NCBI GenBank assembly: GCA_964016885.1
Contig: OZ024740.1
Location: forward strand, 74,090,001 to 74,154,000
Source: Eledone cirrhosa
Taxonomy: Eukaryota
Direction of reading: 5' to 3'
DNA: 64,000 nucleotides
Made by a program: the position numbers and the translations under genes. Shown here one piece after another: positions 1-64,000 of this stretch (positions within the stretch are counted from its first letter, which is position 1; each line of letters starts with the position of its first letter). The notes beneath the pieces are model-generated. The model was not told the DNA's origin. It did no database searches and saw only the letters and a list, made by a program, of their open reading frames with translations.

Positions 1-730
1 GCATATGAAACAGGTCAGTTTCAAGAAATCCAAAGTAATGGTGAATAGCACAAGTAGCACCTGTGTCAACATCCCCATGAATGGACATTCATTGGAGGAA
101 GTGTCCATTTTCAAATACTTGGGATTAGTCTTACCAAAAGATGGTACCTGCAATGCAGAAATCCACATACAGATTGCCACAGCTATGGCAGTGATGGCCA
201 AATTGGCAAGAATATGGAGGAGCAATATCAGTTTTCAGACCAAATAGAGATTGTATAAATTGCTGGTTGTCTCTGTCCTCCTATATGAGTGTGAGATCTG
301 GACACTTTTGGCAAAAATAGAGAGAAGGATCTAGGCGTTTGAGAACAAATGCATGAGAAAACACCTTCTTATTTCCTATTGGGAGCATAAAACCAATGAA
401 TTAGTGCAGAGAAAGGTTGAAAGTTTTGTGGTTCACCAGGAACCTCTCCTCGCCACTGTCAAGAGGAGGAAACTGGCATGGTTTGGCCACATCACATGAT
501 ATGACAGCCTATGCAAGAGCATCATGCAAGGTAACGTTGAGAGTGGATGCAGGGGGGGGGGGGTCACCAACGCAAAAACTGGTTGGACAATTTCAAAGAA
601 TGGATGCAAATGACGACACCAGACTTGTTGGCGGTCACCATTGATAGACTATTTTGAATGTGTGTTGCTTCTGCAGTAGGATTCCCCCAACGACTACAGA
701 AGTCAAGGGACTGAGGATGATGATGATGAT
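1..730 (+). mobile_element. Decayed RTE-clade LINE, 3' part of RT plus (GAT)n tail; no PHD insert
   Basis: Translates KKSKVMV..LEEVSIFKYLG..LLYECEIWTL..AFENKCMR..RRKLAWFGH with stops and frameshifts; ends in gatgatgat. Confidence 0.85.
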
Positions 731-984
731 ACATATATACATATACACATATATATACATATACACATATATATACAAATATATACATATATATACATAT
801 ATATATATACATATATACATACAATATATACACACATATATATATACAATATATATACACATATATACAATATATATACACATATATACAATGTATATAC
901 ACATACATATATACAATATATATACACATACATATATACATATATCATCATCCTCGTTTAACGTCCACTTTCCACACTAGCATG

Positions 985-1043
<59 letters not shown>
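731..1043. repeat. (TA)n/(TACA)n microsatellite with a short RTE tail remnant at about 945-985
   Basis: Direct reading. Confidence 0.95.
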
Positions 1044-1051
<8 letters not shown>

Positions 1052-2174
1052 AGATCAAAAGATGGTTAAAGGAGTTCCATGTATTTTATTATGCGCATTT
1101 CAAAAACAAACATCATCATGCAATAATATTTGTGTTTGCATCAGATAAAACAGGAGAACATGATATGAAGGCTAAAAAACACTTGTGGATAGTGCAGTTT
1201 TAAATCAACATATGAAAAGTGGTTTTAGATTGATGTGTGATATTGGGAAAAATATTTTATTTAGAGAGGGGGTGGGTGGAAAGGATGAAAAAGGGGAGGA
1301 GATGAGAGGGAGAGATGGGTGATAGAGAGAAAGAGATAGTTTTTATAACTGAGAGGAGATATATTGTTTTACATAGAGAGGTTGAAAACCGTTGGAAGAT
1401 AATGTATAAATTAAAAAAATTTGAAAATTAACGAAAGGAGGATATGTGCGAGGAAAAAGTATTTTATTTAGGGGGGTGGGTGCAAAGGATGAAAAAAAGG
1501 GGGAGGAGGTGAAGGTGGAGAGGGAGAGATGGGTGATAGAGAGAAAGAGATAGTTTTTATAACTGAGAGAAAGATATATTGTTTTACATAGAGAGAGGTT
1601 GAGAACCGTTGGAAGATAATGTATAAATTAAAGGAATTTGAAAATTAACGAAGGGAATTTATGTATGAAGATAGAGAGAAGAAATAATAATTGTGGATGA
1701 ATATTCTAACGTCAAAAAAGGGTATGTTGATAAGTATTGTGGCAATTTCAAAATTAACGAAGAGAAAAATTATTAAGGTTTGTGTGTAGAAGGATTTGAG
1801 AAAAATAATGTGAAGTTAAAGTTTGTATATTGGAGGAATTGATAATATATGCGAATAAAGAGTTAATATGTATTAAGAATGAGTTCGTTGATGGGGAGAA
1901 AAAAATAATAAATTAAGGATGAAATTGAGATTAAAAAGATTTATGATAGAGAGAAAAAAAATAATGATTGCGGATGAATATTCTAACGTAAAAAAACAGA
2001 TGTATATGTTATGAAGGATTTTACAAGGTGAAGATAGAATGAGGGTAATGAGTAAACAAGTATTATAGAGTGTATAATGCCCTTTAAAGTATGGTAGGAA
2101 GATGGGTATATTTTAAAGAGGTGTATGTATATGTGCCTTTGAGAAAAGATTCTAAATTGATAAAGAATTGAATA

Positions 2175-3090
2175 TTAACTGTATACTTTGTGAAAAGTTC
2201 TATGGAATTTATGCAGGCAGATAGAAAACAAATCTGTACGTCTATTTATTATAGAATCTAGGTTAGAGATAATGGTAAATTTTTCATTTAGGCAGAGATT
2301 ACAGATTTTAGATAGAGAGCTGTTCAAGTATGAGGATGCAGAAGAAACCTTCTTCCAAAAGATGGTATATTTAATGTTTTTGTCTTTTAAGGACCATATG
2401 AGTTCTGAGAGAGCAGTGTTGGTTCTTTTAAGTTTGTATTTGAAAGATGAATGATGATTATAGAGACGAGCTTTAAAAGAGGTGGAAGTGGAGCCAAAAT
2501 AGGTGAAGGAATTGGTGCTAGTTATAATTTTACATTCATAAATTAAGTTTTTATCGAGACAATGGTTGTTGAGAGGACATTTATTTTTAATGCGGCAGTT
2601 GCAATTAGAGAGATTATTAATGAGTGACCTAGTGTTATCTATAGAAGGAATTGGATTGGAGAAGTTGTTTGCGATAGGAATAATAGGAATAATAGTTTCT
2701 TGATTTAGAGTTGGATTATGAACATTTAGCGAAGTTGTGTTTGACGTTGTATTTGGGTTTACAGAAGTTAGCCTAGGGTTTACAATGACGTCGGGAGTAC
2801 TATTACTGTTATTATGAAATTCAATGTTGGAAGGAAGAGATTTAGTATTTAGTATTTTATTGTTGTGTTTAGAGATGATGTTGGAAATATTGGAGGATGT
2901 GGAATAAGAAAATTTGATGGTGTGTTTGTTAAATATTTTACTATAGATATGTGAGGGAGGGAAGCATTTATTTAAGGGACTAAAAAATAATTTAGGAATA
3001 TTGTTATTAATAGAGATGGAGAAAGGAGCATTATACCAGATTATGTTTTTGTATCTAGGTCTTTTATTAAAATTATTGGAATGATCATGA
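2175..3090 (-). pseudogene. C-terminal part of a PLE ORF: linker, Cys motif and GIY-YIG endonuclease
   Basis: Manual translation NIIWYNAPFS...CNCRIKNKCPLNNHCLDKNLIYECK..YFGSTSTSFKARLYNH..TALSELIW..CNLCLNEK..CLHK*; absent from the ORF track, apparently for lack of a start codon. Confidence 0.85.
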
Positions 3091-4420
3091 TCTTTTAAAG
3101 CTCGTCTCTATAATCATCATTCATCTTTCAAATACAAACTTAAAAGAACCAACACTGCTCTCTCAGAACTCATATGGTCCTTAAAAGACAAAAACATTAA
3201 ATATACCATCTTTTGGAAGAAGGTTTCTTCTGCATCCTCATACTTGAACAGCTCTCTATCTAAAATCTGTAATCTCTGCCTAAATGAAAAATTTACCATT
3301 ATCTCTAACCTAGATTCTATAATAAATAGACGTACAGATTTGTTTTCTATCTGCCTGCATAAATTCCATAGAACTTTTCACAAAGTATACAGTTAATATT
3401 CAATTCTTTATCAATTTAGAATCTTTTCTCAAAGGCACATATACATACACCTCTTTAAAATATACCCATCTTCCTACCATACTTTAAAGGGCATTATACA
3501 CTCTATAATACTTGTTTACTCATTACCCTCATTCTATCTTCACCTTGTAAAATCCTTCATAACATATACATCTGTTTTTTTACGTTAGAATATTCATCCG
3601 CAATCATTATTTTTTTTCTCTCTATCATAAATCTTTTTAATCTCAATTTCATCCTTAATTTATTATTTTTTTCTCCCCATCAACGAACTCATTCTTAATA
3701 CATATTAACTCTTTATTCGCATATATTATCAATTCCTCCAATATACAAACTTTAACTTCACATTATTTTTCTCAAATCCTTCTACACACAAACCTTAATA
3801 ATTTTTCTCTTCGTTAATTTTGAAATTGCCACAATACTTATCAACATACCCTTTTTTTGACGTTAGAATATTCATCCACAATTATTATTTCTTCTCTCTA
3901 TTTTCATACATAAATTCCCTTCGTTAATTTTCAAATTCCTTTAATTTATACATTATCTTCCAACGGTTCTCAACCTCTCTCTATGTAAAACAATATATCT
4001 TTCTCTCAGTTATAAAAACTATCTCTTTCTCTCTATCACCCATCTCTCCCTCTCCACCTTCACCTCCTCCCCCTTTTTTTCATCCTTTGCACCCACCCAC
4101 CCTAAATAAAATACTTTTTCCTCGCACATATCCTCCTTTCGTTAATTTTCAAATTTTTTTAATTTATACATTATCTTCCAACGGTTTTCAACCTCTCTAT
4201 GTAAAACAATATATCTCCTCTCAGTTATAAAAACTATCTCTTTCTCTCTATCACCCATCTCTCCCTCTCATCTCCTCCCCTTTTTCATCCTTTCCACCCA
4301 CCCCCTCTCTAAATAAAATATTTTTCCCAATATCACACATCAATCTAAAACCACTTTTCATATGTTGATTTAAAACTGCACTATCCACAAGTGTTTTTTA
4401 GCCTTCATATCATGTTCTCC

Positions 4421-4490
4421 TGTTTTATCTGATGAAAACACAAATATTATTGCATGATGATGTTTGTTTTTGAAATGCGCATAATAAAAT
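4421..4490 (+). ncRNA. Type I hammerhead ribozyme motif in PLE 3' region
   Basis: ttttat-CTGATGA-long stem II-GAAA-tgcgca-TA-ataaaa; stem I ttttat/ataaaa, palindromic stem III. Confidence 0.75.
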
Positions 4491-4685
4491 ACATGGAACT
4501 CCTTTAACCATCTTTTGATCTTATATTATGTATACTCCAGTCCTACAAACTGTAGAGTGCTTCTTATCCGATATCTGCATTGCTTTATTGTACTACAATA
4601 AAACTAACCTCCTACATATATATATATATATACATACATATATATACATTCATACATATACATATATATACATATACACATATGC

Positions 4686-4909
4686 AAAGTGGTCATGGAG
4701 GTGCCACGGCAAAAAAGCACCCAGCCCACACTGTAAATGAGGTTGGTGTTAGGAAGAGCATCCAGCTGTAGAAATCAAGCCAGAATCAGTTCCTGTATGA
4801 GCAAGACAAGATCAGCTGACTGGACACTCCCCACAACAGGACATCCCGTCTAGCCCATGCTAGCGTGGAAGAGCGGACGTAAAACGATGATGATGATGAT
4901 GATGATGAT
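4686..4909 (+). mobile_element. RTE 3'UTR / SINE tail fragment ending in (GAT)n
   Basis: Matches the 3'UTR of the LINE at 14357-14660 and the SINE tails. Confidence 0.85.
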
Positions 4910-5020
4910 ACATATACATACATATACATATATTCATATATATATAAATATATATATACATATATATACATAAATATATATACATATATATACATATACA
5001 TACACATATATATACCCATA

Positions 5021-5630
5021 TATGGTGGCTGCCAACTCGTTTTCGAGTACGGCCACTACTTTATATCCATGTAGGAGAACCCCTACCGATGCGCTGAACA
5101 AGTGTGACTTTTTAGGCAGCCAGCGACTTGAAAACTCTGGTACAAACACTACACCTGTGACAATTATTGACACATAATGCTGGGCCCATGGTACCATGTG
5201 ATGACAAGTGCAGAGAGATCTTCAGATACAAAGCAATGCCTGTGCCATGAAGTTTTTATAGTGAGCAAAGGCACTGCACAAAGCCAGTCCCACTCTCTTA
5301 ACCAAGATGATATTTGCTAAAAAGAAAAACAAGTCAACATCATTGGATACCATCAGGGTTGCAGGTGTTATATCAGAGTTTTCCTTCTCCGAGAATTCTG
5401 CCTTGACAAAGGCTAAGGGGTCATCTCTCCCGGTGATTTTGGATGGCCATTGACTCTTAAGAGCTCCTTTGCCCTTTGACAGGTTTTGTTTTTAGTCCTG
5501 CAGGATGTCCAAAGTCACCCTCCTCACCAAGAAACCTTGGTGGGGTTGCCAGTTTAGTCGCCAACGGCCCGACTATGAGACAGGTTGTACTGGGATACAT
5601 GTTACCAGTAGCACCAACTGGTGACCTGAC
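5021..5630 (-). mobile_element. Non-coding ~610 bp repeat with RTE 5'UTR-like motifs (copy 1)
   Basis: Near-identical to 11835-12442 and 55858-56265; minus strand carries ggcgactaaactgg and ggagaaggaaaactctga. Confidence 0.7.
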
Positions 5631-5902
5631 TATACATACATACACATATATATACACATATATATATATACATACATACACATATATATGCATATAAACC
5701 AACCAAACAGTGAGTGTGTTCTGTTATTATTTCTAGCAATATTATTACAACATGACGCTCCCCAAGTATAACAATATATGCATATATATTATATATATAT
5801 ATATACACATATATATACACACACACACATATATATATATGTTGACTAAGATTGAAACCCTGACCAGGATGACTGCCGTCTCTAACACCTAACACTAGAC
5901 CA

Positions 5903-5933
<31 letters not shown>

Positions 5934-5934
<1 letters not shown>

Positions 5935-7521
5935 TAGCGTAAAAGTTGGTGTCCATCAGGGCTCTGTTCTTAGCCCCCTACTATTTATTATTGCCCTTCA
6001 GGCTATAACAGAGGAGTTCAAGACCGGCTGCCCATGGGAACTCCTATACGCAGATGATCTAACGCTCATAGCTGAATCAATGACCGAGCTAGAGAAGAAA
6101 TTCCAAACATGGAAGCACGGCCTAGAATCAAAAGGCCTTAAAATTAACCTGGCTAAGACTAAAGTTCTAGTTTGTAGGAAAGAATATAAGGCGGCGGTCC
6201 CTTCCGGGAAATGGCCATGCTCAGTGTGTAGGAAAGGTGTAGGTAGAAACTCCATTTTATGTCCCAAATGCAAAGTATGGGTGCATAAAAGATGTAGTGG
6301 GATCACAGGTAAGCTAACTAAGAACATAGATTTTACATGTGGCCGGTGCTCTTGTGCAATAAGTAGCAGCAAGTGCCCACTAAATACTAGCTCTTTCAAT
6401 TGCGCAGAGGGTTCTATAGAAATAGTGGACAGCTTCCGTTACCTGGGTGACAAAATCACCAGTGGGGAGGGTGCTCTGAGGTGCTCTGAAAGTACATTAG
6501 CTAGAGTCAGAACTGGATGGAAAAAGTTCAGAGAGCTTATACCACTATTAGCCGCTAAAGGGTTCTCCCTAAAAATGAAAGGCAGGTTGTATGATGCCTG
6601 CATACGAATAGCAATGCTGCATGGCAGTGAGACCTGGGCATTGTGTGCAGAGGATATACGCAGACTAGAGAGGAACGAAGCTTGCATGCTCCGTTGGATG
6701 TGTAATAGTAATATACGTGAACGGCAAAGCATAAACGAACTAAGGAAAAAATTAGAAATAAGAGGGATCAGATGTTGTTTACTCGAGAGAAGGCTACGTT
6801 GGTATGGTCACGTGATGCGCATGAAAGACGACAGCTGTATAACAAAGTGCAGGGCAATAAAGATAGACGGTAGCCACGGAGTAGGCAGACCCAGAAAAAC
6901 CTGGGACGACTTGATAAATTCCGACCTCACACGCTTACACCTCTCCAAGACAATGTCACTGGACCAAGACCTTTGGCGGTACTCAGTAATAGAGAAGACC
7001 CGCCTTACCTAAATACAAAGTAAAACCTACTACATCAGCAGGCATCTCTAACAAAATACACCCCCGTCCCACTACCCCATCCACACCGCCCCTTTCAATG
7101 TAAAGTTATGTTGGTGCCACAACATCCAGGTCGAAACAAATGAGATCGTGTAGGTGTCACGACAAAAAAAAACACAGTACACGCTGTAATGTGGCCGTGT
7201 AGCCAACACGGTAAAAACCTCCCAGCCCCACACTGTAAATGTGGTTGGTGTTAGGAAGGGCATCCAGCTGTAGAAAACCCGCCAGACAGTCCTATGCGAG
7301 CAAGACAATCACTCTTGCCTCAAGTGGGAAAACCCCCGTCCAAACCCATGCAAGCGTGGAACACGGACGTTAAACGTTGATGATGATGATGATGATATAT
7401 ACCCGCCAGACAGTCCTATACGAGCAGGACAACAAATCTTGCCTCAAGTGGGAAAACTCCCGTCCAAACCCATGCAAGCGTGGAAGATGGACGTTAAGCG
7501 ATGATGATGATGATGATGATG
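5934..7521 (+). mobile_element. RTE LINE subfamily A, 5'-truncated, with a duplicated 3' tail
   Basis: GVHQGSVLSP, YADD, PHD-like insert, LRWYGHV; 3'UTR and (GAT)n tail; tail repeated at about 7401-7521. Confidence 0.92.
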
Positions 7522-7715
7522 ATATGTAAATATATATATATATAAGAATTAAAATACTAGAGTGTGTTGGAGTTAAACACCCTCTTCGTATTATAGAAAT
7601 GACAGTAATAATAAATTGATAATTTTTAGCCGATAATTTTCCTATACTTAATTGTATGTACACTCCATATTCTTCTGAGTTTCTGGCTTGTATTGGCCGA
7701 TAGTGCTTCTTATAG

Positions 7716-7769
7716 CTTTAATTGCCCTGATGAGTCCTTAATAGGACGAAACATTGTTGGCTAATAAAG
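7716..7769 (+). ncRNA. Minimal type I hammerhead ribozyme motif
   Basis: gcc-CTGATGA-gtcct taat aggac-GAAA-cattGTT-ggc; stem I extends to cttta/taaag. Confidence 0.8.
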
Positions 7770-7806
7770 ACTTTTGATGTATTGAAGGCTTCTTTGGTTT
7801 ATTTTC

Positions 7807-7856
<50 letters not shown>

Positions 7857-8030
7857 AATATATATATTCATATCATCATCATCATCATCATCACCTATAT
7901 ATATATATATCTATATCCAAAATTAAGATAAATTAAATGAATTTAATCTAAATCGAAATTGTGGGTGTCATGTCATAACGGCATGCGCCATATCGCTAGG
8001 AAATAAGCTCAAAGATATATCCGAGCATTT

Positions 8031-8168
8031 TATAATAACTAGAAATTGATTAACATATAAATATACATGAATAATCACAGGAGATTATGCGTGGTTACAC
8101 GCGTGTAAAAATTATCTCCTGTGATTATTCATGTATATTTATATCTTAATCAATTTCTAGTTATTATA
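8031..8168. repeat. Fold-back inverted repeat, ~55 bp arms
   Basis: tataataactagaaattg...caggagat is mirrored by atctcctg...caatttctagttattata. Confidence 0.9.
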
Positions 8169-8410
8169 TTCATATATATATATATATATATTTATTTTGT
8201 TTTTATCATTTATTTTGTTTGACCTGTTTAGTTTGATTTGTTTTTTTGGCTTAGGTGGTTAATGCCTTCTTGACCACTTTTTCAGTTTGTATGGCGTTTT
8301 AACATATTGTTTAGCTCTAGTTTTCTTAACTATTGGAGCGCTTGCCAGCATTTCTACGATTTTGCGTTTCGTTTCGCTTTTTCTACCAGCTGAAATACGA
8401 TTCTCGCTGA

Positions 8411-8923
8411 ATTTATATTTATATATATTTATATATATATATATACATATATATACATATATATATATATATACATATATATACATATATACATATATAT
8501 ATACATATATACATATATATACATATATATACATATATATATATACATATATATACATATATATACATATATCTATACATATATACATATATATACATAT
8601 ATATACATATATATATACATATATATACATATATATATACATATATATACATATATCTATACATATATACATATATATACATATATATACATATATATAT
8701 ACATATATATACATATATATATACATATATATACATATATCTATACATATATACATATATATACATATATATACATATATATATACATATATATACATAT
8801 ATATACATATATATATACATATATCTATACATATATACATATATATACATATATACATATATATACATATATATACATATATATATACATATATCTATAC
8901 ATATATATATATTTATATATATT

Positions 8924-8955
<32 letters not shown>

Positions 8956-9198
8956 TATACATATATATACATATATATACTTATATATACATATATACAT
9001 ATATATACATATATACATATATATACATATATATATACATATATATACATATATATATATTTATATATACATATATATACATATATATATATTTATATAT
9101 ACATATATATACATAAATATACATATATATATATTTATATATACATATATATATATTTATATATACATATATATACATATATATATATTCATATATAC

Positions 9199-9245
<47 letters not shown>

Positions 9246-9344
9246 CATATATATACATATATATATATTTATATATATATATATATACATATATATACAT
9301 ATATATATAATATATACATATATATATATATACATATATATATA

Positions 9345-9395
<51 letters not shown>

Positions 9396-9418
9396 CATAT
9401 ATATACATATATATATAC

Positions 9419-9465
<47 letters not shown>

Positions 9466-9472
9466 TATATAC

Positions 9473-9505
<33 letters not shown>

Positions 9506-9520
9506 CATATATATACATAT
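8411..9520. repeat. (TA)n/(TACA)n microsatellite
   Basis: Direct reading. Confidence 0.97.
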
Positions 9521-10972
9521 ATAACTTTGAATAACTTTGAAATGTTTTGGCCAGTATTGGCCCAGGCCATGTCTAACTTAATAGCACCACCTGGCGAAGT
9601 CTTTCAATTCAGGATTTGGGCACCATGGCCCATTCGAGAAGAGAATTACTGTTTGCGGAGACATATCCGGGTGTGGGTGGTTTGTCCGGGATTACTTGGA
9701 GGAATTTGTCCAAAGACTTCTTGAATTTTGTGTGGTCAGTTTCTGTTTTGACGTGTCCTGGTGTGATGTTGAAGAGAGCAGGGCCGATTGAGGTGAAATA
9801 ATTGTGCCGTATTGTTGTTATGAGTTGCGATTTAGATTTTTGAATGGGACGGATAGCACGGGGCCCAAGCCTTGGGTGTATCTTGAAGGCGATGCCAACA
9901 TCATTTGGGCAGTGATGATGGAACATTTTCCACATCATGCAGATAATATAACGCTCACGGCGACGTTGGAGTGAGTAAAGTTTCAGGTTTTCTAGTCGAC
10001 CCCAGTAGTCAAGGTCTGACATGCCATCTATCTTTTTCGTGATTGCCCTTTGAGGAGCTTCAAGTTTCATGATACTTTGTTTCGTGTGGGGAGACCACAG
10101 TGGACAACAGTATTCAAGGTGTGGTCGGGCAAAAGTAGAGAAGAGAAGGATAATGGTGTGGGAATCTCTCGACTGGAAGGTTCTGAGGATCCAGGAATAC
10201 ATTCTGCGGGCCATGTCAACTTTGCTGCTTATATGCGTGGCCCAGCTTATGTTGCTGTCCACGGTTACTCCCAAGTCTCTGATGTTGTTAGATGCCACGA
10301 GAGTTTCCCCGGAGAGAAGGGAGTACGAGAGTTTCAGAGCATCCTCTTTTCCAAAGTGGATCAGTTCAAATTTGTCTTCGTTCAGTAACATGTTGTTCTT
10401 TTCCGCCCATTGTGTAACAGCCAGTAGGTCTGACTGAAGGCTTATCCGGTCATCCATGCCATTGATGACCTTTTGGAGCTTGGAATCATCAGCGAAAATT
10501 TTAATGTTGCTGTGTTTGATGATGTCAGTGATGTCATTAATATAGATGATGAAGAGAAGTGGGCCCAACACAGTGCCTTGTGGGACCCCACTACTGACTT
10601 TGGCTGGGCTGGATTTGACTCCTTCAACTACAACATGTTGGGTTCTATTTGACAGGAAGCTCTTGATCCACTGCAGCAGCTTTCCAGTGACACCAATATT
10701 GGACAGCTTTCTCAGTAGAATGTTATGATCAACCCTGTCAAAGGCCTTGCTGAAATCAAGGTAGATAACATCAGTGTTGGAACCCTCTCCCAAGGCTCTC
10801 AAAATGTCATCAAAGTGATGCAGTAGCTGCGTCAGGCAATCCCTTCCATTACGGAATCCATGCTGGTTGGAGTTCAGCATATTGTTACTCTCAAGGAAGT
10901 GGGTCATTCGCGATCTCACCACTCTCTCAAATACCTTAATGATATGAGAGGTGAGTGAGATTGGACGGTAAT
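9521..10972 (-). mobile_element. CR1-group LINE, 5'-truncated, RT to C-terminus open
   Basis: [47 protein letters not shown]; short tandem tail (ttcaaagtta)2. Confidence 0.9.
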
Positions 10973-11834
<862 letters not shown>

Positions 11835-11836
<2 letters not shown>

Positions 11837-12442
11837 GGTGGCTGCCAACTCGTTTTCGAGTACGGCCACTACTTTATATCCATGTAGGAGAACTCCTACT
11901 GATGCGCTAAACAAGTGTGACTTTTTAGTCCAGCCAGCGACTTGAAAACTCTGGTACAAACACTACACTTGTGACAATTATTGACACATAGTGCTGGGCC
12001 CATTGTACCATGTGATGACAAGTGCAGAGAGATCTCCAGATATAAAGCAATGCCTGTGCTGTGAAGCTTTTATAGTGAGGAAAGGCACTGCACAAAGCCA
12101 GTCCCACTCTCTTAACCAAGATGATATTTACCAAAAAGAAGAACAAGTCAACATCATTGGATACCATCAGGGTTGCAGGTGTTATATCAGAGTTTTCCTT
12201 CTCCTAGAATTCTGCCTTCACAAAGGCTAAGGGGTCATCTCTCCCGGTGATTTTGGATGGCCATTGACTCTTAAGAGCTCCTTTGCCCTTTGACAGGTTT
12301 TGTTTTTAGTCCTGCAGGATGTCCAGTCACCCTCCTCACCAAGAAACCTTGGTGGGGTTGCCAGTTTAGTCGCCAACGACCCGACCATGAGACAGGTTGT
12401 ACTGGGATACATGTTACCAGTAGCACCAACTGGTGACCTGAC
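11835..12442 (-). mobile_element. Non-coding RTE 5'UTR-like repeat (copy 2)
   Basis: Aligns end to end with 5021-5630. Confidence 0.7.
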
Positions 12443-12463
12443 ATATATATATATATATATACC

Positions 12464-12498
<35 letters not shown>

Positions 12499-12499
12499 C

Positions 12500-12585
<86 letters not shown>

Positions 12586-12587
12586 CC

Positions 12588-12668
<81 letters not shown>

Positions 12669-12673
12669 CATAT

Positions 12674-12843
12674 TGTTATACTTGGGGAGGGTCATATTTG
12701 TGTAATATTGCCAGAATTAATAACAAAACACACTCACTGTATGGTTGCTTTTCACTTCTCGCTTCTGTGTCTTTTATATCGGTAATCTAACTTACTCGGT
12801 CCTCAATGTTGCCATTGACTGACCGACGGTCAAAAATAATACA
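12674..12843. mobile_element. Possible short solo LTR (TGTTAT...ATACA); partial inverted relative at about 5697-5775
   Basis: TG...CA ends and a second diverged copy in the window. Confidence 0.35.
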
Positions 12844-12870
12844 GATACAATATAGACACAAACACATATA

Positions 12871-12926
12871 TATAGTTTATCATAAATCTTTCGTTGCACA
12901 TCTGCAACATCGTCAGTGGTGCTATA
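12871..12926 (-). ncRNA. Type I hammerhead motif in the 3'UTR of a PLE
   Basis: Minus strand: ca-CTGACGA-t-gttgca gatg tgcaac-GAAA-gatTTA-tg; distal tatag/ctata pairing. Confidence 0.7.
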
Positions 12927-13155
12927 TTTTCCTCCTGTTGTATTGTATGTCTACGCTATTTTTATTCAGTCTGTCTATATATTTATTTATTTATTTGGTT
13001 GTTTGTTTATTTTATTTTGTCTTCTTTGCGCATGCGTTTGCATGTGTGTATAGTGTTTTGTATGCTGTGTGATGGGTGACTAGTGTGTGTTTATGTGCTT
13101 GTTGTTATTGTGCTTGTGTATGTATTTATTTATTTATTTTATTTTATTTACTTAT

Positions 13156-14047
13156 TTATACTTCTCTTCGGTCAGTGTTGTTTGTTTGGGTGTTGTTGTT
13201 ATTCCATTCATTCTTTCTGTTTAGCCTTGGTCTTCTAATTTCTATTTCACTGGCCTCTCTGATTTGCCTATCTGTTGGGTCATTTCTATGTTTAGATATT
13301 ATTCTAATTTCTATGTTGTCTATGTTACCATCATGTTGTTGTCTAGCATGTTTGTATAGTACTGACCCGTTTTTTCGTCCTTTTAGTTCCCCCCAGTGTT
13401 GGTCTATCCTTTCACCTATGCTACGAGCTGTCTCACCTATGTATGTTGTTGTCATGTTTCTGCAAGTACCCTCTGTACATCTTATGCTATAGACTACGTT
13501 TCTAGTTTTACAGTTTATCCGGGGATTCACCTTACATATGATACATTTCCTATTGGTACAGTGGGTTTTCTTAAAAGGGTAGGTTTTGCTGATCAGGGAT
13601 TTTATGGTGGTTCCTGGCTTTTCTACCACCTTAATCTTTAAGTGGGTCTGTCTCAGGGCCTTTCTACACTGGTTAGCTAATTTCCCTCCAGGGGTAGCAT
13701 CCACAAACATGACACTCTGGTATCTCTGGTTGTCGTACCATGAGGTGGCTTTCCCTATCTTATGTCTAGCCCTATCTAAGCTATTCCATGATTTGCTCCT
13801 GTATAATGAGCAAATTCCTTTCATGTCCAGTTCTATGAGGGTCTTATACTTCTCCATGGCTCCTTCGTATACTCTGATTCTGTCTCTTTGGTTGTAGCCA
13901 GAGAACTGCATGCGGTTGATGAAGTGTTGGATGTGTCTTTCCATTTCTGTTGGGTCGCACGTGCGGGACACATTCTTCATCACTCGTACCAAGTCTGCGA
14001 TCAGAATATTAAACTTAGCACTACTGGACATTGCTGAGTTTTTGAGT
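13156..14047 (-). mobile_element. Penelope-like element ORF, 3' part (RT thumb, Cys cluster, GIY-YIG); different subfamily from 2175-3090
   Basis: [63 protein letters not shown]; the ORF track's N-terminus is microsatellite. Confidence 0.9.
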
Positions 14048-14156
14048 ATATATATATATATACATATATATATACATATATATACATATATATATATACA
14101 TATATATATATACATATATACACATATATATATACACACATATATATATACACATA

Positions 14157-14210
<54 letters not shown>

Positions 14211-14243
14211 CTATATATACATATATATATATACTATATATAC

Positions 14244-14314
<71 letters not shown>

Positions 14315-14356
14315 TATATACATATATATATATATACTATATATACATATATATAT

Positions 14357-17300
14357 CATCATCATCATCATCATCACCGTTTTACGTCCGTTCTTCCACG
14401 CTAGCATGGGTTAGACGGGTTGTCCTGTTGTGGGCAGTGTCTGGTCGGCTGACCATGCCTTGCTCATACAGGAACTGATCTGGCTTGATTTCTACAGCTG
14501 GATGCCCTTCCTAACACCAACCTCATTTACAGTGAGTGCTGGGTGCTTTTTCGTGGCGCCTACACGTCCACTTTACAGTGTGGGCTGGGTGCTTTTTTGC
14601 CGTGGCACCTCCACGACCACCTTGCGGTGGGGGGGGGGGGGCATATTGTTTATATGCTTCAGCATGTACCCATGGGAGGTCGGGTACCCTGTATTACTGC
14701 GTGACGCCAGAAGTCACGGTCGTGTGTCATTGACTTTGAGAGGTGTAGTTGGGTAAGGTCGGCTTTTATCACCTCATCCCAAGTCATCTTGGGTCTCCCC
14801 ACTCCGCGGTTTCCATCAACTTCTAGTGCTCTGCACCTTTTTATGCAGCTGTCATCCTTCATACGCATCACATGTCCATACCAGCGTAACCGCCTCTCCT
14901 GCACGCAGCATTTGATTCCTCTTATGCTCAGTCTCTCTCTCAATTCATTTATGCTTTTTCGTTCACGTATATTACTGTTACACATCCATCGGAGCATGCA
15001 GGCTTCGTTTCTCTCTAATCTACGTAAGTCTTCCACCTTCAGCGCCCAGGTCTCACTACCATGCAACATCGCTGTTCGGATACACGCATCATACAGTCTG
15101 CCTTTCATTCTGAGGGAGAAGCCTTTTGCAGCTAGCAGTGGTAGTAGTTCCCTAAACTTCTTCCATCCCGTTCTTACCCTAGTTATTGTACTTTCTGAGC
15201 ACCCACCTCCGTTGCTAATTCGGTCACCTAGGTAGCAGAAGCTGTCTACTGTTTCTACAGGGCCCTCCCAGAGATTGGTGGTACTTGTTTCCTGTGGCTG
15301 TTTGCTTGCTGTTTCAGCACAGCTGCTGCATGTGAATCCTACATTCTTAATTAAGCTTCCTGAGATCCCGCTACATCTCTTGTGTACCCATTGTTTGCAT
15401 TTGGGGCAAAGAATGGAGTTCCTACCTACACCTTTCCTACATACTGAGCAAGGCCATTTCCCTGAGGGGATCTGGGTTCTGTTTTCTCGTCTACTTATAA
15501 GGACCTTAGTCTTTGTCATGTTGACTTTGAGGCCCTTTCTCTCTAGTCCCTGCTTCCAGGTTTGGAATTTATTCTCTAGTTCTACCATAGATTCAGCTAT
15601 GAGTGCGAGGTCATCAGCATACAGGAGTTCCCATGGGCATCCGGTCTTAAACTCCTCCGTTATTGCCTGCAGGACTATGATGAACAGGAGAGGGCTAAGA
15701 ACAGAGCCCTGGTGGACCCCAACCTGTACGCTAAATTCCTCGTTATACTCATTGCCAATCCTAACTTTGCTGACTGCTCCCCTATACATGGCTTGTACCG
15801 CTTTCACAAGCCATTCATCTACTCCTAGTTTTCTAAGAGCCCACCAGATTACTGCACGTGGAACTCTGTCAAAGGCTTTCTCAAGGTCGACAAATGCCAA
15901 GTAGAGTGGCTTACTTTTAGCTAGGTACTTTTCCTGTAATTGCCTCACAAGGAAGAGCGCATCAGTGGTGCCTTTCCCTGGAACAAACCCAAATTGCATC
16001 TCGTCTATATTCACCCGGTCCCTAATCAGCTGTGCTATAACTCTTTCTGTTACTTTCATGACCTGGTCCATCAACTTTATACCTCTATAGTTTCCTCTAT
16101 CTAGTGCATCGCCTTTACCTTTGTAGCAGTTGACAATGATGCTACTGCACCAATCTTTTGGTATGGCCCCCTCTAGTATTACCTGGTTAACGATACGTGT
16201 GGTTATAGTGTGACCTATAGACCCAGATGCCTTCAGCATCTCGGCAGCTATACCCGATGGACCGGTTGCCTTCCCTATCTTCATATCTCTGATTGCCTTA
16301 CTTACTACGCTGCCGCTGACTTGTACTGCTGGTCCCTCTATAGGGTCTACGTGGGGTAGGGTCTCTTCTTCCCATGCATTCTCCTCATTTAGTAATCTAT
16401 CATAATGACTCTTCCATGCATCTTTCTTCTCAGCACTTGTGAGGGCAAGCTCACCTTTATCATTCCGGATACACTTCTCTCCAATGACATCACAACTATC
16501 TCTGACACACTGCCTCGCAATCTTGAATACCTCCTGTTTCTGGTCCTCACGTTGTAAAACATGCTTGAATTTTCTATCCTCTGCTTCCCTCCTAGCTAAG
16601 TATACTTGTCGCCTAGCTTCCCTCTTGGTCTCTATGTAATGTACCCTGCTCCCCCCGTTCTTCCATTCTTTCCATGCCTGTCTCTTGGCCTTGACTGCTT
16701 CATCTACCTTATTGTTCCACCACCAAGTCACTCTCCTCCTGCTTGAGGTCTTACTCCAGCCACAAACCTCATCCGTCGCCTCTAGTAAGTTATTTTTTAG
16801 GAACTCCCAGTTCTCTTCTACGTTAAATGTCTCTATCTGTTCTTCTTTACTGTCGTAGGCGTTGAGTAAAATATCTTTAAATCTGTTACTGGTTGAGGGG
16901 ACTTTCAGCTTCCAGATCTTTCTTCTCCAGGTTGGCCTCTGTTTCAGGGCTCGTCTAGTTCTGACCGTGAGGTCGCTGACAACTAAGCTATGTTGGGATG
17001 TACATTCCTCACTAGGGAAGGCTTTTGTGTTTACGACCGTCCATCTGTCACGTCCTCTGATGAGGATAAAATCTAACTGACTAGAGTGCTCCCCTGATCT
17101 ATAGGTGATCAGGTGGTTGTCGGGTTTTTTAAAGTTTGTGTTACATATCGACATGTCATTGGCGTCGCAGAATTCTAGAAGTCTGAATCCTTCCTCATTC
17201 CTTGTGCCAACTCCATGGCCTCCATGTACTCTATTGAAGCCGTCGCAGTGTTTACCTACGTGTCCGTTAAAATCTCCTGCAATGATTAGGAAGTCCTTGT

Positions 17301-17360
17301 CGTCTGTTAGAGCAGTAGTGTGTATTAGGGACTCGTAAAACCTATCCTTAAGTTCGTCAC
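14357..17360 (-). mobile_element. RTE LINE subfamily B, 5'-truncated inside the AP endonuclease, ORF uninterrupted
   Basis: ORF 14659..17388: AGDFNGH, SQH, NYRGI, FVDLEKAFD, YADD, PHD-like insert; (GAT)n tail. Confidence 0.95.
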
Positions 17361-17685
17361 TCGTAAAACCTATCCTTAAGTTCGTCACTCGTAAAACCTA
17401 TCCTTAAGTTCGTCACTCGTAAAACCTATCCTTAAGTTCGTCACTCGTAAAACCTATCCTTAAGTTCGTCACTCGTAAAACCTATCCTTAAGTTCGTCTC
17501 TCGTAAAACCTATCCTTAAGTTCGTCACTCGTAAAACCTATCCTTAAGTTCGTCACTCGTAAAACCTATCCTTAAGTTCGTCACTCGTAAAACCTATCCT
17601 TAAGTTCGTCACTCGTAAAACCTATCCTTAAGTTCGTCACTCGTAAAACCTATCCTTAAGTTCGTCTCTATCCTTAAGTTCGTCA
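17331..17685. repeat. 28-bp tandem array (~12 units) of tcgtaaaacctatccttaagttcgtcac
   Basis: The unit is the LINE's own terminal sequence, coding DELKDRFY. Confidence 0.95.
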
Positions 17686-17806
17686 TATACATATATATAT
17701 ATATATACTATATACATATATATATATATATGTATATAGTACGTCATATACATATATATATATATATACTATATATACATATATATATACATATATATAT
17801 ATATAC

Positions 17807-17872
<66 letters not shown>

Positions 17873-17899
17873 CATATATATATACATATATATATATAC

Positions 17900-17984
<85 letters not shown>

Positions 17985-18504
17985 CTATATATATATATAT
18001 ATATATATACATATATACAAAATGTTAAAACGATCAAATTTTAGTTTAGAACATTTATTTGCTGCCAATTCTTTCTTCCAGAGGGAAGTCTGGAATCATC
18101 GGAGTATAGGAAATGTCGAAACATGTGACTAAAATCCCAGTCATTTAGAACATTTAGGGTACGTAATTGTTGTTAGTGTCATATATACATATATCCAGGG
18201 AGTGTAACACGGAGTTACTGTAGGTTCACCCTTATTTATATATATATATATATATAAAAAACATGAGAAGAAAGAAGAATACTGCGTGGTTGCACATGGG
18301 TTACATATGATAAAAATAGTCCTTCGTCAGTGATTTGCCAACCATCATTGATATTTCATCGCATTAAAAATCATATACCTCAGGTTGGTGCGAGCATAAC
18401 TAAAAAAAGCTATTGGGACAAGTAAATGACGTAAAGCGAGTCAGACAAGTAAACAACATAGAAGGAGAAAGCAACGAGAGAGAGAGATAGAGAGATAGAT
18501 GATA

Positions 18505-18652
18505 TTGGCAGAGTCACTAGAACGTTGGATAGAATGCTTTATGGTATTCATTCTAGCTCTCTGCTCTCCGAGTTCAAATCCTGTTGAGGTCAACTTTGCC
18601 TTTCATCCTTTCAAAGACGATAAAAAAAGTACCAGTCTAGTACTGGGGTCAA
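18505..18652 (+). mobile_element. SINE with Nin/Deu-like core
   Basis: B-box gagttcaaatcc followed by gtcaactttgcctttcatcctttc..gataaaa..agtaccag. Confidence 0.7.
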
Positions 18653-19142
18653 TTCTTCCTCTATATCGCTTTCTCATTTTCTCTCTCTTACTTTTTATCT
18701 TTCTCTGGAAGAAATCTGCTGTATTCAGGCCTGGAGAGGAATGGACTCAACCAGGCTTAAAATACTCAAGAAATACTGTATGTCAATACAGCACCCCTAC
18801 CACTCTATCAGGAGTTATGGGAACATACAAGCATGCATATCATACACACACACACACATATATATATATGTGTGTGTATAGCGCCCCACCACCCACCGAC
18901 CAACAAGCGACCAGACAGACTACTACACTGCCAGTAGCAAAGACTGAATATAGGTAGTACAATGCATTGACAGCTAGCACCATCCCACTCCCACAATAAA
19001 GAGGAGCTGCCTTGACCTTTGCTTGACCGCACATATTCCGCACACACGTGCACTCTACAGAATATCTCAGTTACACACAAACAGCGGACAACAGAGGCCA
19101 CGTACAATTCCTCTCCGACAGATATCTTTCCCCCTCGGAAAA

Positions 19143-19180
19143 CCCCCCAGATGATGGATGCGAAATCCGAAATATAGGGA
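19143..19180 (+). ncRNA. Minimal hammerhead-like motif with a variant core (CAGATGA)
   Basis: ccc-CAGATGA-t-ggat gcgaa atcc-GAAA-TATA-ggg. Confidence 0.55.
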
Positions 19181-19383
19181 CAATTAAATCTCCTCCAAGG
19201 TAACTCTATCTAAGTGTTATTTTTATTTTTTACGCTCTTTCCTACATTCCTCTAAATGCTATACATCTCATTCTACATTTCCTCTTACATCTCTCTCTTC
19301 ACCACCAGATTCTGTTACCCGGAGCTTTACGCATCTGCATTGTTGAGGCTTCCAAAATGACCAAAAATTTTATATATATATAT

Positions 19384-22011
19384 CATCATCATCACTGTTT
19401 TACGTCCGTTCTTCCATGCTAGCATGGGTTAGACGGGTTGTCCTGTTGTGGGGAGTGTCCAGTCGGCTGGCCTTGTCTTGCTCATATGGGAACTGATTCT
19501 GGCTTGATTTCTACAGCTGGATGCCCTTCCTAACACCAACCTCATTTACAGTGAGTTTACAGTAAGTACTGGGTGCTTTTTTTCCGTGGCACCTACACGT
19601 CCACTTTACAGTGTGGGCTGGGTGCTTTTTTGCCATGGCACCTCCACGACCACTTTGCAGTGGGAGGGTGTGGGGGCATATTGTCTATATGCTTCAGCTT
19701 GGCTTGTACCCGTGGGGGGTCGGGTCTTCTGTATTACTGCGTGACGCCAGAGGACACGGTCGTGTGTCATCGCCTTTGAGAGGTGTAATTGGGTAAGGTC
19801 GGCTTTTATCACCTCATCCCAGGTCTTCTTGGGTCTCCCCGCACCGCGGTTTCCATCGACTTCTAGTGCTCTGCACCTTTTTATGCAGCTGTCATCCTTC
19901 ATACGCATCTCATGTTCCATACCAATGCAACCGCCTCTCCTGCACACAGCATTTGATTCCTCTTATGCTCAGTCTCTCTCTCAATTCATTTATGCTTTGC
20001 CGTTTGCGTACATTATTATTACACATCCATCGGAGCATGCAGGCTTCGTTTCTTTCTAATCTGCGCAAGTCTTCTACAGACAGCGCCCAGATTTCACTTC
20101 CATGTAACATTGCTGTTCGTATCATACACGCATCATACAGTCTGCCTTTCATTTTGAGGGAAAAGCCTTTTGCAGCTAGCAATGGTAGTAGTTCCCTGAA
20201 CTTCTTCCATCCCGTTCTTACCCTAGTTATTGTACTTTCCGAACACCCACCTCCGCTGCTAATTCGGTCACCTAGGTAGCAGAAGATGTCTACTGTTTCT
20301 ACAGAGCCCTCCCAGAGATTGGTGGTACTTGTTTCCTGTGGCTGTTTGCTGCTTGCTGTCCCAGCACAGCTGCTACATGTGAAGCCTACATTCTTAATTA
20401 AGCTTCCTGAGATCCCGCTACATCTCTTGTGTACCCATTGTTTGCATTTGGGGCAGAGAATGGAGTTCCTAACTACACCTTTCCTACATACTGAGCAAGG
20501 CCATTTCCCTGAGGGGATGTGGGGTCTGTTTTCTCGTCTACTTACAAGGACCTTAGTCTTTGTCAGGTTGACTTTGAGACCCTTTCTTTCTAGTCCCTGC
20601 TTCCAAGTTTGGAATTTCTTCTCTAGTTCTACCACAGATTCAGCTATAAGTGCGAGGTCATCTGCATACAGGAGTTCCCATGGGCATCTGGTCTTAAACT
20701 CCTCCGTTATTGCCTGCAGGACTATGATGAACAGGAGAGGGCTAAGAACAGAGCCCTGGTGGACACCGACCTGTACTAAATTCCTCGCTATACTCATTGC
20801 TAATCCTAACTTTGCTGACTGCTCCCCTATACATGGCTTGTACAGCTTTCACAAGCCATTCATCTACTCCTAGTTTTCTAAGAGCCCACCGGATTATAGT
20901 ACGGGGAACTCTGTCAAAGGCTTTCTCGAGATCAACGAATGCCAGGTATAGCGGCTTACTTTTAGCTAGGTACTTTTCCTGTAACTGCCTCACAAGGAAG
21001 AGGGCATCAGTGGTGCCTCTTCCTGGCACAAACCCAAATTGCATCTCAACTAGTTTCACCCGGTCCCTAATCAACTGTGCTATAACTCTTTCTGTTACTT
21101 TCATGACCTGGTCCATCAGCTTTAAACCTCTATAGTTTCCTCTATCTAGTGCATCACCTTTACCTTTGTAGCAGTTGACAATGATGCTACTGCACCAATC
21201 TTTGGTATGACACCTTCTAGTATTACCTGGTTAACAATACGTGTGGTTATAGTGTGACCTACAGACCCAGATGCCTTCAGCATCTCGGCAGCAATACCCG
21301 ATGGAGCAGTTGCCTTCCCCGTCTTCATATCTTTGATTGCCTTACTTACTACGCTGCTGCTGACTTGTATTGCTGGCCCCTCTATAGGGTCTACTTGGGG
21401 TAGGGTCTCTTCTTCCCATGCATTCTCCTCATTTAATTATCTATCATAATGGCTCTTCCACACATCTTTCTTCTCAGTACTTGTGAGGGCAAGCTCACCT
21501 TTATCATTCTGGATACACTTCTCTCCAATGACATCACAATTCTCTCTGACACACTGCCTCGCAATCTTGAACAGCTCCTGTTTCTGGTCCTCACGTTGCA
21601 AAACATGCTTGAATTTTCTATCCTCTGCTTCCCTCCTAGCTAAGTATACTTGTCGCCTAGCTTCCCTCTTAGTCTCTATGTAATGTACCCTGCTCCCCCC
21701 CCCCCCTGTTCTTCCATTCTTTTCATGCCTGTCTCTTGGCCTTAACTGCCTCATCTACCTTATTGTTCCACCACCAAGTCACTCTCCTCCTGCTTGTGGT
21801 CTTACTCCAGCCACAGATCTCATCCGTCGCCTGTAGTAAGTTATTTTTTAAGAACTCCCAGTGCTCTTCTACATTGAATGTCTCTATCTGTTCTTCTTTA
21901 CTGTTGTAGGCATTGAGTAAAATATCTTTAAATCTGTTACTGGCCGAGGGGTCTTTCAGCTTCTAGATCTTTCTTCTCCAGGTTGGCCTCTGCTTCCAGG
22001 TTCGTCTAGTA
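19384..22011 (-). mobile_element. RTE LINE, subfamily B-like, with several frameshifts
   Basis: Fragmented ORFs 21437..21754, 21146..21328, 20742..21116, 19910..20797 are colinear with 14659..17388. Confidence 0.93.
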
Positions 22012-22169
22012 TTTATTTCCTTTACCAGTTTCACAGTTCTTATGTTTTTCAAAAGTAAAATTGAAATGGAGGGTTTGTGGTTTGTCAAAGGCTACTCAGT
22101 TCTTTGAGAATATATATTTTAATAGCTCAAACTTTTTTCTAACTTGTTCTGATTATTGTTTCTTTTCAG

Positions 22170-22880
22170 ATGAATAATGACAGACATCAAGCTAACTCAG
22201 CAAATAAAAAAAGCCCACTGTAATTGTTGCCTTAAAGGCAGAGCATAGTAATTTAGAGATTACTCGCTTTCTGAAGGTTTCAGTCATTTGTTGTCAAAGT
22301 TCACAAAGAACTTGAAGCCACTGGCAGGAATTGTACAACAGTAGTCAAACATAAAACACCTGCTTAGGATCCTAATACAATCAGAACACCCAAATTTGTA
22401 TGAAAGGTGCAGAAAAGTATTGATAAGAACACCAGAAAATAAATTAGCACCATTGATACGGAGCTCAAGGTTTTAAGGCACACTATCAGAAGAATTGTAC
22501 ATGAGGACCTTCGATGTGATGTGGAGAGGCAAATTTATGTCTGAAAAAACAAAAGATCCACACAAAGCACTTGCTGAACAAGTTGAAACATCAAAAGCCT
22601 TCTCTAATGAGAAAAACTTTGAACATGACCAAAATTTCAACTGAAGGAATGACAGATAGATATGCAGAGACTCTAAAGATGTTCCAGTGGTGATGCACAC
22701 TAAGCTTCCAGCAACTGCAATGTTTCTAAGCATTGTGAGCATCAAGGAAGATGTCATACCTTCTTACTTCTTTCCTCAGGGCTTAAGGGTCAATGCTGCT
22801 GAATAAAAGGTGCTGAAAAGGGATGTGAGGGCTTAGATAGAGAGCGTGAGCAAAGGCAGACTGTATACCTACCATCAACA
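22170..22880 (+). pseudogene. Decayed Tc1/mariner (maT/DD37D-like) transposase
   Basis: TIRRIVHEDL..FSNEKNF..RNDR..VPVVMHTKLPAT..FFPQGLRVNAA with stops. Confidence 0.75.
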
Positions 22881-23089
22881 CTGAACTGTCACATAAGGTA
22901 ACCCTACCTATCTCTCCATCACAACCTCACCCACACATCCCTCACACCATAAATCCTCATATACTAATCAGCCATCCCAACCCGTTACTCATTTCCCTGC
23001 CAAATCCCCATATACAGCTATAACTTCATACCTATGTCACTCCTCACAGCTAATGGCTCTACAGTTGGGTCTATAACCAACAATTCTCT

Positions 23090-23517
23090 AGTGATGGTGC
23101 CACGAAAATGCACCCGGTACACTCTGTAAGGGTAGTTGGCAACAGGAAGAGCACCCTGCTGTATAAACCATGCCTAAAAGGGTTGAGAGGATCCTTTAGT
23201 TGTGTAAAAAACACAACTTCTCTAATGTTGGTGATCTACATGCTAAATGCACCCAATACACGCTGTAGTGGTTGGTGTTAGGAAGGACATCCATCCAGCC
23301 ATAGAAAGCTTGCCAAACAAGGGGTTAAGAGGACCCTTCAGTTTGTGTCAAAATACATGACATCTTCTCTGCACTCAATATGACTGTACGTAAGTAGGAT
23401 ATAGACCCCTCGACCTGTCTGGGTGGTCAGTAGCTCTGCTTCAGTACTGACTTGGTCTATGTAGACCTGTCCAACCCTTGCTAGCAGGGAAAGCAGATGT
23501 TAAATGATGATTATGAT
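23090..23517 (+). mobile_element. Old RTE-3'UTR-derived repeat; relatives at about 34225-34557 and 59655-59945
   Basis: cacccggtacactctgtaag..ggttggtgttaggaagg..tgctagcaggg..gatgat. Confidence 0.65.
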
Positions 23518-23573
23518 ATATATATATAAGGGACTGTTAAAGTTTGCTTGAAGCATTGCAGAATATGAAAAAT

Positions 23574-23653
23574 AGTCGTTTTGGAAGCCTCACCAATGCA
23601 GATGGATAAATCCCCAGAGATTTACCCATCTGCATTGTTGAGGCTTCCAAAAC

Positions 23654-23659
<6 letters not shown>
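23574..23659. repeat. Fold-back hairpin, ~40 bp arms
   Basis: tagtcgttttggaagcctca..atggataaatc / gatttacccat..tgaggcttccaaaacgacta. Confidence 0.9.
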
Positions 23660-23724
<65 letters not shown>

Positions 23725-23977
23725 TACAATACATACATACTTGTGTATGTGCATGCTAGCTGCCAGAAATGTCATATTAACACCGGTTGTAAAATCTGTA
23801 ATGATATTTGTTTATGTCGCTCATAAACAATATGTTCAGCTGTACAGTGATTCAACAAAACGTTAGGGACAGATATCACATTTAGAATAAGATATGGGTT
23901 AGCATCACAAAATGCATTCATCACTGGTAAAAACAGACATAAAAACAATGATAATGATGATGCTATATATATGACAG

Positions 23978-24120
23978 TGTTCTACACAGTTTTTGCTTGC
24001 CAAACCTCCTTGCACTAGTACTATCTATTATAGTCTGAGGCTATAGTAGAAGACACTAGCTCAAATACTGAACCTGAAACCACATGGTTGTAAAGTGAAC
24101 TTCTTAATTACATAGCCATA
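23978..24120 (-). mobile_element. Old tRNA/CORE-like SINE; relatives at about 34762-34905, 57364-57522, 59148-59310
   Basis: Shared ..ctatagtagaagacact..ggttg..aagtgaacttcttaa..cagccat. Confidence 0.6.
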
Positions 24121-25830
24121 TGTGTATGTATATAACATACATGCTTAACATACAAACACATATAAAAAAAGATGCACACATACCTATACTTAGTTATCTG
24201 TTTTGGAATAAGAGAGTCATTCCTTGTTTACCTGAAGGTGTTGGCTCTAGAACTAAATCTCAATGAAAATATTACCAAATATTAACTTTAAAAAGTGGTA
24301 ACATTTTGCCATATAAATCTTCAAACTTACTCGTTTTGAACATATAAGACTTAAAATAGACAGTAATTTCTGCAGGATATTCATTAAGATAGGAAAGGAA
24401 CCACAGGTGTGCTCATTAAAGGTATTCAGATTATTTCAATCAAGAAGGCATCATTCACTGAATGAAATGCACTATTCAAGGAGAATAAAGAAATTGGAAA
24501 GAATTTTGGCCCAAAGTTGTCTGCTAAAACAGGCACCTGAGTTGCTGTCACAATGGCACAATTTTCTAGAGATGCAATAATAATCATAAGTCATAAGGGA
24601 AAATATATTTTATGTAATTCATATAATGCAACAAATTGGAAGAGTAATCAGAGCACTGGACAAAAAAAAATGGCTTGTGGTATTAGTTCTGGCTCTCTCT
24701 GTTCAAATGCTACCAAAGCCAACTTTGTCTACCATTCCTTCAGGGAAGAGAAAAGGAACCAAGTTTGTCTATCTCCTCACAATGGGGTCTGAAAACTGAT
24801 CTTGATCAGGTGAATGACAACCTGAGACAAACTCATGGATGATGGAGGAGGAGGAGGAATAAGAGAATAAGAGAATGTCTGAAAAGTTAAGAACATGACT
24901 ACTTCTGGTGCCTTACAGCTCTGGATTGAAGCCTGGTCAACATTGATTTTGCTTAAAATTTTTCTTAGATAATAAAATATGTAACTGGTATGATACTGTG
25001 ATTAATAGATTATTTGCTTCATCTACAGCAAAGGTTCTCAACCCATTTCAGCCAAACGTCCCCTTTTGCCCCTTGAAATCACGAAACGCCCTCCTACCAT
25101 ATTTTTCCATTTTTCAATATACTACTGATTTTTATATCAGTAGATTACTGGGCCAAATCAAGTTATGTTAGAATCTTTAAAAAATACTTGTACGAATTAA
25201 ATACAAAAAAGTTTCAGTCTAAAACAAAAGCAAGCTATTTCAAATTCTATATTTTTGAAAAATAAAAAAGATTTGATCCCAGTCAAAAAAGCTTTTTTTT
25301 TTAAATTCTATATTTCATTGTTAGCTGTTGTAATATTTTGATTCTCTGAAATCACAAACTCAGGGGAAAAATAGTACCTTGCAAAATAAAATACCTCGTA
25401 GCAAAATAAAATACTTAGTAGTAACAAATGAATTGAGAAGCTTGGTGACAGTGAGAAAGCCATATCTGTATCCCTTATATATATATACATAGATAGATAC
25501 ACACACACATATACATACACACAAACTTGTGTGTGTGTGTCTTGGTTTTGGTACAGAAAGAATTTTGTCTCCAGTTTTTATTGCCAGGTCAAAGGCCACT
25601 GCTCTTTTCAACAACACCAAATAACAAAATAACAACGCCATATATATATATATATATATAAAAATGAAGAGAGAAAGAGGGAGGGACAGAGAGAGTAAGA
25701 AATGTCTGTGTGTGCCATGTGTTTGGTACACGTCTATCTATCTATCTATCAATCTATCTCCAACAGGGGACTCAAACATGGTAAACCAAACTGAAAAAAG
25801 AAAATATTTATATATATATGTGTGTGTGTG

Positions 25831-25884
<54 letters not shown>

Positions 25885-26166
25885 CACATACATACATATA
25901 TCTCTACTACGGTAACCTTTCTACCTTTGTTTTGCTTTCATCTTTGTCTCTCTCAATTTTCACTTTCACCTGTTTTTCCTATCTATATTTCACTTCCTAC
26001 CTCGAGATTTCCCTTTGCATTGTTGTGGCTTTCTTAAATACATATATGTATATATATCCTTACACACTTAAATATAAATGCATGTATATATACAAATGTA
26101 TAAATGCATAGCTATATACATACGTAAATGTATGTATGTATATATGTATGTAGAGTTATATATATA

Positions 26167-26540
26167 CATCATCATCATCATCGTTTAACGTCGATCTTCC
26201 ACGCTTGCATGGGTTTGGACGGGAGTTTTACCACTTGAGGCAAGATTTGTTGTCCTGCTCGTATAGGACTGTATGGCGGGTTTTCTACGGCTGGATGCCC
26301 TTCCTAACACCAACCACGTTTACAGTGTGGACTGGGAGGTTTTTACCGTGTTACCTACACAGCCACATTACAGCGTGGACTGTGTGTTTTTTTTGTCGTG
26401 ACACCTACACGACCTCATTTGTTTCGGACTGGATGTTGTGGTACCAACATAACTTTACATTGAAGGGGTGGTGTGGATGGGATTGGGGTAGTGGGACGGG
26501 GGTGTATTTTGTTAGAGGTGCCTACTGACTGTAGGTTTCT
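26167..26540 (-). mobile_element. RTE subfamily A 3'UTR only
   Basis: Reverse complement of about 7020-7395. Confidence 0.9.
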
Positions 26541-26561
26541 GACTGTATATCTACAAATATA

Positions 26562-28268
26562 TCATCATCATCATCATCATCACCGTTTTACGTCCGTTCT
26601 TCCACGCTAGCATGGGTTAGACGGGTTGTCCTGTTGTGGGCAGTGTCTGGTCGGCTGACCATGCCTTGCTCATACAGGAACTGATCTGGCTTGATTTCTA
26701 CAGCTGGATGCCCTTCCTAACACCAACCTCATTTACAGTGAGTGCTGGGTGCTTTTTCGTGGCGCCTACACGTCCACTTTACAGTGTGGGCTGGGTGCTT
26801 TTTTGCCGTGGCACCTCCACGACCACCTTGCGGTGGGGGGGGGGCATATTGTTTATATGCTTCAGCATGTACCCATGGGAGGTCGGGTACCCTGTATTAC
26901 TGCGTGACGCCAGAAGTCACGGTCGTGTGTCATTGACTTTGAGAGGTGTAGTTGGGTAAGGTCGGCTTTTATCACCTCATCCCAAGTCATCTTGGGTCTC
27001 CCCACTCCGCGGTTTCCATCAACTTCTAGTGCTCTGCACCTTTTTATGCAGCTGTCATCCTTCATACGCATCACATGTCCATACCAGCGTAACCGCCTCT
27101 CCTGGACGCAGCATTTGATTCCTCTTATGCTCAGTCTCTCTCTCAATTCATTTATGCTTTGTCGTTCACGTATATTACTGTTACACATCCATCGGAGCAT
27201 GCAGGCTTCGTTTCTCTCTAATCTACGTAAGTCTTCCACCTTCAGCGCCCAGGTCTCACTACCATGCAACATCGCTGTTCGGATACACGCATCATACAGT
27301 CTGCCTTTCATTCTGAGGGAGAAGCCTTTTGCAGCTAGCAGTGGTAGTAGTTCCCTAAACTTCTTCCATCCCGTTCTTACCCTAGTTATTGTACTTTCTG
27401 AGCACCCACCTCCGTTGCTAATTCGGTCACCTAGGTAGCAGAAGCTGTCTACTGTTTCTACAGGGCCCTCCCAGAGATTGGTGGTACTTGTTTCCTGTGG
27501 CTGTTTGCTTGCTGTTTCAGCACAGCTGCTGCATGTGAATCCTACATTCTTAATTAAGCTTCCTGAGATCCCGCTACATCTCTTGTGTACCCATTGTTTG
27601 CATTTGGGGCAAAGAATGGAGTTCCTACCTACACCTTTCCTACATACTGAGCAAGGCCATTTCCCTGAGGGGATCTGGGTTCTGTTTTCTCGTCTACTTA
27701 TAAGGACCTTAGTCTTTGTCATGTTGACTTTGAGGCCCTTTCTCTCTAGTCCCTGCTTCCAGGTTTGGAATTTATTCTCTAGTTCTACCATAGATTCAGC
27801 TATGAGTGCGAGGTCATCAGCATACAGGAGTTCCCATGGGCATCCGGTCTTAAACTCCTCCGTTATTGCCTGCAGGACTATGATGAACAGGAGAGGGCTA
27901 AGAACAGAGCCCTGGTGGACCCCAACCTGTACGCTAAATTCCTCGCTATACTCATTGCCAATCCTAACTTTGCTGACTGCTCCCCTATACATGGCTTGTA
28001 CCGCTTTCACAAGCCATTCATCTACTCCTAGTTTTCTAAGAGCCCACCAGATTACTGCACGTGGAACTCTGTCAAAGGCTTTCTCAAGGTCGACAAATGC
28101 CAAGTAGAGTGGCTTACTTTTAGCTAGGTACTTTTCCTGTAATTGCCTCACAAGGAAGAGCGCATCAGTGGTGCCTTTCCCTGGAACAAACCCAAATTGC
28201 ATCTCGTCTATATTCACCCGGTCCCTAATCAGCTGTGCTATAACTCTTTCTGTTACTTTCATGACCTG
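26562..28268 (-). mobile_element. RTE subfamily B, 5'-truncated
   Basis: ORF 26862..28262 nearly identical to the C-terminal half of 14659..17388. Confidence 0.95.
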
Positions 28269-29496
28269 ATTTTGGTGAGATTTGTACTTAGACTACAAGG
28301 AGCTGGAATAACTGCTACAAGGTATTTCTGTTACTTTCACTTTTATATATAAATATATACATACATACATACATTTACGTATATATATATAGCTATGCAT
28401 TTATACATTTGTATATATACATGCAGTTATACATTTGTATATATACATGCATTTATATTTAAGTGTGTAAGGATGTTGACATGATTATTTATGGGGTTTT
28501 TTTTTGGTACTGAGAAAATTCTGTCTACAGATTTTATTACCTAGGGAGATTAAATACCACAGCTCTGGCTGAAAGCTGACCAGGTTCTCAACCTCATCAA
28601 ATACTAACGCAGGCCTGTGTGTGTGTATGTGTGTATGTATGTATGTATGTATGTATGTATGTATGTATGTACGTATGCATGTGTGTGTGTATGTTCGTAT
28701 ATATGTATATGTATACACCCACACCTTTCATCACCATTGCTTCTTTTTGTTGTCATTTCTGTTGAAGTTGTTCTTGTAACTGTTGTCAAAGTTGACGTCG
28801 TTATGTTCATTTTCTTTGATTTCTTTTGGGGTTTTTTTTATCTCCCTAGGGAATTCGTTGACAAGCTTCTTTTATTTATTTTCTTCGTTTTCTTCATTCA
28901 AATGCACTGGCTGTCTAAGAGACGTACAAATATGACTTATAAAACTTACCAAACTAAAGGGGCTTCCAGTGCCTCCCAAACCTTCAAACGCCCCCCTAAC
29001 GCCCCCTTCCTCCAAAACGGGGGGAGGGCATATGACCCCCGTTGAGAACCTTTGATCTGCAAAATCAGGCTTATGATCATTGTCATGGTTATTACAACCA
29101 CCACCACCTATATTTTACATCCACCTTTCATGCAGGGATGAGCTGGGTGGATCGTTATAGTTAGTCAGTACTTATTTAGAGTTATTCTCTTACATGGGAG
29201 GATGATGTCTTATGTGTATGTTACCTTTTGTATGCATAATTTCTATGGTTAAATGTTCTTCCTAACACCAACCATGATTAAATACCCTGAATTAATAGAC
29301 AAAACAAGTTAGCAAGATATTATCATAATAATTCAACATCAACATCATTAGAGAATTGGACGAAATACCTTGTAGCAGTTATTCCAGCTCCTTGTAGTCT
29401 AAGTACAAATCTCACCAAAATCAACTTTTTATCATTCCTGAGTCAATAAAGTATTAACCTAGAATGGTGGGCTGGCAGAATCATTAGAACCTTAAA

Positions 29497-29679
29497 GGAG
29501 AGCTGAAAAGTTCCTGACTTAAGGGTAAATTTGAAAGGGTAGAGTTGTTACCTTTACAAGGGAGGTAGGACTGCTGCAATAAGTGTGTGAATTTGAGGGG
29601 GAATATGTTGAATAAAATCATAATAAACTGATCCTCCTGTATTTTCTTTTACCCAAAGCCAGGAACTTTTCAGCACCCC
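29497..29679. mobile_element. Mariner-derived MITE inserted in an old SINE
   Basis: TIRs gctgaaaagttcctg / caggaacttttcagc; internal aataagtgtgtg..gaatatgttgaataa resembles a mariner transposase C-terminus. Confidence 0.75.
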
Positions 29680-31809
29680 AGTACAGTATTTATCCCTGTT
29701 TTTGTGTTTTGAATTCAAATCCCTCTATGACTCACTTGGCTGGTAGACTTAATTTGTGTCCAGTTTACCACCCTACCTAGACCTTTGGTGCTTTTAGCAG
29801 AGTCTAATCTGCTGCAAGCATCTGGGCTAGGTCTCTAGTTTGAGGATACATTCCTCTATTTTTCATACCACTCAACAAAAGAAGTGGGAGATGGAGACAC
29901 AGAAAATGGTTATGAGTGCTGACCTGCCATTTTGAATAAACAATAAGAAAATAGTATTGAATAAAGCATGATTTGAGATAGGATTGAAACAATATCAAAT
30001 ATGCCTAATCTGTGTTCTACAATTAGATTCTCCATTTATCATTGGAAAAATAGAAATAGCTAAAAAAACAATCACTATTTGTAACACTTTCCTAGAAAGT
30101 CAGGAATGTTTTTCTATAGTTTGAGAATTATAGACAAAAAATGATTAAAAATTGGTTTTCTAGTAGCACATCTAAGGGTCAGTGTAGTAGACATAGTAAG
30201 GGTCAGAGTAGCAACACCAACAACAGATTCTGAGGAAAAGTTTAGAGTGAAGAATTTAAGAGCTTGTGAAACATTCCTGTAAGAAAATGACAGGGTTGCT
30301 AAGCATCTGTTGGATATTAAAAAAACAACAACAGAACCCACCCCCCACCCCCAAAATACATACATTGCCGTCATGCAAGTCAAACAATAAATCTTTCTTA
30401 TTGGCAATTTTTAGTGTTTAGAATTGTTTCATGGATTGTATGTAATGTCGTTAGTTTCTATGAGAAAAAGCTTAAGTAATTTTCTAAAAATTTTGAATAA
30501 TAAGCACTGCATATCATTTTTTATATATAGCAAACAGTGTCAGACATCATCTGCTATACTGAAACAAAACTAGCATTTTATTTCAGGGTATTTATGGATA
30601 TTGAGTGAAAAATAATAGAAAGTTTGGTAAATATTATATAAGCCTTAAATTGTTTGAACTCTTGTCAGAAGTACATACTGATTTAGTCAAAATTATAATA
30701 AATAGATGAATTATGAAAAACATTAATAAACAATTAGATGTTAAGAGTTATTTATATGTATGCTTGTACACACACACACACACACACACACACCATTCTC
30801 ACTATTTAACATCTATTTTCCACACTTGCATAGGTTAGATGGATTGTCACATAATGGGACAAGTCAAGTCAGGTAACCATTTCTTGTTCATATGGAACTG
30901 TTTCTGGTTGGGCTTCTACAGTTAGATGCCCTTCTTAACATCAACCATAATAGTGTGGATTGGATGCATTTTATCACTACACCAGCATGATCCCCTATGG
31001 AGTAGACTGGGTGCTTTTTTGTTTTGTCACCAGCACAACCACCTTACAGGGTGGACTGAGTGCTTTTTTCATTGTGTCACTCTTACAGGGTGGAGTGGGT
31101 GCCTCTTGTCAAGTCACCAGTATGACCAGTGGTTTCATTAGATGTAAACAAATGTTTGTGTCCAACAAAACCAATGGAAATGAATCAAACTGTTTATACA
31201 AATATTTTCAACTTTCACATCATGTGTTGATTGTTCTTTTCATTTGTTTGTGATCATACCTGTGGGGGGGGGGGCGTGCGTGCGTGCGTGTGTGTGTGTG
31301 TGTGTGAAGTAAGTAGAAAACAATACAGTTTAACACTTAATATAGTAAATAAATTAGTTGGAGGAAAAGCACATGTGTGTTCAGTGAGCCATTTTGGGGG
31401 AAAGTGCTGGACAGATTGTATTTTAGATGCTAGAGAGGTTTTGAAAGGGATGATAATCCTTGTGTATTTTGAGTGTGCATGTGTTTGTTTGTTTGTCTGT
31501 CTGTGCAGAGCTGTGAGGGTATGTGCATCAGACTGTGACAAAGCTGGAGTCACTGTTGAGATTGTAGAAGTGTGAGTGTGTGCGCATGTGAGCTGGCCAA
31601 TGTACGAAGTGACAGTGTGTCATCCATACATATGAGAATGTAGGTTTACCTATGTATGAGAAAGCCTGTGTACACATAGAGACACACAAGTAAAAAAACC
31701 ATCATAATGGCACTGTAAGGAAAGGGAAATTGTGGTAAACATGGTTGCTGTCCTCTCTCATGTTGTGAGTATGACAGTAAGAGACATTGGAGTTTCGGGT
31801 ATATGTACA

Positions 31810-32650
31810 GAATTAATCTTGATGCACTTTAGCTTTGTTCCTGGAAGAAGCACTACCAAAGCCATCTTCCTTGTTAGTCAGCTGAAGGAAAAGTACCTAG
31901 CCAAGAATAAGCCTACCTAGCATTCATCAACCTGGAAAAGGCCTTTGACACAACTCCATGATCTATAACTTGGTGGCTGCTTAGGAATCTAGGGTTTATA
32001 GGAATGACTTGTGAAGGCTGTACAGGCCATGTACAGGTGTGAGTCCTAAGCCCCCTCCTTTTTATTATAGTCTTCCAGGCCATAACAGAGAAATTAAAGA
32101 CTGGTTGTCCATGGAAGCTCCTATATACTGATGATCTAGCTTTCATAGCCAAAACAATAGAAGAACTAAAGAAGTTACAGATATGGAAGCAAAATCTGGA
32201 ATCAAAGGGACTCAAACTAAACCTAGCAAAGACTAAAGTTTTAGTAAGCAAGAAAAGAGGATAAGACTCAGCTACCACCAGAGAAATGGTCATATTCATT
32301 GTGTGGAAAAGAAGTAGGAAAGAATTCCATAAGCTGAAACCAGTGCAATGAAGTGAAATCATAGGTAGGCTGACAGGGAGAGTAGATTTCCTATGTGACA
32401 GGTGCACAGGAGAACCCAGCAATAAGGGTAGTCATGAAATACTCTCTTAAATGTTCAGAAGGTTCACTGGAAGTGGTAGAGAGCTCTTGATAACTAGGTA
32501 ACCACATTAGCAGTGAAGTTGATGTCCTAAAAGTGTTGTAGTCAGAGTGAGAACAGGGTGGAAGAAATTCGGAGAGCTGTTACCTCTGCTGACAACAAAA
32601 AGCTTCTCTCTCAGAGTGAAGGGCAAATTATATGGTTGTGTGATGTGTAA
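31810..32650 (+). pseudogene. Old RTE LINE RT remnant
   Basis: FSFVPGRSTT..EKYLAKNKP..LEKAFD..GCPWKLLYTDDL..GWKKFGELLP with many lesions. Confidence 0.8.
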
Positions 32651-35600
32651 GGAGGCTGACAGTTATATAAAAAGTGCTCCTGAAAGGTACCACTACAGTA
32701 TCCACTATGATTATAACTAATACTCTGGCCATGGGCTTCCTTAGCTAAAGCTACATTGTAATATTCTGCATTATCGTTGAAGATCCTTTGATTGGCAGAT
32801 AAATTGGAAATCCTATCTGAGACACTCTCAACTATGGCCTTGATAACTGATCTAGGTGGTTGGACTTAGCATTAACATACACTAGCTTTTCATTAAGTTT
32901 ATAGTAGGGGTAGTACAGTTTCATATTGAGGTTTAGGATGAAGTCCAAAAAGTTAACTATTTTTCAATTAGAAGTACAAGCCAACAGGTTAGAATTTACC
33001 TCATTTATTAATTATACAATTGCTTTTATATATATTTCGATGTTAACTGTTATACAACAGTTACAACCTAATCTGACAGCTATTAGTTGAACAGAAATAA
33101 CATGAATATAAAATAAAAAATAGAAAAACTCATGCTGTTTTAATTCATTGATATACTCCGGGCTGATCACTGGTGTTGCTTTCTCAAAGCACCAATGACA
33201 TGATTTAGAATAAACATCCTCACAGCATCAACATAAAGGGTATACAAAGCCCCTAGCTATTGGTCAGAGATAATTCCACCACCATATCCCAGTACCCAAG
33301 CATGACTGCAGTGTGATGAGTGAAACTAGTAAAAGAATAGAACACACATATAATTCTGTAATGGATTACTATAGAGACAGGATGTTTAAAAAAACTATGT
33401 AAATGTATTCAAATTAGATAAAATGGTATCTCACATCATCAGAGCTTGATAATTCAAATTAGAAAGAGAACATTTTGGTAATTACAGGATCTTCTAAATT
33501 TGGTTAGTAAATAATGAAATTTAAAAAAAAATTGTAATTACAAAATTGCAAGACCAAATTTAAATTTCATTACATATTTTGGGAAAAGACTAAAATGAAT
33601 CTCTTGATACCAAATATTAAAATCTATTTATATAAGTTCCAAGTAGTTGAGTGTATTCTCTCTTCTCTACTTCTATGGTTTACCTTTGGTATATAAATAT
33701 ATTTGGCACTTTATTTACTTACTATAGAGTACATTCAGTATTAAACAATTGAAGGAAAATTAATGAAATAGAATGAAGAAAAGAAAAATAAACGAATCAT
33801 TAAGAGAAATTACATAAAGAAGAAAATGTTAAGAAGAAGAGCAGAATGAATGAATGAATAAATGACGATGACTGATCAGAGATGAAAGAAAAGATAAAAG
33901 ATAACCAAACAAACAGAAGATATGTGTGAGTGTAGGAGGAATATAAAGAAAATCAAAGACTGAAGGGGATAGAAGAAAGAGTAGGACTGAGATATAAGTA
34001 AAGCTGAAATCTATAGATAATAGAAAGATGACAAACGAAAATGATTAAAATATATAAAAGATAGAAAATATTAAGATAATAATTAACGAACTGAAATAGA
34101 AAGTGTATTGTCAAACATAATCATAAACTGAATGGAAAAACACACAATTAAGTGAACAGATGAGAAGAATGAGGAAAGGAAACAATACTGACAATATTTC
34201 CTGAAAACTACCCTGAGAGAAAAACAGTACACCCTGTAAGGTTGAGAGGACCCTTTAGTTATGTCAGCTGCATAACAACCTATCTAGTGTTGGTGATCTA
34301 CACAGTAAATGCAACTGGCTGTGAAGTGGATGGTGATAGGAAGGGCATCCAGCCATAGAAAGCATGTCAGACAAAGGGCTAGGAAGACCCTTCAGTTGTA
34401 TCAAAGACATAACAACTTCCCTAGTGCTGGTGTCACAATAAAATGCACTTGGTAGAATGTGGACCAGTTTTCCAGCTTAAGTACTGATTTGGTCTGTGAA
34501 GACCTACCCAACCCTTGCTAGCAGGGAAAACAGACATTAAGTGATGATGATGATGATATCTTTAAAACTGATTGAAAGCTAACATTGATGGATCCTCTGT
34601 TGGTTTTGTGAGTGTTCAGTTGCATGATCAACTGAACTTCTTACGTTATAAATTAATATGTAAATGGATGAATATCCTGCAGACAGGTGTATTTTTAATG
34701 TAATTCTCGCTTGACAAAATATAAATATGGCTAGACCTTTGAATTACAGGTCCAGTCCATTGGCTTCCACACAGTTTCTGTTTAACTAATTCTATCACAA
34801 GGCTTAGGACTACTCAAGGCTTAAGTAAAGACACAAGATACCACAGAGTAGGGTTGAACATGAGGCCTTAGGACATAGAAGCAAACATGTTAAACACTCA
34901 GTCATGTTTAAATCTACACTATTTTATAAATGATGGCTATCAGATACTAATGCTTTGTAGTTAATGGCAAACAAGCTAGCACTGTGAATGATTAGATGAG
35001 ACCAGTGGTTGATTAGATGAGACTAGCATAATTAATTTCACCAGCTGAAAGAAAAGTGGCAGCTTACAATAATATTTTTACATATGAGATATTAATATAT
35101 ATTAAATATAAGTGATGGATCTTCACTGCATAACAAGAGGGAAACTCACAAATAAGAACTGAATTTGTGAACAAGTTTCAACTCTTGGTGGAAATCAATT
35201 CATTTTCCTTAAACTATCTGTCATGAAAACATCAAAGATTCAAATCAGTGTATCTAGTTTAATAAGTGCTTAATTTTATTGACTTTAAATACAATTCTAC
35301 AGTGATCAGTTAAGAATAGAGTAAACATAATACAGTTGGTCTCTCTTTTTCAGTTCCCCCAGGAAATTGTATGAACAAATTGATAATATCTAATTAATTT
35401 TAATTCACCGACACATGCAGTGACAGCTCAAATCTATAGGTTTGTTCTATAGTATGCTATAGCATTAAAAACAAACACTGCTAACATGTCAGTAATTTAT
35501 TTTGTGTATTCAACACCCTACAAATCTTGTTCCTAAGAAAAAATAATGAATTTCTCATTAAACAGCTGACTGATTTTACTTTTTCCCTTCTATGTTTTTT

Positions 35601-35720
35601 TTTTATACAGATAAGCCTTTCACATCTCATATATATAATGCAAAGATAGCCTAAGGAGCATGTAATAAGACTGAAAATTAAGGGAATGTTTTTGCCTCTC
35701 AAAAAACACTACAAATTATC

Positions 35721-35826
35721 TACAATATAGTTGAATAAAACCAGGAATATAACCCCTTGAGATTATTATAAATTATCAGAATTGTCTCAAGGGGTTAAAC
35801 ACCTGATTTTATTTAACTATATTATA
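35721..35826. repeat. Imperfect fold-back, ~45 bp arms
   Basis: atatagttgaataaaa..aaccccttgaga / tctcaaggggtt..ttttatttaactatat. Confidence 0.8.
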
Positions 35827-36383
35827 GTTAATATGTATTACAGGATATTAAAAGTTAAAACTAAAGGACAGATTGATGTAGCACAGGAACAGGCTATAGG
35901 GACACACTGTGCAACACAGTACTAAACTGTTCTTGTGTTCTTGTGTGCTACTAATAGACAAACACAGCATAGTAGCAAGCTGTTCTTAAGTATTACTAGT
36001 AAACAGATAATATAAAAAAAGAGGAAGTTGAGGGAACAATGATATGAATTAGCCAATGAAAATTTCAAGTATCTACTTCTTGGATTCTAAGTCCCAGAAT
36101 AAAACACATTACATCTGTAAACAGAGCAGATTAGATATATATCCATCTAACTCTCAATTGAAAAATTCCTCTGGTATATTACCAAATCAAAATATCCCAG
36201 AAATAATGTAGCAGTAACTTGAAAACACTGCAAAAAGATTTGGTGTGGCATACTGAGCTTAAAAAACACGTGTCATGTAGGGATTGAGCTGCAAGCTATA
36301 TAAGCCCCAAGTGAAATTCTTAACCATCAGCCTTGCCTGATGATTTTGTACCAATGCTTGAAATAATAATCATTGATTAATAA

Positions 36384-36996
36384 TAGTTTCTGATTTAGGC
36401 ACAGGGCCAGCAATTTTGGGGGAGAGGAAAGTTGATTAAATTGACCTCAAAGCGTGACTGGTACTTTATTTTATCGACCCTGTAAGGATGAAAGGCAAAG
36501 CTAACCTCAGCATGATTTGAACTCAGAACATAAAAGACTGTAACTATATGCTGTGAAGCAGAGTGTCTGATGCTCTACCAAATCTACCAATCCACTGCAC
36601 TTATTGATTAATAATTGTGTCTACTTTTGGCACAAGGCCAGCAATTAACCCAGTTCATTACTGGTGACTTATTTTATTGACCTCGTAAGGATGAAAGGTA
36701 AAGTTAACCTTGGTGGGATTTGAACTCAGAACATAAAGAGCCATAACTCTATGCTGCAAAGCATGGTGTCTGACACTCTACCAATACTGCCAATCCATCG
36801 CCCTTATTGATTAATAATTGTTTCTACATTTGGCACAAGGCCAGCATTTACCCAGTGTATTACTGATACTTTATTTTATCGACCCCGTAAGGATGAAAGG
36901 CAAAGTTAACCACGGCGAGATTTGAACTCAGAATGGAAAGGGCCGTAACTCTATGCGTCAAAGTATGGCATCCGACCCTCTACCGATACTGCCAAA
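36384..36996 (-). mobile_element. Three head-to-tail Nin/Deu-like SINE copies
   Basis: Repeated ggcacaaggccagc..tttattttatcgaccc..ggatgaaaggcaaag..tttgaactcagaa. Confidence 0.8.
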
Positions 36997-37576
36997 TTAA
37001 TAATGTAAAGGAATTATGACCGAGAAAATAACGAATCACTGAGAATCTTCAAAATTCATTACTAATAAATAAAATAATTTTGTAAGCATGGTGTAAATTT
37101 AATGTGGCCATCATTACTCAATTTTTAAGAAAACCTGATAAATCATCTAAAGCTGAGTTGTCATAAAAAATTGGAGGATGTTGGTTGTAAATTAGAGACA
37201 ATCCATTAATAGCATATTAAAAGTATTCAGCAAATATACAGAAATAATCGAGAGGAAATAAATAGTAAATGCTTCCATCATGCAGCTGTATTTGAAAATT
37301 ACAAATATATATATTTATATACAAAGTCAGATATTCATATACACATATACATATATAAATATACAAATAAATATACATATATATATATAAATATACAAAT
37401 AAATATATATATATATATACAAATAAATATATAAATATACAAATAAATATACATATATATATATATATTTATTAAAATAACAGATTAAAGTTTAAGCAAA
37501 GAATCGCTGCAAATTTATTATTATTACTATATATATGTATATAAATATACAAATAAATATATATATATACAAATAA

Positions 37577-37633
<57 letters not shown>

Positions 37634-37654
37634 TACATATATATATAAATATAC

Positions 37655-37689
<35 letters not shown>

Positions 37690-37696
37690 AATATAC

Positions 37697-37743
<47 letters not shown>

Positions 37744-37746
37744 TAC

Positions 37747-37781
<35 letters not shown>

Positions 37782-37812
37782 AATATACATATATATATAT
37801 ATAAATATACAT

Positions 37813-38078
37813 ATCATCATCATCATCATCATTTTACGTCCGCTTTTCCTTGCTTGCAAGGGTGGGACGGGAACTGATTCTGGCTTGATTTCTACAGCTG
37901 GATGCCCTTCCTAACACCAACCTCATTTACAGTGAGTGCTGGGTGCTCTTTTTCCGTGGCACCTCCACGACCACTTTGCAGTGGAATGATAGGGACCTCA
38001 GTCCCTATCATCTCATTTCTACAGCTGAGTAAACTAGAGCAATGTTAAATAAAGTACCTTGCTCAAGGAAACAACACA
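37813..38078 (-). mobile_element. 5'-truncated tRNA-SINE with RTE tail
   Basis: Reverse complement of the 3' part of 53145-53475. Confidence 0.85.
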
Positions 38079-38104
38079 TCTATATATATATATATATATA
38101 TAAT

Positions 38105-38145
<41 letters not shown>

Positions 38146-38146
<1 letters not shown>

Positions 38147-38998
38147 CATCATCATCACCGTTTTACGTCCGTTCTTCCACGCTAGCATGGGTTAGACGGG
38201 TTGTCCTGTTGTGGGCAGTGTCTGGTCGGCTGACCATGCCTTGCTCATACAGGAACTGATCTGGCTTGATTTCTACAGCTGGATGCCCTTCCTAACACCA
38301 ACCTCATTTACAGTGAGTGCTGGGTGCTTTTTCGTGGCGCCTACACGTCCACTTTACAGTGTGGGCTGGGTGCTTTTTTGCCGTGGCACCTCCACGACCA
38401 CCTTGCGGTGGGGGGGGGGGGCATATTGTTTATATGCTTCAGCATGTACCCATGGGAGGTCGGGTACCCTGTATTACTGCGTGACGCCAGAAGTCACGGT
38501 CGTGTGTCATTGACTTTGAGAGGTGTAGTTGGGTAAGGTCGGCTTTTATCACCTCATCCCAAGTCATCTTGGGTCTCCCCACTCCGCGGTTTCCATCAAC
38601 TTCTAGTGCTCTGCACCTTTTTATGCAGCTGTCATCCTTCATACGCATCACATGTCCATACCAGCGTAACCGCCTCTCCTGCACGCAGCATTTGATTCCT
38701 CTTATGCTCAGTCTCTCTCTCAATTCCTTTATGCTTTGTCGTTCACGTATATTACTGTTACACATCCATCGGAGCATGCAGGCTTCGTTTCTCTCTAATC
38801 TACGTAAGTCTTCCACCTTCAGCGCCCAGGTCTCACTACCATGCAACATCGCTGTTCGGATACACGCATCATACAGTCTGCCTTTCATTCTGAGGGAGAA
38901 GCCTTTTGCAGCTAGCAGTGGTAGCAGTTCCCTAAACTTCTTCCATCCCGTTCTTACCCTAGTTATTGTACTTTCTGAGCACCCACCTCCGTTGCTAA
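38146..38998 (-). mobile_element. RTE subfamily B 3' fragment
   Basis: ORF 38439..38888 plus UTR and tail. Confidence 0.93.
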
Positions 38999-39262
38999 TA
39001 TATATATATTATATAATATATATATAATATATATATATATAATATATATATATATATATAATATATATATATATAATATATATATATATAATATATAATA
39101 TATATATATATAATATATAATATATATATATATAATATATATATATATATTATATATAATATATATATATATAATATATATATATATATTATATATAATA
39201 TATATAATATATATATATAATATATATATATATTATATATATATATATTATATATATAATAT

Positions 39263-39296
<34 letters not shown>

Positions 39297-39375
39297 ATAT
39301 TTATATATATAATATATATATATATAATATATATATATATAATATATATATATATAATATATATATATATAATAT

Positions 39376-39448
<73 letters not shown>

Positions 39449-39465
39449 TATAATATATATATAAT

Positions 39466-39544
<79 letters not shown>

Positions 39545-39569
39545 ATATATATATATATATAATATATAT

Positions 39570-39603
<34 letters not shown>

Positions 39604-40095
39604 AAAAAGGTGCAGAGCACTAGAAGTTGATGGAAACCGCGGAGTGGGGAGACCCAAGATGACTTGGGATGAGGTGATAAAAGCCGACCTTACCCAACTA
39701 CACCTCTCAAAGTCAATGACACACGACCGTGACTTCTGGCGTCACGCAGTAATACAGGGTACCCGACCTCCCATGGGTACATGCTGAAGCATATAAACAA
39801 TATGCCCCCCCCCCCTCCACCGCAAGGTGGCCGTGGAGGTGCCACGGCAAAAAAGCACCCAGCCCACACTGTAAAGTGGACATGTAGGCGCCACGAAAAA
39901 GCACCCAGCACTCACTGTAAATGAGGTTGGTGTTAGGAAGGGCATCCAGCTGTAGAAATCAAGCCAGATCAGTTCCTGTATGAGCAAGGCATGGTCAGCC
40001 GACCAGACACTGCCCACAACAGGACAACCCGTCTAACCCATGCTAGCGTGGAAGAACGGACGTAAAACGGTGATGATGATGATGATGATGATGAT
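39604..40095 (+). mobile_element. RTE subfamily B 3' end, inverted relative to 38146-38998
   Basis: KRCRALEVDG..RPPMGTC, UTR, (GAT)n. Confidence 0.93.
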
Positions 40096-41607
40096 GGTGA
40101 GCTTGCCCTCACAAGTGCTGAGAAGAAAGATGCATGGAAGAGTCATTATGATAGATTACTAAATGAGGAGAATGCATGGAAGAAGAGACCCTACCCCACG
40201 TAGACCCTATAGAGGGACCAGCAGTACAAGTCAGCGGCAGCGTAGTAAGTAAGGCAATCAGAGATATGAAGATAGGGAAGGCAACCGGTCCATCGGGTAT
40301 AGCTGCCGAGATGCTGAAGGCATCTGGGTCTGTAGGTCACACTATAACCACACGTATCGTTAACCAGGTAATACTAGAGGGGGCCATACCAAAAGATTGG
40401 TGCAGTAGCATCATTGTCAACTGCTACAAAGGTAAAGGCGATGCACTAGATAGAGGAAACTATAGAGGTATAAAGTTGATGGACCAGGTCATGAAAGTAA
40501 CAGAAAGAGTTATAGCACAGCTGATTAGGGACCGGGTGAATATAGACGAGATGCAATTTGGGTTTGTACCAGGGAAAGGCACCACTGATGCCCTCTTCCT
40601 TGTGAGGCAATTACAGGAAAAGTACCTAGCTAAAAGTAAGCCACTCTACTTGGCATTTGTCGACCTTGAGAAAGCCTTTGACAGAGTTCCACGTGCAGTA
40701 ATCTGGTGGGCTCTTAGAAAACTAGGAGTAGATGAATGGCTTGTGAAAGCGGTACAAGCCATGTATAGGGGAGCAGTCAGCAAAGTTAGGATTGGCAATG
40801 AGTATAGCGAGGAATTTAGCGTACAGGTTGGGGTCCACCAGGGCTCTGTTCTTAGCCCTCTCCTGTTCATCATAGTCCTGCAGGCAATAACGGAGGAGTT
40901 TAAGACCGGATGCCCATGGGAACTCCTGTATGCTGATGACCTCGCACTCATAGCTGAATCTATGGTAGAACTAGAGAATAAATTCCAAACCTGGAAGCAG
41001 GGACTAGAGAGAAGGGGCCTCAAAGTCAACATGACAAAGACTAAGGTCCTTATAAGTAGACGAGAAAACAGAACCCAGATCCCCTCAGGGAAATGGCCTT
41101 GCTCAGTATGTAGGAAAGGTGTAGGTAGGAACTCCATTCTTTGCCCCAAATGCAAACAATGGGTACACAAGAGATGTAGCGGGATCTCAGGAAGCTTAAT
41201 TAAGAATGTAGGATTCACATGCAGCAGCTGTGCTGAAACAGCAAGCAAACAGCCACAGGAAACAAGTACCACCAATCTCTGGGAGGGCCCTGTAGAAACA
41301 GTAGACAGCTTCTGCTACCTAGGTGACCGAATTAGCAACGGAGGTGGGTGCTCAGAAAGTACAATAACTAGGGTAAGAACGGGATGGAAGAAGTTTAGGG
41401 AACTACTACCACTGCTAGCTGCAAAAGGCTTCTCCCTCAGAATGAAAGGCAGACTGTATGATGCGTGTATCCAAACAGCGATGTTGCATGGTAGTGAGAC
41501 CTGGGCGCTGAAGGTGGAAGACTTACGTAGATTAGAGAGAAACGAAGCCTGCATGCTCCGATGGATGTGTGTAATATACGTGAACGACAAAGCATAAATG
41601 AATTGAG
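40096..41607 (+). mobile_element. RTE subfamily B, 5'-truncated, running into the gap
   Basis: ORF 40176..41597; short indels near 40178 and 41570. Confidence 0.93.
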
Positions 41608-41807
41608 NNNNNNNNNNNNNNNNNNNNNNNNNNNNNNNNNNNNNNNNNNNNNNNNNNNNNNNNNNNNNNNNNNNNNNNNNNNNNNNNNNNNNNNNNNNNN
41701 NNNNNNNNNNNNNNNNNNNNNNNNNNNNNNNNNNNNNNNNNNNNNNNNNNNNNNNNNNNNNNNNNNNNNNNNNNNNNNNNNNNNNNNNNNNNNNNNNNNN
41801 NNNNNNN
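41608..41807. other. Assembly gap (200 N)
   Basis: Run of N. Confidence 0.99.
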
Positions 41808-44800
41808 GGTCGGAGTTTATCAGCTCATCCCATGTTTTTCTAGGTCTGCCTATTCCGTGGCTACCGTCTATCTTTATTGCCCTGCACTTTGTAATAGAGC
41901 TATCGACTTTCATGCGCATCACGTGTCCATACCAACGCAGCCTTCTCTCGAGTAAACAACATCTGATCCCTCTTATCTCTAATTTTTTCCTTAGTTCGTT
42001 TATGCTTTGCCGTTCACGTATATTACTGTTACACATCCAGCGGAGCATGCAAGCTTCGTTCCTCTCTAGTCTGCGTATATCCTCTGCACACAATGCCCAG
42101 GTCTCACTACCATGCAACATTGCTGTTCGTATGCAGGCATCGTACAACCTGCCTTTCATTTTTAGGGAGAACTCTTTAGCAGCTAATAGTGGTATAAGCT
42201 CTCTGAACTTTTTCCAACCAGTTCTGACTCTAGCTACAGTACTTTCAGAGCACCCTCCCCCACTGCTGATTTTATCGCCCAGGTAACGGAAGCTGTCCAC
42301 TATTTCTATAGAACCCTCTGCGCAATTGAAAGAGCTAGTATTTTGTGGGCACTTGCTGCTACTTATTGCACCAGAACATCGGCCACATGTAAAGTCTATG
42401 TTCTTAGTTAGCTTACCTGTGATCCCACTACATCTTTTATGCACCCATACTTTGCATTTAGGACATAAGATGGAGTTTCTACCTACGCCTTTCCTACATA
42501 CCGAGCACGACCATTTCCCAGAAGGGACCGCCGCCTTGTTTTCTTTCCTACAAACTAGAACTTTGGTCTTAGCCAGGTTAATTTTAAGTCCTTTTGACTC
42601 TAGGCCGTGCTTCCATGTTTGGAATTTCTTCTCTAGCTCGGCCATTGATTCCGCTATGAGTGTCAGGTCGTCTGCGTATAGGAGTTCCCATGGGCAGCCT
42701 GTCTTGAACTCCTCTGTTATAGCCTGAAGGGCAATAATAAATAGTAGGGGGCTGAGAACAGAGCCCTGATGGACGCCAACTTTTACGCTAAACTCTTCAC
42801 TATATTCGTTGTTAATTCTAACCTTGCTGACTGTTTCTTTATACATGGCTTGTATAGCCCTCACAAGCCATTCGTCAACGCCTAGTTTTCTAAGAGCCCA
42901 CCAGATAATGGAGCGGGGGACTCTGTCGAAGGCTTTCTCCAGGTCGACAAAAGCTAAGTAGAGGGGTTTACCTTTAGCTAGGTACTTCTCCTGTAGTTGT
43001 CGTACTATGAAAAGAGCGTCTGTGGTGCTTTTGCCTGACACAAACCCGAACTGCATTTCATCTAGATCAATTCTCTCTCTGATTAGTTGCGCTATTACTT
43101 TTTCCGTGACCTTCATGACCTGGTCGATTAATTTAATGCCTCTATAGTTACTCCTATCTAGGGCGTCTCCTTTACCCTTATAACAGTTAACGATGATGCT
43201 GCTATGCCAGTCCTTCGGAACAACCCCATTCTGTACGACTTGGTTAACTATGCGGGTGACCATGGTGTGTCCCACCGTGCCAGATGCCTTCAGCATCTCA
43301 GCAACTATTTCCGAAGGCCCAGCCGCCTTACCAGTCTTCATATCCTTGATTGCCTTACTTATTATACTCCCCTCGACTAACACTGCTGGTCCCTCTATCG
43401 GGTCGATATGGGGGAGACTGTCTTTCTCCCATTTATTCTCCTCATTTAGTAGCCTTTCATAGTGACACTTCCAAGCTACCTTCTTATCAGTGTCGGTGAT
43501 GGCAAGTATGCCATCATCGTTAAGTACACACTTCTCCCCGACAATATCACGGTTTTCCTTGACGCATTGCCTGGCAATCCTGAACACCTCACGTTTTTGG
43601 TCATCGCGTTGTAGAACATGCTTGAACTTTCTTTCCTCCGCTTCCCTTCTTGCTAAGTACACTTCTCTCCTAGCTTCCCTCCTGGCCACTTGATAGTCTA
43701 CTCTACTTCCCCCATCCCGCCATACTTTCCAAGCCTGCTTTTTGGCCTTAATTGACCCCTCCACCCTATTGTTCCACCACCATGTTACTCTCCTCCTGCC
43801 TACAGGCCTGCTCCAGCCACAGACCTCGTCTGTCGCCAACAGCAGGTTTGCTTTCAGAAATTTCCACTGTCCCTCTATATTGTCCGATTCTAGATGCTCT
43901 TCCTTACTGTCGAAAGCATCAAGTAATATGCTTTGAAATTTATTTCTGGCTGTGGGGTCCTTTAGCTTCCATATTTTTCTCCTGAGGATAGTCCTCTTCT
44001 GCTGTCGGGTACGTCTCGTCCTGACTATGAGGTCGCTAATTATCAGTCTATGTTGGGAGGTGCATTCTTCATGGGGGAGGGATTTAGTGTTTACAACAGA
44101 CACTCTGTCACGTCTTCTGGTAAGGATATAATCTACCTGGCTTGTGTGTTCCCCGGATCTATAGGTAATCAGGTGATTGTCACGTTTTTTGAAGTTAGTG
44201 TTACAGATAGTTAGGTTATTTGCATCACAGTATTCCAGGATTCTGGAGCCTTCCTCATTTCTAGTACCAAACCCATAGCCTCCATGGATTTCGTCGTAGC
44301 CGTCACAATGTTGTCCAACGTGACCATTTAGGTCGCCTGCAATAATTATATAGTCACTGTCAGATATTTGGGAGGTAGTTAGCAACAGTGTCTCATAGAA
44401 TCTGTCTTTTATAGTGCCGGGCAGTCCGGATTGGGGTGCGTACGCAGATATTACTGTCACCGTAGTTCTATTGAGGCCAAGTCTTATTTTAATTATTCTG
44501 TCGTTCACTCTATTTACGTCTATTATCTTATCTGCCCACTTTTCTGCTACCATGATTCCTACTCCACCCAGCCCATCGTCGTTTCCCACCCAGAAAAGCT
44601 TATAACATCGTTTTTTACCCTCAATGAATCTAGCAGACCCACCCCTCCACCTGGTCTCTTGAATACAACAAACATCGACCTCCTTACGTTCAAGCATTTC
44701 TACAACCTCGTTAGCGCGACCCTTTAGGGTGCCTACATTTATGGTACCAACTCTGAAGTTTTGGGTTGCGTTTGGAGGGTGGGGGTGGTGGGGGGCGGGA

Positions 44801-45035
44801 GGAGATAGGGTTATGTTAGCCATCCGCGGACGAAACAAAGAGGAGTGCTCGCATTCTCGTCCACGAGGTGAATTTGACTTTAACTTTGGCATTTTCGCTC
44901 TGGGCGTCCAGATTTTTCTCTCCCTTCCACTCTCCAGGATTCCGCAGTCCGTCCGTCCATCCATCCATCCATCATATATCGAAGGCAACCGGGCAAGCGA
45001 TAGTATAGGCCTCTGGCTTATGATTTGGTCCGCGT
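41808..45035 (-). mobile_element. Near full-length RTE LINE subfamily A with intact APE-RT ORF; 3' end lost in the gap
   Basis: GTINVGTL, CIQETRW, SAYAPQ, AGDLNGH, SQH, YADD, C4HC3 insert; probable start MANIT at 44823. Confidence 0.95.
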
Positions 45036-45057
45036 AATAATAATAATAATGGTGATG

Positions 45058-45742
<685 letters not shown>

Positions 45743-45744
<2 letters not shown>

Positions 45745-46055
45745 TTTATAGAAGGGTCTGAAGGTATGTGGGCGAAGGTCTAAATTTATGTCTAAGAAAT
45801 CTATACTAGAGAGGTTGGTAGCTACCGTTATCCTAAGTCCTAACTCATTAAATGTAGAAATTAAATCTTTTTTAAACCAGTCCAGGTCGTGACCACTTTT
45901 ATGGTTCGACAGGGTCAGACCATCGTCGCGGTATATTCCCATGTGGAAGTCCGGGAATCTAGCACGTAATATGTCTAAAATAAATAGGCCAACCAAGTCG
46001 CATACGTCAGCACTGTCGAACGATCCCATGGAGACGTCGACTAGTTCTGAAATGG
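45743..46055 (-). pseudogene. Penelope-like RT core fragment
   Basis: MGSFDSADVCDLVGL..GIYRDDGL..LGLRIT..IDFLDINLDL..FRPFYK. Confidence 0.85.
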
Positions 46056-46117
46056 TTGACTTCTAAAAATATACATACATATAAATATACATACATATAT
46101 ATAAATATACATATATT

Positions 46118-47790
46118 ATCAGCCTCATTTTTCGTCTGCTTTTCCCTGCTTGCAAGGGTGGAGTGGGTCATATTCAGCACAGCATCTCTCCATACGTCAC
46201 GGTCCTTTGTCATCTCCTCCGTGAGCTTCAGAGCTCTGAGGTCTGCTCGCACCACCTCCGTCCATGTTTTTTGTGGTCTTCCTCTACTGCATTTTCCTTC
46301 AACTGGGATTTCTTGGCACTTCTTTACCCAGTGGTCATCCTCCATGCACATTACATGTCCATACCATTGCAGTCTTCTCTCCCGCACACTACAACTTATC
46401 CCTCTTATACAGTTTCTCATTCAACTCATCTATGCTTGGTCATTCACGCACATTGACATTGCACATTCAATGGAGCATGCTTGCTTCATTTCTCTCCAGC
46501 CGTTGTATATCCTCCACAGTTGCTGCCCATGTCTCACTACCATGCAGCATCGCGCATCTCACACAGGCATCATATAACCGGCCTTTCGTATGCAGGGAGA
46601 AACCCTTTTTTGTCAACAGAGGAAGCAGCTCCCTAAACTTCTTCCAACCCATCCTTATTTGAGAAATGTGTCTATCACTGCGACTTCTACTGCCAACTTT
46701 CCCTGTACATCTACTACATACATAGTTTTCCTTACCTGTTAGTTTGCCTGTTATCTCACTACATCTCTTGTGTACCCAAGATCTGCATTGTGTACATTTT
46801 GTAGAATTTATGCCAGCTCCTTTTCTGCATATCAAACATGGCCATTTCCCTGATGGAATCAGAGTTTTGTCCTCTTTCCTACTTACCAACACTTTTGTCT
46901 TAGCTAGGTTCACTCTCAGTCTTCTTGATTCCAACAGCTGTTTCCATAGTCAGAATTTATTCTCTACACTCCTCTACTGATTCTGCTATAAGTACCAGAT
47001 CGTCAACATAGAGAAGTTCCCATGAGCAGCCAGTCTTAAACTCCTCTGTTATGACTTGGAGGACTATAATGAACAAGGGCGGGCTGAGGGCCGAATCCTG
47101 ATGAACTAGTTTAGTTCCTACTTCTCCTGATGCCTTTAACATCTCAGCGACTATGCTTGACGGTCCAGCAGCCTTACCACTTTTCGTTTCTTTAATTGCC
47201 ATTTTGACCCTATAGCCATCAACCTCAATAGCTGGTCCTTCTGTTGGGTCTGCTGGGGGTAGTTTCTCTCTCTCCCATTCATTCTCAACACTCATCAATC
47301 TTTCATAGTGACATTTCCAAGCCTTCTTTTTCTGAGCATCAGTGATGCTAAGTGCACCAGCATCATTTCAGACACACTTATCCACAACAGCCTGATTTAC
47401 ACTGATACACTGCCTTGCAATGTGGAACACCTCATGTTTCTGATCCTCTCATCACAAAACATTGGCAAACCTCCTACTCTCAGCTTCCTTGTGTGCTATG
47501 TACACTTGATGTCTACCCTCTCTTTCAGCAGCTGAATATTGGTCTCTACTCCCCCCATTTTTACAATTCTTCCATGCTTGTCTTTTGTCTTTAATGGCTC
47601 TATCTACATTGATGTTCCACCACCAAGTCACCCTTTGTCTGGTTGGAGCTTTGCTCCAGCCACAAGTCTCTTCAGTTATCTTCTATATCATAAAATTCAA
47701 ATTCGTCTTCTCTCTCATCATACACATCCTGTAGGTCTTTCCTAAACCTATATTTAAGTGAAAGGTCCTTTAGCTTCCAGACCTTCCTGT
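46118..47790 (-). mobile_element. Older, internally deleted RTE LINE (third subfamily)
   Basis: ORFs 46957..47298, 46467..46934, 46007..46420; still carries the GKWPC..C..C..C..HKRC..C..C insert. Confidence 0.88.
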
Positions 47791-47799
47791 GTGTCTCAT

Positions 47800-48560
47800 T
47801 CTGTCTTTTGCACTGCAAAGCCATTTGAACTGAAAGAAGTCTCAAACTTCTTAGTCATCTGAAACATCATGGTGAAGATGCCCGCATCTTCGTGAATGAA
47901 AAGAAGTTCATGATAGACAATGTTGCAAATCATCAAAACTCACAAGTGATAGTGTATGACCCTTCCCAAGTTCCTTCAGCTCTGCATAGCAAGAATCTGG
48001 TTTCCATTATGATCTTTGGAGCTGTTATAAGTGATGGGAAATTGATGCCCCCTCATTTTATTGAAGCTTGTCTTAAAATCAATAAAGCAGAGTAACTCAA
48101 AATCTTAGAAGTTTTGTTCCCTAGGAAGCATTATGATGCAAGTCGAGTCATGTTTGTGCCCACTTATTCTTCAAAAATAGTGCAAGAATTTTTGTTTGTC
48201 CCTAAAGATATCTAGCCCTCTAGCTCGCCATATTTGAATCCATGTGATATTTGGCTATGGGGCACAGTTGAAGCAATATCCAAAGCAACTTCTCACAACT
48301 GTGTGTCTTCAATGAAGGCTTTGATCAAACAAGCATTCAATAAAATGAAAAAGGAAGACATGGTTAAGGCATGCACATTATTTTGTAAATGGATTGAACT
48401 GGTACAGAAATCAAATGGCCATCACATTGAACTGAAGTAAGTGCTAAACACTCCACAATAAATGGGCATAAACATAAAATTTACAGTGCTTTATTTTTCC
48501 GAGTTATACCAATTATAATAAAGATATTTAAATGGTCCCAATTTACCTGTTATACCCTCT
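47800..48560 (+). pseudogene. Decayed Tc1/mariner (maT-like) transposase, 3' half
   Basis: NEKKF..IMIFGAVISDGKLMPPHFI..PSSSPYLNPCDIWLWG..NGHHIE. Confidence 0.8.
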
Positions 48561-48589
48561 GTGTGTGTGTGTGTATATACATATATACA

Positions 48590-51500
48590 CGACAAATTCA
48601 CCTCATGCTGCCGGACGAAAGGGCAAGCCCCCCCCCCCCTCTTTGTTTCGGCCGCAGATGGCCAACATAACCCCAAACTCATCCCCCTCACCCCTCCCTG
48701 CGCCCCATCCTCCAAACACAATCCAAAACTTCAGAGTTGGTACCATGAACGTAGGCACCTTAAAAGGCCGCTCTAACGAGGTTGTAGAATTGCTTGAACG
48801 TAAGGAGGTCGATGTTTGTTGTATTCAAGAGACCAGGTGGAGGGGTGGGTCTGCTAGATTCATTGTGGGTAAAAAACGATGCTATAAGCTTTTCTGGGTG
48901 GGAAATGACAATGGGCTGGATGGAGTAGGAATCATGGTAGCAGAAAAGTGGGCAGATAAGATAATAGACGTAAATAGAGTGAACGACAGAATAATTAAAA
49001 TAAGAACTACTGTGACAGTAATATCTGCATGCGCGCCCCAATCCGGACTGCCTGGCGTTATAAAAGACAGATTCTATGAGACACTGATGCTCACTCCCTC
49101 CCAAATAACCGACAGTGACTATATAATTATTGCTGGCGACCTAAATGGCCACGTTGGACAACATTCTGACGGCTATGATGGAATCCACGGAGGCTATGGG
49201 TTTGGTACTAGAAACGAGGAAGGCTCCAGAATCCTGGAATTCTGTGATGCAAATAACCTAACTATCTGTAACACTAACTTCAAAAAACGAGACAATCACT
49301 TGATCACCTACAGATCAGGGGAACATACCAGCCAGGTAGATTATATCCTTACCAGAAGACGTGACAGAGTGTCTGTTGTAAACACTAAATCCCTCCCCCA
49401 TGAAGAATGCACCTCCCAACATAGACTGATAATTAGCGACCTCATAGTCAGGACGAGACATACTAGACAGCAGAAGAGGACTATTTCTCAGGAGAAAAAT
49501 ATGGAAGCTAAAGGATCCCACAGCCAGAAATAAACTTCAAAGCATATTACTTGATGCTTTCGACAGTAAGGAAGAGCATTTAGAGTCGTACAATGTAGAG
49601 GAACAGTGGGAATTCCTGAAAGCAAACCTGCTGATGGCGGCAGACGAAGTCTGTGGCTGGAGCAAGCCTGTAGGCAGGAGGAGAGTAACATGGTGGTGGA
49701 ACAGTAAGGTGGAGGGGTCAATCAAGGCCAAAAAGCAGGCTTGGAAAGCATGGCGGGATGGGGGAAGTAGAGAAGACTATCAAGTGGCCAGGAGGGAAGC
49801 TAGGAGACAAGTGTACTTCGCAAGAAGGGAAGCAGAGGAAAGAAAGTTCAAGCATGTTCTACAACGCGAGGACCAAAAACGTGAGGTGTTCAGGATTGCT
49901 AGGCAATGTGTCAAGGAAAACCGTGATATTGTCGGGGAGAAGTGTGTACTTAACGATGATGGCATACTTGCCATCAATGACGCTGATAAGAAGGTAGCTT
50001 GGAAGTGTCACTACGAAAGGCTACTAAATGAGGAGAATAAATGGGAGAAAGACAGTCTCCCCCACATCGACCCAATAGAGGGACCAGCAGTGTTAGTCGA
50101 AGGTAGTATAATAAGTAAGGCAATCAAAGATATGAAGACGGGTAAGGCGGCTGGGCCTTCGGAAATAGTTGCTGAGATGCTGAAAGCCTCTGGAACGGTG
50201 GGACACACCATGGTCACCCGGATAGTAAACCAAGTCATACAGAATGGGGTTGTTCCAAAGGACTAGCGTAGCAGCATCATCGTTAACTGTTACAAGGGTA
50301 AAGGAGACGCCCTAGATAGGAGTAACTATAGAGGCATTAAATTAATCGACCAGGTCATGAAGGTCACGGAAAAAGTAATAGCGCAATTAATCAGAGAGAG
50401 AATTGATCTAGATGAAATGCAGTTCGGGTTTGTGTCAGGCAAAAGTACCACAGACGCTCTTTTCATTGTACGACAACTACAAGAGAAGTACCTAGCTAAA
50501 AGTAAACCCCTATACTTAGCTTTTGTCGACCTGGAGAAAGCCTTCGACAGAGTCCCCCGTTCCATTATCTGGTGGGCTCTTAGAAAACTAGGTGTTGACG
50601 AATGGCTTGTGAGAGCTATACAAGCCATGTATAAAGAAACAGTCAGCAAGGTTAGAATTAACAACGAATATAGCAAAGAGTTTAGCGTAAAAGTTGGTGT
50701 CCATCAGGGCTCTGTTCTTAGCCCCCTACTATTTATTATTGCCCTTCAGGCTATAACAGAGGAGTTCAAGACCGGCTGCCCATGGGAACTCCTATACGCA
50801 GATTATCTAACGCTCATAGCTGAATCAATGGCCGAGCTAGAGAAGAAATTCCAAACATGGAAGCACGGCCTAGAATCAAAAGGCCTTAAAATTAACCTGG
50901 CTAAGACTAAAGTTCTAGTTTGTAGGAAAGAAAATAAGGTGCCGGTCCCTTCCGGGAAATGGCCATGCTCAGTGTGTAGGAAAGGCGTAGGTAGAAACTC
51001 CATTTTATGTCCCAAATGCAAAGTATGGGTGCATAAAAGATGTAGTGGGATCACAGGTAAGCTAACTAAGAACATAGATTTTACATGTGGCCGGTGCTCT
51101 GGTGAAATAAGTAGCAGCAAGTGCCCACAAAATACTAGCCCTTTCAATTGCGCAGAGGGTTCTATAGAAATAGTGGACAGCTTCCGTTACCTGGGTGACA
51201 AAATCAGCAGTGGGGGAGGGTGCTCTGAAAGTACAGTAGCTAGAGTCAGAACTGGATGGAAAAAGTTCAGAGAGCTTATACCACTATTAGCCGCTAAAGG
51301 GTTCTCCCTAAAAATGAAAGGCAGGTTGTATGATGCCTGCATACGAACAGCAATGTTGCATGGCAGTGAGACCTGGGCATTGTGTGCAGAGGATATACGC
51401 AGACTAGAGAGGAACGAAGCTTGCATGCTCCGCTGGATGTGTAATAGTAATATACGTGAACGGCAAAGCATAAACGAACTAAGGAAAAAATTAGAAATAA

Positions 51501-51823
51501 GAGGGATCAGATGTTGTTTACTCGAGAGAAGGCTACGTTGGTATGGTCACGTGATGCGCATGAAAGACGACAGCTGTATAACAAAGTGCAGGGCAATAAA
51601 GATAGACGGTAGCCATGGCGTAGACAGACCCAGAAAAACCTGGGACGATCTGATAAATTCCGACCTCACACACTTACACCTCTCCAAGACAATGTCACTG
51701 GACCGAGACCTTTGGCGGTACTCAGTAATAGAGAAGACCCGCCTTACCTAAATACAAAGTAAAACCTACTACAGTCAGTAGGCATCTCTAACAAAATACA
51801 AGCGTGGAACATGGACGTTAAAC

Positions 51824-51857
<34 letters not shown>
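48590..51857 (+). mobile_element. Near full-length but dead RTE subfamily A
   Basis: Frameshift near 49487, TAG at 50264, YADY in place of YADD, 3'UTR internally deleted, (GAT)n tail. Confidence 0.94.
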
Positions 51858-52562
51858 TATATACATCATCATCATCATCGTTTAACATCTATATATATGT
51901 GTTTATATACTTTCACCCCCTAGATTCCTATGGCTCTGATATGGTCAGAAACATACTTTTTCAGCTTATACAGACCAAAAAAAATGCACACACACCTCTA
52001 CATTTACCTTCACAGCTCTGTACACACACATTCCCTTATATACACATACTTTTGCTCACGGCTTCATACTTACAAGCGTATATACATACTCTTTTACTTA
52101 CATATACACACACATATCCTCTTAGCTTTGTACGATGTATAATAATATACACACACATATGCATGCACACATACAGCTCTATATACAAAACGGTTTTCTC
52201 CCCTTTCAGATAGATGCGCTCCATCATCAACTTTTCTAAAAAAGTATATCATACACAAAACGCCAGCATCAACAGTTTTCCAAGAAATGGCAACATAAAT
52301 GGCTCTGTTATTTTTCTCTAAAAAATTTTTTTCCTGTTCCGCCCAGCCTATGTTTTTATTTCTTCTTTAATGTTTTTATTTCTTCTTTAATTTCTCATTC
52401 TTTCCTCTGATGAAGGACTAGGATCCGAAACATTGTTTTGTTATTTTTGTTATTTCTGTTTACCTTTTACACACACACACACATATATATATAAATATAT
52501 ATTAAGTGTAATGAGTTCTTTTACAATGAAAATAGCTCAAAGAAAGAAATATTTCTGAGCCG

Positions 52563-53090
52563 TGTAAAACATTTAAATATAAATTAATATATATGATGAA
52601 ACACAAATACCAACATATCTGCATTTATATTGTAAAAGAAATTTAGTTAGCTAGAATGAAATAAACTAATTATAATATTACAGCCTGCCTATATCGATTT
52701 AAAATAATAAATCAACAAAGACAAACAGTATTGCCAAATGGTATTGCCAAATATTTTAAAAGACTTTTAAAATATAACAGTCTTTTAAAATATTTAGAAG
52801 TGAAGCATATCAATTTGTTCGGGATGTTTACTGAAGAGAGCTGGACAAGATATCCTTACACTTATTTATCTTGAAACATATTTGGATTTTAAAGTTTAAA
52901 CTTATCTACGGAACAGGTTTGATTTTGAAATTTAAATGTGTCTAAACATCACGGCCATTTGGCAATACTGTTTGTCTTTGTTGATTTATTATTTTAAATC
53001 GACATAGGCAGGCTGTAATATTATAATTAGTATATTTCATTCTAGCTAACTAAATTTCTTTTACAATTTATATTTAAATGTTTTATATAA
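52563..53090. mobile_element. Small PLE/retrozyme-like unit: inverted ends around a hammerhead motif
   Basis: Arms about 52630-52741 and 52955-53066, extending outward. Confidence 0.65.
52820..52953 (+). ncRNA. Type I hammerhead motif with a long stem II region
   Basis: gatgttta-CTGAAGA-(~90 nt)-GAAA-tttaaatgtGTC-taaacatc; perfect 8-bp stem I, weak stem III. Confidence 0.65.
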
Positions 53091-53144
53091 ATATATATAT
53101 ATATGTTTGTGTGTGTATATATACATACATATATATATATATAT

Positions 53145-53475
53145 GGAGGCACATGGCTTAGTGGTTAGAGCATTGGCCTTGCAATCGAACGGTTGTGAGT
53201 TCAATTCTCAGACCGGGTGATGTGTTGTTTCCTTGAGCAAGACAATTTATTTCACATTGCTCCAGTTTACTCAGCTGTAGAAATGAGATGATAGGGACTG
53301 GGGTCCATATCATTCCACTGCAAAGTGGTCGTGGAGGTGTCACGGCAAAAAAAAAGCACCCAGCACTCACTGTAAATGAGGTTGGTGTTATGAAGGGCAT
53401 CCAGCTGTAGAAATCAAGCCAGCATCAGTTCCCGTCTCACCCTTGCAAGCAGGGAAAAAGCGGACATAAAATGAA
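53145..53475 (+). mobile_element. tRNA-derived SINE with ccttgagcaag core and RTE-derived tail
   Basis: A-box tggcttagtgg, B-box gagttcaattc; tail shared with RTE 3'UTR. Confidence 0.88.
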
Positions 53476-53752
53476 ATATATATATATATCCTAAACGGAC
53501 ATATAGTAATATTGTTGTGGTCGTGTTTTCGTTGGCAATAGTCTGTTTACGACAGTACAGCGCGGCTCTACTTTATTTAACTGAGATAAAACTTATATGA
53601 GCATGAACAGTAGATCATTACGCATCTTTTGGCTTAAAAATCTAGAAATTTGGTCCATCGGGAAAAAGTTTATAATCAAAGTTTGCTGATAAATCGTGTG
53701 TTCAAGTGAGTGAGTAGTAAGCGTGACGCTAGGGGAGGTAATCCAGAAATGA

Positions 53753-53938
53753 CGACGTTTGGAAAAGTTTAATTACTGCATGAAAGAAATGATTCAAAAA
53801 TTGAACTTGCCCAATCTTCACAACATTGAAAATTGGTCAAAATTTGACAAATCTGACTTCAAATCAGATATGATTCATTTGAACAATGTTGGAAATCTTA
53901 AATTGACACAAATTTTTGCCAATGTTTTTGCCACCTGA
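53753..53938 (+). pseudogene. SGNH/GDSL hydrolase-like C-terminal fragment
   Basis: RRLEKFNYCMKEMIQKLNLPNLHNIENWSKFDKSDFKSDMIHLNNVGNLKLTQIFANVFAT*; DxxH-L-N-x-x-G motif; AATAAA about 40 nt downstream. Confidence 0.6.
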
Positions 53939-54118
53939 TCCTTGTTCTATGGCTGACTGACTAATTTTGTGACTTAATAAAATGTCATCATACTAGTAAT
54001 GCACAATGGGCATTTTTAAATTTAAATTTTATTAAATAGTTGTTGCTTGCATTGCCTTAAAATAGAAACAAGAATGTACACATACTTATTAAAAATACAT
54101 CATTATCAGTCAAATCAG

Positions 54119-54477
54119 TCAAATGTCACTAAAAGCCAGGTGGTCGATAACAACTTCTATAAGATTAGTTACATGCTCACACATTGGATCACCTCTCATC
54201 AATGGCATTGGGTGTCTGAGATAATCGTGGAGATAACTGATGAAGTCACAAATGAAGTGATGGTCTTCCAGTGTGAACAACTCCCTATATCCATTGATAT
54301 ATGTGATGGCTTCCGATTCATAGGTGCATTTTATGAGGAATTCCATGCATCCGATTTTCAGTGATTCAATGGGCATTTATCAGAGATGATAAGGTATTTG
54401 ACCACGTTTTACTTTGTAAGTAAATTGGAGAGAATCACTGCAGTCAAAGTCATTTCTTTGCATGGGTTTTTGTCCAT
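54119..54477 (-). pseudogene. BACK (BTB-associated)-like ORF, ~119 aa after repairing one stop and one frameshift
   Basis: ILSNLLTK*NVVKYLIISDK/MPIESLKIGCMEFLIK fits the L..EN....L..AD......LK..C..F pattern; ttttag lies just before the ATG. Confidence 0.55.
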
Positions 54478-54750
54478 TCTAAAAAGTTAAAATGATAAAG
54501 TATTACTACTATATAACTTACATCTATTGTTGTAACACCATTGAAATGCACAAGTTTCACCAATTCACTATTATGCCCTAATCATCTCAAATGCATTCAT
54601 GATTTACTAGCTTTGTCATTAAGCCAGTTGCCTCAACTAGATTGCAATTATACTCAAAAGAACTTTAAAATGTCAATCACTTGTCAGTAATTCACTATGA
54701 TCATTTAATTATTAGATAGTTGTTGCTTGCATTGCCTTAAAAAATAGTAG

Positions 54751-55811
54751 ACCAGATATAAAAATGCGTACAGCAAAAAAAAGTAATATTGTTGGAATAT
54801 AAACCTTTAAAAATACAGGACAAGAAACTAAGATAAAACTTTAAAAGAATAGGACAAGAAACTAAGATAAAACTTTAAAGAATTGGACAAGAAATAAAAA
54901 AATTTTACAATAATATTAGTGGCAAAATTTTTTTATTCGTTTCCTGTGCTATGCCCCAGTATCTTCTTGATTAGTGCATAATAATTGTCATGCTCTCATT
55001 GTACGTTGCCCCTGAGCAGTTGGTTCTGGTTGGGTTGGTTGGTTGAGCAGTTCTGCTCCGTCAGAATGACCATTGCAAGAAGAATTGGCCGATGCAGCTG
55101 CAGGTCTCCTCCAAGAATGCACTTCTGGTCCCGCAACACCAGACGAAGATGGAGAAGACGACCGGGACAAGATGTCGACTCTGACCACCGACTACGGCAC
55201 CTCCCTCAACCACCGGTCCTCCCTCCCTCTGTCCCGTCATCCCTCCAGTCCTCCTGCTCCCTCTTCCTGTACCAGAAAGCTGTGGCACGCATTCATCTGG
55301 ACTGCCGGACTTGAGCTCAAGGACAAGATGCAAGGAGAAGATGGACGGGTTGGTCAAGATCAAGGATGAGCGGGACGACAAGACTGTCTGCTGCTGCTCA
55401 AGATCTGTGCTCATGTGCCCATGGGTCCATTCACATTATGCATGACACATGAGGCGTGTCACCGAATGATGAAATAGGGGTATGGTTATGGCCCAATTGG
55501 TGTTCAAACCAGGATCAAATGATCCCCCCGGTCTGACGACGACCTCTGAATGTGGAACCCAGAGCCTATGAATGTGGAACTCGATTTTTTACCAATAAAA
55601 ATTTTGCCACTAATATTATTGTAAAATTTTTTATTTCTTGTCCAATTCTTTAAAGTTTTATCTTAGTTTCTTGTCCTATTCTTTTAAAGTTTTATCTTAG
55701 TTTCTTGTCCTATTCTTTTAAAGTTTTACTTTAGTTTCTTGTCCTGTACTTTTAAAGGTTTATATTCCAACAATATTACTTTTTTTTGCTGTACGCATTT
55801 TTCTATCTGGT
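54751..55811. repeat. Inverted repeats (about 54751-54930 and 55597-55811) with internal ~34-bp tandem units, flanking a GC-rich core
   Basis: accagatataaaaatgcgtacagc..gtggcaaaatttt is mirrored on the right, where there is one extra unit. Confidence 0.9.
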
Positions 55812-55857
55812 ATATATATGTGTGTATGTATATATATATATATATATATACATACAT

Positions 55858-56265
55858 GAGAGATGACCCCTTAGCCTTTGTCAAGGCAGAATTCTAGGAG
55901 AAGGAAAACTCTGATATAACACCTGCAACTCTGATGGTATCCAATGATGTTGACTTGTTCTTCTTTTTGGTAAATATCATCTTGGTTAAGAGAGTGGGAC
56001 TGGCTTTGTGCAGTGCCTTTGCTCACTATAAAAGCTTCACAGCACAGGCATTGCTTTATATCTGGAGATCTCTCTACACTTGTCGTCACATGGTACCATG
56101 GCCCTAGCACTATGAGTCAATAATTGTCACAAGTGTAGTGTTTGTACCAGAGTTTTCAAGTCTCTGGCTGGACTAAAAAGTCACACTCATTCAGCGCATC
56201 CGTAGGGGTTCTCCTACATGGATATAAAGTAGTGGCCGTACTCGAAAACGAGTTGGCAGCCACCA
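55858..56265 (+). mobile_element. Non-coding RTE 5'UTR-like repeat (copy 3, truncated)
   Basis: Reverse complement of about 5021-5430. Confidence 0.75.
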
Positions 56266-59200
56266 TATATACATATATATGTATAGATATGGTTATGTTT
56301 AAAATAGTAAAGGTTAACACAAGAATGAATCTTATAGCTGTAGTGATTAAATTTCTATTCAAGGTGAAAGCAAAACAAAATATTTCAGGTCTCAGATTTT
56401 AAATGACATTTGTGCAACTGTGGTAACCAACATCAATAGATTTTATTTAACTCCTTAATCCCCACACAATTGTTTTCCTTTAATAGTTTCAATTCTATGT
56501 GCTTGTATTCTAGATACAAATATTTATTTAAATTGCTCTTTCTTTCACTACTACAATGGCTTCTGCTTCTCAGATCTGGCTGGCCTTGTGCTACCTCCTC
56601 TGAAGCATTCCCTCCTCTCATCACTCATATTGTATCCACCCCCAGACACAGTACTAACCACTGTGCCTAGTCCTTCCTCCTAAGAACGTTGTGCCTTTGA
56701 AATTCTCTCCAAATGCATTTCTTTCCTGCAGGAGTTGATCTGCAATAATTTAAACTGCCAAAAATGTATCAGTATGTTTTTGGCCCTCAGTGAGCTAGAC
56801 ATAGGTCCAGACAAAATAGATATAGTACATTTGATCAAATAACGCCAAAATTAACCTATATTCCTGGCCCGAGACAATAAAATATTTTAAAAATCAATAT
56901 TAGATCAAAAATGCACTCAACTAACTATTGCAATTACATTAAAGAGAGACACATCTTATATCAGAATAATGAGTCATAGACCCTTTTTCATCATAATTGG
57001 TTTGAAGAATCCCTGTTAGATACACAAAAGGTACTTGAAGAAAAGGACACTTTATCAACCTTTGGGGATATATATATATATCATCACCTTCATTCAATGT
57101 CCATTTTCCCTGCTAACAAGGACTGGACTAGACATCACAGATCAAGTCAGTACATAATCAGAGATTAAAAAAAAAACTGTCAATCTTACCTAGTTTATTA
57201 TATTAGCCACACCCAGTATACTTGCCATGTATAGTCTGTCATTTAAAAATTATTTCCATGATCACCAGGAATTAAAAAAATCAGATTAGCAGCAGAGCAT
57301 AATCTCAGTAATACAATATAATATGTATGCGTACATATATAAAAATAGATACACACACATTACAGGCTTCTACAGAGTTTCCATTTACCAAATTTCACTG
57401 ACAAGATTTTAGTCAGCTTGAAGCTGTAGGAGAAGACACTTGTCAAAGGTACCAGGCAGTAAAATCTTTCTCAAAACAATGTGGTTGCAAAATGAAATTC
57501 TGAACCTTCACAATTGTGCCTGCATCCTATTATATGGCATAAATTCTTTTTTTTTCAGAGTAAATAAAGGAAATGTTTAGCCATTAAAATAGACTTTTAC
57601 TACATAATATTATCTCCACTGTAGCTTCTTTTTGTCTATTGTAGTGGAGATGAGAAGTGTCTGACAAATTATCTGCTAAATGAAAGTTTTGGTGACAATA
57701 TTTATATCCAATTAAAGAACAAGTTAGAGCTAATGAGGAAGATACTATAACAAACATGGCCTTAGAGCCATGTCAACCTCCCACATACATACACACAAAT
57801 GCATGAACACTACAGTTACTCATATATTATAAAAGACATCCTCAACATCACATGCACACACACACACACAAATGCATACATACAAATGTACAAATTTGTA
57901 CAAATGTCATACTTTAATATATGAGGGAAAAACAACCTCAACATCACATACATAGACTACATACCTAAGCATACATACTACAGTCATACATTCATATATT
58001 ACATGCAGTAACAATATATGCCTGAAATAATTGTTACCTAGTATAGAAAACACATATGTACACACATACATAGACACGCACACACACATAAAATAAAATA
58101 ATTTTTGCTGTTTTTTCTATAGACAGACTGTTTAAAAAACAAATTTTATAGTTTATTTCTTCACCATCTAACATTGTTGAAGCTGCCATGCAGGAAGTAA
58201 ACTTTCAGTTTACCTATTGTTTAGAGAATGTTGTGAGAGGCATAGAAAGAGAAAGAATGAGCCAGAGAGGGATATAGAAAGAGAAATAGACAGATAGACA
58301 AATAGATGGACCTTCCTGATGCCTGCTTTTGGTTCATTGAACACAACATTGCAAATTAACAAAATTAAAGTAATTCTTATTAAATATACAGTGCTACCAT
58401 AGCTTACAACAGTAAGCTGTATCTACAAATTGGCATAATCTATCTTGGGCTACATTATATGAAAAAGATAGTAGGTTGGTACTTTACTCTTTTGTTATCA
58501 TAGTTCTCATAAGACACTGCCAATAAAATTTTCAAATAATTTTGAAAATAAGCAAGACTTTGAAGGGATTTGGTAATAAAACTAACTTTCTCATTATTAA
58601 GCTGGTGTTTGGAACATAACAAAGTTCTTACATAAAATTATGATGGGAGCTTTAATATAATCATGGAAACTTGAAAACACAGGTTTGTAATGGATAGGTT
58701 GGTATCAAAAGGGTTATAATATTTTCTTGTTACTGGAAAAATGATGACTTTAAAAGACCCAACAAACCAGCTATAAGATACAACCTCATAGGAGGCTGGC
58801 AAAAACTGCAAAGATGTAAACCATCTTCCTTCTTTTGCCTCAAGTAGACATTTTATATGCCTCATCTTGTTGTGAGCCATCATCATTTGCATATGATTTT
58901 CCCTGCTAGCATGGGCTGGACAAAATTTTGAAGAGTCAACATTCTATGTCCAGATGCCCTTCATGATGTTGACCTTATTTATTTTCACTTATTGAGATGC
59001 TAAGAAGCAGAACATATTGTTTATCCAGAACATAAATGGTAAGGACTGTTTTAAGCAATGTCAATGTGAAGGGATAGAAACAATGCCACACATACATATA
59101 CACAACACACATACCTACATATATAGATACACCATACATACATATTGAGGGACTTTCACATGGTTTCTGTTTATCAAATTTTATTTACAAGACATCGGTT

Positions 59201-62036
59201 AGTTCAAGACTACCGTAGAAGGCACTTTTACTTATCTAAGATACCACACAGCAGGATCAAACCCCAAACCACATAGTTGTGAAGTGAACTTCTCAACCAC
59301 ACAGCCATGCCTATACCTCATTACATTACAAATCTCACAACTGTTTAATGAATATTTAGAATATTTTTAGTTTTTTGAGAGAAACATTCACTTCTTTTCT
59401 TTTTCATATTTCCTTGTCTGCATATAATCAGATTTTACATAAACTGTATCCTTTAATAAATTTTATGGATCTTATATAGCAACTCCTTCATTACACTTCC
59501 ATCAGTCTCCCCCCACCCCACATTACACTCATATTCACACATCTCTTCTTCCCCTCTTTTAATCATTGTCCTTCATCTGTTCTCACTAAAGGCCATGTTT
59601 GCCTTTATAATTACATGAAGTAAAGAAGACTCTTTAGCCTTTCAGGAGACAAGGCAAGCTCTCTAGTGCAGGTGCCACAATGAAATGCATCTAGTACACT
59701 CTGTAAAGTGGTTGGTGATCAAACAGAAACAGCATAGGGTAGAGAGTGTTCTTTAGTGATGTCAAGGATGTAACAACTTCTCTAGTGCTGGTGCCATAAT
59801 AAAAGATACCCAAAACAATCTGTAAAGTGGTTGGCAATAGGAAGAACATTTATGGAGACAATAACTCTGATTAAGTACTGGCTTGGATTGTAATGATCTG
59901 TCCAACCCATGCCAATATAGAAAAACAGACATAAAATGATGATGAAGGACACAAAAAAGGATAAAAATATGGAGACTAAGATAGTATTCACCACTTTGTA
60001 TCAGCTGCCAGTGATTGTAGAATTGTTGAAAAGAAAGCATTGAAAGCTGTACTTTAATACACAGAAAATACTTGGTGTTTACATAAATGTAAGGGCTACT
60101 TGCAATAGCAAGGACATTTGTTAAGAGATTGTCTACTTTGGTACAGATAATGATATTAATTCTCACTATACTAATTTATCTTCATTCATTAATCAGCATT
60201 ATCATTATCACTATTATCATTGCTAGCATTATCATTTGGGCATGATTTCTTTTTTTCTTCCTTGCTGCCATGGGTTGGATGTGTCTTTTCAAACATTTCA
60301 ATCAACAATATTCAATTTTCTCAGATTTAATTAATTTCTTAAGAAATGTTTGTGCCTGGAAATGTAGTGTGTCTTTATCAGTGTTTATTGACTGAGAGTG
60401 TGTGGATACAGAAACTTAAATATCTCAAACTGGATTCAAGTGATAGTGGTTTAGACTAGACATCATATGTAAACATGTAACTGTAATATATATATTCATC
60501 AAATCAAAGCGTGTAACTATTGTACACTTCAACATGTAATTTTTAGTCAAGAAGAGAAGAGCAATGCCCATGGCTCTTTTCAGGACCCCTGAAACTGGTG
60601 AGAGGAAAGAAGATATCCTCAAATCAGAGACCTGGTCTGATTGATCACAACAAAATGGACTTCGCTAAAAGAAGCCAAGGAATAGGTACTGATTTTAAAC
60701 TGGATGACAAATTAAGTCAATCACTCAAGTCAATGAAAGCAGGATTTAAGCACAAAATGATATGAGCTGAAACAAACAGGGCAAGACATCTCATCCAATA
60801 TTCTAATAAATCTACCAATTCCCTGCTTTAGACTGGCACTTTACTTTACCCCCCAAATGATGCAAAGTTGACTTTGGTACAATTTGAACTCAGAGCACAG
60901 AGAGCTGGAACTAATACCACAAAGCATTTTGTCCTACACTTTAACAACTCTGCCAATTCATGAAACTTTCATGCTTTAGAAGTTACTATGATTTTATTTA
61001 TAAAAGATGAAGAAATCTATCCAAGAATATGAGCAGGCTAATAGCACCATATAGTATGACAGAGCAATGACATAATTTAATGGGTAGTTGATTGTAAGCA
61101 GTGCTCTGAGTATCTATGTCACTGCAGGGTTAATATAAGCATTATTTTGGTGTCTCTGCTGGATAGTATGTATTGCTAGCTGTTCAGAGGGAGGTGGGTT
61201 GTAGTGAGGGTGTTGGTGGATCTATGTAAGAATAAAGGCTCATTTTCTTTTATGAGCAATGTAGTGTAGTGTGGTTTGGTGAGAGGTCTGGTTGGTATGT
61301 GTTAGAATAAAGGTCCTCCTCCTTCTCATATGGGAGTGGGGAGGTTAGAGAGCATAAGAGAGAAGTGAATATGGAAGTCAATGGGTGGTTGAATGAGAAT
61401 CAAATGATAGTGAAGATCTGACAACTCCCAAGTCACCTCAGTTGTGTGGGCAATATGGTATAGAGAGTGAGAGTGATTCAGACAAGTAAGAGGAAAAGAT
61501 GGGAAAAGGAAGTACAGTATAAACAAATCAATGAGGGGGTGGAGAAAGACAGAGTTAAAAGCGGGGTTGGGGCAAAACAGAGATATATCTCTTAGCCTCA
61601 ACACTACTCTCCTAACCACACTCATTTCATCCTGGTTGCATGGTTGGGGAGGTTCTCTCAAGCACCAGTCAGTATTTTCCTTTGTCATCTTTGCAGTGAG
61701 GTTTAGCTTCTTTAGGCAAGCTTTCACTAAAGGGTCCCATTTTTTTCAAGGTCTGCCTCTTCTGCATAGAGTGCCCTACACTTCTTTACATAGCTGTCAT
61801 CAACCACTTGCAACATATGTCCTTACCAGTGCAATCTCCTCTCTTATATATATATATATATATAAAGTAGCAAAAGGGCTATACCTTTTAATTATATATA
61901 TGTTGAAACTCAACATGCATCAAGTACTACCCTGATTTGTGGTCTTCTCAATCTTTGAACTGTTAATACTTCATTCATGCATATATCATTATGGTAATTT
62001 AATGTCTGTTTTATATATATATATATTATTCATTTC

Positions 62037-62157
62037 ATTAAGGCTAAATAGTGAGTCTTGTTACTCTGGAGTTTCGCCTGTTTATCACAGGGTCACCAGA
62101 CCAAGATGTGATAAACAGGTGAAACTCCAGTAACAAAACTCACTATTTAGCCTTAAT
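62037..62157. repeat. Fold-back hairpin, ~50 bp arms
   Basis: attaaggctaaatagtgagt..tgtttatcaca / tgtgataaaca..actcactatttagccttaat. Confidence 0.9.
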
Positions 62158-62243
62158 AGAATGAATATTAAAACTCTACTTCAGTATTGAGTACTCTTTT
62201 CTTTCAGCAGTCACCTATATATGGGTATATATACATCATGATT

Positions 62244-62625
62244 ATCATCATCATCGTTTAACATCTATCTTCTTCACTAGCATGGGTTAGATGGGTTTGT
62301 GCCATTTGAGGTAAGTTGAGTCGGGTGACCATATCTTGCTCATATAGGACTGTTTCTGGCTGGTTTTCTATGACTGGATGCCCTTCCAAACACCAACCAC
62401 ATTTACAGTGTGTGCTAGGTGCTTTTTGCTGTGTCTCCTACATGACCACTTTACAGTGTGGACTGGGTGCTTTTTGTGGTGACACCAGCATGACCACTTT
62501 TCACTGTGGGCTGGATGTTTTGTCGTACCAACATTACTTTATAGAGTAAGGGTGCTGTGGGCAGAAGTGGAAGGGAGGTGTAGGGCGTGTGGGTGTATAT
62601 TACATTAAAAGGTGCCTACTGGGTG
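62244..62625 (-). mobile_element. Diverged RTE 3'UTR remnant; similar one at about 30800-31130
   Basis: catcatcgtttaac..ggatgcccttcc..tttacagtgtg. Confidence 0.75.
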
Positions 62626-62645
62626 TAATTATATATATATATATG

Positions 62646-62780
<135 letters not shown>

Positions 62781-62800
62781 GTTTATATATATATATACAT

Positions 62801-63102
62801 GGAGGCATATGGCTTAGTGGTTAGAGCATTGGCCTTGCAATCGAAAGGTTGTGAGTTCAATTCTCAGACCGGGTGATGTGTTGTTCCCTTGAGCAAGAGG
62901 CTTTATTTCACATTGCTCCAGTTTACTCAGCTATAGAAATGAGATGATAGGGACTGGGGTCTCTATCATTCCACTGCAAAGTGGTCGTGGAGGTGCCACG
63001 GCAAAAAAGCACCCAGCACTCACTGTAAATGAGGTTGGTGTTAGGAAGGGCATCCAGAAATCATACCATAATCAGTTCCCGTCCCACCCTTGCAAGCAGA
63101 AA
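62801..63102 (+). mobile_element. tRNA-derived SINE with RTE tail
   Basis: Near-identical to 53145-53475. Confidence 0.88.
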
Positions 63103-64000
63103 ATATATATATATGTATATATATATATGTATATATAATTACACCCAGTAGGCTGCTATTACTGTCTTATTTATACACTATTTGTTATTGATGTTGTGTA
63201 AACTAAACTCGAACTAACAACCCCAACTTTTAGAGCAGGCCACCTAAAACTTTAAATACAGAATCTACAACTTCACTTAATATATACTCTAAACACTCAC
63301 TTTATAAATCCCACTAAGTTGATTCAACGAAAATACTTATCTATCATACTATAAATCAATCTCCAGTTTATTGCTAGTGTCCCTTGGGAATCACAGCACA
63401 CCTATATCCCCTACTAGCACACTTAAAATGTAAATTCCCAAATCCTGACTCCAAGTACATTTTAGCAGTCACATCTCCACCCCTTTAACAGTTGTCACAC
63501 ATCAACCTCATACAACTGTATCATATCAGTTCGTTTGCTATATTAGTGCTATCATCACACTATATTTCTTACTTATATTGATGTTATTATTTTAACTATT
63601 CAGTATCTAGTTATTTTATTATTGATATTATTGTTCTGGTCTAACACCACTCTTCTATAAAAGCCATGCGTTGAGTATTTTTTCTTCACTTCCACAAGCT
63701 CTGATGAAACGATTAGGTATAAACAATGTATTGGAAATCGATTGTCGCAACATCAAACAAATAGCGAACTCTAGACATACCAAATCGAAGAAACAATTGT
63801 TAGCAATGTGAATAAAGCCCTTATTGTAAAGCCAACCATGTCACTGTTCTTTCTTGAATTAATATTACTCCAAGTATAACCTGCATAGAAATCACTGTGA
63901 ACTCGCTGCATCACTATGGAAACGTATTGTTGAGTCAAACTAAGCTTTACGCTAACACCATCCACAACACGGAGTACCCTAACTGGACTACATCTATTAC

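What the first reader, a model, noticed from the sequence alone, without database searches (positions are those of the whole stretch)
53753..55811. Compact decayed cassette: SGNH-like, BACK-like and orphan ORFs with a hammerhead-like core and inverted ends
Seen: within 2 kb there is an SGNH-like C-terminus (DMIHLNNVG) followed by AATAAA, a convergent BACK-like ORF with only two lesions, a ~28-nt motif (tagttgttgcttgcattgccttaaaa) at about 54037 and 54717, and a GC-rich coding-like stretch followed by CTGACGA-c-gacc at about 55533, inside ~180-210 bp inverted repeats. Known: giant Penelope-related Terminons of rotifers carry GDSL esterase ORFs and hammerheads; SGNH domains also occur in LINE ORF1s; BTB/BACK genes occur in large DNA viruses. 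Inference: this may be a fragment of a multi-gene cargo-carrying retroelement or an endogenous virus. It is the least explained region of the window.
Basis: partly seen in the sequence, partly recalled or inferred. Interest (0 to 1): 0.75.

Follow-up and report, generated by a model that had tools for sequence, protein, structure and literature searches.

The report
Gutted Helitron with fold-back right end
This 2.3-kb stretch is one of several hundred near-identical, internally deleted copies of a rolling-circle jumping gene (Helitron) whose last kilobase is a long inverted repeat that likely tells the enzyme where to stop copying; it is not a retroelement or a virus, and it has no hammerhead ribozyme.

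Summary
Window 53489-55810 is one copy of a young dispersed repeat (copies 95-98% alike; 849 exact hits of its terminal 20-mer, many in inverted pairs). It begins TC, ends CTGG and sits in A|T without duplication. Copies with the same ends reach 12.6 kb and encode a Helitron transposase (DUF6570, Rep, Pif1, C-terminal UCH; no endonuclease found), so this is a non-autonomous HLE2-type Helitron that lost about 10 kb. The SGNH piece is the last exon of a five-exon NADAR-SGNH cargo gene. The 'BACK-like' ORF is open in most copies, but BACK homology is inconclusive. The hammerhead is not supported. The inverted repeats are an inverted internal copy of the element's own 3' end. Two related families keep this fold-back with unrelated spacers, and keep the 28-nt motif beside it. 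The spacer is inverted in 2 of 88 copies. Most likely the long stem replaces the usual short 3' stop hairpin (inferred); self-priming is a rival. This scan already described the family, the fold-back and the NADAR-SGNH gene on other DNA of this genome. Verdict: new variant of a known kind.

The parts
53489..55810 (+). Whole non-autonomous Helitron (HLE2-type) copy, 2322 bp, A|TCC...CTGG|T, in the AT tail of a SINE-like repeat
   Evidence: Copy alignments stop at these bases; 28 of 28 two-ended copies have A before and T after, and an empty-site paralogue of this flank exists
53489..53517 (+). 5' end: TC, 10-bp hairpin (right arm lost in this copy), 13-bp subterminal repeat at 53505-53517
   Evidence: Intact in most other copies; 361 exact hits of hairpin half plus repeat; stem changes compensatory, loop kept in families B and C
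53518..53755 (+). Remaining 5' non-coding part; deletion junction at 53755/53756, about 10 kb of the 12.6-kb form missing
53756..53938 (+). Last 60 codons (with DMIH) of the final exon of a five-exon NADAR-SGNH cargo gene
   Evidence: Whole exon in longer copies: Lipase_GDSL_3 E=0.003, below cut-off; GDS, PGA, GSND, DMIH in order in a spliced model; NADAR pieces upstream; 335-aa model open in 1 of 4 copies modelled
53976..53981 (+). AATAAA after the cargo gene, predicted poly(A) signal
   Evidence: sequence; use not tested
54029..54062 (+). Second copy of the 34-nt motif, end of an older ~90-nt duplication that brackets the convergent ORF
54119..54477 (-). 119-codon ORF of unknown family (ATG to stop), frameshifted near 54377 in this copy; BACK likeness inconclusive
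   Evidence: 122-codon stop-to-stop frame is the longest in 52 of 60 copies; no homologue; marginal BACK score; AlphaFold2 mean pLDDT 36, all helix
54709..54742 (+).
54752..54932 (+). Internal inverted copy of the element's 3' end (three 34-bp units here, four in the terminal arm)
   Evidence: present in 27 of 28 family-A two-ended copies not picked by a fold-back query
54933..55596 (+). GC-rich spacer (53% GC), no recognised protein; unrelated to the spacers of families B and C; inverted in 2 of 88 copies
55533..55539 (+). CTGACGA heptamer, not a hammerhead
55597..55810 (+). Terminal arm: 34-bp tandem units, 13-bp subterminal repeat at 55768-55780, CTGG 3' end; no strong short hairpin in the last 60 nt

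Best explanation
This is a non-autonomous, internally deleted copy of a Helitron of the HLE2 branch, likely moved in trans by the RepHel-UCH transposase of longer relatives, with a kilobase fold-back at its 3' end that likely acts as the stop signal. Shown: repeat family, ends, A|T target without duplication, transposase domains in copies with the same ends, cargo remnants, fold-back kept in three families. Inferred from Helraiser (PMC4778049): Rep nicks at the 5' TC, the helicase peels off one strand, a stem makes it pause and the strand is cut after CTRR, closed to a circle and inserted at AT. Inferred here: the displaced strand pairs its last ~200 bases with the internal inverted copy, so the stem ends on the final base and stands in for the missing short 3' hairpin. 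The SGNH remnant and the 119-codon ORF are passengers; the short copies do not need them whole. I put the identity at about 0.95 and the terminator role at about 0.55.
For: Copy number and ends. Target: 28 of 28 A|T; 14 of 28 had a junction-spanning empty-site hit, 5 of them with an informative (not purely AT-microsatellite) junction, all without duplication; a family-B copy sits at an A|T inside an intron of a family-A cargo gene. Transposase: Helitron_like_N 1.6e-26, DUF6570 6e-17, PIF1 1.5e-26, UCH 2.7e-9 and 7.9e-13; one 12.6-kb copy carries both ends, transposase, cargo and fold-back. DUF6570 marks HLE2 and UCH is enriched in HLE2 subgroups c, d (PMC11417382 section 23). Fold-back: families B (80-89% aa in Rep/Hel) and C (about 45-70% aa) have it; outer arms 72/74 to 75/75 within a family, 66-67/69 A to B, at best 51/69 A to C; spacers share nothing by blastn or tblastx. 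Last 60 nt fold weakly (-2.3 to -4.5 kcal/mol) against about -10 for the 5' hairpins; the fold-back folds at -265.
Against: No experiment shows what the fold-back does. 1 of 28 family-A copies lacks the internal arm and 1 has lost the spacer, yet both have clean ends (the loss may post-date insertion). 22 of those 28 are the same 2.3-kb subfamily, so they are not independent. No fully open transposase was found: all family-A copies read had breaks, and both family-B copies share a stop; I read only part of the 57 Rep candidates. No tree was built, so the subgroup is not tested.
Confidence: 0.8

Rival explanations
1. Same element, but the fold-back serves to prime the second strand: the excised strand's CTRR 3' end pairs with the internal copy and is extended back along the element, as in parvoviral hairpin ends.
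For: The stem ends exactly on the last base. One copy (L036) is extended by 82 nt of inverted upstream sequence, the predicted product. The spacer is inverted in 2 of 88 copies, which share no derived spacer variant. The motif next to the priming point is kept in three families.
Against: 86 of 88 copies have one spacer orientation, not the even split that hairpin transfer would give (recalled for AAV). Arms often differ in unit number within a copy. Mirrored substitutions: 7 mirrored pairs among 107 substitutions in 52 copies (1 of 5000 permutations as high), but 6 of the 7 lie at an A-run/T-run border, so this is inconclusive. Ordinary recombination or repair between inverted repeats explains rare flips and one extension.
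Confidence: 0.15
2. The fold-back is an inherited accident (an old inverted self-insertion or template switch) kept in step by gene conversion, without a role in transposition.
For: Composite and multi-ended Helitrons arise by self-insertion (PMC5148889 passages). One copy without the arm exists.
Against: It persists in three families whose transposases are down to about 45-70% identical while the spacer was replaced outright, and in derivatives that lost almost everything else.
Confidence: 0.25
3. Fragment of a Terminon/Penelope-like cargo retroelement or of an endogenous DNA virus.
For: An SGNH-like gene is present; BACK likeness is weakly above shuffles.
Against: Helitron ends, A|T target, Rep-helicase in copies with the same ends, no hammerhead, no RT or viral gene seen in the ORFs scanned.
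Confidence: 0.02
4. 54752-55810 is an independent MITE with 200-bp terminal inverted repeats that landed next to the cassette.
For: It looks like one when read alone.
Against: In 30 of 30 loci picked by this unit alone, element sequence continues to the left, and the left junction has no target duplication and is fixed across copies and families.
Confidence: 0.02

Closest known systems
UCH-bearing HLE2 elements, subgroups c and d (HELIANO, PMC11417382; sections 23, 24 and passages read)
   Same: DUF6570, Rep, Pif1, UCH domain, short subterminal inverted repeats (13 bp)
   Different: Here TC...CTRR ends in A|T instead of the T|T given for HLE2; hairpin at the 5' end; kilobase 3' fold-back. The ends of subgroup c/d elements are not given in the text I read; supplements not seen.
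proto-Helentron of Phytophthora infestans and HLE2-reverse/FoHeli3-5 (PMC4067079 section 11 and passages; PMC11417382 section 24; PMC5148889 passages)
   Same: HLE2-type transposase without endonuclease, CTAG-type 3' end and A|T target (proto-Helentron), 5' stem-loop upstream of the left repeat, multi-gene cargo
   Different: 5' TC rather than TT; UCH fused; hairpin directly abuts the left repeat; no long 3' fold-back in the passages read
HINE/DINE-1 non-autonomous Helentron derivatives (PMC4067079 passages)
   Same: Deletion derivatives with 13-bp subTIRs, internal tandem repeats, far more copies than the autonomous partner
   Different: A|T not TT target; partner lacks the AP endonuclease; stem-loop at the other end
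texim SGNH genes on fish Helitrons (PMC4021074, parts 1-2 of 5 read)
   Same: Spliced SGNH hydrolase gene beside a Helitron transposase
   Different: Here fused to a NADAR domain, five compact exons, downstream of the transposase; homology to texim not tested
Helraiser, canonical HLE1 (PMC4778049 passages)
   Same: 5' TC, 3' CTRR, AT target, no duplication
   Different: Helraiser has a short 3' terminator hairpin; this family has none of comparable strength and has HLE2 protein markers

Membership tests
Helitron-like elements (all) | Rep (HUH) plus Pif1 helicase transposase in the autonomous partner | tested here: met
Helitron-like elements (all) | Insertion without target-site duplication | tested here: met
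   empty sites
HLE2 | DUF6570 upstream of Rep | tested here: met
   E 6e-17 and 3e-16
HLE2 | Short (12-16 nt) subterminal inverted repeats | tested here: met
   13 bp at 53505-53517 and 55768-55780
HLE2 (canonical) | [quoted passage not shown] | tested here: not met
   strong hairpin is 5'; target is A|T
HLE2 subgroups c/d | UCH domain | tested here: met
HLE2 subgroups c/d | Placement in that clade of the RepHel tree | not tested
Helentron (strict sense) | AP endonuclease fused to the helicase | tested here: not met
   C-terminus is UCH, no Exo_endo_phos hit
HLE1 (canonical Helitron) | 5' TC, 3' CTRR, A|T target | tested here: met
HLE1 (canonical Helitron) | Short hairpin 10-12 nt from the 3' end; no DUF6570 | tested here: not met
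Terminon / Penelope-like (features recalled) | Reverse transcriptase within the element | tested here: not met
   none in the long ORFs scanned from full-length copies
Terminon / Penelope-like (features recalled) | Hammerhead ribozyme | tested here: not met
SGNH/GDSL hydrolase | Blocks with S, G, N and D-x-x-H in order | tested here: met
   GDS, PGA, GSND, DMIH in the spliced model of one copy; block names recalled and per PMC4021074
SGNH/GDSL hydrolase | Profile score above the curated cut-off | tested here: inconclusive
   last exon alone 18 bits against cut-off 27; the spliced protein could not be submitted
BACK domain | Significant match to a BACK profile | tested here: inconclusive
   no Pfam BACK hit; 4.1 bits, 36 of 2000 shuffles as high, right register over 36 aa only
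NADAR | Match to PF08719 | tested here: inconclusive
   three consecutive exons match profile 4-67, 81-116, 118-162 in order, E 0.003, 0.019, 0.13, each below cut-off

The most novel reading that the evidence does not exclude
A clade of animal Helitrons has swapped the short 3' terminator for a self-complementary kilobase end that primes second-strand synthesis on the excised strand, a parvovirus-like step inside a transposon; rare flipped loops and a 3' end extended by its own complement would be its footprints. One family also carries a NADAR-esterase that could remove ADP-ribose from its single-stranded DNA intermediate.
Probability: 0.15. Interest if true: 0.75.

Novelty: new variant of a known kind. 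Interest (0 to 1): 0.45.

Why it matters
How Helitrons of the HLE2 branch mark their 3' end, and how the single-stranded intermediate becomes double-stranded, are open questions; Helraiser's authors left the second as 'possibly' (PMC4778049). A young family with hundreds of copies, classic ends, no short terminator and a conserved long stem that ends on the last base gives a direct test of both. I found no description of such an end in my searches (listings and the passages named), but Repbase and the papers' supplements were not seen. The copy in this window is itself an ordinary dead passenger.

Tried and rejected
Hammerhead: Rfam, folding and core-motif checks negative. Pfam on 13 of 13 window ORF fragments: nothing. 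122-aa ORF: no hit among longer proteins, solved structures (one E=0.17 chance hit), 1.84 billion representatives, viral contigs; NCBIfam only an E=0.018 match far below cut-off; AlphaFold2 model too poor for a fold search, none run. PF24570 search of the genome rang nowhere, so it says nothing. SGNH last exon: no homologue at near or longer lengths and only chance solved-structure hits; the 14-residue viral match treated as chance. ESM Atlas gave no answer. Metagenome scan with the family-B Rep gave one 27-residue match, so the fold-back could not be checked in other species. No RNA holder listed; contigs of four runs only confirmed the majority alleles. Mirrored-variant test: the first version (16 against 2.4 expected) counted one copy twice and included alignment artefacts; the stricter version (35 of 88 dropped for incomplete arms, 1 as a duplicate) is inconclusive. 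A genome-wide count of 3'-extended copies could not be made (one search returned mostly ordinary internal arms). An assumed intron inside SGNH exon 4 was wrong (corrected in 77). MITE reading rejected.

Full report
Observation. CTGACGA at 55533 has no GAAA within 100 nt downstream, the heptamer pattern occurs 25 times in the window, Rfam lists no hammerhead among 38 matches at E<=10, and four folds are no better than shuffles. The convergent ORF scores 4.1 bits against a profile of 25 BACK domains from the same genome; 36 of 2000 shuffles reach that, and true members left out score 31-135. The alignment falls in the expected register over 36 residues, so a very diverged BACK is neither shown nor excluded.

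What the unit is. Both halves are high-copy: 645 and 812 first-look candidates, 40 scored each, 95-99% identical apart from the window's own copy. Alignments stop at 53489 and 55810. The terminal 20-mer has 849 exact hits, many of the 100 listed in inverted pairs about 1.05 kb apart, and the 5' signal 361, so there are several hundred copies. Spacers of 63 copies differ from their majority by 1.1%, a recent burst. In 28 of 28 distinct two-ended copies the element reads A|TCC...CTRG|T. Fourteen had an empty-site paralogue among my loci; the five with an informative junction show one AT and no duplication. The genome is a 3.0-Gb animal assembly; my impression that it is a cephalopod is recalled from its SINEs and untested.

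The partner. Following copies whose left part differs led to longer forms with the same ends, up to 12.6 kb. They encode DUF6570, Helitron Rep, Pif1 helicase and a C-terminal UCH protease domain, with no AP endonuclease. HELIANO names DUF6570 as the HLE2 marker and finds UCH enriched in subgroups c and d (PMC11417382 section 23). The window copy has lost about 10 kb, from the 5' non-coding part to the last exon of a cargo gene, and the right arm of its 5' hairpin. No fully open transposase was seen in the copies I read.

Cargo. The SGNH piece ends a five-exon gene with GT-AG introns. Exons 1-3 match NADAR in order (E 0.003, 0.019, 0.13) and exon 3 runs in frame into GDS; PGA, GSND and DMIH follow. 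One of four copies modelled is open for 335 aa, though with NMIH in place of DMIH; another copy lacking exon 1 is open through the SGNH part with all four motifs. SGNH genes on Helitrons are known from fish (PMC4021074, parts 1-2 read). The convergent 119-codon ORF is open in 52 of 60 copies and has no homologue in any search. Families B and C show neither gene by tblastn at E<=1e-3, so the cargo is dispensable.

The fold-back. The 'inverted ends' are an inverted internal copy of the element's own last ~200 bases. It is not a free MITE (30 of 30 loci continue left). It is kept in 27 of 28 family-A two-ended copies not selected on it (three rows pairing with a nested family-B end dropped; 22 are one subfamily). 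Family B and family C have the same layout. All three have a 10-bp 5' hairpin with the same loop and compensatory or wholly changed stems, and only weak structure in the last 60 nt. The spacer is inverted in 2 of 88 copies, and one copy is extended by the complement of its upstream sequence.

Mechanism. In Helraiser a 3' hairpin ends transposition, circles form, and AT is the target (PMC4778049 passages). This family has those ends but no comparable short hairpin, and a stem that closes on the last base. I therefore take the long stem as the likely terminator (about 0.55). Earlier notes of this scan say the same; I had first favoured self-priming (notebook) and moved toward the terminator after the flip count, the 3' folding and those notes. 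Self-priming (0.15) fits the extension and the flips but not their rarity; the mirrored-variant test is inconclusive. A neutral relic (0.25) fits the one armless copy but not conservation across three families.

Comparison and novelty. It works like a Helitron and meets the HLE2 protein and subterminal-repeat tests; it fails the strict Helentron test and the canonical HLE2 end test, and resembles proto-Helentron and HLE2-reverse in mixing features (PMC4067079 section 11, PMC11417382 section 24, PMC5148889 passages). Searches (listings, plus the passages named; PMC13085455 and PMC12273014 passages added nothing on this) showed no kilobase 3' fold-back and no NADAR on a Helitron; supplements and Repbase were not seen and may hold such ends. 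The scan's earlier notes on other DNA of this genome already describe the family, the fold-back and the NADAR-SGNH gene; they are not independent support. Verdict: new variant of a known kind, interest 0.45.

Noticed in passing
L177:2597-4023 and L178-L183 (long family-A copies): Five-exon NADAR-SGNH fusion gene with three 54-57 nt introns and one of ~215 nt; 335-aa model open in 1 of 4 copies modelled. NADAR is reported in Gypsy and Tx1 elements (PMC12477816 passages); family B spreads without it.
   Followed up: partly
L154:4147-L155:5353 and L151:3758-L152:4929: Family B, 11.2-kb elements with a RepHel-UCH frame of about 2400 codons; both copies share one stop in the helicase region, and one has no other break.
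   Followed up: partly
L155:4665-5084: Family-B spacer holds a 140-codon Cys/His-rich ORF that looks like a PHD finger by eye; no Pfam or NCBIfam hit.
   Followed up: partly
L036:~270-410 (minus strand): 3' end extended by 82 nt of inverted upstream element sequence and then a perfect ~21-bp GC-rich hairpin.
   Followed up: partly
L131-L133: Two family-B 5' ends and a family-B 3' end nested in the NADAR intron of a family-A copy, at A|T.
   Followed up: partly
window 53752-53756: Several different deletion derivatives share this left breakpoint (to 53756, 54340, 54408, 54608), some at short microhomologies.
   Followed up: no
window 5873-7012, 14659-17397, 26862-28292, 40167-41597, 41437-45681, 48532-51751: Several LINE-like copies with RT followed directly by a PHD finger, some with an AP endonuclease upstream.
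   Followed up: no
window 52612-53084: Small element with 130-nt inverted arms 213 nt apart, MITE-like.
   Followed up: no
window 53146-53488: tRNA-headed SINE-like repeat (Rfam tRNA 26 bits) whose AT tail is the insertion site.
   Followed up: no
window 1246-1656 and 3916-4327: Two 217-bp tandem pairs that appear to be inverted copies of each other, with strong opposite GC skew.
   Followed up: no
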